Source: a virus (lineage: Duplodnaviria; Caudoviricetes). From it: a stretch of 51,923 nt of DNA. The notes beneath the pieces are model-generated. The model was not told where the DNA came from. It worked only from the letters and a program-made list of their open reading frames with translations, and made no database searches. A program made the translations under genes and the position numbers. Of this stretch, positions 1 through 51,923 are shown in pieces (position 1 is the stretch's first letter; every line of letters starts with the position of its first letter). The stretch spans positions 1 through 51,923 of IMG/VR virus record IMGVR_UViG_3300017996_000002; one strand, 5' to 3'.

Positions 1-103
1 ACCGCCGGTTGCGCCGGATGCATTTGACCCTGCCGCACCTGATCCGCCGCCGCCGCCGCCACCCGAGCCCGCACCGACTTGACCCGATGAACCACCACCA
101 CCA
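1..103. repeat. Terminal direct repeat (assembly overlap), left copy
   Basis: Bases 1-103 (accgccggttgcgccggatg...gaaccaccaccacca) are identical to 51821-51923, and one ORF reads in frame across the join. Confidence 0.97.
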
Positions 104-1401
104 CCAAAAGCGTAGGCAAGAGAGCCAAATGATGACGATCCGCCTTGACTGCCGGATGAGCCTGGCGAACCGCCAGTTGCCGCGCCCGCGACAGTGACCG
201 TTTGCGGTGAGGAAACTTCGGCGGCGGTAAAATCTTTTATGCCAATATATCCGCCGCCGCCGCCGCCGCCGCCGCTTGCGGCTGTGCCGCTAGTGGTTGT
301 AATGCCGCCACCGCCACCGCCACCGCCACCCACGGCAATGACACGTACGAATTTATAGCTGGCAGCCGCGGCCGTCCATGTACCGCTTGAGGTGAACACT
401 TGTACGTCAACCGCCGACGAAGTGCCCGCTGTCAACGCCATCCATGCGGGCGCCGCACTGGCCAAGCCGGTGCCCGTCTGTGATAGAACTTCCGGTGTCG
501 TGGTCGTGTTGCCCGCGAGGACTGCGAGTGTATTTGTGGCCGAACCGTAGCGCATATCACCCAACGTCGCCGTGACCAGCCCGTCGCCCCCGTGTGTTAC
601 CCCGAGAGTGCCGGTAGCATTCGATACATTGGGCGCACCGTTCGCATTCACATAGGTCGTAATCTGCACAGGCGTGCAGTACACGGCGGCCAACGACTGC
701 ACGCACGGAATTTGCTCGGTTCCGGTCAGAACCGCCGCGGCCGACAGGCCCGCAATGGTTGACTCTAATGTGACCGCAGTAAGATTGGTCGCGTTAGCGA
801 GATTGATCGCGCTAGGCGTATCAAGCGCGGGCGTCGTAAGTGACGGCGAGCTCGACAAAACAACATTACCCGTGCCCGTGCTCGCCCCGCATGCGCCCGC
901 GCCCGTTAGGTATGTGCCGGCGACTCCCGTGCAACCGAATAGCCCGTAGATATCCGACGCGCTCGCCGCCGCTAGTGCTCCCGCCGCGCCCTTCAATGGG
1001 CCGGTAATTGACGTGCTGAGTGTAATTGCCGGCGTAGTCGTTGACGTTGCCACGGAGCCTGAAAGCCCATTCGCGGATACGACAGATGCGCTTGTGACAG
1101 TGCCGATACCGCTAGGCAGGTCCGCTAATACAATCGAGCGCATAGAGGCCGCGCCCGCAACGCCGTTGGGCGTCGCTAGGAATTGGTTCGCCGTCTCACT
1201 ACCGCACCACGTAAACGTCAGCGTGCCGCTGATCGTGACGGGGCCGCCCGAGACGCATAGGGGCGCCGTCGCCGAAGCCGCGACGCTTGTCACGGTGCCC
1301 GAACCGCCCCCGCCGCCCGAGGCTGGCGGCTGATTCTTGATGATCGCAGACGCATTGAAGCCGACCAAAAGGCCGGCGACTAATCCTAGTAAGCGCCTCA
1401 T
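1..1401 (-). CDS. 5' part of a ~626-aa glycine-rich tail-fibre-like protein with an N-terminal signal peptide; continues at 51820-51341
   Basis: The ATG at 1401 overlaps the upstream stop (ATGA). It reads MRRLLGLVAGLLVGFNASA-IIKNQPPASGGGGGSGTVTSVA...VQVFTSSGTWTAAAASYKFVRVIAVGGGGGGGGG. The frame is open to base 1 and in frame with the 51341..51595 ORF. The linear ORF track misses it. Confidence 0.85.
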   Translation of the reverse strand, partial: MRRLLGLVAGLLVGFNASAIIKNQPPASGGGGGSGTVTSVAASATAPLCVSGGPVTISGTLTFTWCGSETANQFLATPNGVAGAASMRSIVLADLPSGIGTVTSASVVSANGLSGSVATSTTTPAITLSTSITGPLKGAAGALAAASASDIYGLFGCTGVAGTYLTGAGACGASTGTGNVVLSSSPSLTTPALDTPSAINLANATNLTAVTLESTIAGLSAAAVLTGTEQIPCVQSLAAVYCTPVQITTYVNANGAPNVSNATGTLGVTHGGDGLVTATLGDMRYGSATNTLAVLAGNTTTTPEVLSQTGTGLASAAPAWMALTAGTSSAVDVQVFTSSGTWTAAAASYKFVRVIAVGGGGGGGGGITTTSGTAASGGGGGGGGYIGIKDFTAAEVSSPQTVTVAGAATGGSPGSSGSQGGSSSFGSLAYAFGGGGGSSGQVGAGSGGGGGGGSGAAGSNASGATGG

Positions 1402-1820
1402 AGCCCGACTCCCGGCGTGAATTCGACAACGCCGCTACTCGATTCAAGGATCACCGCTGCAACGCCCGCGCCGGCCGGCGGCGTCATGACGATAACGGAA
1501 CCCGGCGCTACGGGATAATCTGCTGTTGCCGTACCCGGCGAACCAACCGAAGCCGTACACGCTGCGGCCTGAGCGCAAAATACGACGTGCGCGATACCGG
1601 TTGTACTGTTATAGACTTCGATTTGCGGTATTAAGGTATTTGTAATGGCTGCAAGCGCGACACTGGCGGACGCGGTCGACGCGGATAAAATGCTCGTTTT
1701 GGCGCGCGCTTGGAACGCTACCGTTGATTGCGGCGCCGGCTCAGGCGCGGGGCCGTAGGGAAATTGCGCGAACGCCGGCAAGGCGAAAAAGGCTAAGAGA
1801 GCTAAGGACTTGAGGCGCAT
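1398..1820 (-). CDS. Secreted hypothetical protein (140 aa, signal peptide, small beta-rich domain)
   Basis: The likely start is MRLKSLALLAFFALPAFA|QF, with an AFA cleavage motif. The sigma70-like promoter at 1891-1863 lies just upstream, which argues against the 1961 start. Confidence 0.75.
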   Translation of the reverse strand: MRLKSLALLAFFALPAFAQFPYGPAPEPAPQSTVAFQARAKTSILSASTASASVALAAITNTLIPQIEVYNSTTGIAHVVFCAQAAACTASVGSPGTATADYPVAPGSVIVMTPPAGAGVAAVILESSSGVVEFTPGVGL

Positions 1821-1862
1821 GGCAGTGTTCCCGGGTTGTGACGCGGTCGACAATTCCGCCAT

Positions 1863-1891
1863 ATCGTACGCTAGCCTTGGCGGTTTGGCAA
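1863..1891 (-). promoter_or_regulatory. Sigma70-like promoter for the secreted-protein operon
   Basis: Minus strand TTGCCA-17 nt-TACGAT. Confidence 0.55.
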
Positions 1892-1894
1892 AAC

Positions 1895-1937
1895 TGTGAC
1901 GTGGGACACTCAAGCCCGGCGCTCGAAGGCCGATACT
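1895..1937 (+). promoter_or_regulatory. Class II CRP-like promoter
   Basis: TGTGA-cgtggg-ACACT, then 21 nt, then -10 GATACT. The predicted +1 is the A of the ATG at 1944. Confidence 0.6.
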
Positions 1938-1943
1938 CTCTAC

Positions 1944-2057
1944 ATGGACAAGCGAATACAAAACGAACGGAACGCCAACGCGGCACTAGCAGCGCAAGCG
2001 AATCGCCCGAAGCTCACGCCCGAACAACTGGAAATCTTAAGGAAACTAGGACTATGA
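1944..2057 (+). CDS. Small leaderless hypothetical protein (37 aa)
   Basis: MDKRIQNERNANAALAAQANRPKLTPEQLEILRKLGL. It starts at the predicted +1 and its stop overlaps the next ATG (ATGA). Confidence 0.55.
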   Translation: MDKRIQNERNANAALAAQANRPKLTPEQLEILRKLGL

Positions 2058-2524
2058 ACCGCCAAATTATCAGCCCTCGCGCCTTCGCGCTACTCGGATT
2101 CTTGATAATCCTCACGCTCTTGTACGTCGCGAACGCGCAAGCCGCCGAGTGCCCCAAGTGTTCACCAGCCGTGCAAAGCATCTTAGAGCCTATTGGATGC
2201 GACACGCCCGCGCCGCCGGGTTTCTTAGATCCAGTCTCATGCGGGACGATTGCGGACGTCGTCTTAAATTATGCGTTCCGGCAAGGCGTGTACTGCGCCA
2301 ATCCTAACGTGTGGGTTGACGATATTTCGACACTCGTACGGATTAACTGCATGAGCGGGAGTTATGGCATGCGCCTCGTGCCCGGCCGTCACGGCTTCGA
2401 AGCATCGTTGTTTACGAAGATTAAGAGCCGTGATTTTTGGCTCGTTTGGGTTGACTCCGCGCGTACCGATACATGCGCAGCGCTACACGCTCGCTACATC
2501 GCCGGTTTTTGCGTGAACTACTAG
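2054..2524 (+). CDS. Secreted cysteine-rich hypothetical protein (156 aa)
   Basis: MNRQIISPRAFALLGFLIILTLLYVANAQA|AEC looks like a signal peptide. The mature part has 8 Cys. Confidence 0.7.
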   Translation: MNRQIISPRAFALLGFLIILTLLYVANAQAAECPKCSPAVQSILEPIGCDTPAPPGFLDPVSCGTIADVVLNYAFRQGVYCANPNVWVDDISTLVRINCMSGSYGMRLVPGRHGFEASLFTKIKSRDFWLVWVDSARTDTCAALHARYIAGFCVNY

Positions 2525-2531
2525 CCTTGCC

Positions 2532-3575
2532 ATGCTCCTAGTGTATCGCTACCGTGTCAAGTCCCTCGAAGGGTTGCTTAAGGCTCAATCGCGAGCGGTG
2601 AACTTCGTCTGGAATTACTGCAACGAAACCCAAAAGTCGGCGTTGAAGTGGAACAAGCGCTGGCCGTCCGGTTTTGACTTGAACAAACTCACGGCAGGCA
2701 CTAGCAAGGAACTGCGCTTGCACGCGGGCACGATCAACTCGGTGTGCGAGCAATATGCCAAGTCGCGCAGTCAGAAAAAGAGGCCCTTTCTTCGCTGGCG
2801 CGGCAAAAAGTCCTTGGGCTGGGTGCCGCTCAAGGGTCGAGATTTGAGGCGAGAAGGCGATGCGTTCCGCTTCGCGGGCAATACATTTCGTGTGTTCTAT
2901 TCGCGTCCATTGCCGGACGGCAAGATCAAGGATGGCAGTAGCTTTTCGTGCGATGCGCGCGGTCGCTGGTTCTTGAACATTGTGATTGAAGTGGCCGATG
3001 CGACGCCTCGCCAAGTTGCTACCGCTATTGGTATTGATTTGGGATTGAAAAACTTCGCCGCTCTTTCCACTGGCGAAACTATCGGTAATCCGCGCCATTT
3101 GAGAAAACTTGCGGGCGATCTTGCCGTAGCGCAGCGTGCGGGCAAGAAGGGCCGCGCGCGCAACATTCACGCCAAGATCGGCAACGCGCGAGCCGACTTT
3201 CACCACAAACTTTCGTTCCGCATCGTGCGAGAGTTCGATTACATCGCGGTAGGCAACGTCAATGCCGCCGGACTCGCCAAAACCAACATGGCGAAATCCG
3301 TTCTCGATGCAGGTTGGTCTAGCTTCCGCAACCAACTCCGCTATAAAGCTATTAAGCACGGCGCATGGTTCGCAGAGGTTAGCGAATATGGTTCTACCCG
3401 AGTCTGTTCGTCTTGCGCATGCGAGACGGGGCCGAAAGGTGTCGCAGACCTCGGAATAAGAAACTGGATATGCAGTGAGTGTGGTACTTCGCATGATCGT
3501 GATACTAACGCTGCTCTAAATATCCTTTTCCGTTCGGGACATCGAACGCCTGTAGAGGGAATCCCCGTCCTTTAG
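2532..3575 (+). CDS. tnpB: IS200/IS605-family RNA-guided endonuclease TnpB with rearranged RuvC-II
   Basis: N-terminal YRYRVK...VNFVWNY; RuvC-I IGIDLGLKNF; RuvC-II IAVGNV with a downstream VSEYGST; zinc finger CSSC...CSECG; RuvC-III HDRDTNAALNI. Confidence 0.95.
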   Translation: MLLVYRYRVKSLEGLLKAQSRAVNFVWNYCNETQKSALKWNKRWPSGFDLNKLTAGTSKELRLHAGTINSVCEQYAKSRSQKKRPFLRWRGKKSLGWVPLKGRDLRREGDAFRFAGNTFRVFYSRPLPDGKIKDGSSFSCDARGRWFLNIVIEVADATPRQVATAIGIDLGLKNFAALSTGETIGNPRHLRKLAGDLAVAQRAGKKGRARNIHAKIGNARADFHHKLSFRIVREFDYIAVGNVNAAGLAKTNMAKSVLDAGWSSFRNQLRYKAIKHGAWFAEVSEYGSTRVCSSCACETGPKGVADLGIRNWICSECGTSHDRDTNAALNILFRSGHRTPVEGIPVL

Positions 3576-3592
3576 GGCGGGGAGCATGTCAA
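3557..3592 (+). mobile_element. IS605-type right end / 3' end of the omegaRNA scaffold
   Basis: GGAATCCCCGTCCTTTAGGGCGGGGAGCATGTCAA: a subterminal hairpin ending in TCAA, typical of IS605/IS609 right ends. The putative guide begins at 3593. Confidence 0.8.
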
Positions 3593-3630
3593 AAATAAAT
3601 GTCCTTCAGATTCGATCAATTCAGTTACCA

Positions 3631-3810
3631 GTGAACGCGCTCAAGGGCACGTCGAGTCGCTTACTCCGAGCGTCACGCCCAGATATCGCCGGGAAATACT
3701 GGCGCGGCGTGCTGTGGTCACCGTCCTATTTTGCAGTGAGCGCGGGCGGAGCGCCGCTGGCGACCATCAAGCAGTACGTCGAGGCTCAGCGCACAGCCAA
3801 AACGCCGTAG
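3631..3810 (+). pseudogene. tnpA: C-terminal remnant of an IS200/IS605 Y1 transposase
   Basis: VNALKGTSSRLLR...LWSPSYFAVSAGGAPLATIKQYVEAQ matches the IS609-like TnpA C-terminus. The N-terminal HUH half is missing. Confidence 0.85.
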
Positions 3811-3821
3811 TCGCCGGACCC

Positions 3822-3866
3822 CTCTACCTCCCCGCCATTCATGGCGGGGTTTCACGGGGCTTCTGA
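3822..3866 (-). mobile_element. IS605/IS609-type left-end hairpin downstream of the tnpA remnant
   Basis: CCCCGCCAT-TC-ATGGCGGGG hairpin (3830-3849) followed by TTTCACGGGGCTTCTG. Confidence 0.65.
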
Positions 3867-3922
3867 CGATGAGCGACAAGCGCCCGCCCTACGTGTTCGA
3901 GTTCCCGTCTCGGGCGCCCGAT

Positions 3923-4129
3923 CTAGTCAAAGCTTTCCGACGTCGGCGCCCGGACGTTATCGAGTTTTGGCGGGCCGCTGATCTCGACGCTGACGGTGAG
4001 CCCGTCGACCGCACCCGCCCTGTTGACGAGTAGTCCGCCGCTGATACGCGGCACGCATTTGTGCGGCGCGTCGAACTCCTCGGCGATCTCAGCCTTGAAG
4101 GCGTCGAGCTTGTCGTCACGCTCGCTCAC
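3923..4129 (-). CDS. Hypothetical protein (68 aa)
   Basis: Its start overlaps the stop of the putative terS gene. Confidence 0.5.
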   Translation of the reverse strand: MSERDDKLDAFKAEIAEEFDAPHKCVPRISGGLLVNRAGAVDGLTVSVEISGPPKLDNVRAPTSESFD

Positions 4130-4581
4130 TCGTCGCCCTCATGCTCAGCCTCGCACGCCTCGGGGATGGGCTCGGGCTCGTGCCCTACCATCTTGAGGTA
4201 CAGCCGCTCAGCCTCGTCAGGCGTCACGTCCTTGCCGATCACTACATCGTCGGGCTCGCGGGTCGGGCTCACTTCCACCCGGGCGAGCCGCGGTAGATTG
4301 AACTCCATGATTGACTGCAACGCGTCAATGAACCCTTTCGGATTCGGCGATGTGCCGCGGCTCAGCACGGCGCCCGTGCGCGCGTCGACCACGCGGGGCG
4401 TCCCGTCGCGTATCGCTACCAGCGCAGCATAGGCGCTCGGCATGAGCGCGTTCACCATCTGCGAGATCATGAAGCGCGTTATTTCCGTGTTGCGATTCGG
4501 TGATCCCTTGGGCCGGCCGATCTTAGGCTTAGCCGTTGAGCTTTCCACCACGGATATGACGCTTGGGTCGTTGGGTTTCAT
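4126..4581 (-). CDS. terS: Putative terminase small subunit
   Basis: N-terminal GRPKGSPNR motif, a helical middle, and a C-terminal TPDEAERLYLKM of the type seen in TerS of related myoviruses. Same strand as terL. Confidence 0.55.
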   Translation of the reverse strand: MKPNDPSVISVVESSTAKPKIGRPKGSPNRNTEITRFMISQMVNALMPSAYAALVAIRDGTPRVVDARTGAVLSRGTSPNPKGFIDALQSIMEFNLPRLARVEVSPTREPDDVVIGKDVTPDEAERLYLKMVGHEPEPIPEACEAEHEGDE

Positions 4582-4589
4582 GTTCGCGT

Positions 4590-4837
4590 AAATCCTGATT
4601 TTTTAGTGAGGGCTTAAGATAGCAGCGCGCCAGCCAACAGGCAAACCCGATTGACTTATAGTTATTATTAGTGCCTGAAGGGTACCCTGGCACTTTTTAA
4701 TCTCTGTTCCTTTCAAAATATTTATAGTAGTATGTATCATTCTGTTCTTATACTACTATAGATATTTTCAGATATGTTGAGAGAAAAATTGACTATCCCC
4801 TGTCGTCTTTGATAATACTACTAAAGGATACCTACTC
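4590..4837. other. AT-rich intergenic region with inverted repeats (candidate origin or divergent promoter region)
   Basis: Markedly AT-rich in a GC-rich genome. It contains TATAGTAGTAT / ATACTACTATA inverted copies and a third ATACTACTA. Confidence 0.45.
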
Positions 4838-5326
4838 ATGTCTAAGTTAGATGAACTTGATGCGAAATACGCTAGAGAACTTCGCGACGCCGCGCGTGAG
4901 GCCGAGCGCCCCGCGCGTGAGGCCGCCGCCCGGGCGATACTAGAAGCTAAGTTAGAGAGCAAAGCCCGGCGTGATAAAGCGCGGGCCGCCCGTGACGCGG
5001 CTCGCGCTCGGCGCGAACCTGTCTTTGATTCCGGATTCCCTTGCAAACGCGGGCACAACTCGGCGCGCTATACGTGCAACGGCGGCTGCCTTGAATGCCT
5101 CGGAATAGCAATCCCTAAGATTGACGATCACGTGCAAGATCGCATTGCAATTGAATGGATCGTGCGAAAAGGATTGACTGCTCCGATCGGTGCCCCGCTA
5201 TTGAACTATTTAACAGAATGCTTTGTGACGTATTTCGATCATCACGGCGATAAGAACGTGCTCGAACGTCACAAACTCGAAGCGATGCGCGCCACGGGAA
5301 AGCCCTACGGCGTCGACGTCGGCTAA
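4838..5326 (+). CDS. Hypothetical protein with coiled coil and Cys/His zinc-binding motif
   Basis: PCKRGHNSARYTCNGGCLEC motif; AAGGA RBS. Confidence 0.7.
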   Translation: MSKLDELDAKYARELRDAAREAERPAREAAARAILEAKLESKARRDKARAARDAARARREPVFDSGFPCKRGHNSARYTCNGGCLECLGIAIPKIDDHVQDRIAIEWIVRKGLTAPIGAPLLNYLTECFVTYFDHHGDKNVLERHKLEAMRATGKPYGVDVG

Positions 5327-5520
5327 TGGCTCAGAAGATCAGGCGCCGGGCTCGGATAGGCGGCCGGCGCCGTCCCCTGAAGCCGTGGGAAGCCGCCAGG
5401 CTGGCGCGCAACTCCCGCGAGGTGTGCCGGTGCGACTGTATGCCGTTCCCGCACCGTGCGGGCTCACGTTCCGTTGTGCGGATAGGCCGATCGTCTATTA
5501 CAGTCAAATGTGACGCTTGA
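5326..5520 (+). CDS. Small basic protein with CxCxxxxFPHR motif
   Basis: TAATG overlap with the upstream gene; CRCDCMPFPHRAGS. Confidence 0.55.
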   Translation: MAQKIRRRARIGGRRRPLKPWEAARLARNSREVCRCDCMPFPHRAGSRSVVRIGRSSITVKCDA

Positions 5521-5571
5521 CGCGGCGCACATCCGGTAGGGTTGGACCTTAGCCCAAGGATATCCCCCACC

Positions 5572-5694
5572 ATGAACCGCCCGCCCATCCTATGCAATTG
5601 CGCGCCTGACGCTCAGCACCATGAATACGACATATGGAACGAACACGACGGCGAGGGCTCACTCGAAGGCTCGGGCGACGGGGATGATTATTAG
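5572..5694 (+). CDS. Small acidic hypothetical protein (40 aa)
   Basis: MNRPPILCNCAPDAQHHEYDIWNEHDGEGSLEGSGDGDDY, with AAGGA upstream. Confidence 0.4.
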   Translation: MNRPPILCNCAPDAQHHEYDIWNEHDGEGSLEGSGDGDDY

Positions 5695-5696
5695 AA

Positions 5697-5739
5697 TGTG
5701 ACGTGGGTCTCGACGCCTCGGTCAGTTATGCGCGATAAT
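5697..5739 (+). promoter_or_regulatory. Class II CRP-like promoter with overlapping CGAC-N6-GTCA operator
   Basis: TGTGA-cgtggg-TCTCG, 21 nt, GATAAT. Operator at 5711-5724. Confidence 0.7.
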
Positions 5740-5772
5740 ACTCGCGTCTAAACAATCGAGGAGCTTTTACAA

Positions 5773-6576
5773 ATGTTTAAATTACCAATCGACCTGAACG
5801 CCATCAAGGCGCTCGAATTGTTCGCCGGCAAGGACGACGTATTGTTCGCCGGCAAGGACGACGAGCGGCACTACTTGAACGGCATCTGGGTCTGCGCAAT
5901 CGATGCGCGCACCGTGCGCGTGGTCGCGACAGACGGGTATACCTTGGCCGAGCATCGCGTCGCGCTGCAGGAGGGCGGCATGGAGTTCACCGGTGGATTC
6001 CCTCAGTCGGGGATCATCCCGCGCGACGCGTTCAAAGCACTCAAGGGCTTTACCGTCTTATCAATCGAGCCGGGCTCCAAGGGCACATTCGACCCGCCAC
6101 GCTACTCAATCAATGACGGCGAGCGCGTCGGCAAACTGATCGACGGCACGTTCCCTGACATCGATCGGATATGGCCGTCGTCTGTCAGTCTCGAAGCAAC
6201 ACATTTGGATCCGGACTACGTCGCACGCGTCGGCAAGGCGGCGCACCTGCTTGCCGGTAAGGGCCTGCTCCGCTCGGCCTTTTTTCAGAACGGGTCGAAC
6301 CCCACGGTGTTCAAAGTGCGCGACGACTTCGCGGGCCTCATCATGCCCGAGCGCACGGACAAGGCGAGCATGCCTGAGTGGACGCCGACCAAGTCGCTCG
6401 GAGATCCGATCCGCGAGGCCGCCAAAGAGACAGTGATTGCGCTGCGCGATCTGTATGACTGCGCCGCCGCCGGCATTCTGCCGAAGTCGACCGACGATGT
6501 TCTTAGCAACGCGCGTAAGTTACTGACGCGGATCGGGATCATGACGCGTGACGACATCGCGGGCATTAACAACTGA
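5773..6576 (+). CDS. DNA polymerase III beta-clamp-like protein
   Basis: The motifs DxRHYLNGI, VVATDGYTL and IDGTFPDIDRIWP echo DnaN (D.RY.LNG, VATDGHRL, IDG.FPDY.RV.P). GAGGAG RBS. Confidence 0.75.
   Translation: MFKLPIDLNAIKALELFAGKDDVLFAGKDDERHYLNGIWVCAIDARTVRVVATDGYTLAEHRVALQEGGMEFTGGFPQSGIIPRDAFKALKGFTVLSIEPGSKGTFDPPRYSINDGERVGKLIDGTFPDIDRIWPSSVSLEATHLDPDYVARVGKAAHLLAGKGLLRSAFFQNGSNPTVFKVRDDFAGLIMPERTDKASMPEWTPTKSLGDPIREAAKETVIALRDLYDCAAAGILPKSTDDVLSNARKLLTRIGIMTRDDIAGINN
5817..5863 (+). repeat. 24-nt in-frame tandem duplication
   Basis: ATTGTTCGCCGGCAAGGACGACG occurs twice and encodes LFAGKDD-V-LFAGKDD. Confidence 0.9.
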
Positions 6577-6589
6577 GGAGATTTTGCAA

Positions 6590-6688
6590 ATGTTCAAGCG
6601 ATTACAGATTTTCGTCGAGGAGGGCTTGACGATCGCGTGCATTCTCGCGCTGATCGGCTATGTCTGGTACATGGTGCTTAAGTGTTGA
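6590..6688 (+). CDS. Small single-pass membrane peptide (32 aa)
   Basis: MFKRLQIFVEEGLTIACILALIGYVWYMVLKC; GAGGAG RBS. Confidence 0.6.
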   Translation: MFKRLQIFVEEGLTIACILALIGYVWYMVLKC

Positions 6689-6794
6689 GGCTCATACGGC
6701 GTTGGATACAACGACGTAAAGCTTGGGGCGTTTCATACGACCAGCGTTGGCGCCCGAGCGTCAAGCGCAATCAAGCGGGGAGTTTCTAAGAGAA

Positions 6795-6847
6795 TCCGAC
6801 CCGTCCGCCTAGCGCCGCATGATGCAGCGCTAGGCGGACGGGTCGGA
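6795..6847. repeat. 53-bp near-perfect palindrome between convergent transcription units
   Basis: TCCGACCCGTCCGCCTAGCGC...GCGCTAGGCGGACGGGTCGGA has 21-bp perfect arms that extend inward with one mismatch. Confidence 0.9.
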
Positions 6848-6862
6848 AAGGTTGAGGGCGGG

Positions 6863-6976
6863 CTATAAGCCCTCGTAATCGTCCACGTCTTTGATGAAGT
6901 CATGCGACTGCGCGACGTGATTCGAGCGCAGCACCACGATTAGAGCGACCACGTACAAAAATAGACCAATCCACAT
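6863..6976 (-). CDS. Small membrane peptide (37 aa)
   Basis: MWIGLFLYVVALIVVLRSNHVAQSHDFIKDVDDYEGL; AGGAG RBS. Confidence 0.55.
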   Translation of the reverse strand: MWIGLFLYVVALIVVLRSNHVAQSHDFIKDVDDYEGL

Positions 6977-7010
6977 ATTCGCTGCTCCTAAGTGAGAACC
7001 CGATCACATC

Positions 7011-9350
7011 TTAAGCCCGCTGAGCCGTCTCGTACAAAGTTTTTATGAGACCTACGTCACGAATCTCGCTGCTCGCATGGCCGGCGATTATGAACAGCCT
7101 CGGATTGCTTGCCGGTGTCAATTGGATGCCCTCGGGTGCGCCCGGGTGTGGGCCGTACCCCAAGGCCGCCAACATTTCGCGGCACTTGTTGGGCGTCATG
7201 GTGCCTCGGCGTACTGAACCTATGAGGGCGCGTAGCGAGTCGAAATTGATCCAGCCGCCTTTGAACCCGACCCGCTTCGCGCGTATCGCCTCGAACACTT
7301 CTTGCTCAGCCGCTCCTAGCCCGAGTTCGATCGCCTCGGCAGTGCTCGACGTGATGGGCGCAAATTTACATTCGGTCGCCGGATTGAAATTGTCGTCAAT
7401 GGGGTCGGTCGCGAGATAATGCGCGATGTGTGCCCATCCTTTGCCGCCGAGTTTCGGGTGCGCCCATGTCCACAAGCGCCGGAAGTATTTCGACTTTGGC
7501 TCGTCAATAGAATCGCGCAGCCCGTCGCGTACGAGATCGCCCGCGTATTGTTGAGCCGAGAAAAAGGGCGCGATGCGTCGATCGTCCGGTTCTTTACGTA
7601 TACCGTCCTTCGAATTCGAGTTGAGAATCGCATTGAAGCAAACTTCGCGCGTCATTTTGTCAATGCCCTTGGGTTGTATCTCAATTCGCGGGCTCGTGAT
7701 CATCGGCTTGAGCGTTTCCCATAACTCGCCGTGATCGTCCTTAATCTTCACGTCTTCAAGCGCAATGAATAGGCACGCGTGAAGCGATGCGTTGAACTGC
7801 GAATCGATATTTTTAGGCGTCGGGCGTTGCGTGTATTTTTCACCAATGCAGTATTCCATCGTGTCCGATACAAACGACTTGCCGTTACCGGGTGCGCCTT
7901 GAAGGAACGGCCACCACATGGACTTTTCGCCTTTATGCTGCATCATGAACTTAAGATAGCTGAGCAATATATGCCAATCGGGAACGCCCTTACGCTCAAC
8001 GGGCCAGAGCTTGCGCAAATGGTCGAGGAACAACGAGACGTCGCCGGGCTCCATGATGATCTCAAGAGGCGCGTACGAATTGATACGGCGTCGGTCGTCG
8101 CGTTCGGTGATTTGCCGAGGCGCGATGCGTGGATCGAATTCGAGCTCGTGCACCTTGACCGGCGCCACGATACCCGAGTTTGTGAATGCTTCCCACGCGC
8201 TCGCGGTCGGCTTTGCGCCCGTGCATGAGATCAAGAACTCGCATCCCGGGTGACGAATGTCGAAACGCTTTTGATCCAGCAAATAGCCGTCGCTCGTCAT
8301 GATTTTGCAAACGTCTTCCACGTACACATATCCCTCGAAGCGCCGTAATTGCTCCGAGCCCGTGATCACGCCTGGGCCGTCATATGTTGGGCCGCCGGGC
8401 TCGGGACTAGGCGGGGGCGGAATCAGCGGACTGCTCGGAGGCTGCGGGATGGGAACAGCCGGCGCGATGGTCACGGTCGCAACGAGCGACGATACGACGC
8501 GCTCAGTAGCTCGATCGTAGCCGGCGGCCCGCGCGTCCATGTATAAGCTCGCGAGCGTACGAGGGCGTAGGGCGGTGTTCTTGCCGAAACTGTCCCAAGT
8601 CACGCGGCAATCGTCTGTGCCCTCGTACGTGCTCGCTGTTGCGCTCCAATCGTCCCAAATATCGAACCCGTCTTGCGCACCCTTGCTCGCGTAGTGGATC
8701 GACATTCCCGCCTGATACCAGACTTCGCGGTCGGTCGGGTCGATGAACTTGAGCGCCGCGGGCAATTCGTCGCGCTGCATGGGCCAATACTCAACCGCGC
8801 CGCCCACATTCGAGACTGCGAGGGGGGCCGCCGGTACGGCCGCGGGCTTCGGTGTCGCCTGAGTGACGAGCGCGTGTAATGAGGCTGGCATGGGTTTGAG
8901 CGTGCCCGTGATCGGGTACCCGTGGGAGGGCCAATAAATGATATAGCCGCCATTGCCGCGGGTATCAATGCTCTTGCATTTGACGCCGTCAATCGTCAAG
9001 GCTTGCCGGCTTGCGAGGGTATCGCCTGCGAATACGTAATGATGCCCGCCGCTGCGCGTGGTGTGGACAACTGAGCTATTGAGCACGTCCGCATACACCG
9101 CGAGAAACGCCGAACTTAGCTCATCGGGCTTGCTGGCCGTGTCATCGTCGATTACCACGATTCCCGAGACGGCGCCCGTAGGCACGCCGACCAACGAGTC
9201 AGGCTGAGCCGTCCACCATGCCAAGACTTGCGCCGGATCGCGCGTCGCGTCTTTAAAGCCGTGCTCCGTACGCGGCCGTTTGCTAACCGGGTCGCACGGG
9301 AATACAGGATATAAGGTCCGAGCTATCTCTAGCGCGCGGGTCACGATCAT
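7011..9350 (-). CDS. Primase-helicase: bifunctional Prim-Pol + PriCT-2 + SF3-type helicase (DUF5906-like)
   Basis: PVFPC...KRP...HGFKDAT, VVIDDD, TRSGGHHYVF, IDTRGNGGYII; PriCT REVWYQAGMSIH...WDDWS; Walker A GAPGNGKS; DDRR. Confidence 0.9.
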   Translation of the reverse strand: MIVTRALEIARTLYPVFPCDPVSKRPRTEHGFKDATRDPAQVLAWWTAQPDSLVGVPTGAVSGIVVIDDDTASKPDELSSAFLAVYADVLNSSVVHTTRSGGHHYVFAGDTLASRQALTIDGVKCKSIDTRGNGGYIIYWPSHGYPITGTLKPMPASLHALVTQATPKPAAVPAAPLAVSNVGGAVEYWPMQRDELPAALKFIDPTDREVWYQAGMSIHYASKGAQDGFDIWDDWSATASTYEGTDDCRVTWDSFGKNTALRPRTLASLYMDARAAGYDRATERVVSSLVATVTIAPAVPIPQPPSSPLIPPPPSPEPGGPTYDGPGVITGSEQLRRFEGYVYVEDVCKIMTSDGYLLDQKRFDIRHPGCEFLISCTGAKPTASAWEAFTNSGIVAPVKVHELEFDPRIAPRQITERDDRRRINSYAPLEIIMEPGDVSLFLDHLRKLWPVERKGVPDWHILLSYLKFMMQHKGEKSMWWPFLQGAPGNGKSFVSDTMEYCIGEKYTQRPTPKNIDSQFNASLHACLFIALEDVKIKDDHGELWETLKPMITSPRIEIQPKGIDKMTREVCFNAILNSNSKDGIRKEPDDRRIAPFFSAQQYAGDLVRDGLRDSIDEPKSKYFRRLWTWAHPKLGGKGWAHIAHYLATDPIDDNFNPATECKFAPITSSTAEAIELGLGAAEQEVFEAIRAKRVGFKGGWINFDSLRALIGSVRRGTMTPNKCREMLAALGYGPHPGAPEGIQLTPASNPRLFIIAGHASSEIRDVGLIKTLYETAQRA

Positions 9351-9360
9351 ATTTTACAGC

Positions 9361-9642
9361 TTACGCGTTGAAAAAATTGGCGGCTTCTTTCCGCAGCGCG
9401 AGCGGCGCCCGCTTCACGTGCTCGTTGCCGTCCACAAGCCCTTGCCGAATGATAACGAAGTACCGGCGCTTAATCGCTTCTTTCATGATCGCCGTGCGCA
9501 AGTCGGTCATTGTGCCAAAGTGGTAAGAGATCGTTCCCGTTGCAAGTTTCGCCTTGGCTGCGAGTTCGCGCCGGGTCAGATTGCGGTATCCGACGCGTTG
9601 CGCCAGTAGCACGGCCTCGTCGAGTATCAGTTGTTTGCTCAA
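9361..9642 (-). CDS. TetR-family helix-turn-helix regulator
   Basis: ILDEAVLLAQRVGYRNLTRRELAAKAKLATGTISYHFGTMTDL matches the TetR N-terminal HTH pattern. Confidence 0.85.
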   Translation of the reverse strand: MSKQLILDEAVLLAQRVGYRNLTRRELAAKAKLATGTISYHFGTMTDLRTAIMKEAIKRRYFVIIRQGLVDGNEHVKRAPLALRKEAANFFNA

Positions 9643-9674
9643 GTTCTTAACTCCTATGTTTCTGGGAGAACACG

Positions 9675-10040
9675 CTAATCTTCGCCCGTTGTGAATGCGG
9701 CGTTGCCGCCAAGTGCGTTTACTTTGTCAATAAAGCGCTTCTGCGCAACTTCGTGCGGGTCATTGGGATTGAACTTCCAGCCCTCCGGTTTGCACTCGCG
9801 CACAAGCGCCCGGCCGATCGTTTGGCCCACCATATCGGCCGTGATCAGCACGGGCTCGATACCACACAAATCCGAAGATTTGCATTTCTCGTTAAATTTC
9901 TTGCTGATGTTCCCGAGGCCGTACCGTACCTGAACCCCGCGAGCGTCCTTGAAGGCGCCCGAGTTATTCCGCAGCAACCATGCGCCCCGCTGAGCGGCCT
10001 TGAGTTGTTCGCGTGCCTGTACTGTGCGCTCGTCGGTCAT
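9675..10040 (-). CDS. VRR-NUC-like nuclease / Holliday junction resolvase
   Basis: RNNSGA...SSDLCG...ECK...Q..FI..V.ALGGNAAF, a PD-(D/E)XK pattern. Confidence 0.8.
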   Translation of the reverse strand: MTDERTVQAREQLKAAQRGAWLLRNNSGAFKDARGVQVRYGLGNISKKFNEKCKSSDLCGIEPVLITADMVGQTIGRALVRECKPEGWKFNPNDPHEVAQKRFIDKVNALGGNAAFTTGED

Positions 10041-11731
10041 GCTTGCACCACGTTACGCGCGAGTAGATACGACTGAATGCGCCCCTCAAGTTCGAATGCG
10101 TCCTTAGCGTTGAGTATCTGAGCGCTGATGATATCGACGCCGAAATCGTAATAGAAACGCTTTTGCGCCTCGCGCAGTAGCAGTCCCAAATGTGCCATGT
10201 AGCCGCCGTAAAGGGCCATGAGCGCACGCAATGACTGTTGCCCTACCTGGCGCTCGTGATGCGTACGGACTATTACACCCGAGGCCGCGGCGGGTGCCGC
10301 TGCGGGTATACGTGGCGCCCCGTCGACCCGAGCGAGTTCGCGGCGCAATGCCGCGAGCACCGTACCGTCGAGTTCGATCATATCGCCGTCGACTTCGTCC
10401 GGCGTCGCGCGCCCTTGGATTATGACGGGTGAGCTGCAATAGGGACATGCGATCAGGAACCGCTCGAAGGGCTGTAGACATTCCAAGCACGTGCGCAACA
10501 GCGATTTTTGCGAGTTGCCGCGCTTCGTCTTGGGATCGTCGAGCGTGTAGATTTGCGGGATATCAGGTAACCCGTGGCGTAGGACATTCTGCACGTGGTC
10601 GATAATGATTGCCTTGGGCTTGCCGCTCGCGGCGATGTATGCAAGGCGCTCGGCGTCCGTGTACGAGCCCCAATTCTTGAATATCTCGGGCGCGATCAGC
10701 ACGCGCAGCGCGCGGCCGATTTGCTGCGCAAAAAGTTGAAATGAGTTTGTGGGCCGGGCCATTGAGATCACTTCTACGCCCGGCACGTCGACGCCCTCGC
10801 CGAGCACGTCGACGCTCACAAGCTGCATTATCTCGCGATTGCGGAACTTATGCATGAGCGCGGCGCGGATGTGGAGCGGCGTTTCGCCCGTGATGATCTG
10901 AGCTTCCACACCGGAGGCGCAATACTTTTTCGCGATCTCGGTCGCGCTTTGAATATCGACGGCGAATGTAATACCGAGTTTGCCGGGCGCAAACTTGCGG
11001 TACGCGTTCACGATATCGCCGACTATGCGCGGGCTCGCGTGAATGGCCGCGCGTACTTCTTTCGCGTTGTATTCGCCGGATTCCGTGACATGGAAGCCCT
11101 GTAGATTCACGTCAGTTGACGGACATATGAAACGATAATCCGTAAGGAACCCGCGATCAATGAGGCTGCGACAGTCAGGGCCAATAATGAGACGATCCAC
11201 AACGCCACTTGCGCCGCGACCGAGACCGCGTCTATCGCCACGGACAGCGTGAGCCGTAGGCAAGAGCCCGCGAGCGTTCGGAAACATCGCAAGAGCCTTG
11301 CCCCACTTGTTCGCTTCGAGTACATGGTGCCCCTCGTCAATGATCACTAATCCGACATTTTGGAACCAAACATCAGCCGACGAGTCCCGGCGAATAAGCG
11401 TATCGACGCCCGCGACGCGTGTTTTTGCGCGCGGATCGTGGTACGTGGTCCCATGTAGCGACAACTCGGCCGTAATGATTTGGCGGACGATCGGGGCGGG
11501 CGCAATGATAAAATGCGGAACGGCTTCACGGTTTAAGGCTAGCGCAAGTTGCGCGAGCAATTCCTGACGGTGAGCTATGACCACGGTCGGGACGTCAAGC
11601 CGTTCGATAATGTGCCCAATTATGACAGTTTTCCCCGAGCCGGTCGGCGACGTCATCATGACGTTACGGGCGCCGTCGGCCCAAGCGTCGACCACGTCAC
11701 ATTCTAGCCTTTGTTGGAAATCACGAAGCAT
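10037..11731 (-). CDS. Superfamily 2 DEAD/DEAH helicase with C-terminal zinc finger
   Basis: LRDFQ, SPTGSGKT, IIDEGHH, EGVDVP, QQIGRALR, CLEC...CPYC. Confidence 0.92.
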   Translation of the reverse strand: MLRDFQQRLECDVVDAWADGARNVMMTSPTGSGKTVIIGHIIERLDVPTVVIAHRQELLAQLALALNREAVPHFIIAPAPIVRQIITAELSLHGTTYHDPRAKTRVAGVDTLIRRDSSADVWFQNVGLVIIDEGHHVLEANKWGKALAMFPNARGLLPTAHAVRGDRRGLGRGASGVVDRLIIGPDCRSLIDRGFLTDYRFICPSTDVNLQGFHVTESGEYNAKEVRAAIHASPRIVGDIVNAYRKFAPGKLGITFAVDIQSATEIAKKYCASGVEAQIITGETPLHIRAALMHKFRNREIMQLVSVDVLGEGVDVPGVEVISMARPTNSFQLFAQQIGRALRVLIAPEIFKNWGSYTDAERLAYIAASGKPKAIIIDHVQNVLRHGLPDIPQIYTLDDPKTKRGNSQKSLLRTCLECLQPFERFLIACPYCSSPVIIQGRATPDEVDGDMIELDGTVLAALRRELARVDGAPRIPAAAPAAASGVIVRTHHERQVGQQSLRALMALYGGYMAHLGLLLREAQKRFYYDFGVDIISAQILNAKDAFELEGRIQSYLLARNVVQA

Positions 11732-11746
11732 TATTTGCTCGGGCTG

Positions 11747-11789
11747 TTGACACGGCCGTCATTTAGCCTGAGACTGACGGCTCGGTCAA
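11747..11789. promoter_or_regulatory. Overlapping divergent promoters with two TGAC-N6-GTCA operators
   Basis: Plus strand TTGACA-17-GAGACT; minus strand TTGACC...TAAAT. Palindromes at 11748-11761 and 11775-11788. Confidence 0.65.
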
Positions 11790-11813
11790 CTACTAATTTA
11801 CGGAGCCCTTCAC

Positions 11814-12695
11814 ATGCAAATTATGCTTGACACAACGACATATGAGCACCCGGCCGCGCTGCGCGCCCTGGCGAAGTTCATTGAAGCGATAGCCGCAATT
11901 GAAGACGCGACACCCGCCGCTGTCTCTGCTAGCGGTATCGTAGAGATCAAGGACACAAAGGCCGCCGCTGAGTTCTTCGGGACGGACGGCAAGGCCGATA
12001 CGGTCGCGAGAGAGACGGCGACCATTCTCGACTTTAAGACGTCGGACAGTCTACCGCCCGACCACTTCGAAAAAACTGGCACGGCCGCGCCGCCCGTGAT
12101 TCCGCCGCCGTCGGCCGGCCTCTATACGTCGAGCGGTACAACGGCGGCGATTCCGCTACCGCCTGTGCCCGTGCCTGTGCCTGTGCCCGTGCCGCCGTCT
12201 GCATTGCCGCCCATCCCGAAGCCGCCCGGCGAAGCGCCCGCGCCTTTGTTCGACTTGGCTGGCGTTCAGTATGACGCAAATCTGCACAGTTCGACGAAGT
12301 CGAAGACGATCGATGGCCGATGGAAAGCACGCCGCAACCGAGGCGGGTCGCAGATTCCGCCGGCCGGCGCCGTCACAGTTGTTGCTGCGCCCCCGATCCC
12401 GCCGCCGCCCGCTTCGGTGAGTCCCCAATCCGACGACGGGGACGACATCGACGTCGAGGATGATTCCGGCGAACCTACTGGACTACCGGCGGGGTCGGCG
12501 CCGATCGGCATGACAACTGCCGCGGATTTTCTGAAGTTCATTGATAAAATCACCGAAGGGCTAAACGCCAGTACGGTGACACAAGCGAAGATTGCGGAAG
12601 TATTGACGCGATTCTCGATCGATTCACTGTTCTCGCTGAGCGCGCGGCCGGAACTTATCGCGGGTGTTTCCGCTGCCTTTGGGTTCGCGCCGTGA
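11814..12695 (+). CDS. Proline-rich conserved phage protein
   Basis: D.AGVQYDANLHSSTKSKTIDGRWKARR motif between Pro-rich linkers; GGAG RBS. Confidence 0.75.
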   Translation: MQIMLDTTTYEHPAALRALAKFIEAIAAIEDATPAAVSASGIVEIKDTKAAAEFFGTDGKADTVARETATILDFKTSDSLPPDHFEKTGTAAPPVIPPPSAGLYTSSGTTAAIPLPPVPVPVPVPVPPSALPPIPKPPGEAPAPLFDLAGVQYDANLHSSTKSKTIDGRWKARRNRGGSQIPPAGAVTVVAAPPIPPPPASVSPQSDDGDDIDVEDDSGEPTGLPAGSAPIGMTTAADFLKFIDKITEGLNASTVTQAKIAEVLTRFSIDSLFSLSARPELIAGVSAAFGFAP

Positions 12696-12898
12696 GAATG
12701 CAACAGATAGGGCCGCAACAACCGGAAGCGCAGCCGTCGTATCTATTTCGCTTCGGCGTCGTGGCCCGGCACGTGCTCGGTCTTACGTGGGAATGGATTG
12801 ACATGGACGGCAAGCACGTTTCGTATGTAATAGCCGAACACGTCGACTATGCATCCACGCTCAGCGAACAATTTTTGCAAACTAGGAGTAATCGGTAA
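12692..12898 (+). CDS. Hypothetical protein (68 aa)
   Basis: Translationally coupled at both ends (GTGA and TAATG overlaps). Confidence 0.55.
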   Translation: MRMQQIGPQQPEAQPSYLFRFGVVARHVLGLTWEWIDMDGKHVSYVIAEHVDYASTLSEQFLQTRSNR

Positions 12899-13212
12899 TG
12901 GCACGATCGACAAGCGGACGCCTCGCGCGCCGCGGTAAGAATCCGGACGTTCTACAAAAGGCGTTCGAAGCCGGCGCAAAAACCGGATGGGAACAAGGCA
13001 CGGCCGCCTTTGCGAAACGTCTCGCATCGCCCGAGGGCGTTGTGCTTCCCGACGGGCGCATAGCGCGGCTCGTGTATTTCCCGAAGCCCGCGTTTGCGCC
13101 CACGGGCGAACTCGTCGCCGCCGAGGCGCCCGGGCTAGATACGCCAGCCCCGATCGGTATCGTCGACCCGCCGCAAATACCGCTCGGCAACCCCGAGGTA
13201 TCAAACAAATGA
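12898..13212 (+). CDS. Hypothetical protein (104 aa)
   Basis: AGGAG RBS; coupled to its neighbours. Confidence 0.6.
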   Translation: MARSTSGRLARRGKNPDVLQKAFEAGAKTGWEQGTAAFAKRLASPEGVVLPDGRIARLVYFPKPAFAPTGELVAAEAPGLDTPAPIGIVDPPQIPLGNPEVSNK

Positions 13213-13661
13213 CCCTCAAATATTTACCGCTGATATTGCTCGTGCTCGCGGGCTGCGCGACGCCTTCAAAACTTCCGCACCGCCCCGCGTGGGAGAGTTT
13301 CAATATTCAAGGACACGGCACGGATCATCATTGTAAAGGACCGGATATCGCAAAGCATATGCCGATGTATGTCTACGGCGGGGACGGTACGCCGTTTTTC
13401 CTAGAGTGCATCGCTGAGCACGAAGATGACGAAGACGGCCCGCCCGGACAACTTAGCCGCATGGCGAAAACTGACAAAGTGTGGGCTATCACAATGCCTA
13501 AAATGGAGTCAGTCGAAGTAATGGTGCCGCACGTTACCGAAGGTACTGTGCTGCTATGCTTCCGAGCCGTACGTCAGAATGCGCTCGATTGTTTTTATCG
13601 TAACGATGAGACAGGCCAGATGATTATCCGACACGTCGAATCAAACATGACAGGAGTTTAA
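13209..13661 (+). CDS. Putative lipoprotein
   Basis: MTLKYLPLILLVLAG|C lipobox; GAGG RBS. Confidence 0.7.
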   Translation: MTLKYLPLILLVLAGCATPSKLPHRPAWESFNIQGHGTDHHCKGPDIAKHMPMYVYGGDGTPFFLECIAEHEDDEDGPPGQLSRMAKTDKVWAITMPKMESVEVMVPHVTEGTVLLCFRAVRQNALDCFYRNDETGQMIIRHVESNMTGV

Positions 13662-13663
13662 CT

Positions 13664-13855
13664 ATGTACGCATTTATCATGATGGTTGCGGTTCTTCAGA
13701 GCAACGGCGAATACGCCACGTTCAGCGAGACTTTTAGCGATCCCGAGGCATGCATCGCTAAAATCGAAGTCGTCAAGCATATGGATTTGTCGGCGACCGA
13801 TGCGAAAGCGCACGTAGTATACGCGGAATGCGTCCGCGTCGAGGCGGCCCCGTGA
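13664..13855 (+). CDS. Small hypothetical protein with hydrophobic N-terminus and two Cys
   Basis: AGGAG RBS; F.D.EAC...AECV pattern. Confidence 0.6.
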   Translation: MYAFIMMVAVLQSNGEYATFSETFSDPEACIAKIEVVKHMDLSATDAKAHVVYAECVRVEAAP

Positions 13856-15033
13856 GCACCGGACACGCACCTGTTCCGCCTTCGTTTCTCGATACCGTGG
13901 TGCATTGTCACGGGTCGCTGGCCCTCGCGCGAGCGAACCCGCAGCCCGATACGGACGCCACGCGCGAGGGCAACGTTGCGCACAAGGTCGCGATGCTGTA
14001 TGCGCTCGCTAGCACGCGAGACGGCATAGCGCCCGAATCTAAATGCTGCGTACTCCCGAAGCTCGGCGACATCATCGACGGAATCCGCGTCGACGCCGAA
14101 ATGGTCGGCGGCGCGAAACTTTACGCCGAGGCGCTCGAAGGCTTCGCCGGGAACCCCGAACAAACAATCCCCATTCACCGAATACATCCGGGTCTAATCG
14201 ATCCTGAAACCGGCGAGATCACGGAAATTTGTTTCGGCACGCCCGACTTTTGGCAATACCGCCATGAGACAAAAACGCTGCGAATTACGGATTATAAATA
14301 CGGACACTTGTACGTCGAAGTTTACGAGAACTATCAGCTAATAGCGTATGCGGCTGGCGCGCTTGAATTGCTCGCGAAAACGGGCGTACTCGAAGCCGAT
14401 ATCATCGTCGAGTTTCTGATCGTGCAACCCCGCTGCTATAGCGCCGATTCGCCCGTGCGCGAGTGGGTTACGTCGGCGTCGAATCTGCGGACGTACATAA
14501 ACGAAGCCGCGCAAGCCGTGGCCGACGCATTGGCGCCGAACCCGAAGACGAAAGCCGGGACGCATTGCCTATTCTGCCCCGCTCGCGGGATTTGCAAGAC
14601 GGCCCACAAGGCGAGCACGGCAATCCTTGAATACGCCGGCACGGTCGAGGCGATGTCCCAAAATCCGCACGAGGTAGGGTTGCGACTCAACCTGATTAAT
14701 GCCGCGATCACGATTCTAAAGGGCGTCGGCACGGGGCTTGAGGAGCAAGCTATGCAGATGATCCGGCGTGGCGCCGTCGTGCCGTGGTTCAAGATTGGGC
14801 ATAGTACGCCGCGCGAAGTATGGACAAAGCCGGCGGCGACTGTCGCAACGCTCAGCGTACTTGCCGGCAAAAAGATAGCGCTGACAGAACAAGCCTACGC
14901 TATGACACCGAAACAAGCGATTAAAGCGGGTATACCCGAGGCGCTTGTGCGGATGTTCAGTACGCAACCGCACGGCAAGGCACGACTCGAAGCTGAGAGC
15001 GACGCAAGTCTAGCAAGAGTTTTTAAACGTTGA
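13852..15033 (+). CDS. DUF2800-family Cas4-like PD-(D/E)XK exonuclease
   Basis: HA.VPPS...CHGS, EGNVAH, FGTPD, ITDYKYG, QLIAYA, IVQPR, HCLFCPARGIC. The GTG start overlaps the upstream stop. Confidence 0.88.
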   Translation: MSTGHAPVPPSFLDTVVHCHGSLALARANPQPDTDATREGNVAHKVAMLYALASTRDGIAPESKCCVLPKLGDIIDGIRVDAEMVGGAKLYAEALEGFAGNPEQTIPIHRIHPGLIDPETGEITEICFGTPDFWQYRHETKTLRITDYKYGHLYVEVYENYQLIAYAAGALELLAKTGVLEADIIVEFLIVQPRCYSADSPVREWVTSASNLRTYINEAAQAVADALAPNPKTKAGTHCLFCPARGICKTAHKASTAILEYAGTVEAMSQNPHEVGLRLNLINAAITILKGVGTGLEEQAMQMIRRGAVVPWFKIGHSTPREVWTKPAATVATLSVLAGKKIALTEQAYAMTPKQAIKAGIPEALVRMFSTQPHGKARLEAESDASLARVFKR

Positions 15034-15057
15034 CCGCGCGGTCAGTCAGTGTATAAT
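15030..15057 (+). promoter_or_regulatory. Sigma70 promoter with TGAC-N6-GTCA operator
   Basis: TTGACC-16-TATAAT; palindrome TGACcgcgcgGTCA at 15031-15044. Confidence 0.7.
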
Positions 15058-15096
15058 TTCGTTCGATCGTTTCAATCATAAACGGAGCATTCACAG

Positions 15097-16038
15097 ATGG
15101 CACGAAGCAACGCCGCAAGGCAAGTAGTATTTCCCGGTAGTCGTTTTTTGATGGGCTCAATGTACAAAGCGTCGGACAAGGACGCGGACGGTAAGCCCCG
15201 AATCGTCAAGACAGGACAGAACGCCGGACAGCCCACGCAACAGTTCTTTTTCGCGTTCGGGATTCCCAAAACGCCGGGCTTCACGCACTGGGCGCATGAG
15301 ACTTGGGGTGCTGAAATTTGGGCGGTAGGCAACACCTGTTTCCCTAAGATCGCCGAGGGTGATCAATTCTCATGGAAAATCGTGGACGGCGATTCGCCGA
15401 AGCCAAACAAGAAGGGCATTGCACCGAATAAGCGCGAAGGCTACCCGGGCCATTGGGTCGTATCGTGCGCCTCAACATTCGCGCCGAAGATTCGCACCGC
15501 GGACAACAGCGCAGCCATTCTTGAGCCCGATGTGTGCATGCCCGGAGACTTTATCCAAGTGGCTGCCACAGTCGACGGCAACGCCTCGACACAGAACCCG
15601 GGCGTGTATATAAATCACGACTTCGTTCTGTACCTCGGGCCAAGCGCCGACGGTCGTATCGTATCCGGAGCTGACCCGTCCGCTGTCAATTGGGCGGGTG
15701 CTGCCGCTACGTCCGCGGCTATCATGTCCAAGATCGTCGCAACGCCCGTTGCGCCCGGTGTGGCAGCCGTTCCGGCGCCCCGCCCCGCCGCGCCCGCGGC
15801 CGTCCCTGCCGTTCCGAGCGTGCCGACCGTCCCGGTAGCCGCCCCCACGGCCGTAGCCCCGTCCCCGGGGTTCCTGGCGCCAGCCGGCGCGGTCCCGCGC
15901 CCGCCCGCGCCCGCTGCACCCGTGCATACTTTGACGGCGCTCGCGGCCGGTCATTCGTATGAGACGCTGATCTCTCAGGGATGGACCGATGCGCTGTTGA
16001 TTCAGAACGGGCTTATGCTCGCTGCGGGGGGTGTTTAG
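15097..16038 (+). CDS. Single-stranded DNA-binding protein (DUF2815-like) with Pro/Ala-rich linker
   Basis: It lies between the DUF2800 nuclease and the polymerase. Motifs FSWKIVDGDS, EGYPGHWV, PGVYIN, and C-terminal YETLISQGWTDALLIQNG. Confidence 0.75.
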   Translation: MARSNAARQVVFPGSRFLMGSMYKASDKDADGKPRIVKTGQNAGQPTQQFFFAFGIPKTPGFTHWAHETWGAEIWAVGNTCFPKIAEGDQFSWKIVDGDSPKPNKKGIAPNKREGYPGHWVVSCASTFAPKIRTADNSAAILEPDVCMPGDFIQVAATVDGNASTQNPGVYINHDFVLYLGPSADGRIVSGADPSAVNWAGAAATSAAIMSKIVATPVAPGVAAVPAPRPAAPAAVPAVPSVPTVPVAAPTAVAPSPGFLAPAGAVPRPPAPAAPVHTLTALAAGHSYETLISQGWTDALLIQNGLMLAAGGV

Positions 16039-16117
16039 CCTTTCGGCGTTAGTCGCCGAGATACATCGCCGGGCCGCCGGGTCCGGTGATAGTATCGACG
16101 ACGATATCCCGTTTTGA
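16031..16117 (+). CDS. Short +1-frame ORF ending in the SSB C-terminal tip DDDIPF (frameshift extension or standalone 28-aa peptide)
   Basis: GTG TTT AGC ... ATC GAC GAC GAT ATC CCG TTT TGA = VFSLSALVAEIHRRAAGSGDSIDDDIPF. Confidence 0.55.
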   Translation: MFSLSALVAEIHRRAAGSGDSIDDDIPF

Positions 16118-16254
16118 TCCATGTTCCCGCCCGCGCGCCAAACGCCCCGCTAGCCCCGAGGGCAAAATGTGACACAGCTTAAAAACTGCAACATATCGGG
16201 GGATGAGGAAAGGTCACGGTAAGGCGCGCGGGAAATGGGGCGAGGGGGAACGCC

Positions 16255-16425
16255 GTGATCTTTCGAATTATTTACGAAATCGATGTAGATACCATGCAAT
16301 ACCGGATCAAATTTAAGGCTGAGGGACTATCCGACGAGGAAAGCTACGCCGAATGTCTTCGTGCGCTTGCGACCCTCGAAGCGCATTTGCTCTACGGGAA
16401 ACCGGCCGCCGCGAGCGTCCATTGA
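16255..16425 (+). CDS. Small hypothetical protein (56 aa)
   Basis: GTG start after GAGGGGG. It ends just before the polymerase start. Confidence 0.5.
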   Translation: MIFRIIYEIDVDTMQYRIKFKAEGLSDEESYAECLRALATLEAHLLYGKPAAASVH

Positions 16426-16429
16426 CGTG

Positions 16430-18655
16430 ATGATTCCAACGTTCGATTTTGAGTTCCGCGGCGACGCCGGATACGTATACGATTACGCCGGCCGCAAATG
16501 GGGACCGTTGCCCGGATTTTCGAAACAGAAAAAGGGGTTGCCCGCAGTCGGCTTGCATGCGTTCGTCGAGCATTACTCTTTTCGACCATTGCTCCTCGCG
16601 TACGATTTGACGCCCGAGCTAGGCGGCGCCACGGTGAAGCAATGGGAACTCGGGCAAGACTTCGACGTCTTGCAGCCGCTATTCGCCCACCTACGGGCCG
16701 GCGGTTTGATAGAAGGGCATTACGTCGCGACCGAGCGCGTTGTCTGGAATCGCTATTGCGTCCCCGTGTACGACTGGCCGCCCATCACAATCGAACAGAC
16801 GCGGTGCAGTTCGGTGAAGTCGAGGGCTGCCGGATACCCTAGCTCGCTCGGCGATGCAACAGCCGTGCTTAAAACGCCGATACAAAAAGATCCGGAGGGC
16901 AAACGGCTGATGAAAATATTTTCAATGCCGCACAAGTGGACGAAGAAAATACCGCGGACGCACACGCAACCGCGCGAAGCGCCCGAGGAGTGGGCGCGGT
17001 ACAAATCGTACAACGTCGACGATATTGTGTCAGCGTCGCAACTATCCGCGCGTTGCCCGGATCTCACGCCGTCCGAATTGCGCCTATGGTTCCTCGACCA
17101 ACAGATCAATGATCGCGGAATGGCTGTCGATCGCAAGGGCGTCAAGGATTGCATCGCAGTTGTAAATCAGGCTTACGCGAAGTACGGCGCCGAACACATC
17201 GCGCTAACCGGCGGCATTAAACCGACCGAACTTTTACAGATGAAAAAGTGGCTCGCGGCGCGCGGCGTTCATATGTACGATATGACCGAAAAGACAATCG
17301 ACGAGACGGCCGACAAGCTTGGCGCCGCGACGTCCCTATCGCCCGAGCAAGCCGGAGCGTTGCGCGCATTGCGCATCCGCCAAGTGCTCGCGAGCGCCAG
17401 CGTTAAGAAGCTTTTCGCCCTCGACGCTATGACGGCGCGCGATGGGCGCGTGCGCGAAATGTATATGATGCATGCCACGCACCACGGCCGGACCGGCGGA
17501 TATGGCCCGCAGCCAGCGAATTTGTATAAGGGGGAATGGCACACGCCCGAGGAGGTTAACGCCGCGCTTACCGTGCTGGCGTCGCGTTCGCTCGATACCG
17601 TCGAACGAGCGTACCCGAAATTATCGGCGCTCGACGTGGTCAACAATTGTTTGCGCTCGCTGTTCGTCGCGGCTCCCGGGCATACGCTGATCTCGTCGGA
17701 TTATTCGGCGATTGAGGGCGTCGTGCTCGCGGCCCTCGCGGGTGAGTCGTGGGTACTCGAAGTGTTCCACACGCACGGGATGATATACGAGGCGCAAATT
17801 GCGCGCATGATCGGCGTCCCGTTTGAAGATTTCGTAAAGCATCGGGTCGATACCGGCGGCACGGCGACGTACGGCCCTGATGGTAAGCTGATCGGTATCA
17901 AGGGCGGCAAGCATCACCCGTTACGCCAACAGGGCAAGCTCGCGGTCCTGTCCGGCGGCTACGCGTCATGGATCAACGGCTGGAAAAAATTCGGGGCGGA
18001 CGAATATTATGATGGGGACCGCGAGATCAAGGCCGCGATTATGTCATACCGAAATTCTGTCCCGGCTATCGTCGAATTTTGGGGCGGACAGACGCGCGAT
18101 AAGTTTCGCAACAGCGAACGCGAGGAACTTTACGGGCTCGAAGGCGCCGCCATAGCGGCCGTGTTGAAACCCGGCGAGTGCTTCCGAGTGGGCGCCATAG
18201 CCCTCCAGATGGGAGGGGACACCCTTTACATGCAATTGCCGAGTGGTCGGACGATTCCGTATCATTCGCCGCGCCTACGCCCCGCCACGCGGGATTACGC
18301 GAGCCCGTGGGAATTGGCCCTAACATACGAGGGCTGGAATTCGAACCCCGAAAAAGGGCCGCCCGCTTGGATCGAAATGGACTTGTACGGCGGCGTGTTG
18401 ACTCAGAACGCGACCGGGGGCACGGCGCGCGATATCCAGATGCACGGCATGGAAAACGTCACGGCCGCCGGGTACCCGATCGTCATGCACACCTATGACG
18501 AGACCGTGGCCGAGGTTCCGCTAATCGAGACGCTGTCCGCGAAGTCCGTCGCAGGGCTCGAACAAGGGCTAAACGACTTGCCGGCGTACGCGAAGGGCTG
18601 GCCCATATTCGCTAAGGGCGGATGGCTCGGCCCGCGCTATGGTAAATGGGATTGA
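16430..18655 (+). CDS. Family A DNA polymerase with 3'-5' exonuclease domain
   Basis: Exo FDFEF and YNVDD; INDRG; HGR..G.GPQPANL; motif A SSDYSAIE; motif B RQQGKLAVLSGGY; motif C VMHTYDE. Confidence 0.93.
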   Translation: MIPTFDFEFRGDAGYVYDYAGRKWGPLPGFSKQKKGLPAVGLHAFVEHYSFRPLLLAYDLTPELGGATVKQWELGQDFDVLQPLFAHLRAGGLIEGHYVATERVVWNRYCVPVYDWPPITIEQTRCSSVKSRAAGYPSSLGDATAVLKTPIQKDPEGKRLMKIFSMPHKWTKKIPRTHTQPREAPEEWARYKSYNVDDIVSASQLSARCPDLTPSELRLWFLDQQINDRGMAVDRKGVKDCIAVVNQAYAKYGAEHIALTGGIKPTELLQMKKWLAARGVHMYDMTEKTIDETADKLGAATSLSPEQAGALRALRIRQVLASASVKKLFALDAMTARDGRVREMYMMHATHHGRTGGYGPQPANLYKGEWHTPEEVNAALTVLASRSLDTVERAYPKLSALDVVNNCLRSLFVAAPGHTLISSDYSAIEGVVLAALAGESWVLEVFHTHGMIYEAQIARMIGVPFEDFVKHRVDTGGTATYGPDGKLIGIKGGKHHPLRQQGKLAVLSGGYASWINGWKKFGADEYYDGDREIKAAIMSYRNSVPAIVEFWGGQTRDKFRNSEREELYGLEGAAIAAVLKPGECFRVGAIALQMGGDTLYMQLPSGRTIPYHSPRLRPATRDYASPWELALTYEGWNSNPEKGPPAWIEMDLYGGVLTQNATGGTARDIQMHGMENVTAAGYPIVMHTYDETVAEVPLIETLSAKSVAGLEQGLNDLPAYAKGWPIFAKGGWLGPRYGKWD

Positions 18656-18663
18656 TGTAGAAC

Positions 18664-18706
18664 TGTGACGGAAGTCTCGACGCTTCGGTCAGTTTTTAGG
18701 CATAGT
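18664..18706 (+). promoter_or_regulatory. Class II CRP-like promoter with overlapping operator
   Basis: TGTGA-cggaag-TCTCG, 21 nt, CATAGT. Operator CGACgcttcgGTCA at 18678-18691. The predicted +1 is the ATG at 18713. Confidence 0.7.
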
Positions 18707-18712
18707 GTTTAC

Positions 18713-18799
18713 ATGCTTCGCATCAAACCATCCCCTGAAATGCGAAAAACCCGGCCGCATCCTGACGCCGGCCGTCATCAACGGCGCAACGCCGCTTAA
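18713..18799 (+). CDS. Possible leaderless leader peptide (28 aa)
   Basis: MLRIKPSPEMRKTRPHPDAGRHQRRNAA starts exactly at the predicted +1. Confidence 0.35.
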   Translation: MLRIKPSPEMRKTRPHPDAGRHQRRNAA

Positions 18800-18826
18800 G
18801 ACGATTTTAACAACGGAGATAAACGA

Positions 18827-19603
18827 ATGAAATTGACAAAAGTGATCGTTAAAAAATGGGATGCTTGCGCCGAAGGGTACAAGTATTTCTTAGAGAATTT
18901 CCCGCAAGGCGGGGACTATGCAGCCGTGCAGTCCAAGCTACACGCCGACAAAAAATTTGAATGGGCGTCATGGCTCACGAACGCAGCATGGAAGGCCGCA
19001 TTTGAGACGCCGGCCGAAATGTACGCGCTGACAAAATCGGAAGTCGATCAAACGATTGCAGACGCGAAGGATTCGCCACAATCAGCCACGGGCTACGGCA
19101 GCACGGCGGCGAGTTCGGGCGACGGCAGCAAGGCGGCGAGTTCGGGCAACTACAGCAAGGCAGCGAGTTCGGGCTACGGCAGCACGGCGGCGAGTTCGGG
19201 CGACGGCAGCACGGCGGCGAGTTCGGGCAACTACAGCAAGGCGGCAAGTTCGGGCAACTACAGCAAGGCGGCGAGTTCGGGCAACTACAGCAAGGCGGCG
19301 AGTTCGGGCGACGGCAGCACGGCGGCGAGTTCGGGCTACGGCAGCACGGCGGCGAGTTCGGGCTACGGCAGCAAGGCGGCGAGTTCGGGCGACGGCAGCA
19401 CGGCGGCGAGTTCGGGCTACGGCACCGTTGCCTTTGTGGCTGGCATCGATGGGTCGGCAAAGGCCGGCGACAACGGCTGTATCGCACTGTGCTACTACGA
19501 CGGCAAGCGCAATCGAGTGCTCGTCGGCTATGTCGGCGAGGATGGGATCGAGGCTGACACGTTCTATGTCGCTCGCGGAGGGAAATTAGTCAAGCAAGTC
19601 TGA
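18827..19603 (+). CDS. Nonapeptide-repeat phage protein (SSGxxSxAA repeats)
   Basis: GGAG RBS; about 12.5 repeats; C-terminal VGYVGEDGIEADTFY. Confidence 0.85.
   Translation: MKLTKVIVKKWDACAEGYKYFLENFPQGGDYAAVQSKLHADKKFEWASWLTNAAWKAAFETPAEMYALTKSEVDQTIADAKDSPQSATGYGSTAASSGDGSKAASSGNYSKAASSGYGSTAASSGDGSTAASSGNYSKAASSGNYSKAASSGNYSKAASSGDGSTAASSGYGSTAASSGYGSKAASSGDGSTAASSGYGTVAFVAGIDGSAKAGDNGCIALCYYDGKRNRVLVGYVGEDGIEADTFYVARGGKLVKQV
19085..19423 (+). repeat. 27-nt coding tandem repeat
   Basis: Units such as GGCTACGGCAGCACGGCGGCGAGTTCG. Confidence 0.9.
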
Positions 19604-19607
19604 GGGT

Positions 19608-19638
19608 AAAAAAAAGCCCCCTATTATGAGTAGGGGGC
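19608..19638 (-). terminator. Rho-independent terminator for the late/lysis transcript (possibly bidirectional)
   Basis: GCCCCCTA-loop-TAGGGGGC hairpin with an A8 run on the plus strand (a U-tract on minus), between convergent genes. Confidence 0.8.
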
Positions 19639-19678
19639 TAGCTGTACGCGCGAGGGGGAGTGAGTCTCGCGACGTGTT

Positions 19679-20119
19679 TCAGAGGGAGTCGACAAGCGAC
19701 GCCGTATAAGCCTTGAAATCTTCGGAGGTGTAAAAATGTTCTTGCCGTAGGTCTTTGTTGTCGCCGTCCCATGAGGAGCGGCCGTACTTGTGGACGGCGT
19801 ACCAGTATTCAAAGGCTCCTACGTTCGACATTCCCTCGGCTTTGAGCGCGGCACGCAACGTGTTGTCAGCCCAATCCTTGCCCCGAGTCCGATCGCCGCC
19901 GTAAAGCCAATCGTGAAGCGCTGCGGGGCGTCTGGATAGGCCGTCGCGATCGAGGTTCGGTAGCCAGTCGATCATATGGGGAATCGACGCCATATCTGTG
20001 ATGAAACCTTGGGGGACGGTGATCATTTCCCCATGGTCCGTCCAAACGAGGGGCGCCCCGAACCGCCAAAGGTCGGGGCGCTTATCGATCGCTATCAAGT
20101 CGAGTTCGGTCAGAAACAT
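19679..20119 (-). CDS. DUF1353-family protein
   Basis: ITVPQGFITDMASIP...AALHDWLY...AD. Confidence 0.85.
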   Translation of the reverse strand: MFLTELDLIAIDKRPDLWRFGAPLVWTDHGEMITVPQGFITDMASIPHMIDWLPNLDRDGLSRRPAALHDWLYGGDRTRGKDWADNTLRAALKAEGMSNVGAFEYWYAVHKYGRSSWDGDNKDLRQEHFYTSEDFKAYTASLVDSL

Positions 20120-20120
20120 G

Positions 20121-20558
20121 TTACCCGCCCGCGTCGGTGATCACCCACTTGCACACGGTAGCGATTGCGAGTTGCGTACTTGACGAAATAGCGCCCTGAG
20201 TCGCGATTGATATCTGAGCTTGTATCGCCTCGGTAACGGCCGCGGTCAAGATACCCGCGAGAATCTGATCAGCCGCGGGCAAATTGAGCGCGAGAACTTT
20301 GTTGTTGATCAGTTTCTCGACGTCGGGCAAAGCGACGGACACGCCGGTATCAGCGGCAAGTACGGCCTTCGCGATTGAAACAATACGCGCGGCTTTCACG
20401 GCGTCGCCTTTGACTACCGAAGCAACAGCCACGGCGACGGCGGCCTGTTCGAGCGGCACGGCGGCCGGCGACTGGGTGTAGGCGTTGATCGCCGCGCATC
20501 CGTCGAGGGTGAGCATGGACAACATGCATAAGGCGAAACTCGATCGGGCGTTTCTCAT
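20121..20558 (-). CDS. Lipoprotein in lysis cassette (possible spanin-like)
   Basis: MRNARSSFALCMLSMLTLDG|C is lipobox-like; the gene follows the holin. Confidence 0.55.
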   Translation of the reverse strand: MRNARSSFALCMLSMLTLDGCAAINAYTQSPAAVPLEQAAVAVAVASVVKGDAVKAARIVSIAKAVLAADTGVSVALPDVEKLINNKVLALNLPAADQILAGILTAAVTEAIQAQISIATQGAISSSTQLAIATVCKWVITDAGG

Positions 20559-20794
20559 GGCTTCGGATCTCCAATGGTGGGGGAAAGCGTGATGGCTGCC
20601 GGCTTCTTTTCCTGATACGCGATCAGTATGACGGCGACGACAGTCGACACGGTATGAATTGCAGTCGCGGACAATCCGAGACTCGCGAGAAAATCCGGCG
20701 TGATGTACGGTAAAGCATTCCCGATGATCCCGATAGCGGCGCCGAAGTAATTCGAGATTTGTTTTAACTGAGGCTTGACAATTGACTCAGACAT
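20555..20794 (-). CDS. Putative holin (2 TM)
   Basis: 79 aa with two hydrophobic segments, directly after the endolysin. Confidence 0.65.
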   Translation of the reverse strand: MSESIVKPQLKQISNYFGAAIGIIGNALPYITPDFLASLGLSATAIHTVSTVVAVILIAYQEKKPAAITLSPTIGDPKP

Positions 20795-20804
20795 GTGATT
20801 GCTC

Positions 20805-21329
20805 CTACTTAATGGCGGCAGTATACACCGTTAGTAGGCGGCGCATCCACCCCAATTCGAACACCGCCGAATTGAGCTTCGCATAATGCACGGCCCGATG
20901 GGCGGCGTACTCTAGCGCTAAAGCGTCATGATCCGCGTGCGCCGTTATGGCGGCTATTGTACCCGCCCCGACTACCTGATCAACTTTGACGTTGAGCGCC
21001 TGTTGCAGAAGCATTACGGCGGTTCCCGGCCCTTCGTTGACGCCACCGTCAAACGCGAGCGCGGCCACGCCGGACGCGGTCCCCACGATTTGGGCCGCGC
21101 CGGTCGTGACCCACTGATCGCATTCGTACAAATGCGTGACGTGCGCGACAGTCAGATCCTTAACGTTCGCCGGCATGGTTGGGTCCGAATGTTGCCCGTG
21201 GGCGTTGACGTGGTCGAGATATTTTTGCGTGATTCCCATGTTGGTAGGGCCGCCCGGGTCTTTCGGGTTGTTCACATACCCGCCCTCAAGCTTGATCGTC
21301 AACGCGATTATTTCGGCTTGCGTCATCAT
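20805..21329 (-). CDS. Endolysin, glycoside hydrolase family 108
   Basis: EGGYVNNPKDPGGPTNMGIT; FDGGVN.G; LQQAL; F..GWMRR. Confidence 0.92.
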   Translation of the reverse strand: MMTQAEIIALTIKLEGGYVNNPKDPGGPTNMGITQKYLDHVNAHGQHSDPTMPANVKDLTVAHVTHLYECDQWVTTGAAQIVGTASGVAALAFDGGVNEGPGTAVMLLQQALNVKVDQVVGAGTIAAITAHADHDALALEYAAHRAVHYAKLNSAVFELGWMRRLLTVYTAAIK

Positions 21330-21339
21330 CTGGAAACCC

Positions 21340-21603
21340 TCAATGTTTTACCCATTCAATTAGTCCCGTGACTGAGGCTCCGACAGTCGCCGCCGCGCAT
21401 GTCACGGCCCATAGCGCGCCCTTGCCACGGTCTAACGTGCCGTTTAATTCGGTTACGGCTGTCGTCAATTTCGCGACCTGAACCGCGAGAGCGTCTATCT
21501 TGACGTCGTGGGCGGCCCGCGTCTCGCGCAACGCCGTGACTTGCTCGCGCAAATCGTGGATCGTATCGGCGTCGGCTCGTGCCATCATGTGAATATCGCT
21601 CAT
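21340..21603 (-). CDS. Coiled-coil protein with C-terminal TM (lysis-associated)
   Basis: Heptad region followed by GKGALWAVTCAAATVGASV; precedes the endolysin. Confidence 0.6.
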   Translation of the reverse strand: MSDIHMMARADADTIHDLREQVTALRETRAAHDVKIDALAVQVAKLTTAVTELNGTLDRGKGALWAVTCAAATVGASVTGLIEWVKH

Positions 21604-21604
21604 A

Positions 21605-22795
21605 TCAGTTGCCCGTCGCGATGTAGAAATAATCTTGCGTCACACCCACATTGCACGTAAAGCCCGTCTTACTCGGCAAGCCGGTCAGGTAATACGTTGC
21701 GCCCGCGCCGACGGGCGTCATGGTAACGGCCGTGCATGCATTCGGGAATGCCGGCGAGAACGCGACCGAATTTGAGCCGTTCGTCAGCGCTACAATGCCG
21801 CTTCGAACAATTTGCGTCGCGGCCTGTGCCGCCACAACAGCCTTTACGAATGCCGTTGTGGCAAGCTTCGCCGAATCGTCCGAGGTTGCCGGCGTCGGCG
21901 CCGTGGGGACGCCCGAGAGCGTCGGGGATGCGAGGGGGGCATAGGTTGCCAGGGCTGCCGCGAGCGCGGCCTTTACGAACGCCGTCGTGCCGATTTGGGT
22001 TGAATTTGACGCGGTCGGCGCGGTCGGCGCCGTGGGCGTGCCTGTCAATGCCGGCGAATTGATCGGGGCGAGGCCGGCTGTTGATACGCCGGTATTCCAT
22101 AAATCCCCGCCGTCCGAATATACGCTCGTCGGCGTGTTGGATCCGGCTGGTATTGTTACGGAGTTCGAGCCCCCGTTTACGGCGGCCGATATGGTAAACG
22201 CGCCCGCCATAATATTGACGATAATCCAATTGCCTATAAGCCCGGCCGGAAACACTATCTGTAGATTGCCGGTCAGCGTTCCCTCAAGAATTATAATCGG
22301 TTTGGAAAAAATATTCGGCGGCAAAGCGACACTGCCCGAAGCGACCGCAACCAATCCCGCGCCGTAATTAGCTACGGGAGCCCATCCGGCATTCCCCGAA
22401 CTCGTGTCGGGATTTGCCGAATTGCCGGCCGATTGATTTAACCAATAGCCCGTTCCGTCGGCCCTGGCGACTAAGGCGCCGACGGGGTATCCGCCAATTG
22501 CGGAAGCGCGCGCCGCGTTAAATGCGGGTAAAGCGCCAGCCGCGAGCGCCGCGATGTTTGCCGTGATCATGTACAAAATACCATTCATGTCCTGCCCGAA
22601 GAACGGTAACCCGCCCGAGGCTTCGGCCGTCATGGTCGACGGCGGGAATGCATCCGTGAACGAAGCTTGATTCGGCGTAACCAAAATCTGCGACGGAACA
22701 GGTATCGGCAACGTTATATAAGTCGGATTCGATGCGCCCGAGCCGAACGGCTGAGTGATCAAATTATTGGTTGCATTTGGGTCGGGCGTGGACAT
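21605..22795 (-). CDS. Tail fibre protein
   Basis: N-terminal PFFGQDMNGILY...IGGYPVGALV fibre anchor; two AP..SP.L.G.PTAPT...TTAFVKA repeats. Confidence 0.85.
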   Translation of the reverse strand: MSTPDPNATNNLITQPFGSGASNPTYITLPIPVPSQILVTPNQASFTDAFPPSTMTAEASGGLPFFGQDMNGILYMITANIAALAAGALPAFNAARASAIGGYPVGALVARADGTGYWLNQSAGNSANPDTSSGNAGWAPVANYGAGLVAVASGSVALPPNIFSKPIIILEGTLTGNLQIVFPAGLIGNWIIVNIMAGAFTISAAVNGGSNSVTIPAGSNTPTSVYSDGGDLWNTGVSTAGLAPINSPALTGTPTAPTAPTASNSTQIGTTAFVKAALAAALATYAPLASPTLSGVPTAPTPATSDDSAKLATTAFVKAVVAAQAATQIVRSGIVALTNGSNSVAFSPAFPNACTAVTMTPVGAGATYYLTGLPSKTGFTCNVGVTQDYFYIATGN

Positions 22796-22812
22796 AGTTT
22801 TCTCAGTTTACG

Positions 22813-24780
22813 CTAAGGGGTTACGATCGTAAAGGCGACGCCCGGGGGAACGGGAATCACGCCGGATTGCTGCAAAATCGCCAATTGGATGGGCGTAGGC
22901 GTAAAATTCAGATTGAAACTCATAGCCATGACGCCCGTGCTTTGCACATATGCCTGACCGACACCGTAGAGAATTTGCAATAACTGATTCAAAGCCGGAA
23001 CCGTGGTCGCGGCAATATTGGCGAACGCCTTCGCGAGAATCAATTGACGGTACGAATTATCGCTTAGCAAATATGCTTGCGTGGCGTTGTGCCCCGTGTA
23101 CATCGCGCCGTCGCCGCCGAGAGTCGGACCTCGATTATCGGCCATCGTCTGCCAGTCTTGCGACGGATAAACTTGAGGCGGAATATCGAAGCCGACGTAC
23201 GGCGTTGTATTTGGAATCTGCAACAACCGCGATACCTTCACGATTCGCCCGAGTATGTCTAGGCCGAACCCTTGAGCCGTATCAACGTTCCACACGTATG
23301 TCAAGAAATTTGCGAAGTTCGCCGATTGATCACAATATTCGTTCATGTTGTCAATGAGCTTGAGCAACGTAGGTGAGTTCGCGTACTGCGAAATGACGGT
23401 AGGCTCGTAATTGAAAAGCGTATCAGTCGGGGGCGGCCCCGAGGAAACCACGAACCCGACGAGCGAGCCCACGGCGATCCAAATGGGGAACGGAATTCCC
23501 GGCCCGATGTTTTGTGAAAGCACTATACCGGCCGGAACCGTGGTCGAGGCGGCAATACCGATCGCGCCCGGGAGTAATCCGAGATTCGCGAGCGCGGTCA
23601 GGGCGTCGGCTTCGCTCAATCCGATAAGGTCCGGAACCTGAACGGCCGCGCGGCCCTGCGATATCTCAAGACTGATGGACGATCCAGCCGTCGCATATGT
23701 ACCGCCGAGCGGCGATTGCAGCACGACGTTACCCGGGATGATTAGAACATCATCGATAGCAGTTACGTCGCCGAGCACGAAGCCCGCGGCTTGAATAGCG
23801 GCGATTGCGAGAGCTTCGGACAAGTTCTCGACATTAGGCACGAGCACGCCGGCTGATTCAGTGAGATTGACGGGAGAACCGAAAGGGGTAACAGTTCCGC
23901 CGATAGGGGATTGAGAAAGTACGGTAGTCGGCGGCGATGCGCTCGCGACAGTCGTCACAGTTCCGACGATAAGGCCGGCGGCTATAATGTCCGCTTGTGC
24001 AATTGCGTCGAGTAATCCGAGCACATCCGGAACGGTCGCCGTACACGAGACTGTCGGAAAAGCCGCGACCGGTGGTGTGAAGTTCGTCGAATATCGAGTG
24101 ACGCCCGACGTGATGCGAATGTCCGAAAAGTAATTAGGAGAGCCGCCCGCGCCGCCGACGAATGCACTAGTGTCAGCATCATAGTAACCGTTGAGTGTGA
24201 CATGCCCCGCTATCGGAGTAAGCGCATACAACGCGCTATCAGGCGTCCACCCCGAGCCCACGCCGTCAATGAATATCTGTAAATTTACATAACCCGGATG
24301 CGTTGCATTAGGGCGGGCTTCCGCCGCGAAATGATGCCAGGTCGCGGCGGTAAATCCCGACACTACCGATACGCTAGTATTGAAAGCATTGACGTTAAGC
24401 GTTGCATTGCCGCTACCGTCACTCCCGATTAAAAGACCGCTTAACTGTCCCGAAATTTCCTCGCCTATCGTCAATAGTTGCTGAACAAAGCTTGCAGTTG
24501 CGGTCGCGTAAATCCATCCTTCTACGGTCCACGCGCTGACGATGCTTAGGTCGAATACCGATCCCGCGATAAAAGGTGCGGAGTACACCACGGAAGGAAG
24601 GGGGGAACTGAATGGGCTTTCAAGTGATTCTGCCAGCCCCACGGGATTCGCAGGGGACGACACATACGACGCTGCAGATAGAAGCGTAAACGGCGGATTG
24701 GCTACATTCGACGAATCGTCGGCATTGCCGTTCAACGGCAGCAACAAAACAACGCTAGACCAATTAGGATCGCAACTCAT
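22813..24780 (-). CDS. Baseplate wedge protein (DUF2612) fused to an N-terminal LamG-like domain and three PASTA domains
   Basis: C-terminal TVISQYANSPTL...WNVDTAQGFGLDILGRIV...YRQLILAKAFANI; N-terminal WTVEGWIY...WHHFA...SDIRITSGVTRY; central VPDVLG/VPNVEN/VPDLIG...VLSQSP repeats. Confidence 0.85.
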   Translation of the reverse strand: MSCDPNWSSVVLLLPLNGNADDSSNVANPPFTLLSAASYVSSPANPVGLAESLESPFSSPLPSVVYSAPFIAGSVFDLSIVSAWTVEGWIYATATASFVQQLLTIGEEISGQLSGLLIGSDGSGNATLNVNAFNTSVSVVSGFTAATWHHFAAEARPNATHPGYVNLQIFIDGVGSGWTPDSALYALTPIAGHVTLNGYYDADTSAFVGGAGGSPNYFSDIRITSGVTRYSTNFTPPVAAFPTVSCTATVPDVLGLLDAIAQADIIAAGLIVGTVTTVASASPPTTVLSQSPIGGTVTPFGSPVNLTESAGVLVPNVENLSEALAIAAIQAAGFVLGDVTAIDDVLIIPGNVVLQSPLGGTYATAGSSISLEISQGRAAVQVPDLIGLSEADALTALANLGLLPGAIGIAASTTVPAGIVLSQNIGPGIPFPIWIAVGSLVGFVVSSGPPPTDTLFNYEPTVISQYANSPTLLKLIDNMNEYCDQSANFANFLTYVWNVDTAQGFGLDILGRIVKVSRLLQIPNTTPYVGFDIPPQVYPSQDWQTMADNRGPTLGGDGAMYTGHNATQAYLLSDNSYRQLILAKAFANIAATTVPALNQLLQILYGVGQAYVQSTGVMAMSFNLNFTPTPIQLAILQQSGVIPVPPGVAFTIVTP

Positions 24781-26039
24781 ATGAGCGTCACCGCGATATT
24801 AGCCGCTACAATCGTAGGAGCCTGATCAATCCCCATTTGCAAGCTATTCGAAGCCGGCGACGCCGTGAAGCCGATTAGAATCGAAAGTATCGATACCTCG
24901 GGGCCAATGAGTGAGACCGGCGCGTAAAATTTACTTGCGAGAACTATCGCGCCTATGCGGGCGCGCAACGACCCGTCCGCGCCCGTAAAACTGGCAATGA
25001 TCGCCTGTTGCACGAGCGTTACGATATTCGCCGGCAAGTTCGCATTGGTCGCAAGCTGCACGGCGAAATAGATCGGCGTAGCGGCCGGCGCGATGTACGC
25101 GACCGTGTACGTAGGGATCGGATACTGATAGCCGCTCGTATCTTGAATTGACTCCGTAATCACGGTCGCGCCCGCGCTTCCGGTCGCTGTCTGGTAGCCC
25201 GGTCCGATATTCGCGGCTTGCCATAGCGCGGTTGCCACGGCGACGCCGCTACCGCCGACCACGGCCGCGTAAATGCTGCGCGCCGCGCATGGATACGAAG
25301 TTGAATTCGGGTTGCCGTTGAAAGCGCCACTTTGAACGCTATCCGTATTGTTCTGAGTCACGAATACATCGATCACATTCGGCACGGCGAAAAGCTTCGC
25401 GTAGATTGCCGGCAACGAGCCTTGCGCGTTGATTCCGACTGACTGCTGTCGACGGTACTCGAACGCGGCCGGCGTCTCGACGTTGGCGCCCGCGACACCC
25501 GGCGACGTATTGTTGACAGCGTCCCATCCGGGGATTGCCTGATAAATCGTCGTGACCGTATCCGCGGGGCACGCAGTCGGGCCGGCGACTTGCGCGGCGA
25601 ACGGTAGCGTGATTGTACCGCTAACCGGGATCACGCCCGCCGCTTGGCATATGTAGATATTCCCGCTCGTGTCTTGAGCCATCGCGCCTATCGGAATCGG
25701 CGTATTGAACGCGCCGACGCATTGCAGATTGACAACGGTGGGCACGGCCGGGAGTCGAGTCAAAAAATAGATTCGGCCGATCGCGTCCTGCATGAAGCCC
25801 GTCGCCGTATCCGGGTCCACTTGATTGACGAATGTCGCAAAGGTCGTATTCGCATTAGCAACGATTGCCGTCGTGCTCGTCGCGAGTTGTCCTTGCGGCG
25901 CCGTTAGGGCCGGATTCAAGTTGCCGCCAAAAGCCGCATTTTGATCTTGCTGCACGCCCGCGAGGATCGCTGATTCTTGCGGGATTACAAGCCCGGTCGG
26001 AGTAAATTGAACTTGGGGTACGTTGGTAGTGTTCGACAT
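24777..26039 (-). CDS. Baseplate J-like wedge protein
   Basis: PQGQLA...DPDTATGFMQDAIGRIYFLTR; ETPAAFEYRRQQSV. Confidence 0.88.
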   Translation of the reverse strand: MSNTTNVPQVQFTPTGLVIPQESAILAGVQQDQNAAFGGNLNPALTAPQGQLATSTTAIVANANTTFATFVNQVDPDTATGFMQDAIGRIYFLTRLPAVPTVVNLQCVGAFNTPIPIGAMAQDTSGNIYICQAAGVIPVSGTITLPFAAQVAGPTACPADTVTTIYQAIPGWDAVNNTSPGVAGANVETPAAFEYRRQQSVGINAQGSLPAIYAKLFAVPNVIDVFVTQNNTDSVQSGAFNGNPNSTSYPCAARSIYAAVVGGSGVAVATALWQAANIGPGYQTATGSAGATVITESIQDTSGYQYPIPTYTVAYIAPAATPIYFAVQLATNANLPANIVTLVQQAIIASFTGADGSLRARIGAIVLASKFYAPVSLIGPEVSILSILIGFTASPASNSLQMGIDQAPTIVAANIAVTLI

Positions 26040-26041
26040 GA

Positions 26042-26410
26042 TCAAATGCTCACTGTGCCGGTGTTCCCGCTGGTATCGATAAATTGGACTTGCCCCGTAA
26101 CCGTGCGGGTCTCGGCCGAGTACAATTCTATCACACACGTCGCGCTAGCGACGCCCGGAACTGTGAGGGCCGCCGCTATGAACATTTCTTGAAAAATGTT
26201 AGCCGGCGGCGTCTCGCCGAAGATTTGCCCGAAGTAGTCAACGCCCTGAGTCGTGTCGTAGTAGACCTCACCGAGCACGGTCCTGCACGCCGACGCCACA
26301 TCTTGAGAGAGCGAGTAGGGCGCCGAAGCCATCGCGATATTGCCCGAGGCGTCGAGGGTCAAGTCCCATAAACCTACGTCGAGTAAAAGTGTGTTGTATG
26401 GCGCGGCCAC
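26042..26410 (-). CDS. Baseplate wedge / sheath initiator
   Basis: WDLTLDASGNIA...QDVASACRT.LGEVYYDTTQGV. Confidence 0.75.
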   Translation of the reverse strand: MAAPYNTLLLDVGLWDLTLDASGNIAMASAPYSLSQDVASACRTVLGEVYYDTTQGVDYFGQIFGETPPANIFQEMFIAAALTVPGVASATCVIELYSAETRTVTGQVQFIDTSGNTGTVSI

Positions 26411-26411
26411 G

Positions 26412-27167
26412 TTATGCGACTCCCGTAATAATTCCGTCGACGACAGTCACTGTTCGACTGTCCCCCGTGGCAAATGTGCCGGAAAATCCGTTACCAGCCT
26501 GTACGATATTGCCGTGTAATGTACCTGACACCAAGGCACCGCCAGTTACTACCAAGCCGCCGTTCGCCTCAACGGAACTCGTAAAGGTCGCTGTTCCCGT
26601 AACGGCTAATGTCGTGTCGAGCGTCGTCGCTTCGGTAACTTCTAGCGGCCCCTCTACCTTATTCGCGGGCGACTGCAACGTAATCGCGGTCGGCGAGACC
26701 GCAGTGATTCCATTAGACGCAAGCTCGATATATTGCGTCGGCGTCCCGTTGAGCATGCCCGACACATAGATCGCGTCTGCCCAATCGAATATGCGGGCGC
26801 TACTCGGATTCGCCGCGGCGCGTGCGTTCTTGACGCTGGTAATGTCGCGCGAGGCGAACGCAGCCATACCGATATCATTGACCGCGGGATCGCAGATAAA
26901 CGCGCTCGTGCCGCCTTGAGCGCGATTGAAGGGCACGCCGTATATGACGTCATGCGGGATGGCCGTGCGGTTGCCGGTCATCAAATTTACGAGCACTTGA
27001 ACGTCGACCGTCCCCGTGGGTCCAACGCCGCCGCCATGAACTGCAACGACTTTAACTATGCTGACAGTCTGCATGCCGCGCAATGCGGCTTGCACGATAA
27101 AATCGAGCGTGTTGTATTCGCTCGTGTCGCTTGACGCATTCGCTTGACCGTATACCGGGTTACTCAT
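26412..27167 (-). CDS. Baseplate central spike (gpV/Gp138-like)
   Basis: OB-fold-like TVDVQVLV...DPAVNDIG...SRDI followed by beta-helix-like repeats. Confidence 0.8.
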   Translation of the reverse strand: MSNPVYGQANASSDTSEYNTLDFIVQAALRGMQTVSIVKVVAVHGGGVGPTGTVDVQVLVNLMTGNRTAIPHDVIYGVPFNRAQGGTSAFICDPAVNDIGMAAFASRDITSVKNARAAANPSSARIFDWADAIYVSGMLNGTPTQYIELASNGITAVSPTAITLQSPANKVEGPLEVTEATTLDTTLAVTGTATFTSSVEANGGLVVTGGALVSGTLHGNIVQAGNGFSGTFATGDSRTVTVVDGIITGVA

Positions 27168-28147
27168 GTTCCCACCGTTGGCGCATTCGGCGGATACAAA
27201 ATCATATCGGAGAACCACGCGCCGCCAGGCACGAATGCTTCAAGCGTGTTCGTGATCGCGGTCACGACCCAGTTGCCATTCGCGATTGAGTTAAGCTGAG
27301 TCGACGCGGTCAATGTTGCGTCGATCACGACATCCGAACCTTCGATTGTAATCGGCGTCTTGACGCGAAACGCTGGATTATAGAGCGAGCGCACGGATAA
27401 GAACCCGTTCGCTTGTGGCTGCGGATAGCCGACGAGCCCCGTTGTGGGGCTGAGAATTTGCGATGCCCCAAAGCTCGCCTGCCCGCGCGGTGAGACGGTA
27501 ACGGTTGTCGTATTGCTATCCGAATCGAAAACCGGATCAATATTGAACGCCCGGCAAACCGCGCGCAACTGTTCGCCGCTCGCTTGCGGATAATAGGTCG
27601 GACCGCTCGTCGAAATCGTCACGCCGTTATTGATCGCCGTAATTCCCATTTTTATAGCGATCACGGAAATGATATCGAATACGCTCGTGCTGCCCGGGAA
27701 GCTCGACGGCGTCGCGGGATTTATGAGTGTATAGCTTTGATTCATGGCCGTTATTACGAGTGGCACGTCAGGAATTGCCGAGTAGTCCGGGCCGGCGGTT
27801 CGTATGTTGCCGGCGAACGCCGCGGCCCACCCATTGCCGCTATTCGCTTCGATCAGTACCGTGTTAGGTAGCCAGCCCGTTTTGCCGGCGCTCACCGTTT
27901 GCACCGCCAGCGCATTCATGTCGCCCTGAGTCATGCCGTAAATTTTCAGCGTCGCCTCGGGAAACGACGGGAAGCCCGCGCCGCGAATGACTGCGATCAT
28001 GCGCAAGCCGGTCAGCGTCAATTTGTTCCCGAGCACGGCCCCGTTCGCGCCCACGAATACGGCGTTGCTATTCGTCAGCGTGAACGTGACGCGTAGTTGT
28101 TTGGCGGTAAAACTACCGTTAAAGAGCGACAAGATCGGACGCCTCAA
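27164..28147 (-). CDS. Baseplate hub protein
   Basis: Position in the tail module; ATLKIYG, FAGNI..A.PD, GLVGYP motifs. The start may be the TTG at 28132. Confidence 0.75.
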   Translation of the reverse strand: MRRPILSLFNGSFTAKQLRVTFTLTNSNAVFVGANGAVLGNKLTLTGLRMIAVIRGAGFPSFPEATLKIYGMTQGDMNALAVQTVSAGKTGWLPNTVLIEANSGNGWAAAFAGNIRTAGPDYSAIPDVPLVITAMNQSYTLINPATPSSFPGSTSVFDIISVIAIKMGITAINNGVTISTSGPTYYPQASGEQLRAVCRAFNIDPVFDSDSNTTTVTVSPRGQASFGASQILSPTTGLVGYPQPQANGFLSVRSLYNPAFRVKTPITIEGSDVVIDATLTASTQLNSIANGNWVVTAITNTLEAFVPGGAWFSDMILYPPNAPTVGT

Positions 28148-28478
28148 GGTAGAGTAAAAGGAACTGTGAGCCTAGCCCCGTATAGTACGGTGGCGATCCG
28201 GAAAATGTGGGCGGCCCCGTGCCTTGCACATCCAGGAACATAAAATCGCCGACCACGCCGAGATATGTACGGTCGAGCAGTAAACGTGTCCGGTCAAGCA
28301 TGCGGACCGCGGTCACGATAGGCACGCCGTTGACGATCAAGTCGAGGAACAAACCGGCCGCTACGCCATACTCGTCGACGATCGGTTGTTTCTGGTATAT
28401 CGCTATCTGGCAACTTTGGCCGCCAAGCACGGCGATAAAAGTCTGCGACGGAACGGCGTTGATTTGTAATTGCTTCAT
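28119..28478 (-). CDS. Baseplate plug-like protein
   Basis: INAVPSQTF...LGGQSCQI...GDFMFLDVQG...YTGLGSQFLLLY. Confidence 0.7.
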   Translation of the reverse strand: MKQLQINAVPSQTFIAVLGGQSCQIAIYQKQPIVDEYGVAAGLFLDLIVNGVPIVTAVRMLDRTRLLLDRTYLGVVGDFMFLDVQGTGPPTFSGSPPYYTGLGSQFLLLYLEASDLVAL

Positions 28479-28482
28479 GAGA

Positions 28483-29214
28483 TCACCCTACCGGAACCGG
28501 CGGCACGATCGCAGCGACAGCGGCTGACTGCACCGCCGATACCGGCGTCTGTGCGTTGTTCTGCCCGTTGTTGATAGGTGGGATCGCGCTCGGCACAGAT
28601 GCATTCGACAGCGACGGGACGCCGGCCGTAGTGCCATACTGCTGATCGATTTCGATGATCTGCACGAAGAACAACTCAACGTCAAACATAGTCGCATTCG
28701 CTGCGCCGCGCCGCGAGAGTTCCGGGCGTGTCACGCAACAATTGAGATATGATTTTTCCGGCGTCACGATCGTATACGTGCTAAGCGACGCGGCGATAGC
28801 GTCAATCTGCTGTAAGAATTGGTTGCGGCTCGCGAGCGAACCGCCCTTCGTCAACACAACAGAACTTTCATACGGCAACAGAACCTTGTTAAAACTCGCG
28901 AAGCTTCCGCGCTGTATCTGGTAACTCGATACCTTGAACTCTTGCCGCCATCCGAAATCTTGCATGCTGTCGGCGTTCACGGCTAGATTGTTGTTCGAGT
29001 CGAACACGCCCCATATCGGCGCGGCTTGCGTCGCTTGCCACAAGGCGCCCTGACTTGACGGCGTGCCGATGGTCGGCGGCGTTGACGCCGGGGATAGGAG
29101 CGAACGCGCGAGTTGCGGTACACCCGGCAATTGGGGGACGTTCGGATACGGGGGTATAGGGACGGTGATCGAGATTCCGAGGCCGGCGCCCGCGCCTTGA
29201 GTGATAAAGCTCAT
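28483..29214 (-). CDS. Baseplate/distal tail protein
   Basis: Follows the tape measure gene; VSSYQIQRGSFASFNKV..P; YTIVTPEKSY. Confidence 0.7.
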   Translation of the reverse strand: MSFITQGAGAGLGISITVPIPPYPNVPQLPGVPQLARSLLSPASTPPTIGTPSSQGALWQATQAAPIWGVFDSNNNLAVNADSMQDFGWRQEFKVSSYQIQRGSFASFNKVLLPYESSVVLTKGGSLASRNQFLQQIDAIAASLSTYTIVTPEKSYLNCCVTRPELSRRGAANATMFDVELFFVQIIEIDQQYGTTAGVPSLSNASVPSAIPPINNGQNNAQTPVSAVQSAAVAAIVPPVPVG

Positions 29215-30815
29215 GATTGCCCCGCGTCCGCTTGCGTCACTGTCGCTTTACGGTTCAGCGCGTCCGCGGTTGCGCTCGCGACTGCGTTAGGATCCGATGC
29301 GTTTGAGTGTACTTCGATTTTGCCAACAGTGACGGTTGTCGTGTTGCCGGCCGCGGGTGCCGCCGCTACGGGTCCACCACCAGGCCGCCCCGTGATTGCG
29401 GGCGTAGCGCCAGCTTGAGCGGCCCGATATGCCGAGTCCGGCAACTTGCTTTCAACAGCAACCATCGCATTGATCAGGGACGATATATCGGCCTCGGTAA
29501 GTTTCTCATTCGCGCCTTTGCCCGTGAGCCGAGACGCCCGCTCGATATACGCGGCCGTTTCATACGGGTGTTTCTTCGTATCCGTGCCCTCGTACGCTGA
29601 AATGAGCTTGGCGATTGTATCGTCACCTTTCTTGAATTTGCGCTCAACCGTGCCGAGCATGGCGGCTTGTCCCGCGGCAAGCGTGGCGAATATGCGGAAC
29701 CCGTCCGCATCGCTCAATTGATTGCCCACGGCTTTGATGTTTCCGGGGTTATTGTTCCGTTCAGCCCGGCTGCGGGTATCCGGTAGCCGAGTTACCGGGG
29801 GGACCGGACGAGTGATCGTCCCGCGCGCCGTACCGCCGACGCTCGGGGCCGCTGGCGGGCTGTAGCCCTCGGCGCCCGCCGCTGCATAGGGATCGGTGCC
29901 AAGCGCCGCGGCCTCGGCTTCTGAGGGTGTCGTATCGCTGGAAAAGGACAGCGTTTTGACAACTTCGGCCACGGTCGCGAGCGCGCCCTTGATAGCCGGC
30001 GTCGAGAATTTCAGAATCTTATTCCCCGCCTGATCGACGGCTTGGCCCACTTCACGCCATGACGACACAAGCCCCTCGGCATTCTTCGCCGATTCCTTTG
30101 TCGTTTCGTTGTACTTCGTGGCCGTCGCGATCTGTTCGTCGCGCAGCTTCTTTTCTTCAAGCAAAAAGTCGATCACGCCCTGAGAGAGGCCGGCCGCGGC
30201 CATCATATTGGCGCGATCCGCCTCTGACATGTTGCCCATTTTTTTAGCTAACTCATCGAGTATGGTCCCCGTGTCCAAAAGATTTTGATTCGCGTCTTCG
30301 TAATTGACGCCCTTCTGTTGCAACAGTTGCAGCAATGGGCCGATCTCACCTTTCAACTTCTTAGCCGTGAATTCCTGCGATAACTTCGCAAAACTCGCTT
30401 GCGCGTCTTCGGCCTTGCCGCCGGCAAGCTCAACAGCTTTTCCGTAAATGTTGAGGGCGTCCGCGCCCACGCCGATGCGCGTAGCCGTGCGCCCGAGCGC
30501 CGCCTGTCCGGCGTTCAGTTCGCCGAGGTATTTCGCCGCGCCGCCTAGAGTCTCGAAGCCGAGGAACGCCGCCGCGAGCCCGCGCCCGAGGTTCCCTATT
30601 GAGCCCGTGAGTTCATCCGTGCGTTTTTTGCGGTCAAGCGTATTCTGTTTCTCAAGGCGGGCGCGTTCTTTTTCCTCGCGATCGTTTTTCTTATTGACGC
30701 GGTCGCGCTTCGCCAGCGTCTCGGCGTCGATCTTGTCGACGTCCTTAGATGCGCGTTTGTACTCGGCCATATCGAGTTCGAGTTGTACGACAAGAGCGTC
30801 AATAACCGTGGGCAT
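29211..30815 (-). CDS. Tape measure protein with C-terminal RNNNPGN (lysozyme-like) domain
   Basis: MPTVIDALVVQL start, an Ala-rich helical body, then RAERNNNPGNIK...FRIFAT...ETAAYI. Confidence 0.82.
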   Translation of the reverse strand: MPTVIDALVVQLELDMAEYKRASKDVDKIDAETLAKRDRVNKKNDREEKERARLEKQNTLDRKKRTDELTGSIGNLGRGLAAAFLGFETLGGAAKYLGELNAGQAALGRTATRIGVGADALNIYGKAVELAGGKAEDAQASFAKLSQEFTAKKLKGEIGPLLQLLQQKGVNYEDANQNLLDTGTILDELAKKMGNMSEADRANMMAAAGLSQGVIDFLLEEKKLRDEQIATATKYNETTKESAKNAEGLVSSWREVGQAVDQAGNKILKFSTPAIKGALATVAEVVKTLSFSSDTTPSEAEAAALGTDPYAAAGAEGYSPPAAPSVGGTARGTITRPVPPVTRLPDTRSRAERNNNPGNIKAVGNQLSDADGFRIFATLAAGQAAMLGTVERKFKKGDDTIAKLISAYEGTDTKKHPYETAAYIERASRLTGKGANEKLTEADISSLINAMVAVESKLPDSAYRAAQAGATPAITGRPGGGPVAAAPAAGNTTTVTVGKIEVHSNASDPNAVASATADALNRKATVTQADAGQS

Positions 30816-30819
30816 TTGC

Positions 30820-31050
30820 CTAGCCTTCGTTCACTGTGCGTCGGTTGTGGAAGTCGACGCCGATAACTTCGGCTAAATCAAACGCATCGCGGACGCCGTA
30901 TACCGACTGCAATTCATGCAACGTCGCCATGCCCGACGATACTATCATACCAATCAGGGGCGGCAAGTTTACATAACTGATAAGGCCGCGCGGCCGGGCT
31001 TCGAACAGCCTTAACCCGTACTCGGGTCGGACGCGGCCACGGAAAAACCC
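30820..31050 (-). CDS. Tail assembly chaperone -1 frameshift extension (gpT-like)
   Basis: The -1 frame is open from the slippery site through ...ATLHELQSVYGVRDAFDLAEVI.VD..N. Confidence 0.7.
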   Translation of the reverse strand, partial: GFFRGRVRPEYGLRLFEARPRGLISYVNLPPLIGMIVSSGMATLHELQSVYGVRDAFDLAEVIGVDFHNRRTVNEG

Positions 31051-31448
31051 GTGTGAAGGGTAAACAGCGCTTTGTGCAATAAGAAAAAAGTTTTGACTTC
31101 CTCTATGGGGCAATTTGGCCCTTGTAGGATCGGCTGCGTCGGGTGCTTCGGATCATGCTCATATCGAGCGCACGCGAGAAGCTCCGCTAAAAGGGGCGCT
31201 AATTCACCATAGGACGCTTCTAGCAAGGCGGACGCGGCGAAAGGGGCCAATGCCGCCCACCCCGCGCCGAGAGCGCCCGTAGGCAGTTTGCCGCCGCCGG
31301 CCGTAATCGCGAGGAGCGCACGCAACGCCCAATCTTGGCCCGAGTACGCGTCCATTTCCGTGAGCACAAACGTTTTGCCGTTGTCTCGCTCGCCGAGGGC
31401 TTCCACGCGGACGCCCGGGATCGTCAATTTTTCGACTCGTCGAGTCAT
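31011..31448 (-). CDS. Tail assembly chaperone
   Basis: RDNGKTFVLTEM...WALRALLA...IEEVKT; lies between the tube and tape measure genes. Confidence 0.8.
   Translation of the reverse strand: MTRRVEKLTIPGVRVEALGERDNGKTFVLTEMDAYSGQDWALRALLAITAGGGKLPTGALGAGWAALAPFAASALLEASYGELAPLLAELLACARYEHDPKHPTQPILQGPNCPIEEVKTFFLLHKALFTLHTGFSVAASDPSTG
31044..31050 (-). promoter_or_regulatory. Programmed -1 frameshift slippery heptamer G GGT TTT
   Basis: CAC ACG GGT TTT TCC near the end of the chaperone ORF. Confidence 0.75.
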
Positions 31449-31506
31449 GCACTACTCCCGTAGTTTTGATCGCCCGTTGATGCGTGGTCGGGCGCCACCT
31501 AGCCGC

Positions 31507-31944
31507 TTAGACGTTGCTCACGTCGGACGTTTCCCATTCGATCATGTACGTCTGACCGTCAAATACTTGTTTTGCGTCCGGCATGACTTTGGCTCGCGAT
31601 AGCGTGCCGTTGGTAAGCGCGTACGCTTTGCCGAGGCCGGGTGCCCATATTGAGGCCGAGTCCGCCGGCAAGTCATCCCGCGCCGCTTTCATGGCCGCAA
31701 GCCACTGATCGAATACGGCGATCGAGGGGCTGTCCGCTTGCAGATGCACAAGCATCTTCGTAAGATACGGCGTGTAGCCGCTCGATTTCTTGCCGTCAAC
31801 GCCGATTTTCGCAATAGCCGGCGTCACGTCTTCCGTGCCGAAAGCATCGTCAACCATGTAGCCTTGCACGGTAACGGGCACGCCGAACACGGCTTCGTTG
31901 GTAATCGAAAATTCGCTGTTCGCGCTCGTGATTGTGATAGCCAT
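31507..31944 (-). CDS. Tail tube protein
   Basis: TITSAN...GVDGKKSSGY...LQADSPS; directly after the sheath. Confidence 0.82.
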   Translation of the reverse strand: MAITITSANSEFSITNEAVFGVPVTVQGYMVDDAFGTEDVTPAIAKIGVDGKKSSGYTPYLTKMLVHLQADSPSIAVFDQWLAAMKAARDDLPADSASIWAPGLGKAYALTNGTLSRAKVMPDAKQVFDGQTYMIEWETSDVSNV

Positions 31945-31958
31945 GACTCAAAAACCCC

Positions 31959-33704
31959 TTAGAGAATATCCGTTGACGACATGCTGATCTGCTGAACGCT
32001 TCCGCCGTCCGTGTACCAGAAGTTGATAACCGGAGATCCGCGGTTGCCGCGAACGATGGAACCCGGGTCGAGAATTTGCAAATACCAGCCGATATTCTGA
32101 ATTGTGGCCGTGGCGTTCGGGTCTCCGGTCGCGCTGTTGAGCGCCGCCGATTGCGTCCCGCTCAGAGTCACGCCCTTGACGATCGAACCGAAATTCAAGG
32201 CGGCTTTGATCGGCGTCAAGAGCGCGCCGCGAATCAGATTGTACCCGCGCGTGACATACGGTACGGCCGGTACAGACGCCAGCAAATTCATAAGCGCAAG
32301 CTGAAAGCTCGCGTTCAGGTAGATTTGATTGATATACGTGTCGGCCCACGCGAAGGCGCCGGAAACTTGACCCGGCTGGTTCTGAGTAAATTGCGCGTTC
32401 GCCGTGGCGAATTGCGCATAACAGTTGTACCCGTTGCCGAGCAAATTGTTGTACGAAGTCTCGTCGGTAATCTGAGCGGCCAATCCGGCTTGCCCGCGAA
32501 ATGCAAACGTGGTGCGGCCGTTCGTTTGAGCGAAATTGATGGATCCGGCGATAGCCGTTTGCAGCGCTGCCATGACGCCCGTTCCGCTGTTGTCGTACAC
32601 GGGCATGATCCCGTCATCATTAGCGGCGTCCACGATCGCGCCGAACGTGGTCGGCTGATTCGCTTGAAGCGCCAGTACGTTCGAGTCTTGTGCGACGTAC
32701 AAATAACGCTTGTTCGTAGTTTGCACCCACGCGGTAAATGCGAGTTTGACGACGTCCGTTACTTCGGCGACGGTCAAAAAGGTCGCCCAATTCTGAGTAA
32801 GCGAAGTGAGGCCGGTCATAAGGGCGGCAGGAACCGCAATCGCGGCGCCAGCGGATCCCACGGCGCCGGTTGCGACCGTGAGATTCAACCCCGTGGTGAG
32901 GCTGTCCGTGGTCGGGAAAGCCACGGCCGAATTTACGCCCGTGGTCGGAGACGTGACCACGTACGCTTGTCGAAGCGAATCGTACGAGACGACGCCGACG
33001 CCGGCAACGTTTGCGGCTTTGCCGGTCGGGCTTGAGCTAAAGCCGGTGTTCGTGCTGACGTTGACCGTGCCCGTGCCCAAAAGTGCGGTGTACGTGCCGA
33101 AGCTCGTAATGGTCAGGCCCGGGTCCGCGCCCGAGGCAAGGATCACATCGCCGACGTTCAAGTGTCCCGACGTAGTCGTGACAATGGTCGCGATAAGTCC
33201 CGCGGCCGTCTGGTATGCGGTACCTACCCAACGGCCGGGGGCCGTTACATCTTGCAATCCCGCGGTCAACATCGAAGCCGCATTGCTCGGGCTCGTCGCG
33301 GTCGATAGGTTGACCGTGTTCGAAACTTGGGGGATTCCGTCGATACTGATCGTGATTACGCCGGAAAGCGCGTTGAGTTGCGCGAGCGTCTGAGCCGCGA
33401 CCGAGCCGCCGCGGACGTAGCCGGCGACTGCCGCGCTGTTGTATTGAGCAAAATAGAGCACGCTCGGGACGTACGTGCATCCGTTGTATCCCGCAAAATA
33501 GACATTTGCGAGTTTCGTTTCCGGGGCCAAGGCGCCGAACCATGCAGCGACGGCCGCCGCGCTCGGGAACGGCTGAGCCGTGCCGATGGGGATCGAAGGG
33601 TCGTTCGTGAGATAGACCGAATTCAGCGAAAGCGGATTGCCGCCCGCGCCTAACACGCCGGGTATGACTTGTGCAAGGCGCGAAGCCGGTATGCTATTGC
33701 TCAT
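31959..33704 (-). CDS. Tail sheath protein (DUF3383)
   Basis: SIPAS.LAQV.PGVL, QNWATF, WADTYINQI.LN, FWYTDGGSVQ. Confidence 0.9.
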   Translation of the reverse strand: MSNSIPASRLAQVIPGVLGAGGNPLSLNSVYLTNDPSIPIGTAQPFPSAAAVAAWFGALAPETKLANVYFAGYNGCTYVPSVLYFAQYNSAAVAGYVRGGSVAAQTLAQLNALSGVITISIDGIPQVSNTVNLSTATSPSNAASMLTAGLQDVTAPGRWVGTAYQTAAGLIATIVTTTSGHLNVGDVILASGADPGLTITSFGTYTALLGTGTVNVSTNTGFSSSPTGKAANVAGVGVVSYDSLRQAYVVTSPTTGVNSAVAFPTTDSLTTGLNLTVATGAVGSAGAAIAVPAALMTGLTSLTQNWATFLTVAEVTDVVKLAFTAWVQTTNKRYLYVAQDSNVLALQANQPTTFGAIVDAANDDGIMPVYDNSGTGVMAALQTAIAGSINFAQTNGRTTFAFRGQAGLAAQITDETSYNNLLGNGYNCYAQFATANAQFTQNQPGQVSGAFAWADTYINQIYLNASFQLALMNLLASVPAVPYVTRGYNLIRGALLTPIKAALNFGSIVKGVTLSGTQSAALNSATGDPNATATIQNIGWYLQILDPGSIVRGNRGSPVINFWYTDGGSVQQISMSSTDIL

Positions 33705-33764
33705 TGGCGGGATTCCTGAAACTGTTAAACGAAGTCTAGGCCGGTATCATAACTGAGAACTGCG

Positions 33765-34295
33765 TCACGGTCCATAGGCCGTCTGCGCGTCCACAATGTT
33801 GACGGGTCCGACTGCGTCCGCATACTGCTGAGTGGTCGTTACCACGGGGTTGTATTGCAGCCGCGCCGTGACTATCCACCGATCCTCGTATTGCTCCTCG
33901 GCGTTCGTCAGCGGGGCGCGTATCGGGTCATCCGCGTACAAGGGCGCGCACGTCGGCGCGAGCGCGAGACAGCCCACGTTATCGCGTAGCAACGTTGTAA
34001 GAATGTTCGCCCAATCCGCCGCGGCCGGGCTGTAGCAGTCGATCTGTATATCAACCCGCGTGCCTTGCTCGGACGTCTGCGTAGTCGGGCTTGGTCCGGC
34101 CGGCGTCGAGTCGATATTCGTCCGTAGGCGCTTCATAAGAATAGTGCTCATACCGACGAAGGGGCCGTTAGGCATAGGTACGCGGTTATCGAAATTCTGC
34201 ACCACGAACGGCGCCGTAAGTCCGAGCACGGACATGATGAAGTTCCCGAGTGCTGTATAGACTTGCGACTGCGGAATGCTGATCGTTACACTCAT
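33765..34295 (-). CDS. Tail terminator / neck protein
   Basis: NRVPMP, QIDCY, PLYADDP, EQYEDRW...LQYNP. Confidence 0.75.
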   Translation of the reverse strand: MSVTISIPQSQVYTALGNFIMSVLGLTAPFVVQNFDNRVPMPNGPFVGMSTILMKRLRTNIDSTPAGPSPTTQTSEQGTRVDIQIDCYSPAAADWANILTTLLRDNVGCLALAPTCAPLYADDPIRAPLTNAEEQYEDRWIVTARLQYNPVVTTTQQYADAVGPVNIVDAQTAYGP

Positions 34296-34699
34296 GAAGG
34301 CGTGTCCGTTTGAAGGCAGACAACTAGCTCGGTCCATCCGCCATTCTCGACGTTCCAAGGGCCGTTCACGTCTACGACTTTCCAAGTCTGCGAGACTTGC
34401 CCGCGGAACGGCGGGAACTGTAGAAGGTCGCCGCCTTGCGCGAGCACGCGAACGATGCCTTGCGGATTGCCGTATAGGAATACGGTACGAAAGACGCCTT
34501 GCAAATTCTGTTTCTCGACGAGGCGCAAGCCGGCGCGCGAGAGCGGTTGAACTTGGACGCGCACGGGCACGGCCGCGGCAAAACTCGGCGTGCGAGAGAA
34601 GTCGGCGTTCGAAGTCGGCCCGGTCGACGCGCGGTACTGCGCCGTGATATCCGGATTAACGGAAGTGATCGCGCCTCGGACTATGCTATGTAGATTCAT
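34292..34699 (-). CDS. Head closure protein
   Basis: MNLHSIVRGAI..VNP...QVQPL...GGDLL...W. Confidence 0.75.
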   Translation of the reverse strand: MNLHSIVRGAITSVNPDITAQYRASTGPTSNADFSRTPSFAAAVPVRVQVQPLSRAGLRLVEKQNLQGVFRTVFLYGNPQGIVRVLAQGGDLLQFPPFRGQVSQTWKVVDVNGPWNVENGGWTELVVCLQTDTPS

Positions 34700-34887
34700 T
34701 TCGCCCGCCCTACTTCTACCAATTGCTCGCGCCGAATCAGCGCTAGAATCGTATCCGTCAACTTCAATTCGCGCCGCACGAAATCGAGCCGTATTTCAAG
34801 CGCCGCCTTTTGTTCCGTATAGAACGCGAGTTCCTTCGCTTTGCGCGCCCGATGGTCGACCAAATCCGACAACAAAATGATGCTCAT
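34696..34887 (-). CDS. Small coiled-coil hypothetical protein (63 aa)
   Basis: Coupled by ATGA overlaps at both ends. Confidence 0.55.
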   Translation of the reverse strand: MSIILLSDLVDHRARKAKELAFYTEQKAALEIRLDFVRRELKLTDTILALIRREQLVEVGRAK

Positions 34888-35390
34888 TTGCTCAACTCAA
34901 AGTCGGGCGCTCGCGCCATCTTACCCGAATCCGTGAGCCCTTTGTTGAACCCCTTAATGGCGACGGTGAAAGGCGCGTTGTCCGCGGGCCACCGTTGAAT
35001 AGCGGCCTCAAGATCATCCCGCATTTGCTGCCCGAGCGCGCGCAACGCCATTTCGCCGTTGAAGTTGTAATGCTTCAAGGACGGCCCGAGCGCCGCGCCC
35101 CAAGCCTTAGATTCGGCTGCGATCGTGGTACGGAAGAACGGCCGAGGCGGCGCGCGCTTCGTCCCAAACTCATTCCAAAATGCAGCTTGAGCGATATTGA
35201 GGGCCGGCGTAACGGTCGGCTTCGCATTGCTACCGACGTGCTTTAGAAATCGCGCGTTCGTCGTCTCGGGGTACTTCGCGCCTTCGAGGAACCCGACGCG
35301 AAGTACGCCGCCGGAGGACAGCTTATGCTCGATAGCCTGTAGAGCGATCGTTACCTTTTTGAAGTCCGGCCCCGAGCGTCGCACGGCCAT
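34884..35390 (-). CDS. Tail completion / neck protein
   Basis: LRVGFLEGAKYP...NEFGT...PPRPFFR...KGFNKGL.DSG. Confidence 0.8.
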   Translation of the reverse strand: MAVRRSGPDFKKVTIALQAIEHKLSSGGVLRVGFLEGAKYPETTNARFLKHVGSNAKPTVTPALNIAQAAFWNEFGTKRAPPRPFFRTTIAAESKAWGAALGPSLKHYNFNGEMALRALGQQMRDDLEAAIQRWPADNAPFTVAIKGFNKGLTDSGKMARAPDFELSK

Positions 35391-35391
35391 A

Positions 35392-35889
35392 TCATACGTC
35401 CCAACCGGGGCCGAAAGGGGATGGCAAAGGGCTGTAGTCCGCGCCGGGCGCCGGGATGTAAATCATGGTGCGATATCGGGCCGTCAAAGCCCAATACTGC
35501 GCGCCGTATTTCGTCTGAATGCAATACGCTAGGCTTGCATTCGGGGGCGCCTCGAACTGCGCCGATACGTTTACGGATCCCTCGGCGGCCGCGTCAATGC
35601 GGCCGACGATCCCGACCGGCGGTTGCACATTGCCAGCGCCGTCGTTGGAGCCGTTCGAAAGTAACGTCATGTGAGCGACGAGCAAGAATAGCAGCGCTTG
35701 CCGCTGGTTCGCGTCGCGCACGCGCGAGCCGCACGAGTTGTTGAGCGATAGCGTAGCAAGAGCAAAATTCTGGATCATCGGAGCATTTTGGATGCCCGTA
35801 AATTCCGGGTACGCCGCCACGAACTCAGCCGGCGTGAATGTCACTATGCCGAATGTGGGGGGTGTCGGCGCACACGGAATTACGGCCAT
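35392..35889 (-). CDS. Head-tail adaptor (DUF4054)
   Basis: F..AYPEF...LLFLLVAH...VGRI..A.EGSV.VS...QTKYGAQYW. Confidence 0.85.
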   Translation of the reverse strand: MAVIPCAPTPPTFGIVTFTPAEFVAAYPEFTGIQNAPMIQNFALATLSLNNSCGSRVRDANQRQALLFLLVAHMTLLSNGSNDGAGNVQPPVGIVGRIDAAAEGSVNVSAQFEAPPNASLAYCIQTKYGAQYWALTARYRTMIYIPAPGADYSPLPSPFGPGWDV

Positions 35890-35895
35890 GTCGAT

Positions 35896-36363
35896 TTACT
35901 CCAAATCGGGATCGAACTTGACCACGCCGGGCGTCTTCAATTTCGACGGGTCGGCGGGCTCGAAGCTCGTCGGAACCTTGACCGCGTCGACGCCTTGGGC
36001 TCGCACGCCAGCCTCGTCCTTATACTCGAACAACTGGCCCGCAAGACGCTTGACCATTTGAGGGTGCGCCTTTTTCCACGCGTCCCAAAAATCCTTTGAT
36101 ACCTGAGTGATACCTACGGACGGGGCAAGCTGCGCCGGCAAAAACAAGCCCGCGGCGTACGCCTTGCGCGACCCATCGGCATGCGATGATCCGCGGATCT
36201 GCACCCGCGCATAATTCGCCATTTTTTGGACGCTCGTATAATCGCGCGCATTCGGGCCGTCGCCGTCTTTCTTCACGACTTCGTAGCCGAGTTCCAATAT
36301 CAAACCGTGGGGGAGTTTGCACCCTATCGTCACCATTTCGCTACTCATTTGCTTAAGCTCCAA
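35896..36363 (-). CDS. Virion-associated protein
   Basis: VTIGCKLPHGL.L...GITQVSKDFWDAW, typical of the gene after the capsid in this phage group. The start may be 36348. Confidence 0.7.
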   Translation of the reverse strand: MELKQMSSEMVTIGCKLPHGLILELGYEVVKKDGDGPNARDYTSVQKMANYARVQIRGSSHADGSRKAYAAGLFLPAQLAPSVGITQVSKDFWDAWKKAHPQMVKRLAGQLFEYKDEAGVRAQGVDAVKVPTSFEPADPSKLKTPGVVKFDPDLE

Positions 36364-36898
36364 AAAAGGCCGAGGTTGAAATTATCGCTAAGTTGCCGGG
36401 GGGTCCATTACTAGAGACAACCCACGGTGTTAACTCGCAACCCGCCGCCGGGCCGCTCACTGCACTACCATCCAAGAGTGAAGCATACACGGGCTCGCCT
36501 GTATATGCACCGCCAGCGAAGCGGACCCAAAACGGGCCGCTCGCGATCAAGTTTACGCCGAGCCCTTGGCGCACGCGGAATGCGCGAGCGACAGAGTCCC
36601 AAGTCTGCCAAGTCCATCCGTAGCCGACCACGTCCGCCCCGCTCGAACTGCGGAAGGGCTTCACAATGCCGATCGTATCGCCGGGCGCGAGGCGCGTATT
36701 GCGCACGAGTCCGTCGGCGCCAGCCCATCCGAACCGGCCTTGTAACGTGCCGCCCGGCGCCGCGCGCAGCGCGCCGGGGGACGCAAGTACGGACGGCACG
36801 GGGTTATAGAACGTGGGCGCGAGCGAGCGATCTACGGGGGCGGATACGAACGCGCCCTCAAACGGATATCCGTTGAGGGCGCCTGAATTGCCGAACAT
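36353..36898 (-). CDS. Second head decoration/cement-like protein
   Basis: GRFGWA...VNLIASGPFWVRF...VYASLLDG...AIIS parallels 37985..39154. Confidence 0.65.
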   Translation of the reverse strand: MFGNSGALNGYPFEGAFVSAPVDRSLAPTFYNPVPSVLASPGALRAAPGGTLQGRFGWAGADGLVRNTRLAPGDTIGIVKPFRSSSGADVVGYGWTWQTWDSVARAFRVRQGLGVNLIASGPFWVRFAGGAYTGEPVYASLLDGSAVSGPAAGCELTPWVVSSNGPPGNLAIISTSAFFGA

Positions 36899-36907
36899 GA
36901 GAGCGCC

Positions 36908-37942
36908 TTACGCGCCGTACATGGACGCGATACCAACGGGGCGATAGATAATCGTACCCCAAGTACCCTGACTCTTTTTCTGTTCCCATGAAGTTGTCTT
37001 CGCGACGATCGCATGCGAGCGCATTTTTTCAGTGAATGCGGATTCGCAAGTATTCTGGCCCTCGACCGGACCGGCGATCAACTGAACCAATTCGAGACCG
37101 GCCGCGACGTTGCCGCCGCCGTTGATCGCGAACTCGGGCACAGTGACGAATTTCATGTTCGGGAAGTTCGTCAAAAGCTGAGTCATGACATTGACGTTGT
37201 ACAGGTTCGTGTTGTTGAAATTCGTTTTGTTCCCCGGGCTGATTCCCATTGTCATGGGGTGCTCGACGTCGATCAAACCGTTGTACTGTGCGATCAACTG
37301 TTGCACGAGCCGCAATACGTCGCCGTAAATGACCGACGCGCTGGCGCCGAACCATGAGGACGTCGGCGCAATCGGGGCCGGCAAGCTCGGATCATTCGTT
37401 CCGCCGTACGACTGCAAACCGGCCACGCCGTACAGGTAGAAGTAATTCTCTTGCTTCTTGAGCGCGAGCACCGAGCCCATGTTGACTTGATTGGCCCAAT
37501 CGATTTTCGACGCCGCGGCGCGTTCCACTTGACGCTCGCCCCAACGGGTATTCGTCTGGTAATGGTAGCTTTGACGCTGCGGATAGTTGATGTTCGCATT
37601 CGACACACCATCCTGCGAGAAGTCGTCATATGACGCCGTTTCGCCGGTTCGTTCCGCCATCAGGAAAAGCGCGGTGTCATCGATCCATGTTCCCTTTTTC
37701 GTCTCGCCGTAGAGTTCCGCGGCCTTCGTCGGCGCAACGGCAACTTCGATGATTTTCGGGTCTACGAAAGTAGTGAACAGCGAGGGCACGCCGGCATTGG
37801 CCGCCGTGACGAGGCCGGGCTGCGCGTCCCATGCCACACTGTGATCCATGAACTTGAGGCCGGTAGCTTCTTGAGCCAGCCCTTTCATGAAATGGATACC
37901 CCAATCTGAGGCAAGCAACTTGTGGTCGAGTGCAATTCGCAT
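36908..37942 (-). CDS. Major capsid protein (DUF2184)
   Basis: TTFVDPKII, GETKKGTW, RQSYHYQT..RWGE, NDPSLPA, FTEKMRSH, QKKSQGTWG.IIYRP. Confidence 0.92.
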   Translation of the reverse strand: MRIALDHKLLASDWGIHFMKGLAQEATGLKFMDHSVAWDAQPGLVTAANAGVPSLFTTFVDPKIIEVAVAPTKAAELYGETKKGTWIDDTALFLMAERTGETASYDDFSQDGVSNANINYPQRQSYHYQTNTRWGERQVERAAASKIDWANQVNMGSVLALKKQENYFYLYGVAGLQSYGGTNDPSLPAPIAPTSSWFGASASVIYGDVLRLVQQLIAQYNGLIDVEHPMTMGISPGNKTNFNNTNLYNVNVMTQLLTNFPNMKFVTVPEFAINGGGNVAAGLELVQLIAGPVEGQNTCESAFTEKMRSHAIVAKTTSWEQKKSQGTWGTIIYRPVGIASMYGA

Positions 37943-37984
37943 TTTCGTGATTCCTGTCTAAAAACCTGTTGAGCCGTTGTTACC

Positions 37985-39154
37985 TTACGAGACCGAGGCC
38001 GAAATCTTCGCGATCTCGTTCGCGCCGCAATTGCTCGCGACGGTGAATTGAGTCAATACCGCGGTACCCGCAACGGTGATTGTCCCGCCCGTGTAATTCT
38101 GTGGGGTGCTGATTCCGTAAACGCCCGTGCCGCCCGCGCTGTCCGAAGTCGTGAAAGCCACGCCCGCAGCCGTCACAAGAGACGCCGCGCTCAGTACGTA
38201 AGTACCGACGCCGCCGGGGGTTCCGCTCGTCTGAGACGCAATCGTAGTGCCCGGAGTGAAGGCGCCGCCGTTGCTCGGCAATGCCGCGCCCACGGACAGT
38301 AAGGACGTTCCCGGAGTGACCGCAGTCACAACGAGAGCGGTCGAGGTTGCCAGCGTGGCGACGCCCGAGAATGGAGTTTGCTGCAAGCCGATCGAAGCCG
38401 GCGAAGTGGCGCCCGTGAAAGCGTCGCCGAACTCGAACGCACCCGCGGCGACTGCCGTGATGTACGCAAGGGCTGATACGCTCGTGACCGCGCCCGAGAG
38501 TGTGCCGGTAGCCGCCGCGCTCATTTGATACGTGCCGAGCAAGCCGGCGCCAGAGCCGGCGGTAACGGTCAACTGCGCAACAATCGTTGTGCCGGCCGGA
38601 ATGTTCGAGGCCGAAATCACGTCGCCAACGGACAACACGCCGTCGGTCGCCGTTCCAATGGTCAACGTGGTGCCGGCTGCAACCGACGCAGTGCCGACGC
38701 CGGTAAATCCGATCGTAGCCGTACCGCTCGCGAGGGCGGGCGCGCTGGCGGCCGAGATCGGCAAGCCGGTGTTCGGGTCCGCGTAAACCTTCTGCCCCGC
38801 GGTTGCGCCAGCGGGGAAGCGCGCCCAAAAGTCACCGCCGCTGAAAAGATTGATCATGAAGCCGCGCGGTACGACGAGCGTATATTCACCCAAGAATTGG
38901 GTGATCAAGGCTTGTTCATTGCGGCCCAAAAAGCCGATCTGATACCCGACCACGTACGACTGCGATACGGCGCCGTCGGCCGGGTTCACGAAAGCGAACC
39001 GACCGACAGCTACGCCACTGGCGGGCGCGACGAGAGTTCCGCCGCCTTGTCCCGGGGGGCCGCCCGCGAGGATGGACGAAAACGGATTCATTGAGGCGAA
39101 ATCGCCTTCAACGCCCGGAGCCGGATACAGATTGACAACTTTTTGAAAGCCCAT
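37985..39154 (-). CDS. Head decoration/cement protein with beta-rich insertion
   Basis: FQK.VNLYPAPGVEGDFAS.NP, VGRFAF, GDFWARF, C-terminal EIAKIS. Confidence 0.8.
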   Translation of the reverse strand: MGFQKVVNLYPAPGVEGDFASMNPFSSILAGGPPGQGGGTLVAPASGVAVGRFAFVNPADGAVSQSYVVGYQIGFLGRNEQALITQFLGEYTLVVPRGFMINLFSGGDFWARFPAGATAGQKVYADPNTGLPISAASAPALASGTATIGFTGVGTASVAAGTTLTIGTATDGVLSVGDVISASNIPAGTTIVAQLTVTAGSGAGLLGTYQMSAAATGTLSGAVTSVSALAYITAVAAGAFEFGDAFTGATSPASIGLQQTPFSGVATLATSTALVVTAVTPGTSLLSVGAALPSNGGAFTPGTTIASQTSGTPGGVGTYVLSAASLVTAAGVAFTTSDSAGGTGVYGISTPQNYTGGTITVAGTAVLTQFTVASNCGANEIAKISASVS

Positions 39155-39188
39155 GTTACTAATTCCTGTCTATTGAACCGTTGACCAA

Positions 39189-39857
39189 TTACTTGCGGAG
39201 CCGGGTCAACCCGGGGATGTTCTTGACCATGTCGGCAGCCGCGGCGCTATCGCCGACAATCGCAGACGAGGCAGACGAGGCCGAGGCTTTGTCCTTTGCC
39301 ATCGCGAGCATTGCCGGGAACGCCGAAGCGTGCACGCCGTCGGTCGCGACGCCGAGCTTGTCAAGCGCGGCCTTGTAATACAGATCGGCCGAATCGTACG
39401 AGACGACGCCGAGAATACTTTCGACTTCACGAGCGGCGACGTGTTTCGCGTCGTTCGCGGCGATCAGGGCTGCGACCGAGGCCGCGTCCATTGCTTTGTC
39501 CTTGCCGCCCTCTTTGACATTCGTCTCGGCGGGTTTCTTGGCGCCGCCTACCGGGGGCTCGGGAAGTTCGTCAACGCCTTCCGGGTCGAGTTCTTCGTCT
39601 TCGGCTTTCCATTCCGCGTCGCGCGCCTTGTCTTCGGCTTCGCGCTTTTCGTCGCGCGCCTTCTTGTCGGCGGCTCGCTTGGAATCGCGCGCCTTCTTGT
39701 CCTCAGCCTTCTTTTCGGCGGCTGCGGATTCCGACTCGTCGCGCGCCTTCTTATCGGCCGCGATCAGCTTGTCGAGTTCGGCGGTAACTTTGGGAAGCAC
39801 GGCGGCGTCGGTCGCGAGGAATGGCGAGACGGCGGCTAAAATGGCGGAAAGTTTCAT
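39189..39857 (-). CDS. Scaffolding-like protein
   Basis: Charged ADKKARD repeats, KAMDAA, YDSA..YYKAALD.LGV...VH.SA. Confidence 0.7.
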   Translation of the reverse strand: MKLSAILAAVSPFLATDAAVLPKVTAELDKLIAADKKARDESESAAAEKKAEDKKARDSKRAADKKARDEKREAEDKARDAEWKAEDEELDPEGVDELPEPPVGGAKKPAETNVKEGGKDKAMDAASVAALIAANDAKHVAAREVESILGVVSYDSADLYYKAALDKLGVATDGVHASAFPAMLAMAKDKASASSASSAIVGDSAAAADMVKNIPGLTRLRK

Positions 39858-39928
39858 AGTCGGATTCCGTTAGATAAATTTGAAAACTGAGACGTGCATC
39901 ACGTATGGAACCGAATTATGCCCGTGTG

Positions 39929-40792
39929 CTATCGGAATTGCAACAACTGCGCATCGGCAACCATTACGTCGGAACCCGCGCGGCCGGCTTCGACCAAAGC
40001 TATATGGTTCGCGATTAGCGATCGCATGATCCCGTCAAACTTGGAGCCATCTGGCGCCGTGCCTGGCGTCATATCAGCTTTGTACCGATACCCGCACGAA
40101 ATCTCGCGCTTCGTCTCGTCCTCAATGCCTTTGATTGCCTCTCCGTCCCATACGGCGATGTCCGCCTTGAGATACGGCGCCTCGAAGCGCACGTTCGAGA
40201 CCGTGCCGGCGATGTAATATTTTTGCGGAGCGCCAGCGCTGACCGCGATATGCGTAACCATCAAAGGCTTATTTTCGTACGTTGGCGCCGCCGCGGCGAG
40301 TTCCGCCGGATCGCGGTAGAGCATGTACGTTTTCAGCGGGTCGAGTCCGAGCGCGATAGAGTCCGGAATCTCGGAGCCGAGATAGGGGCACACATTCGCT
40401 TTCGATATGTTGACGTTCTCGACGTGCAAATGTTGGTCGAGATCTGAGCGGCGCATCGAGCGGTCAAACGCGAACACAACTCGACGCGTCGAGCGGTCGA
40501 GCGCGAGAGACGCGGGGGGCGCGGAATCGGTCGCGGAACAATCGGCCTCGACTTCGATCTCGTCCTCGTCGCCCGCGTGCGTATGCTGAATCTTAGCGAC
40601 TTGGGCGCGCGTCAGGCGTTCGCAATCGTCCGCCTCGACGTCTATCTCGGCGTCCTCGACTTCGATCTCGTCCTCGCCGCGCGCCTTACGATAAGCAGCC
40701 GCCTTCGCTTGGTCCGGCGGGTGTCCGGCCCTAATCATTTCCGCGATATTGTGGGAAATAGTCTCTTGACTAGACCCGGCTTTAAGTGGCAT
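39929..40792 (-). CDS. Prohead protease (DUF2213)
   Basis: ISKANVCPYLG.EIP, YRDPAEL, EISCGYRY, NHIALVEAGRAGSDV.VAD. Confidence 0.88.
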   Translation of the reverse strand: MPLKAGSSQETISHNIAEMIRAGHPPDQAKAAAYRKARGEDEIEVEDAEIDVEADDCERLTRAQVAKIQHTHAGDEDEIEVEADCSATDSAPPASLALDRSTRRVVFAFDRSMRRSDLDQHLHVENVNISKANVCPYLGSEIPDSIALGLDPLKTYMLYRDPAELAAAAPTYENKPLMVTHIAVSAGAPQKYYIAGTVSNVRFEAPYLKADIAVWDGEAIKGIEDETKREISCGYRYKADMTPGTAPDGSKFDGIMRSLIANHIALVEAGRAGSDVMVADAQLLQFR

Positions 40793-40798
40793 GCGGTC

Positions 40799-40827
40799 AT
40801 AATACCGGACGCCGGCCGGGTTGTCAT
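40799..40827 (-). promoter_or_regulatory. Sigma70-like promoter giving a leaderless protease mRNA
   Basis: ATGACA-17-TATTAT, then 6 nt, then the ATG at 40792. Confidence 0.55.
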
Positions 40828-41789
40828 CTGGCCCGAGCCAGGGCCGATTCCAGCAAGCCCCGAGGTCGGGACGCTTTCGCACGTGCTACGGCCTCGGCGA
40901 CGTTATCGACCGCGGGAAGCACGGCCTTGCTCGTGCATCGGCAATTTATCAACTCGCCAGGCAATACATATGCGCCCTCGTCACTATCCCACATGCCCGC
41001 GCTGATCAGGTAGGCTTTGCCGTCCATCTTAACGTGCGTCTTACGCGGAACCTTACCGCCGGCCGAGTGCATCCATATCGCATGCGTTACACCGATCTCT
41101 TGCCGGCGGGTGCGTTCGATGGTCGCCTTCGCTTTCGCGTTCTGATCGCCGGCAATGAGCGCCGCGCGCTCGCGCGTGATCCCGTACGTTTCGCGTAGGT
41201 CGACAGACAGCGCGTGCATGTCGCCGCCTTTCATGACGGACGCCCATACTTTCGTCTGTACATCCTTGAGGTATTGCGCCGGTATCGAGCGAATCAGGTT
41301 CACTTGTTCGGCAGCCACGGCTTGATAGGCCGCGATGCTTCCCGGCGTCGGATCGAACTTCACGGTAAAACCCGCGTCCTTAAACGCCGCCTTCATTTGG
41401 ATTTGAGTCACGCCGAACGCTTTACGGGCGAACTTACGCGATAGCTCAAGGCTGAGTTTTTCAATTTTCAGCGTCCACTTTTTGCCGATGCGGGTAAGCG
41501 CCCGACGAATGAATAGCGACGAGTTCGGCGGGTCCGCATCCGTCGCCATGTCAGGATACCAGCAAGCAAAATTACCGGCGGCGTCGACACGCAGCGGGTG
41601 AAATACACTTCGGGTATCGTGCGCAAATTCGGCGGGCTCGATAGCCGAATAAGCGCCGAGCACAGCGGCCCGCACGTCCTCATGCATGACATTGACGAAG
41701 GCGATCATCTCGGCCTCGTACCAACGCCGTACCCCGACATTTGGGTGTATGGCGCGGACAGTTACCGGCTTATCCTTGTTTGGGCGCAT
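40824..41789 (-). CDS. Head morphogenesis protein (Mu gpF / SPP1 gp7-like)
   Basis: LIRSIP.QY, RAALIA.DQ..KA, W.HS...PRKTH...DGK, LPGELINCRC. Confidence 0.9.
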   Translation of the reverse strand: MRPNKDKPVTVRAIHPNVGVRRWYEAEMIAFVNVMHEDVRAAVLGAYSAIEPAEFAHDTRSVFHPLRVDAAGNFACWYPDMATDADPPNSSLFIRRALTRIGKKWTLKIEKLSLELSRKFARKAFGVTQIQMKAAFKDAGFTVKFDPTPGSIAAYQAVAAEQVNLIRSIPAQYLKDVQTKVWASVMKGGDMHALSVDLRETYGITRERAALIAGDQNAKAKATIERTRRQEIGVTHAIWMHSAGGKVPRKTHVKMDGKAYLISAGMWDSDEGAYVLPGELINCRCTSKAVLPAVDNVAEAVARAKASRPRGLLESALARAR

Positions 41790-42495
41790 CGGTAATTACG
41801 TGTTGATGCGGAGTGAATGACTCGAACAACTTCTTAAGATGCGCGACGTGTTCGGTGCGGCTGTCCAGATCGGCGCCCGCGTGTGCGTTGATTGGCGGCC
41901 GGTCATCGGTGAGCTTATCGCATTCCCATGCGTCGAGGATGATTCCCGCGCAGCAAATAATACTCGCAAGATGGGGAACTAGCGTTCCCTGCAGCTCGCC
42001 CTCGGCGTCCAGGCCGAGCATGTCGCCGTCGCACCACTCACCCTCTTGCAGTCGCGCCATGTGGCGATAAATCGCGTCGAGGTAAATCGAAATACGCACG
42101 CCCGCGCGCCGCCAGTTGTATTTGCCGTACTTCAAGGCGCCCTCGGTAAAGCCGAGCGCGGCGTATCGCATGACGGCCGTGGGTACTAGATGCATGGAAA
42201 GCTTCCCGGCGCCTACAGCGTCCTTGGGATTCGTGGGCTTCGTGATCGTTCCGGTAAATACGGGCTGCGCGAGCGGCGCAGATAAAGGACAGTCTTTATC
42301 GTGATTCACCGCGGCGCCTAAAGGGCCGCACGAACAACAGCATAAAAATGCGTCGACTTTTTGCGGCGCCGGCACGGGCTCGGCCGGCGGCTTCATATCG
42401 AGCGACCCGCAATTCAGGCAGAATTTGCCGCTGGCGTCCGCGGTGTGCCCATGCACCACGCAATACCGGCTGATCGAATCCGTTTGTGTGCTCAC
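41770..42495 (-). CDS. dATP/dGTP diphosphohydrolase (DUF5664-like) with N-terminal Cys-rich region
   Basis: NPKDAVGAGKLSMHLVP...GALKYGKYNWR..GV..SIYLDAIYRH...HLA..ICCAGIILDA...LTDDRP. Confidence 0.82.
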   Translation of the reverse strand: MSTQTDSISRYCVVHGHTADASGKFCLNCGSLDMKPPAEPVPAPQKVDAFLCCCSCGPLGAAVNHDKDCPLSAPLAQPVFTGTITKPTNPKDAVGAGKLSMHLVPTAVMRYAALGFTEGALKYGKYNWRRAGVRISIYLDAIYRHMARLQEGEWCDGDMLGLDAEGELQGTLVPHLASIICCAGIILDAWECDKLTDDRPPINAHAGADLDSRTEHVAHLKKLFESFTPHQHVITDAPKQG

Positions 42496-42496
42496 C

Positions 42497-44113
42497 TTAA
42501 TCCCTCCTATGTCGACCATTTACGATCGTAAAAAGCTGGCGCTTACCGCCTGGGTATATGAGCCCGTCCGTGTGCATCCATGACGAGGGCGAACCCTTTG
42601 CGTAAGGTTGATCAGTCTTCGCGTTGTGACCGACTTGCATACAGCCTTCGTTGATTCCCGGCCCGTGGCCGTGCCCAATCATAGTCTTTTCGCCGATGCG
42701 GCGCATATTCTTAATACTGCCCTTCGAACCATTCGGTCCTTTGTGCCCGTGATATCCGCATTGGATACCTTCAATTATGAGCGACTCGCCGAGCGCGAGC
42801 GCCCGCAGATTCTTTTGCTTGCGCGCCGTGATCAAGAACGGAAACGGGGACGGGTACGAGGGCATACCGTCGACCAACATAGCGCCGTCAACCATAAACT
42901 TAGCGCACCGCAGATAGAAGGCGCGGTTTTTTGTTGCCAGTTTTTTCCAGTCTTTATCTCGCACCCACTGGCGCAAAAAATCGTCGTGATTACACGCGAC
43001 CACGAACGACATTGCCCACGGCGGCGTACGCGTGCCGGCGTAACTGATCGAGAATTTTACTTCCGCCTCGACGTCGTCCATATCCTCGGTAGCTAGGGCT
43101 TGCTCGGCGAACGGGTCGCGGTCCTCATGCGGATTGTGGCTTTGCCCGTCGTCCAAGTCGTGCCACACGAGGCGCCGCGGTCGGTATCGTTCAACTACGC
43201 CCTTGGGTCCGAATGTAGCGACGTCCACGACGGGATCGGCAACCCGGGCGTGAGTATCCCCGAGCACGAGCGCCGCCGGCCTCGGGGCTTTACGGACACC
43301 CGAGGGCGTGAATTTTTTGTCGAAATCGATAAACTCGCCGCGCGAGTTCATATTCAAATGCCGAAGCCAAAAGTACGGCCCTTCGATTTCGACGAGCACG
43401 GCGCCGACCGTATGGTGAAAATCGCCGAGCTTACCCACGCGCGAGCGCGTGTAGTTCTTTTTCGTGATCGCGCCCGTGGTCGTGAGCGCCGCGGCCATCT
43501 TATGCCCGGGCGTCGCTACAGTCTTAAATTGCAACTTCGTGTGTCCGACGATTTTCGACTTCGCGCCAAAGCCTTCAAGGCCGTTGATGGGCTCCGAGGC
43601 CGTCGGGATAATATTTATATCCGCCAAAAACTCAAGGTTTTTGTTGAGCGAACGGCGGACGTTCCATAGATACGGCATGACACGCTCGTCCCACCATTGG
43701 CTCGATTCGTCCCGCGCCGACCATATCGACGTTGGATTGCGGTAGCTCAAGGGCTGGATCAGAAGTTCAGCGTTGAAATGCTTTACGGCATGCATGAGCG
43801 ACGCCCACGCGGCCGGGATAACCGGCGTAGCGTTCTGAGCCGCCGTGATGATAAACGTGGTGCAGTCGGGCCGCAATTCGCGCGTGAAAACGGGGAATTG
43901 TTCCTCGACTACATCGCCGCCGCCGCGCTGCGTTCGAACCTTCGCGCTTTTCGGATTCGTGGTCGAGTAACAATACGATTTTTCGGTGACGCCGGTGCTT
44001 TTCGTCCCGGTCTCTTTAACGCACGCCCAACGCTGGCGGCCGTTTGCGGCGTGCCCATTGCGCAACATGAGCCCGCCGCAGCGAGGGCATTTATACTCAC
44101 CGGATTTTTTCAC
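42497..44113 (-). CDS. T5 A1-like metallophosphoesterase/nuclease with N-terminal zinc ribbon
   Basis: FIITAAQNAT, INIIPTA..PI.G, TTGAITKKNY, HHTVGAVLVE, LGDTH, HDLDD, NHD, HGHKGPNGSKG, GHGH and SSW.HT...IY..GKR are co-linear with T5 A1 as I recall it. Confidence 0.82.
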   Translation of the reverse strand: MKKSGEYKCPRCGGLMLRNGHAANGRQRWACVKETGTKSTGVTEKSYCYSTTNPKSAKVRTQRGGGDVVEEQFPVFTRELRPDCTTFIITAAQNATPVIPAAWASLMHAVKHFNAELLIQPLSYRNPTSIWSARDESSQWWDERVMPYLWNVRRSLNKNLEFLADINIIPTASEPINGLEGFGAKSKIVGHTKLQFKTVATPGHKMAAALTTTGAITKKNYTRSRVGKLGDFHHTVGAVLVEIEGPYFWLRHLNMNSRGEFIDFDKKFTPSGVRKAPRPAALVLGDTHARVADPVVDVATFGPKGVVERYRPRRLVWHDLDDGQSHNPHEDRDPFAEQALATEDMDDVEAEVKFSISYAGTRTPPWAMSFVVACNHDDFLRQWVRDKDWKKLATKNRAFYLRCAKFMVDGAMLVDGMPSYPSPFPFLITARKQKNLRALALGESLIIEGIQCGYHGHKGPNGSKGSIKNMRRIGEKTMIGHGHGPGINEGCMQVGHNAKTDQPYAKGSPSSWMHTDGLIYPGGKRQLFTIVNGRHRRD

Positions 44114-44304
44114 TTGGGCTTGACCCGGGCGCCACGGGCGAAGCGCGCGGGCTCGTCCGGCACGGATTTAAGCGGGGCATCGACTGTCCGGCGTATGCTG
44201 GCGACAGCGCGCTTGTACGTCGGCGAATACTCGTCGACCGTCTGGCGCATGGATTGCTTGCGAGGTTTATTGATCAAGGTAAATCGCTCCAAGTAGGCAG
44301 ACAT
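44110..44304 (-). CDS. Small basic hypothetical protein (64 aa)
   Basis: Its stop overlaps the start of the A1-like gene. Confidence 0.5.
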   Translation of the reverse strand: MSAYLERFTLINKPRKQSMRQTVDEYSPTYKRAVASIRRTVDAPLKSVPDEPARFARGARVKPK

Positions 44305-44355
44305 AGGAAAGGATCGACAACGCGACGATAGCCATTATGAACCGCTCCGAGGATT

Positions 44356-44622
44356 TCATCGCTTGCGGTACTTCCACATAAAGAACAACCACGCCGCATT
44401 ACCGGCAACGATGCAAAGGCCGCCGGCAAAACTTAGCCATTGGGCCAAGTGGGGATAATAGTACAGATTCCAGAATCCCCAAAGGGTCATCGCCGCCGTT
44501 GCGAATTTGGACACACCGCGGGCTTGTTTGTCTTTCATGATCGCGCGTACGTGCATCCAAATGGATGCCCCGCCTAAGAATTCAAACGCTCCATTAACCG
44601 CGTCGGGTATCTGTACGATCAT
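44356..44622 (-). CDS. Small 3-TM membrane protein, SemiSWEET/PQ-loop-like
   Basis: 88 aa with three hydrophobic helices and an I.KDKQARGVS loop; there is no literal PQ. Confidence 0.6.
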   Translation of the reverse strand: MIVQIPDAVNGAFEFLGGASIWMHVRAIMKDKQARGVSKFATAAMTLWGFWNLYYYPHLAQWLSFAGGLCIVAGNAAWLFFMWKYRKR

Positions 44623-45215
44623 CTCGACAACTCGGCGAAGCGGTGCAAAAATGCGTCGCGCGCCGTGCGCGGCGATAGCGCCCTAGCAGAGAACCACGGA
44701 AGCACAAGCGCGAGATTCGCGCGAAACTCAGCCGTAGGCGTCAACCAATCGGCGGTCACGCCCGAGGGCAATAGGTCGCGCGCCTCGATAAAGAGCGCGT
44801 ACCAATCGGCGCATTTTACGCCCGGACTATGTCTCTTGGGCAGCCCGTAATATGCGCGCATGCGAGCTTCTAGAGCTCCCTCCATACGGCGATAATCGGG
44901 CAATAGGGCTTTCCACGGGGTCGCAATGTCGGATACGTACGCCTCGTGTGCATCGTGCATAAGCCCCTCAAAGGGGGTAGCCGGCGCGATTCTGCACTCC
45001 GGAACTTGCGCGACGAGTTGCGAGACAAGTACGCTATGTTCAGCGACCGAGTAGAACTCCCGCGTGTGGCCCGTAAATCGACACTGCATTGACGCCGCGT
45101 GTGCGATTTCCTCGATATCGAAATGCGGGGCGGCTATGTAGAAACGGCGGCCTTTCACCGTTTGGATAAATAAATTTTTCTCTTTTTCCAAATACAGATC
45201 GGCGGCTTGCTGCAT
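44619..45215 (-). CDS. HD-domain phosphohydrolase (YfbR/YfdR-like 5'-deoxynucleotidase)
   Basis: IEEIAHA.S.QCRF.GH...FYSVAEHS...LMHDAHEAY..DI..P.K...VK.AD. Confidence 0.9.
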   Translation of the reverse strand: MQQAADLYLEKEKNLFIQTVKGRRFYIAAPHFDIEEIAHAASMQCRFTGHTREFYSVAEHSVLVSQLVAQVPECRIAPATPFEGLMHDAHEAYVSDIATPWKALLPDYRRMEGALEARMRAYYGLPKRHSPGVKCADWYALFIEARDLLPSGVTADWLTPTAEFRANLALVLPWFSARALSPRTARDAFLHRFAELSR

Positions 45216-45241
45216 ACGTTACTCCGTTTTATGGTTTTCGC

Positions 45242-45270
45242 ACGTTAGCGGAAACTGACCGAGGCGTCAA
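45242..45270 (-). promoter_or_regulatory. Sigma70 promoter with TGAC-N6-GTCA operator for the HD/A1 module
   Basis: Minus strand TTGACG-17-TAACGT; palindrome at 45256-45269. Confidence 0.6.
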
Positions 45271-46946
45271 CTCTTATTCTTAGCCGCTTTCGCCGCGAGC
45301 TTCGCTTCATGCTTGCGGTCAAGATCGTTTTGCTCGGCCTCGTGCGCGCGGTCCTTGTCGTTTTCCGCCGTCGGGTCCGCCTCGGGCGTGACGTTCGGGT
45401 CCACTTCAAGCTCGGGGTCTTCGGGTTCCTCGGGCTCGGGCGCCTTGCCGCTCAAATTCGAGTAGCCTGACTGCGGATCGTTCTGCAAGCGCGCTCGCGC
45501 CTCGTCCGGAGTAATGACGCTGTTCGTGATGTACGCGACATCCATATCGGCGTCAGACTTGCGAATCTCGCTCGATTCCTTGACCGTCGGGTCAGATAGC
45601 GATTCCCATTCGTAGCCGATATCGTCGTCAACTTCGCCGAACAAATCGCACTGCACGGCGATCAACAGCGTGTCGTAATGCGGTCCATAGAACTTGTTCT
45701 GAAACGCGCCGATCCAATCGTACCAACACGTAATCTCGCCCTCGCCCGTAGCGCCCAAGCCGGTCGGCGTAATGCCGAATAACTTGATCAATGGGATGTG
45801 GCCGGGAGACGCCATATGTTCTTGAGACTGAGCCTGTAGCTCGCTCAGGCCGGCAATGGGCGTATTGACTTGTACAAGCTCCTCGGAGTCCTTGTCGATC
45901 GCACCCACGCCTTGATTATTGCGACCTTGCACGAACAACTGTAGGCGGCGTAAGAGCCCATCGCCCGCCTCGGGACCGGCGCCTTCTTCGAGCGTGCTTT
46001 GCAGATTCGTCGAAAGCATCGTGATCGAAAAATTATTGACTAGATCATTGACGGCTTTGCGCGTGCGTAGCCACATGGACACGTACGGCTGCATAAGCTG
46101 ACTGAGCGAGATACCGCCGAAGTTGTACGCGGGCTTGAGTAGATCCGGAACCTCGCGACCGACGAACGTAAGGCAACGGGTCGCGTGCGTCTTGCGGCCC
46201 ATGATATACCATGATTGCGGCTTGTAAAAATCGTCGCGCTCGGGATACATCGCGTTCCACGAAAACGGCGTTGACCAATACGGCTCAATGCATTGGAGTG
46301 AGAGCAACGAGCCCTTAGCGATACCCTCGGGCGTGTACTCTAGCGGTAGCTGGCGCTTTTCGTCGCTCGTCTGCCCTTTGATGTTCAGGACGATTTGAGC
46401 GCGGCCGAATTCCCCATCGAGAAGCGCGGCCCGCTCGAACAGTTCGCGGACCTTCAATTCTTTCATGCGCGCGTCGATTTGCGCGATCTTGGCCGACTTG
46501 TCGCCGCCGGATTTCGAAACATGCTTGAGCCATTTGCGCGTCATTTCCGTTGACGTCGTTTCGGCCGGCGCGCGGAACTCGCTTATCTGCGTCAATTCCG
46601 CGAGATACGGATAGCCCGGGAAGAACAGCCCGCAGCCTAGCGCGTTGAATTGGTTGAGCCACCCGAAGACGGGCGCCGCCGAGTCAAGGGCCATTTCTGG
46701 CGCCTCGTCCATTGCGAGCTTGAGCCCGGTTTCAGCGGTCGGCTTGACGCTCGGCCGCACACCCGGGGGAAGCTCGGGCGCCTTGTATTCGGTCCACGTA
46801 CGCGCGTCCGGAGCCATTGCCGCGGCCGTCTGTTCGAGCAGCGCGCGACTGATAAAAAACGGCTTTTTCTTCGGCGCCTCGGGTGCGACAACGACGGGCG
46901 CGGGCGCAAGCCAGCGGGCTAAACGGGTGCGTAGTTTGGTGAGCAT
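45267..46946 (-). CDS. Portal protein (DUF1073)
   Basis: FPGYPYLAEL.Q..EFR, MTRKW, DLLKPAYNFGGISLSQ, IPLIKLFGITP.GL. Confidence 0.9.
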   Translation of the reverse strand: MLTKLRTRLARWLAPAPVVVAPEAPKKKPFFISRALLEQTAAAMAPDARTWTEYKAPELPPGVRPSVKPTAETGLKLAMDEAPEMALDSAAPVFGWLNQFNALGCGLFFPGYPYLAELTQISEFRAPAETTSTEMTRKWLKHVSKSGGDKSAKIAQIDARMKELKVRELFERAALLDGEFGRAQIVLNIKGQTSDEKRQLPLEYTPEGIAKGSLLSLQCIEPYWSTPFSWNAMYPERDDFYKPQSWYIMGRKTHATRCLTFVGREVPDLLKPAYNFGGISLSQLMQPYVSMWLRTRKAVNDLVNNFSITMLSTNLQSTLEEGAGPEAGDGLLRRLQLFVQGRNNQGVGAIDKDSEELVQVNTPIAGLSELQAQSQEHMASPGHIPLIKLFGITPTGLGATGEGEITCWYDWIGAFQNKFYGPHYDTLLIAVQCDLFGEVDDDIGYEWESLSDPTVKESSEIRKSDADMDVAYITNSVITPDEARARLQNDPQSGYSNLSGKAPEPEEPEDPELEVDPNVTPEADPTAENDKDRAHEAEQNDLDRKHEAKLAAKAAKNKS

Positions 46947-46953
46947 GGGCGGG

Positions 46954-46982
46954 AGTATGGCGGCCGAGCGTCCGGCCGTCAA
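46954..46982 (-). promoter_or_regulatory. Sigma70 promoter giving a near-leaderless portal mRNA
   Basis: TTGACG-17-CATACT, then 7 nt, then the ATG at 46946. Confidence 0.55.
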
Positions 46983-48604
46983 ATTTTACCTAGCAAATCA
47001 TCGCTTATGAAGAACTTAGCCTTGCGCGGGGCAAATGCCATCATAGTTGCATCCGCGAGGTTCGGCGACATAGTACCGTCCGGCTGTTTCTCGACTAGAA
47101 TTTTGCCGGCGTTGTTGATCGTGTATACGGGCTGCGACAATTCGATTATGAGCCGCGGTAGCTCGGCCATGTCACCGTCTATACTGATGATCGAATCCGC
47201 CTCGTACGGCAAGCCCTGCGACGCCTTGAACGATTCTTGGAAGCGGAACCGTAAACCACTCCACCATGCTTGAGCCTTGCGGTTCGCGAAAAAGTCTTCG
47301 TTCTTGCGATCGGTGCCGCGTACGATGCGCTCAGGAAATAGCGGCGACTCGGAACCCCTGAACGCGTGGACGTTGACCGGCCGCCCTTTCGGACGCCCAT
47401 CGGGGCCGCGCTCGGTTCGCTTGTCATTTAGCGCCTTCGCGTCGCCGCGCACACCCGCGCCCATGCCGTCCGCGTCATAATCAAAACTCGTCAGCTTGCG
47501 CTCGTCACATAACAGCATGGCCCGTGCCGTCGATTGATATAGGTCGGAGCCGACACCGGACCATTGCTCGACGTGCTTTAGTAAGATTCCCTTGCGATGC
47601 GCCCATGCGTTTTTATCGCGGCCCTCGTCGGCGATATCGAGCGCCGCGACGTCCGCGCCCGTGGGATCTATGCCGAGCTTTTTGTGCAAGTTGATTGCAG
47701 CCACTACCCATTCATTGCGGATAATGACGCCCTCGACCGAAGACGTATAGCTGATCTCGTACTCAGAACTCCATATGACCGGGTCTAGGCTCGCGCGTTT
47801 TTTGTCGGCCCATTCCTGATCGCGGCGCGGATCATCACGCCACGAAAATGTAAATACTTCTAGTTTGCCCTCGTGCCGTTTTTCGGCGAAGGCGTTCGCC
47901 ATGCCGATCACGCTCGACATGTCTTGACGGCAATCTGTATTCGCGGACAGCGACGCGTCGATTAATTTCGGGTGTTCAATGTGCGCCGATTCGTCGACGA
48001 AAAATATCGCGGTACGTCCGCCGCGGCCGATATTATCGCCGCTCTTGCCGATGATTGTCGACCCGGTCGCGGGGAACAGTAGGCGCATATGAGACGTGCA
48101 ATTCTTATTGCCGATATCCCAATCACCTTTAAAGCGACGCGGCAAATTTTGCGCGAACATGCGGCCCTTATAGAACAGCGAATCAGGATCGCCCGACGCG
48201 TCAACGTTTTCCTCTTTCGCTGAGCCGAAGCCAATCGCGACGTTCTTTCCGAGCACGCAAAGCGAAACGCTGTAGCCCATCGCGAGCCACGATATGCCGA
48301 TATCTCGGGATTTCTCCGTAAGACCGTCTTCTTTCGCTTTCCATTTTCGGTGGATGAAGTCCAGCCATTCGCGCTGACGGGGAAACAGAATGAACGGCAT
48401 GATCACGGGGATTGACGTCCCGGCGTTTTTGGGGTTAACGGTCATGCCCCAATCGCTGATGAAATCGGGGATATGCCCGTCAAGATAGTACGCCTTGATA
48501 CTGGCGAACTCGCGCGTGCTCAAGGCGTTTAGGCGCTTGATCGCGTCGGCGCGCTGGCGATAAATGCTGACATAGTCAGGGTGCTTGTAGTCGAGTTTGG
48601 GCAT
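46979..48604 (-). CDS. terL: Terminase large subunit
   Basis: PFILFPRQ, EKSRDIGISW, GRGGR..IFFVDESA, ALDIADEGRD, YDADGMGAG, SPNLADA. Confidence 0.95.
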   Translation of the reverse strand: MPKLDYKHPDYVSIYRQRADAIKRLNALSTREFASIKAYYLDGHIPDFISDWGMTVNPKNAGTSIPVIMPFILFPRQREWLDFIHRKWKAKEDGLTEKSRDIGISWLAMGYSVSLCVLGKNVAIGFGSAKEENVDASGDPDSLFYKGRMFAQNLPRRFKGDWDIGNKNCTSHMRLLFPATGSTIIGKSGDNIGRGGRTAIFFVDESAHIEHPKLIDASLSANTDCRQDMSSVIGMANAFAEKRHEGKLEVFTFSWRDDPRRDQEWADKKRASLDPVIWSSEYEISYTSSVEGVIIRNEWVVAAINLHKKLGIDPTGADVAALDIADEGRDKNAWAHRKGILLKHVEQWSGVGSDLYQSTARAMLLCDERKLTSFDYDADGMGAGVRGDAKALNDKRTERGPDGRPKGRPVNVHAFRGSESPLFPERIVRGTDRKNEDFFANRKAQAWWSGLRFRFQESFKASQGLPYEADSIISIDGDMAELPRLIIELSQPVYTINNAGKILVEKQPDGTMSPNLADATMMAFAPRKAKFFISDDLLGKI

Positions 48605-48689
48605 TACGTCGGTCCTATGATCGGCCGGAACGAAGTGAGACGTGCCGGCTTATGGTGAATTGAGCGCCTAGCGTACCAGATCACAAAAC

Positions 48690-48732
48690 TGTGACGCAAG
48701 TCTCGACGCGCCGGTCAGTTTGGGGGTAGGAT
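48690..48732 (+). promoter_or_regulatory. Class II CRP-like promoter with overlapping operator
   Basis: TGTGA-cgcaag-TCTCG, 21 nt, TAGGAT. Operator CGACgcgccgGTCA at 48704-48717. Confidence 0.7.
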
Positions 48733-48764
48733 CGGCGCATCTAACAACCGAAGGAGTTTCCCGC

Positions 48765-49535
48765 ATGACGACGATTAAGAGCTACAAAGGCTTTGACCAA
48801 AATTGGAAATGTCGCGATTTCCAATACACGCTAGGCGGCGAGTACGAGCACTCGGGCGAAATCAAAGCATGTAACGCGGGCTTTCATGCATGCGAATATC
48901 CTCTCGACGTGTTTAATTACTATCCGCCCGCGTCGTCGCGTTTTGCGGAAGTCGAACAATCGGGCGAGTTGAGTCGCGAAGAAGGCGATTCTAAAATCGC
49001 TAGTTCAAAAATCCGCGTAAAAATTCAGCTATCGTTCGGCGATCTTATTAAGGCCGCGATTGATTACACGTTCTCTCGATCCAAACCGGAAGGCGAAAAA
49101 GCCACGGGGGATCAGGGCGCGGCTTCGGCCACGGGCTATCAGGGCGCGGCTTCGGCCACGGGCAATCAGGGCGCGGCTTCGGCCACGGGGGATCAGGGCG
49201 CGGCTTCGGCCACGGGCACTCGCGGCGCGGCTTCGGCCACGGGCAATCAGGGCGCGGCTTCGGCCACGGGCAATCAGGGCACGGCTTCGGCCACGGGCTA
49301 TCAGGGCGCGGCTTCGGCCACGGGCTATCAGGGCGCGGCTTCGGCCACGGGCTATCAGGGCCGAGCGAAAGGAATTCTAGGCTGCGCGCTCTTACTGGTA
49401 GAACGCGACGCTTTCGGCGAGATCATCTCGGCGGCCGGCGCTATCGTCGGTAAGAAAGGGATCAAGCCCGATACGTTTTACATGCTCAAGCGCGGCAAAT
49501 TCGTACAGGCGAAACTTACGTCGATAAAATCATGA
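48765..49535 (+). CDS. Nonapeptide-repeat phage protein (ATGxQGAAS repeats, DUF7666-like)
   Basis: [14 protein letters not shown]...[19 protein letters not shown]-domain; about 10 repeats; [10 protein letters not shown]-cap; AAGGAG RBS. Confidence 0.85.
49101..49361 (+). repeat. 27-nt coding tandem repeat
   Basis: Units such as GCCACGGGCAATCAGGGCGCGGCTTCG. Confidence 0.9.
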
Positions 49536-49595
49536 AAATCGTTTCGTGGGCGCGGTTCTGCGCTACTAGGGTCAACTGATTAGGAGCGAGCGCAA

Positions 49596-49721
49596 ATGGA
49601 AATCGTTTTAACTGGTATTTTCTTAGGCTTGTTCGCCGCCCTCGGCATAGTCCGATACACGAACAAGCTGATCACGCCGATGCCTCGGGCACGGCAGAAC
49701 CGTAGAAGGACAACACGATGA
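49596..49721 (+). CDS. Small membrane peptide (41 aa)
   Basis: MEIVLTGIFLGLFAALGIVRY...RRR; AGGAG RBS; ATGA coupling to the next ORF. Confidence 0.55.
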   Translation: MEIVLTGIFLGLFAALGIVRYTNKLITPMPRARQNRRRTTR

Positions 49722-49954
49722 ACACGAAACGGATCGCCGACCCAATTAAGTTATACGCTCCGCCCGAACTCACGGCGGACACGCCGCCAGTTGCGTTCTC
49801 GACCGACGCCCAGATCGCCGAAGTGGTCGGCGTATACGTCGAGGAAATGCGAGCCCGCGGATTTACGATCGGCCCCGAGCATGCCGACGTACTCGCGCAA
49901 GCCGCCCGCATATTCGACGTGTGGCGCGTCGCGTTCGCCCGGGTGCGGTCATGA
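49718..49954 (+). CDS. Hypothetical protein (78 aa)
   Basis: AAGGA RBS; coupled to its neighbours. Confidence 0.55.
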   Translation: MNTKRIADPIKLYAPPELTADTPPVAFSTDAQIAEVVGVYVEEMRARGFTIGPEHADVLAQAARIFDVWRVAFARVRS

Positions 49955-50151
49955 GTACAGAACCGCGCCCGGTCGAGGGGTGGGCGTTCCCCCATGGTTG
50001 CAAGGACGCGCATTTCTTCCAAGCGAACGCAACGAGCCTATGCGGCAAGTGGCGTTGGCTCGGGGCGATCGACGGGGGCGCGGGAGCATCGAAGGATTGC
50101 CCGCTATGCCGGCGCAAGCTCGACGCTCGGGCCGCAGCCGCGAGCCGATAA
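49951..50151 (+). CDS. Small zinc-binding-like protein
   Basis: EGW....K.AHFF...SLCGKW...CPLC. Confidence 0.55.
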   Translation: MSTEPRPVEGWAFPHGCKDAHFFQANATSLCGKWRWLGAIDGGAGASKDCPLCRRKLDARAAAASR

Positions 50152-50180
50152 CTCTAACACCGTTGACGAGGGCCGCAAGT

Positions 50181-50450
50181 ATGAGTAAAAACGTAATCAT
50201 GAAATGCCAGTGCCCTAATTGTTTTCCTGTCGCACCCGAACTGCCGCGGCCCGAGTCCAAGGGCGCCGCAATCGATAGGATGCTACGCGCTCACGGGTAT
50301 TTCACGCTCACGAACTTGAACGGTGACCGGATGTACTTTTATCCTCGGGGCGGGATACCCGCGAACGTCGGCGCCTATCTCAGCGTCGGCGACAATCTTC
50401 TGTTTCTTCGCGATTTCCTGATCACTCAAGCGCGCGTGGGCGCGGTATGA
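50181..50450 (+). CDS. Hypothetical protein with CxCxxC
   Basis: MSKNVIMKCQCPNC; GAGGG upstream. Confidence 0.5.
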   Translation: MSKNVIMKCQCPNCFPVAPELPRPESKGAAIDRMLRAHGYFTLTNLNGDRMYFYPRGGIPANVGAYLSVGDNLLFLRDFLITQARVGAV

Positions 50451-50473
50451 CGTTAGTCGAGGCGCGGTATCGC

Positions 50474-50659
50474 CTAGCCTTGCTCAGCCTTCGTGACAAT
50501 GCCAGCCTCAAGCGTCAAGCGAATCTCACCCTTCTTAGGCCGGACGCGCCCGAGATACGGCATGCCGTCGAAACGCACAACGCGAATTGATTGCTTCCAC
50601 GCCTCGGCAAGTTGCAGTGATCGGGAGTAATTCAACGTCACGAACATTTTCGGGTCCAT
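50474..50659 (-). CDS. Hypothetical protein (61 aa)
   Basis: RVVRFDG...IRLTLEAGIVTKA weakly resembles small I78-type inhibitor folds. Confidence 0.4.
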   Translation of the reverse strand: MDPKMFVTLNYSRSLQLAEAWKQSIRVVRFDGMPYLGRVRPKKGEIRLTLEAGIVTKAEQG

Positions 50660-50770
50660 ACCATTAGTCCGCGAGTGGCACTAATTCTACTCGCTTGACG
50701 GCGGCGAGGGCGTCGAGATAATACAGCGCACTGCCGCCCAACAAAAATAACACTGTTTTTTGTATTTGAT

Positions 50771-51331
50771 TCACCAGGCAAACCACCCGCCGTATTGCGT
50801 ACTGTAGGTGACTTGAATCGCACCGCTGGCCGTCGCGGCTAACGTTGTCGGTAATCCGCTAATTATGGTTCCTGACGGTGCGGTCCATGTCAGTGCGGTG
50901 ATGGCTTTAGTCGACAGAATATTTAACACGTCGCCATCTTGCGGACCATTGCATAAACCGATCGTGAGTGCAGCCAAGGCCGCGGCGGGTTGAATGAAAA
51001 AATACAATTTCGCTTGCGGTTGCGGCGCACACGGAAGATTGACGGTTGCTCCCGAAACGGGAGAATTCGCAAAAATAATTCCCTGTGCGGGTGTCGGCGC
51101 GGCAGGGGCGGTAAACACCCCGCCCACATAGGTTCCGCCGATTTGTGCATTGGGTTGACCGGTTGCGGATACCAAAATATTGGGAGTTACTACAAACGGG
51201 GTTACACCATCCCATTCCACCAAATTAATGACGATCGTCGACGGATTGACAAGCGCATACAGCGATGAGGCGGCAAACGCTTGATTGGCAAAAAAGCCAA
51301 AAAGAGCAATTGAAAAAATAAGTTTTTTCAT
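50771..51331 (-). CDS. Secreted protein with tail-fibre-assembly-like N-domain
   Basis: MKKLIFSIALFGFFANQAFA| signal peptide; YALV...VINLVEWDG...AQIGGTY.GG.F..P. Confidence 0.75.
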   Translation of the reverse strand: MKKLIFSIALFGFFANQAFAASSLYALVNPSTIVINLVEWDGVTPFVVTPNILVSATGQPNAQIGGTYVGGVFTAPAAPTPAQGIIFANSPVSGATVNLPCAPQPQAKLYFFIQPAAALAALTIGLCNGPQDGDVLNILSTKAITALTWTAPSGTIISGLPTTLAATASGAIQVTYSTQYGGWFAW

Positions 51332-51340
51332 AGCTATATC

Positions 51341-51923
51341 CTAAAAATAAGTGATGACAACTACGAGCCCCGGCCCGCCCGCGCCGCCGGTTCCCGCTGT
51401 TCCGGTCGATAAGGCCGCACCGCCGCCGCCGCCACCCGAGCCTTGTACACCCGCGCCGCCATTACCGGCCGTATCGGTGAGAATGGCCGATCCGCCGCCG
51501 CCGCCGCCGCTTGCGCCAAATAATCCGATCGCAGTTCCAACACCGCCGGTTGTTCCCGGCGCGGCGCCATTATTATGGTTTGTGCGCCCATCCATAATTG
51601 ATCCGCCCGCCGAGGCGACTAGAGCGACCGGTGTTGCAGCAAGGGCACCTCCGCAACCGCCGCCGGTATTCCCTAAAGCCGTATTGCCGCCGGGACCGGT
51701 ATTCGCCGCACCACCGGATGCTGATCCACCACCGCCGGACGCTGATAAAGCATTAGCTAGCCCTTGCGCTCCGCCGCCTGCACTTCCACCGGCGGTACCT
51801 ACTCCAAAATTCGCACCGGTACCGCCGGTTGCGCCGGATGCATTTGACCCTGCCGCACCTGATCCGCCGCCGCCGCCGCCACCCGAGCCCGCACCGACTT
51901 GACCCGATGAACCACCACCACCA
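51341..51923 (-). CDS. 3' part of the glycine-rich secreted fibre-like protein that starts at 1401
   Basis: Gly-rich frame ending GGAGGPGLVVVITYF-stop; in frame across the junction. Confidence 0.85.
   Translation of the reverse strand, partial: GGGGSSGQVGAGSGGGGGGGSGAAGSNASGATGGTGANFGVGTAGGSAGGGAQGLANALSASGGGGSASGGAANTGPGGNTALGNTGGGCGGALAATPVALVASAGGSIMDGRTNHNNGAAPGTTGGVGTAIGLFGASGGGGGGSAILTDTAGNGGAGVQGSGGGGGGAALSTGTAGTGGAGGPGLVVVITYF
51821..51923. repeat. Terminal direct repeat (assembly overlap), right copy
   Basis: Identical to 1-103. Confidence 0.97.

Follow-up and report, generated by a model that had tools for sequence, protein, structure and literature searches.

The +1 frameshift of prfB occurs on the sense codon that directly precedes an in-frame stop, within the motif AGGGGG-UAU-CUU-UGA-C (excerpt of PMC12421855), which combines a G-rich stretch resembling a Shine-Dalgarno (SD) sequence, a U-rich re-pairing site and a C after the stop codon. 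A CCC codon followed by a stop is also a documented +1 site, as in the CCC_UGA of Listeria phage tail genes and of E. coli pheL (excerpt of PMC5009743), and in the tail-shaft gene of Listeria phages PSA, A118 and A500 a +1 shift on the codon before the stop gives a C-terminally extended minor isoform. In dnaX, a -1 shift at A_AAA_AAG lets one replication gene produce two isoforms, tau and gamma, that differ in the C-terminal partner-binding part. To our knowledge, utilised prfB-type +1 frameshifts are very rare outside prfB itself.

The C-terminal tip of bacterial SSB docks ExoI, RecQ, PriA and the chi subunit of Pol III, and the tail of T7 gp2.5 binds the polymerase and helicase of the phage itself. 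Excerpts of a recent preprint (bioRxiv 10.64898/2026.04.29.721553) report the binding of the SSB tip to host partners such as SbcB, as well as an in-frame FDDDIPF in the phage SSB-like protein Bas52_0087, which is considered there in connection with such partners. Every molecule of T7 gp2.5, bacterial SSB and Bas52_0087 carries its tail in frame, whereas at the locus described here it would be reached via recoding only. No description of recoding in an SSB gene was found in full-text literature searches or in parts of the Atkins 2016 review and the PRFect paper.

The window analysed here is the whole 51,923 bp of IMGVR_UViG_3300017996_000002, the record of a complete uncultured virus with direct terminal repeats and a G+C content of 58%. 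The sequencing runs that hold it are mostly peat metagenomes, and none of the listed runs is recorded as RNA. No near-identical DNA match to the window was found among GenBank phages, and no tRNA genes were found in it. SD use by the genes of this phage is only moderate. The SSB gene sits between two replication genes:

Positions 13828 to 15033, upstream of the SSB gene: DUF2800 / PD-(D/E)XK exonuclease.
Positions 15097 to 16038, plus strand, 0 frame: Gp2.5-type SSB gene, 313 aa (by phrog_7011, AlphaFold and Foldseek).
Positions 16430 to 18655, downstream of the SSB gene: family A DNA polymerase, listed from GTG 16361, although ATG 16430 is more likely to be its start.

A search of Rfam with positions 15800-16600 gave no family above threshold, the sole match being CRISPR-DR at chance level (E 0.76).

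The product of the SSB gene matches the phrog_7011 family 'Gp2.5-like ssDNA binding protein' over residues 7-308 (E 4.5e-48). Its AlphaFold model (mean pLDDT 80.9) predicts an OB-fold core at about residues 1-200 and, at about 285-305, a small C-terminal domain of two helices, with a disordered Pro/Ala-rich linker (about 200-280) between them. With this model as the query, Foldseek returned the DUF2815 phage proteins 4jg2 (4.3e-9) and 4klk (6.2e-9), the SSB of phage Enc34 (5odl, 1.1e-8) and T7 gp2.5 (1je5, 3.9e-5), and profile A1 also matches 4jg2 (E 1e-4). By its modelled fold the protein is thus a Gp2.5-type SSB, and the same fold suggests that it binds single-stranded DNA. No sequence match to the OB domain of the homotetrameric bacterial SSB (Pfam SSB family) was found: the Pfam scan gave no family at E 0.01, and bacterial SSB structures were retrieved by Foldseek at E above 0.08 only.

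In the 0 frame the protein ends in ...LMLAAGGV and has no in-frame acidic tail with an aromatic end. This is the usual end of the family: among the 179 homologous proteins above threshold, the ends of the best 120 were inspected, and all 120 terminate a few residues from a conserved ...GW[TN]D....G.M motif, while none of these 120 carries a tip ending in ...PF. In the window such a tip follows directly in another frame. The gene ends GCG GGG GGT GTT TAG, with TAG at 16036-16038, and is followed by C; the first-pass annotation had described this end together with a +1-frame DDDIPF-TGA, and every element of that description was found in its place. The features of the junction are the following:

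Positions 16026 to 16032, plus strand: GGGGGGU, an internal SD-like stretch directly 5' of the last sense codon (duplex prediction).
Positions 16033 to 16039, plus strand: proposed +1 shift site GUU UAG C, made of the last sense codon, an RF1-only stop and a weak-context C.
Positions 16037 to 16117, plus strand: +1-frame tail of 26 codons (SLSALVAEIHRRAAGSGDSIDDDIPF) with TGA (translation).
Positions 16041 to 16094, plus strand: two predicted RNA hairpins within the sequence that encodes the tail, beginning 3 nt beyond the stop (folding).
Positions 16097 to 16114, plus strand: DDDIPF, identical to the C-terminal tip of bacterial SSB (translation).

The +1 frame is open from 16001, reads ...GVFSLSALVAEIHRRAAGSGDSIDDDIPF and closes with TGA at 16115-16117, giving an ORF of 38 codons at the 3' end of the SSB gene. 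The predicted frameshift product has 339 aa, and the extreme C-terminus of the tail, ...GSGDSIDDDIPF followed by TGA, has the form of an SSB-Ct, with DDDIPF placed behind a flexible stretch.

The predicted duplex of GGGGGGU with the 3' end of 16S rRNA (-10.3 kcal/mol) is the strongest among 146 related loci, and within the window neither the 30 gene starts nor the 150 internal control positions compared with it reach this value. The G run (G6, 16026-16031) ends 1 nt before GUU, and in the prfB register only four Gs are present. Re-pairing from GUU to UUU would keep two of three base pairs and lose the one at the first position, which agrees with the earlier remark that this slip is less favourable than that from CUU to UUU; it also compares poorly with a slip on CCC. 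The 60 nt 3' of the stop have a minimum free energy of -34.4 kcal/mol, compared with -19.4 +/- 2.7 for shuffled sequences (z -5.6; none of 200 as stable), and the two hairpins might stimulate the shift from the 3' side or make the ribosome pause. The same test in relatives gave z -3.8 for locus L002, while the corresponding regions of L157 (z 0.28) and L084 (z -0.54) do not fold strongly.

The DDDIPF motif with its stop is neither a chance occurrence nor an assembly indel. About 1e-5 such ends are expected per window over six frames, none appeared in 300 Markov-simulated windows, and the tail is the sole acidic ...PF-stop ORF end in all six frames of the window. Homopolymers are error-prone, and the window is a metagenome-assembled virus. 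The first-pass annotation had allowed for an indel in the G6 run, in which case the true gene would have its tail in frame. This was, however, contradicted at the consensus level, since Logan contigs from three other runs cross the G6 run and TAG without gaps (the site lies outside the coverage of a further run, X9):

Run X2, contig covering positions 15697 to 16156: G6 and TAG covered, 0 gaps.
Run X3, contig covering positions 15600 to 16440: G6 and TAG covered, 0 gaps, two substitutions elsewhere.
Run X4, contig covering positions 15864 to 16083: G6 and TAG covered, 0 gaps.

In addition, the 0-frame end agrees with that of the 120 homologues inspected, and relatives that have no homopolymer at the junction show the same offset between the frames. 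A sequencing or assembly indel is, thus, extremely improbable.

A related possibility is slippage at the DNA or transcriptional level, by which a sub-population of genomes or mRNAs would carry G5 instead of G6 and make the tipped isoform in the manner of a contingency locus. Deletion of one base within 16026-16031 would indeed give an uninterrupted reading of ...AAGVFSLSAL... through to DDDIPF, and homopolymer contingency loci have been reported in phages (excerpt of bioRxiv 10.1101/2025.10.21.683753). Contigs drop rare variants, so that a minority G5 form would be missed in assemblies and is compatible with the gap-free contigs. Nevertheless, all three other assemblies read G6, and the junctions of relatives are free of homopolymers (GTG GGT CCC TAA; GTG NNN CTT TAA). 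A run of six Gs is also short for efficient slippage by a polymerase. Slippage is, therefore, considered an unlikely source of the tail.

Related loci were fetched from viral, metagenome and genome collections; a search of viral contigs with the single SSB protein gave no matches, and the loci were obtained by alignment-based searches. The set comprised 189 loci, 180 of which contained the SSB stop and 150 nt downstream; 153 of these were non-redundant, and 148 were left after removal of five cultured phages. An ORF end was counted as a tip if it read [IVLMFEAC]PF and the preceding six residues included two or more D, E or C. Tips so defined cluster at the 3' end of the SSB gene:

Between -450 and +300 nt of the SSB stop: 26 tips (26 loci) in 1788 ORF ends.
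Elsewhere, same strand: 11 tips in 11004 ORF ends.
Opposite strand: 1 tip in 15684 ORF ends.

The tips at the SSB gene occur in four arrangements:

In the +1 frame just 3' of the SSB stop: 7 loci of the 148-locus survey.
In frame behind the stop: 2 loci, L084 (after GCG TGA C) and L189 (after GGT TAG C).
In frame with no intervening stop: 1 locus, L164, after the same C-terminal domain.
Within the SSB linker, -1 frame: 16 loci, with a Cys-rich variant of the tip.

The arrangement in L164 indicates that the extended architecture exists as an ordinary protein. A later scan gave 79 new locus ids, of which 5 had no stop in the stretch and were skipped, 56 were duplicates and 18 were new; these 18 add five +1 loci and one embedded locus. 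No alternative-frame tip was found in five cultured distant relatives (Klebsiella JD001, Vibrio vB_VchM-138, Shewanella SppYZU01, Pseudomonas MR14 and Acinetobacter Scuro).

A tail in the +1 frame directly 3' of the SSB stop is, thus, present in 12 distinct loci of two clades, L002 included, and ends in D[DE]IP[FY] (DADIPY in L212). The first-pass annotation had proposed to look in homologues for the stop with a +1-frame tip behind it, and this recurrence favours its suggestion that a +1 shift may yield SSB with and without the tip. The last sense codon of the 12 loci is CTT in ten, CCC in one and GTT in one, all regarded as shift-prone; each has a stretch complementary to the anti-SD upstream, and the stop is followed by C or G. 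The first seven +1 loci were compared with 139 other loci, the duplex being computed for the 15 nt 5' of the last codon:

CTT or CCC as the last codon: 6 of 7 +1 loci, 0 of 139 others.
C after the stop: 6 of 7 +1 loci, 36 of 139 others.
Anti-SD duplex: -5.1 to -10.3 kcal/mol in +1 loci; mean -3.16, sd 1.67 in others.

Among the loci surveyed, there is no second GTT-stop locus with a tail, and three tail-less loci (L036, L045 and L067) likewise end in GTT and a stop.

The ten CTT loci make up all distinct loci of a clade named here after the HMV[KR]L at which its SSB ends (L157, L167, L182, L183, L184, L191, L192, L195, L196, which is identical to L200, and L212), and every one reads CA[CT] ATG GTG NNN CTT followed by a stop, which is TAA in three, TAG in two and TGA in five. 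Since they form one clade, they should be counted as few independent events. GGUG is located exactly 3 nt upstream of CUU_U and the stop. CTT is a minor Leu codon in the four genes of this clade that were counted, with 1 to 3 occurrences among 14 to 21 Leu codons. Their +1 tails have 17-32 residues and end in D[DE]IPF or, in L212, DADIPY. In seven of the ten, entry into the tail is confined to the last two codons by a +1-frame TGA located two codons ahead of the junction.

Translation of the tail as a separate peptide may also be considered. The first-pass annotation had pointed to a 28-aa peptide from the GTG at 16031 that acts as an SSB-tip decoy. Such a peptide would be made by re-initiation after the TAG located five bases downstream and would compete with host SSB for its partners. 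The GTG is present in the window and overlaps the stop region, and several tails of the CTT clade hold an internal ATG after a purine-rich stretch or possible SD, which could yield a peptide of 14-17 aa. The tails of L183, L184 and L084, however, contain no ATG, GTG or TTG and are left unexplained by such a peptide; those of L183 and L184 differ by three synonymous and two conservative changes. The sole candidate start in L002 would lose the conserved Cys/His part, the G run of the window abuts the GTG with no spacer, and the tip of L164 is fused in frame. A separate peptide would also have no need of a conserved CTT or CCC last codon or of a fixed +1 offset. This explanation is, hence, unlikely.

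The clade of the window itself is supported by SH-aLRT 98 in a quick tree for which SH-aLRT was the only support computed. The closest homologues, P0002-P0008 from Logan and JGI contigs (62-77% identity), were compared as proteins, so at the DNA level this clade rests on three tail-bearing loci. The tails of L002 and L084 are positionally homologous to that of the window. L002, the nearest tail-bearing relative in the collections, reads GTG GGT CCC TAA C, and its +1 frame opens four codons upstream; L084 carries the homologous tail in frame behind TGA C. The last 11 codons of these two loci, read by eye, differ by four synonymous and no non-synonymous changes. Two other members of the clade, L005 and L082, have no tail, and the SSB stop of L082 directly abuts a conserved intergenic hairpin, which suggests that the tail behaves as an optional insert.

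The tail might then be a non-functional remnant, that is, an ancestral in-frame tail cut off by a frameshift mutation and now decaying, its likeness to prfB being coincidental. Such an origin would fit its dispensability in L005 and L082, the in-frame tail of L164 and the loss from the window tail of the Cys/His residues that are present in L002 and L084. Yet DDDIPF and its stop are intact in the window, the frame of 26 codons is open, and tails of relatives with SSB identity down to about 50% retain the tip with synonymous changes. Neither the CTT and CCC last codons nor the exceptional match of the window to the anti-SD would be explained by decay. We therefore regard a remnant as improbable.

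Other tips of the survey are embedded within genes, and these are all in the -1 frame: 16 of 16 at the SSB 3' end and 8 of 8 in the gene upstream of the exonuclease. The latter make up eight of the 11 tips found elsewhere on the same strand and represent a Cys-rich module in the Pro/Ala linker of that gene. The embedded modules follow the pattern [RAK]P[FY], CxxC, about 10-15 residues, CxxC, [IVE]PF and a stop; no significant Pfam match was obtained for these Cys-rich modules, for the upstream-gene homologue or for a 56-aa ORF. The third base of the Pro codon of the tip varies and thereby alters the 0-frame residue (P, H or L), indicating that the alternative frame is under selection. A start codon is missing from most of these alternative ORFs. 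A heptamer X_XXY_YYZ was sought in 23 loci, namely 15 with the module in the SSB linker (L022 was omitted, its module being identical to that of L017) and eight with the module in the upstream gene. It occurs 20-45 codons before the tip end in 15 of the 23, about 0.19 per locus being expected from the family's own rate. The heptamers are mostly C_CCT_TTT/G and A_AAC_CCT, and in E. coli motifs of the C_CC.U_UU.Y type belong to the most efficient ones for -1 shifts (excerpt of PMC4066793). The pattern indicates that the frame of the tip matches the type of the putative signal, +1 at shifty stops and -1 behind heptamers, a strict correspondence that decay of a former in-frame tail would also leave unexplained.

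Taken together, the sequence comparisons make a programmed +1 ribosomal frameshift at the SSB stop the probable explanation of the arrangement in the window. Most ribosomes would stop at the UAG (16036-38) and release the 313-aa SSB, which carries the C-terminal domain typical of the family but not the acidic tip. A minority would pause on GUU-UAG-C, helped by the weak stop context, by the pairing of G6U with the anti-SD at very short spacing and possibly by the hairpins 3 nt downstream. Peptidyl-tRNA-Val would then re-pair one base forward on UUU and AGC would be decoded next, so that 26 residues ending in DDDIPF-COOH are added. One gene would in this way provide two SSB isoforms, the minor one bearing the docking motif of bacterial SSB. 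We infer from the sequence both that the shift occurs and that its efficiency is of this kind, as well as that the slip codon is GUU rather than the GGG run. A slip of tRNA-Gly in the G run, or the loss of one G from DNA or RNA, reaches the same tail with a slightly different junction.

The site shares with prfB the position of the shift, on the sense codon next to an in-frame stop, the G-rich SD-like stretch upstream, the C after the stop and the U-rich re-pairing site, and relatives of the CTT clade reproduce even CUU_U and the 3-nt spacing after GGUG. The earlier statement that it mirrors prfB codon for codon holds only in part: the G run is 2 nt closer to the shift codon (at 1 nt instead of 3 nt), GUU takes the place of CUU in the P site, and the stop is UAG instead of UGA. 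The shift proposed here would also extend a complete protein, the main product being independent of it, and it does not have the logic of release-factor autoregulation. Since relatives have TAA, TAG or TGA where the window has UAG, the site would resemble prfB in its mechanics but is not an RF2 feedback device; the term release-factor-sensitive, used in the first-pass annotation, is appropriate in its general sense but not in the sense of RF2 autoregulation.

Among the other systems, the tail-shaft gene of the Listeria phages is similar in its C-terminally extended minor isoform, arising by +1 on the codon before the stop, and the CCC_UAA_C of L002 resembles the CCC_UGA described for these phages and pheL; those phage products, however, are structural proteins with no SSB tip, whereas here a replication protein is concerned. 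dnaX provides the precedent for two isoforms of one replication gene differing in a C-terminal partner-binding part, and its -1 shift is paralleled by the Cys-rich tips that relatives embed in the -1 frame behind heptamers. Unlike in dnaX, where the shift removes interaction domains, a shift here would add or swap a tip, and the window would use +1 and not -1. T7 gp2.5 belongs to the same fold class and is comparable in its tail, which in the window consists of acidic residues and Pro-Phe with a tip identical to the bacterial SSB-Ct, although the main product of the window, unlike gp2.5, ends in a small helical domain.

The tip may dock onto the partners of host SSB, to which its identity with the bacterial SSB-Ct points, or equally, given the precedent of T7 gp2.5, onto the polymerase or helicase of the phage itself. 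More broadly, and only tentatively, the tip may be regarded as a portable module that is deliberately kept out of frame, either as a bare DDDIPF or fused to a zinc-ribbon-like element of about 30 residues, CxxC...CxxC. It would have moved among the end of the SSB gene (with +1 at a shifty stop, or behind a leaky one), the SSB linker (with a -1 X_XXY_YYZ) and the linker of a second gene of the replication module (-1), selection acting on recoding itself and keeping the tipped isoform sub-stoichiometric. The possible reasons might be that a fully tipped SSB sequesters host partners, inhibits its own DNA binding or triggers an SSB-sensing defence.

Gene callers miss all of these tails, and the SSB family is, as a result, annotated as if it had no partner-binding end. 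If the frameshift is real, CUU, CCC or GUU followed by any stop would form a natural series of shift sites for studying +1 efficiency. A further consequence would be that certain phages derive two kinds of SSB from a single gene and that just one of the two addresses the partners of host SSB, which bears on how phages borrow or block the repair and replication enzymes of the host. Carrying the tip on a minority of molecules might, in addition, allow these phages to evade defences that are triggered by phage SSB or by its tip.

Among the 148 non-redundant loci, the five cultured phages being left aside, a single one carries the SSB-Ct-like tip in frame with the Gp2.5-type SSB and with no stop between them. 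This locus, L164, is a contig binned in a Pseudobdellovibrionaceae MAG, and its SSB C-terminus reads ...GWDDATLIAHGLARMTLDDNIPF. In L084, a member of the window's own SSB clade, the tail (about 1220-1303) shares the SSB frame and only the stop TGA C lies between, while in L189, which forms a very long branch in a quick SSB tree, the tail 3' of the SSB stop is likewise in the SSB frame, with only TAG C between. Since tail and SSB are in the same frame and are parted by the stop alone, the arrangement in these two loci is suggestive of readthrough at the stop codon or of stop reassignment.

The phage of the related locus L076 encodes one more protein with such a tip: a separate 352-aa ORF (about 5040-6104), which lies 2.2 kb 3' of the SSB and has ...DFDYDNEIPF as its in-frame end.

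The Cys-rich ...CxxC[IVE]PF module that related loci carry in the SSB linker also occurs in another gene, located 5' of the exonuclease gene, where it is encoded in the -1 frame of the Pro/Ala linker of that gene. Eight loci carry it there (L003, at 1347-1520, L010, L011, L043, L062, L099, L121 and L163), and five of them contain C_CCT_TTT/A. The module-bearing gene is characterised by a GLPWDGRIH-like motif and a C-terminus resembling ...RPDL.P.VA. The module is absent from its homologue in the window:

11814-12695, homologue of the module-bearing upstream gene

Three features follow the tail in the window:

16123-16235, conserved long-range hairpin, placed 3' of the tail stop and 5' of the following gene, of the form GTTCCCGCCCGCGCGCC ... 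GGCGCGCGGGAA
16255-16425, 56-aa ORF between the hairpin and the polymerase, starting MIFRIIYEIDVDT...
16361-18655, family A DNA polymerase ORF, with GTG 16361 as the listed start

Sequence comparison revealed the same hairpin in two loci of the window's SSB clade, L002 (about 3994-4068), with compensatory differences in the inner stem (GCTCGA / TCGAGC), and L082, directly 3' of the SSB stop. Related TCCCGCCC motifs occur 3' of the tails in L182, L183 and L184, three loci of the clade with SSBs ending in HMV[KR]L. The hairpin might serve regulation as an RNA, mark a processing site or act at the DNA level.

The 56-aa ORF gave no significant match in a Pfam scan. Its L082 counterpart (MKFKLTYEIDLKT...) indicates conservation at the protein level, so that the ORF probably represents a genuine small gene. 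The alignment of polymerase homologues begins at ATG 16430, not at the listed GTG, and this ATG is located five bases 3' of the 56-aa ORF stop.

Besides the window, the peat run X3 contains short contigs with about 88% likeness in parts of the SSB 3' region (15884-16017). As the likeness is only of this order, diverged relatives share the sample with the window phage.

Follow-up and report, generated by a model that had tools for sequence, protein, structure and literature searches.

A peat-soil phage with a contractile tail, recovered complete at 51.9 kb from peat metagenomes, raises the question of what role five nucleic-acid and nucleotide genes might play inside its head-gene operon; its whole 51,923-nucleotide stretch of DNA is called the window here. 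An initial annotation had described five co-directional and tightly packed ORFs, and these are real, running along the minus strand from the portal gene to the MuF gene at 41770-45215 (Table 1); its family assignments (HD, SemiSWEET fold, A1-like and DUF5664) and the basic character of b64 also proved correct. On balance, and with little more than even confidence, we read the five genes as a nucleic-acid and nucleotide catabolism set, which would lead from DNA and dNTPs via dNMPs to deoxynucleosides and their export through TM88.

Table 1. Positions in the window of the five-gene block, its flanks and the lysis cassette
Feature	Positions	Strand	Evidence or remark
MuF-like head-morphogenesis gene, downstream flank	40824..41789	-	PF04233 at 6.9e-11; phrog_324 at 4.1e-62
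DUF5664 (PF18909) protein, 249 aa as listed	41770..42519	-	PF18909 at 2.3e-19
A1-like protein, 538 aa	42497..44113	-	phrog_1745 at 7.4e-126
b64, 64-aa basic protein, putative start codon	44110..44304	-	pI 10.7
TM88, 88-aa three-helix membrane protein	44356..44622	-	SemiSWEET/PQ-loop-clan fold
HD-domain phosphohydrolase, 198 aa	44619..45215	-	phrog_318 at 1.7e-59
Promoter-like letters TTGACG-17-TAACGT, overlapping portal stop codon	45242..45270	-	not supported as promoter
Portal protein gene, upstream flank, same transcription direction	45267..46982	-	PF06381 at 1.3e-68
Lysis-cassette lipoprotein ORF	20121-20558		
Lysis-cassette small membrane ORFs	20555-20794 and 21340-21603		
GH108-like endolysin	20805-21329		PDB 2is5, 1.3e-18

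The block sits between portal and MuF, within a long run of structural genes that share its direction. The HD stop codon overlaps the TM88 start (ATGA), the b64 stop overlaps the A1 start (GTGA), the DUF5664 and MuF genes overlap by 20 nt, and there are only two intergenic gaps, of 51 nt each. Contigs of three other runs bridge the A1-b64-TM88-HD junctions with at least 99% identity and without indels, which speaks for a naturally stable arrangement. The earlier description of the module as self-contained had to be abandoned, because the block forms part of the head operon, where its translation is coupled to that of the MuF gene. Nor could we substantiate a promoter and operator of its own: the letters TTGACG-17-TAACGT are present (read from 45270 to 45242), but the second hexamer agrees with TATAAT at just three of six positions and a promoter scan of the region, which returned 3 sites against 2.8 ± 1.8 expected, does not list this one. 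The window contains a single instance of the pattern, and at least one match turned up in 13 of 100 shuffles. In addition, 45200-45300 holds no inverted repeat of at least 6 bases with a loop of up to 20, so no operator-like dyad is seen there. As the block lies among structural genes and has no supported promoter or terminator, T5-like early expression is not indicated. We also count the head-operon location against a disposal role for the set.

The A1-like protein is 28% identical to T5 A1 over 469 aa (E 9e-44), matches NF050000 at 1.7e-6 and comprises an N-terminal IS1-type zinc ribbon (approximately residues 8-33), a middle domain and a C-terminal calcineurin-like metallophosphoesterase domain. 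It keeps all metallophosphoesterase motifs, with D286, H288, D319, N375-H376, H455 and H483 invariant in 34 sequences, and Foldseek matched its model (pLDDT 89.6) to the proofreading exonuclease PolD DP1 (4e-4) and also to Mre11. We predict from these features that it is a DNase. A preprint (10.64898/2026.04.02.716235) reports host DNA degradation in vivo to depend on T5 A1, which is both necessary and sufficient for it, and gives nuclease activity of the purified protein as undemonstrated even for T5, a point we count against a disposal role. The adjacent b64 has an in-frame GC3 of 0.75, no family match and no Atlas lead, and its homologues lie directly upstream of A1 at six of 80 A1 loci (L087, L088, L086, L092, L103 and L107). 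In the DUF5664 protein, PF18909 covers residues 97-207 at 69.6 bits against a cut-off of 27, phrog_801 matches at 7.7e-16, and there is a Cys/His-rich N-terminal extension; the protein may in fact start with the GTG at 42495, which follows the A1 stop by one base and stands behind an AGGAGG. The window holds no PF04447/DUF550 domain. The predicted activity is that of a dNTP pyrophosphohydrolase, and the stand-alone DUF5664 enzyme of Arthrobacter phage Wayne converts dATP, dUTP and dGTP into dNMPs (PMC12884076).

The HD protein is a predicted YfbR/YfdR-like 5'-deoxynucleotidase. It matches the HD protein of PDB 2gz4 (1e-11), and H60, H87-D88, E91, D96 and D137 are kept in 19-20 of 20 aligned relatives. 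Its own score with the Pfam YfbR-like model is 15.4 bits, under the cut-off of 25.9, whereas relatives clear that 5'-deoxynucleotidase model (29.6 bits for an ORF of L071). Among 50,697 cultured phage records only 304 carry this subfamily, a background against which to set the linkage counts given below. A parallel drawn earlier with T5 Dmp requires correction, as homology was rejected: T5 Dmp belongs to phrog_415 and the HD protein to phrog_318, and BLASTP found no similarity between them (E 0.83). The predicted HD enzyme is thus analogous to Dmp, from another fold family, and not homologous.

For TM88, an AF2 model with a pLDDT of 94.5 gave as its best Foldseek match the SemiSWEET 4rng (TM-score 0.84/0.88, rmsd 1.6 Å), followed by the clan members MPC, KDEL receptor, SWEET and cystinosin. 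Its Atlas feature score to a viral MtN3/PQ-loop cluster is 0.94, and its language-model neighbours bear PQ-loop or MtN3_slv. TM88 clears no Pfam model (MtN3_slv is touched by one of 39 family members, at E 0.17), found no match in a PDB profile search and has no P-Q dipeptide in helix 1; we count all three negatives against a disposal role. W48, W51, N52, Y55, Q61, W62 and N75 in helices 2 and 3 are invariant across 39 sequences. The family has 1184 representatives, is almost purely viral, is seen in one of 50,697 cultured phage records and consists mostly of stand-alone forms. Among 17 long relatives examined for fusions, five are joined to the same HD family (BLASTP against the window HD protein, 1e-15 to 2e-24), two to NUDIX, one to CYTH and one to an Rv2179c-like exonuclease, a family that is also a separate neighbour of TM88 or A1 (10 ORFs); four are 3+1+3 tandem repeats with a hydrophobic linker helix, and four carry no recognised additional domain. 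The tandem forms are built like a SemiSWEET dimer whose two halves are covalently linked. The transporter link, the boldest part of the initial annotation, has gained support, from the SemiSWEET fold, the large and almost purely viral family, the linkage with HD genes and the fusions that join the TM88 domain to this HD family and to further nucleotide hydrolases; we propose that TM88 may be a SemiSWEET-like nucleoside uniporter.

The four recognisable families were found together (A1, HD, TM88 and a DUF5664-like gene) on five other viral contigs, two of them near-identical, and three-family combinations on many more; the genes run consecutively as A1-HD-DUF5664 in Rhizobium phage RHph_TM33, and Microcystis phage Mwe-JY26 has HD..TM88-A1. 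Counting partners within 6 kb of the anchor gene, viral TM88 loci had HD in 21/80 (12 of the 21 adjacent and on the same strand), a DUF5664-like gene in 17/80, A1 in 8/80 and none of the three in 49/80, and genome loci with TM88 had HD in 9/40 (adjacent in 5 of 9). A1-anchored loci had a DUF5664-like gene in 32/80, HD in 10/80 and TM88 in 5/80. The 49 partnerless TM88 loci and the mere five A1 loci with TM88 are counted against a disposal role. The suggestion of a portable pathway moving as one cassette did not survive comparison with phages sharing the same head module: L086, L088 and L087 keep b64-A1-DUF5664 and are without HD-TM88, and in L162 and L010 the genes are in a different order. 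We count it likewise against disposal that L086, the closest relative (A1 65% identical), has neither HD nor TM88. The set is a composite: the core conserved in this phage clade is b64-A1-DUF5664, while HD-TM88 is a mobile pair of its own.

These data establish the homologies and the fold, that the catalytic residues are intact, and that the genes are linked and in places fused; all activities, what TM88 would transport and in which direction, and when the genes are expressed are inferred from them. In the scheme we favour, the A1-type metallophosphoesterase would degrade DNA, perhaps controlled or targeted by the translationally coupled b64, the DUF5664 enzyme would turn dNTPs into dNMPs, and at the membrane's inner face the HD enzyme would convert dNMPs into deoxynucleosides, which TM88, as a SemiSWEET-like dimeric uniporter, would let out of the cell. 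If this is true, the virus encodes a route that destroys DNA and expels the nucleosides. As the initial annotation suggested, nucleotides that signal in immunity might also be removed. The phage's own DNA and its own dNTP supply would need protection, which weighs against disposal.

As the fusions show only that hydrolases are tethered to a membrane domain, TM88 might instead be an anchor or scaffold placing HD (elsewhere NUDIX, CYTH or the exonuclease) at the inner membrane, possibly where A1 works or DNA enters, with host routes releasing the nucleosides. According to PMC3556154, T5 A1 is recovered with membranes on fractionation, and T5.005, immediately upstream of A1 in T5, encodes a 2-TM protein. 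We nevertheless regard an anchor as unlikely, since it would need neither the SemiSWEET fold, nor the invariant polar and aromatic residues in helices 2 and 3, nor tandem forms copying the SWEET architecture, and the majority of the family stands alone. Class I holins have a topology resembling that of a small, three-helix, basic-tailed protein, and TM88 is such a protein, ending in KYRKR; it seems scarcely credible, however, that TM88 serves in lysis or exclusion, say as a three-helix holin, and merely happens to lie near nucleotide genes, as the phage has a separate lysis cassette, TM88 was never found beside an endolysin in the neighbour clusters, and both the SemiSWEET fold and the fusions with cytoplasmic hydrolases speak against it.

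Other readings concern the enzymes. DUF5664 and HD (DatZ-type) enzymes shape the dNTP pool in Z-genome phages (PMC12884076), and here too, instead of disposing of host DNA, they could keep one of the canonical bases out of a modified genome or deprive the replication of the host or of competitors, while A1 would do something else, for instance bind RNA polymerase or act in DNA transfer; A1 of T5 has pleiotropic effects, and a role with RNA polymerase has been proposed by authors working on other A1-bearing phages (PMC8541194 and PMC3556154). Such pool tuning is decidedly unlikely in our view, given that the window has no PurZ/adenylosuccinate synthetase, thymidylate-synthase-like or TGT/DpdA-like gene, that ten further ORFs lack a base-modification domain, that A1 keeps its catalytic motifs in full, and that linkage of TM88 with exonuclease and DNase genes suits breakdown better. 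The position in the head operon could itself be functional, with A1 and perhaps its neighbours made late and either packed into the capsid and ejected along with the DNA or used to clear host DNA before packaging, so that the set would be a virion-linked or late device and not a takeover module. All relatives that share the head module do have A1 among their TerL, portal, MuF and protease genes, albeit in differing orders, the A1 homologue of Dinoroseobacter phage R5C lies between coat and tail genes, and the DUF5664 gene overlaps the MuF gene. We judge this very unlikely, as A1 homologues reside in the replication modules of RHph_TM33, Xoo-sp13, Mwe-JY26, phiCbK and KASIA, and TM88, being a membrane protein, would make an improbable capsid cargo.

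Compared with SemiSWEET uniporters (PDB 4rng, 4qnc and 4x5m), TM88 is of much the same length and forms the same bundle of three helices, and like the SemiSWEET/MtN3/PQ-loop clan its family includes tandem 3+1+3 relatives. It differs in an identity of only 14-15%, in lacking a Pfam match and the P-Q motif, in its viral distribution, and in having nucleotide hydrolases, not sugar enzymes, as gene context and fusion partners. PnuC nicotinamide-riboside transporters combine a SWEET-like 3+1+3 fold with a nucleoside cargo, although no PnuC chain is among the TM88 Foldseek matches listed. A search by term of the SemiSWEET surveys PMC5972207 and PMC5742349 found no mention of phages or viruses. With YfbR/YfdR-type HD 5'-deoxynucleotidases, the window HD protein shares the H...HD...D metal site and the following Glu, and its phage and prophage homologues are annotated yfdR or dNMP phosphatase; it differs in falling below the Pfam cut-off itself, its substrate being only predicted. 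PF18909 is common to the window protein, the Wayne enzyme and the DUF5664-DUF550 enzyme of Acinetobacter phage SH-Ab 15497, but the window phage is without PurZ and DUF550, its protein has the Cys/His-rich extension, and its gene follows A1, a pairing seen at 32 of 80 A1 loci.

A close parallel is the pre-early system of T5, which comprises A1, A2 and Dmp, destroys host DNA and excretes the breakdown products. The two A1 proteins are homologous, with all metallophosphoesterase motifs; in both phages a known or predicted dNMP phosphatase gene lies within a few kb of A1 on the same strand and a small gene lies immediately upstream of A1, and the proposed outcome, DNA turned into nucleosides leaving the cell, is alike. 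The window phage is, however, unrelated to T5, its genes lie in a head operon and not in the first-step-transfer terminal repeat, its A1 has the additional zinc ribbon, no homologue of T5 A2 or Dmp was found in the window, and it adds the DUF5664 enzyme and the SemiSWEET-fold protein. T5 has no TM88 homologue, which, like the single occurrence of TM88 among 50,697 cultured phage records, we count against a disposal role. The set would amount to T5's 'degrade and excrete' strategy put together anew, with a DNase homologous to that of T5, a dNMP phosphatase that is not, and an exporter dedicated to the task and, to the extent that the predicted functions hold, the pairing of A1 in T5 with a dNMP phosphatase of another family, phrog_415, where the window phage has an HD enzyme, is a case of convergence.

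The virus record IMGVR_UViG_3300017996_000002, 51,923 bp in length, is rated 100% complete and carries a 103-bp direct terminal repeat. As it encodes a tail sheath, baseplate wedge, tape measure and major head protein, together with its own DNA polymerase, primase, helicase and exonuclease, it is a contractile-tailed phage with no kinship with T5; no tRNA genes were found in the window. Near-identical DNA of the region under study is present in many sequencing runs from metagenomes labelled as peat, wetland or soil, with at least half of the sampled words found in 11 of the 24 listed runs (the record may derive from one of these 11), and cultured phages gave no DNA-level match to positions 41500-45500. 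Elsewhere in this otherwise lytic-looking genome, a transposase-like ORF at 2532-3575 (+) (phrog_506, 9.7e-61) is possibly an IS element, the gene directly after that for DNA polymerase (18827-19603, +) encodes numerous tandem 'AASSG(D/N/Y)(G/Y)S(T/K)' repeats, and a DUF7666 protein with collagen-like repeats (48720-49535, +) is divergent from the terminase gene.

Genes of the head block, in transcription order, and of the lysis cassette
Feature	Position	Strand	Remarks
Large terminase	46979-48604	-	head block, first in transcription order
Portal	45267-46982	-	head block, before HD
HD (phosphohydrolase)	44619-45215	-	phrog_318
TM88 (88-aa membrane protein)	44356-44622	-	SemiSWEET fold
b64 (64-aa basic protein)	44110-44304	-	small gene before A1
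A1-like	42497-44113	-	phrog_1745
DUF5664	41770-42519	-	PF18909
MuF	40824-41789	-	head block, after DUF5664
DUF2213 protease	39929-40882	-	head block, after MuF
Scaffold, cement, major head genes	downstream of DUF2213 protease	-	end of listed order
GH108-like muramidase	20805-21329	-	lysis cassette; PDB 2is5/2ikb, 1.3e-18
Small membrane ORFs	21340-21603 and 20555-20794	-	lysis cassette; flank muramidase
Lipoprotein-signal ORF	20121-20558	-	lysis cassette

The five genes from HD to DUF5664 are tightly packed and share the third-position GC bias of the head genes (GC3 0.63-0.75 in all five). The stop codon of HD overlaps the start codon of TM88 in ATGA, that of b64 overlaps the A1 start codon in GTGA, the last 20 nt of DUF5664 lie within the beginning of MuF, and there are only two gaps, of 51 nt each, between portal and HD and between TM88 and b64. 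The listed DUF5664 start is overlapped by the end of A1, with an alternative GTG start, preceded by AGGAGG, one base past the A1 stop. Because conservation in b64 starts only at approximately residue 11, its true start is uncertain; in the TM88-b64 gap, a GGAG stands 8 nt ahead of the ATG of a strongly hydrophobic 22-codon mini-ORF, MAIVALSILSYVCLLGAIYLDQ (44267-44335, -), which overlaps the listed b64 start in a different frame. An Atlas search gave no usable match for b64, and NCBIfam none for HD, TM88, b64 or DUF5664.

The initial annotation had described this block as a self-contained cassette with its own promoter and operator. The letters TTGACG-17-TAACGT are indeed present at 45270-45242, the portal stop codon falling within the first hexamer, and this exact pattern occurs once in the window, with at least one match in 13 of 100 shuffles. 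However, the second hexamer agrees with TATAAT at three of six positions, a promoter scan did not list the site (the region has three promoter-like sites, compared with 2.8 ± 1.8 in shuffles), and no operator-like dyad was found there. Given the weak match, the shuffle counts and the absent dyad, we treat the five genes as a probable part of the head-gene transcription unit rather than as a self-contained cassette.

The A1-like protein matches phrog_1745 'DNA transfer protein' at 7.4e-126 and T5 A1 by BLASTP with 28% identity over 469 aa (E 9e-44). The metallophosphoesterase metal motifs (GDxH, D, NH, H and GHxH) are all present, with G285-D286-x-H288, D319, N375-H376, H455 and H483 invariant in an alignment of 34 relatives and H481 kept in at least 90%. 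PDB sequence searches with the A1-like and DUF5664 proteins gave nothing meaningful. The AlphaFold2 model of the former (pLDDT 89.6) has as its best PDB neighbours the archaeal PolD DP1 proofreading exonuclease (E 4e-4), followed by MPPED2, Vps29, Mre11 and purple acid phosphatases, in agreement with what is said of A1 in a T5 preprint (10.64898/2026.04.02.716235). The same preprint reports that A1 is both required and sufficient for breakdown of the host chromosome in vivo, and leaves its in vitro nuclease activity for future testing. On the strength of the PolD DP1 exonuclease and Mre11 neighbours and of the T5 in vivo data, the A1-like protein is a predicted DNase. Over roughly its first 33 residues it fits the model of an IS1/IS1595-type zinc-binding domain (NF050000, 28.5 bits against a cut-off of 28); this part lies outside the alignment with T5 A1, which starts at query residue 87.

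A1 is also widespread. By tblastn, 1132 of 50,697 cultured phage records contain it, the largest groups being Vibrio, Salmonella, Escherichia and Klebsiella phages, with others in Flavobacterium, Caulobacter and Rhizobium phages, and an alignment-based search matched at least 536 stretches of viral contigs; a single-protein scan of these contigs gave no confirmed relative, so that an alignment query was needed. The T5 preprint, in its account of distribution, describes A1 as predominantly associated with Demerecviridae (10.64898/2026.04.02.716235), and isolated non-T5 cases (phiCbK, phiJL001 and KASIA) were noted earlier (PMC8541194, PMC3556154). In Dinoroseobacter phage vB_DshS-R5C the A1 homologue (4767-6416) lies between coat protein and tail genes, i.e. 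in a structural module. In T5 itself, the 65-aa T5.005 (3473-3670), with two membrane helices, is encoded directly upstream of A1; it can be likened to the small genes before the window A1, but in sequence it was seen to resemble neither b64 nor TM88.

The HD protein matches phrog_318 at 1.7e-59 and the HD protein 2gz4 at 1e-11, and retains the H...HD...D metal site, with H60, H87-D88, E91, D96 and D137 kept in 19-20 of 20 sequences. Against the YfbR-like family PF12917 it scores 15.4 bits, below the gathering cut-off of 25.9, which is passed by two of its relatives, an ORF on viral contig L071 (29.6 bits) and the fused TM88 relative P0193 (26.0 bits). Homology of the HD protein to Dmp, the T5 dNMP phosphatase, was rejected (BLASTP E 0.83; Dmp belongs to phrog_415, HD to phrog_318). 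The A1 DNase would thus be paired with dNMP phosphatases from two unrelated families in T5 and in the window phage, which we read as convergence on one pathway.

DUF5664 matches PF18909 over profile positions 2-99 of 99 (69.6 bits, cut-off 27). The Acinetobacter phage enzyme carries a fused DUF550 domain; PF04447 (DUF550), which we looked for to test whether the enzyme name rests solely on that fused domain, had no match in the window. Because the purified stand-alone DUF5664 protein of Arthrobacter phage Wayne converts dATP, dUTP and dGTP into dNMPs (PMC12884076), a dNTP to dNMP activity is a reasonable prediction for the window protein. A Z-genome or other modified-base genome was considered and rejected, as neither PurZ, thymidylate-synthase-like (ThyA-like) and TGT-like genes nor a DUF550 match were found in the window.

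TM88 had been described as a SemiSWEET/PQ-loop-like protein. It matched no Pfam, PHROG or NCBIfam model and, in a sequence-profile search, no PDB entry; with 39 relatives included, Pfam gave nothing significant, a single relative reaching MtN3_slv at E 0.17, and none of its 42 close homologues is annotated. The family is large: among 1.84 billion cluster representatives the profile recovers 1184 with E ≤ 1e-3, and 920 of them reach E ≤ 1e-10. The AlphaFold2 model, built from 39 sequences, has a pLDDT of 94.5 and forms a three-helix SemiSWEET-type bundle (residues 5-31, 39-59 and 62-84), with 4rng as the top Foldseek match in the PDB (TM-scores 0.84/0.88, rmsd 1.6 Å over 82 columns), 4qnc and 5uhs next, and the mitochondrial pyruvate carrier, KDEL receptor, SWEETs and cystinosin, all of the same clan, further down; the Foldseek E-values are weak (best 0.046), as expected at 88 residues. 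ESM Atlas placed TM88 near a 96%-viral cluster auto-named MtN3-related (feature score 0.94; PQ-loop in 10% of members) and a PQ-loop/MtN3_slv cluster (0.90), the ten best family-bearing matches all belonging to one clan and PQ-loop being carried by 10-44% of members of the neighbouring clusters. The P-Q dipeptide, the defining motif of the SemiSWEET/MtN3-PQ-loop clan, is absent from helix 1 of both TM88 and the family consensus. The invariant residues of the family (W48, W51, N52, Y55, P57, Q61, W62, S64, G68 and N75) lie in helices 2 and 3; in SemiSWEETs, the Trp/Asn substrate pocket is located in the corresponding helices. Judging by the basic residues of loop 1 and of the C-terminal end, the topology may be N-out, C-in, and a homodimer prediction gave a score of 0.34 (mark 0.42).

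To this we can add 17 long relatives of TM88, made up of the eight of at least 200 aa among 150 listed and ten longer forms, with one shared. Four of them are covalent tandems in which two TM88 units are joined by a strongly hydrophobic segment, a 3+1+3 layout that would fit a dimer. In five, the C-terminal part is an HD domain of the window HD's own family (HMM 1e-38 to 1e-56; BLASTP against the HD protein of the window, 1e-15 to 2e-24), two are fused to NUDIX, one to CYTH and one to an Rv2179c-like 3'-5' exonuclease, and the remaining four have a tail with no recognised domain. An exonuclease of the same family is found as a separate gene beside TM88 or A1 (ten ORFs, at a distance of 11 nt on contig L030 and overlapping on L143). 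Since all of the recognised partners act on nucleotides or nucleic acids and are joined at the predicted cytoplasmic end, this pattern is the strongest support for the transporter link drawn in the initial annotation. In one long relative, P0197 (417 aa), a middle part of ~140 aa with no recognised family separates the TM88 and HD domains.

Linkage was counted with trimmed HMMs, DUF5664-like proteins being represented by two trimmed models, and the anchor sets share some contigs (e.g. L009 = L162, L018 = L093 and L023 = L139). Within 6 kb of TM88 on the best 80 of 167 confirmed viral contigs, HD was present on 21 (12 adjacent and on the same strand), DUF5664-like on 17 (8 adjacent) and A1 on eight, with none of them on 49; on 40 genome contigs, mostly from MAGs, the figures were nine for HD (5 adjacent), two for DUF5664-like, one for A1 and 28 for none. 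Anchoring on A1 (best 80 of at least 536 viral-contig stretches, ±8 kb) gave DUF5664-like on 32, HD on ten, b64 on six, TM88 on five and none on 42. Of the cultured phage records, 304 have the window HD subfamily, 233 have DUF5664 and one has TM88, a comparison with the viral contigs that is rough since the collections are separate. That one record is Microcystis phage Mwe-JY26, where the order is HD, three genes, TM88 and, directly after it, A1; Rhizobium phage RHph_TM33 has A1, HD and DUF5664 consecutively. The expectation that the four families co-occur elsewhere was borne out, A1, HD, TM88 and DUF5664-like being found together on five further contigs (L009/L162, L010, L018/L093, L019 and L037).

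The idea of a single portable cassette fared less well. In phages with the same head module A1 always lies inside the module and the rest of the gene set differs. The closest relative, L086 (A1 65% identical), reads TerL, portal, four other ORFs, b64-like, A1, DUF5664 and MuF, with L088 and L087 alike and all three lacking HD and TM88, while L162 reads TerL, MuF, A1, HD, TM88, DUF5664-like and portal, and L010 portal, MuF, A1, HD, TM88, DUF5664-like and protease. From this variable synteny, b64-A1-DUF5664 is the core and HD-TM88 a mobile pair, and the space beside the portal is a variable cargo site. That space in L086 (5976-8001) itself looks like such a site, one of its four ORFs matching phrog_4786 'cysteine dioxygenase' (3e-28). 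The window arrangement is stable in nature, as contigs from three other runs span A1-b64-TM88-HD and HD-portal at ≥99% identity with no indels. In each of two sequencing runs (X2 and X3), one contig diverges from the window behind 41176 and another before 43350, which suggests a co-occurring strain with another MuF-5'/DUF5664/A1-3' segment, i.e. mosaic exchange within the module. One X3 contig omits 283 bases from the 3' part of the portal gene (45449-45733), in the region of its acidic, low-complexity C-terminal tail.

Taken together, the five-gene set could lead from DNA and dNTPs to dNMPs, deoxynucleosides and export, and TM88 with a membrane-apposed or fused HD 5'-nucleotidase, or with NUDIX, CYTH or exonuclease partners, might form a 'hydrolyse-and-expel' unit. 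As a whole, a catabolic pathway of this kind is the reading to which we lean slightly. TM88 as its exporter we propose only tentatively, its role as a solute transporter being predicted from gene context and fusions. Its sequence link to known transporters is weak, which counts against the pathway. A membrane-anchor role for TM88 is one of the main alternatives. A role as a holin is unlikely, because the window has a separate lysis cassette at 20121-21603.

For the enzymes, the main alternative is that they shape dNTP pools with no disposal of DNA; the majority of TM88 genes and of A1 genes are not close to each other, which is a further point against the pathway. A1 repeatedly occurs together with hydrolases of dNTPs and dNMPs and, in a subset of cases, with a SemiSWEET-fold membrane protein as well. 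The position within a late operon also speaks against a catabolic pathway, and the head-operon location suggests instead a late or virion-linked role of the gene set, the third main alternative.

Each component is already known on its own: A1 homologues from phages that are not T5-like, HD dNMP phosphatases, and DUF5664 enzymes. What appears to be undescribed in the article texts and abstracts searched is their recurrence together as a guild, the substitution of a non-homologous enzyme for Dmp and, above all, a viral SemiSWEET-fold family linked and fused to nucleotide hydrolases. Judged by title and abstract, no paper dealt with a phage SemiSWEET; none combined PQ-loop, bacteriophage and nucleoside, and a search by term of the text of two SemiSWEET surveys found phages and viruses unmentioned (PMC5972207, PMC5742349). 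It is conceivable, if rather doubtful, that TM88 founds a large and almost exclusively viral SemiSWEET/PQ-loop branch with a (deoxy)nucleoside substrate, which with HD, NUDIX, CYTH or exonuclease would constitute the first nucleoside efflux system encoded by a virus, supplying the export step of a T5-style pathway and possibly removing nucleotide-derived immune signals. The TM88-hydrolase fusions make a viral nucleoside exporter a directly testable hypothesis. If true, it would give the SWEET/PQ-loop clan a new substrate class and help to explain the way in which phages drain the nucleotide pools of their hosts, with a bearing on nucleotide-sensing and nucleotide-depleting defences.

It has long been known that T5 degrades host DNA and excretes the products. 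Its pre-early system places A1 with A2 and Dmp in first-step-transfer DNA, whereas the window genes lie between portal and MuF in a record whose terminal repeat is only 103 bp, and searches for T5 A2 and Dmp, run without a positive control, gave no match in the window. In T5, Dmp makes nucleosides from nucleotides and these are then excreted, the preprint's account of the breakdown products naming no export route (10.64898/2026.04.02.716235). Were TM88 a nucleoside exporter, it would provide the export step still missing from T5-style scorched-earth DNA destruction.
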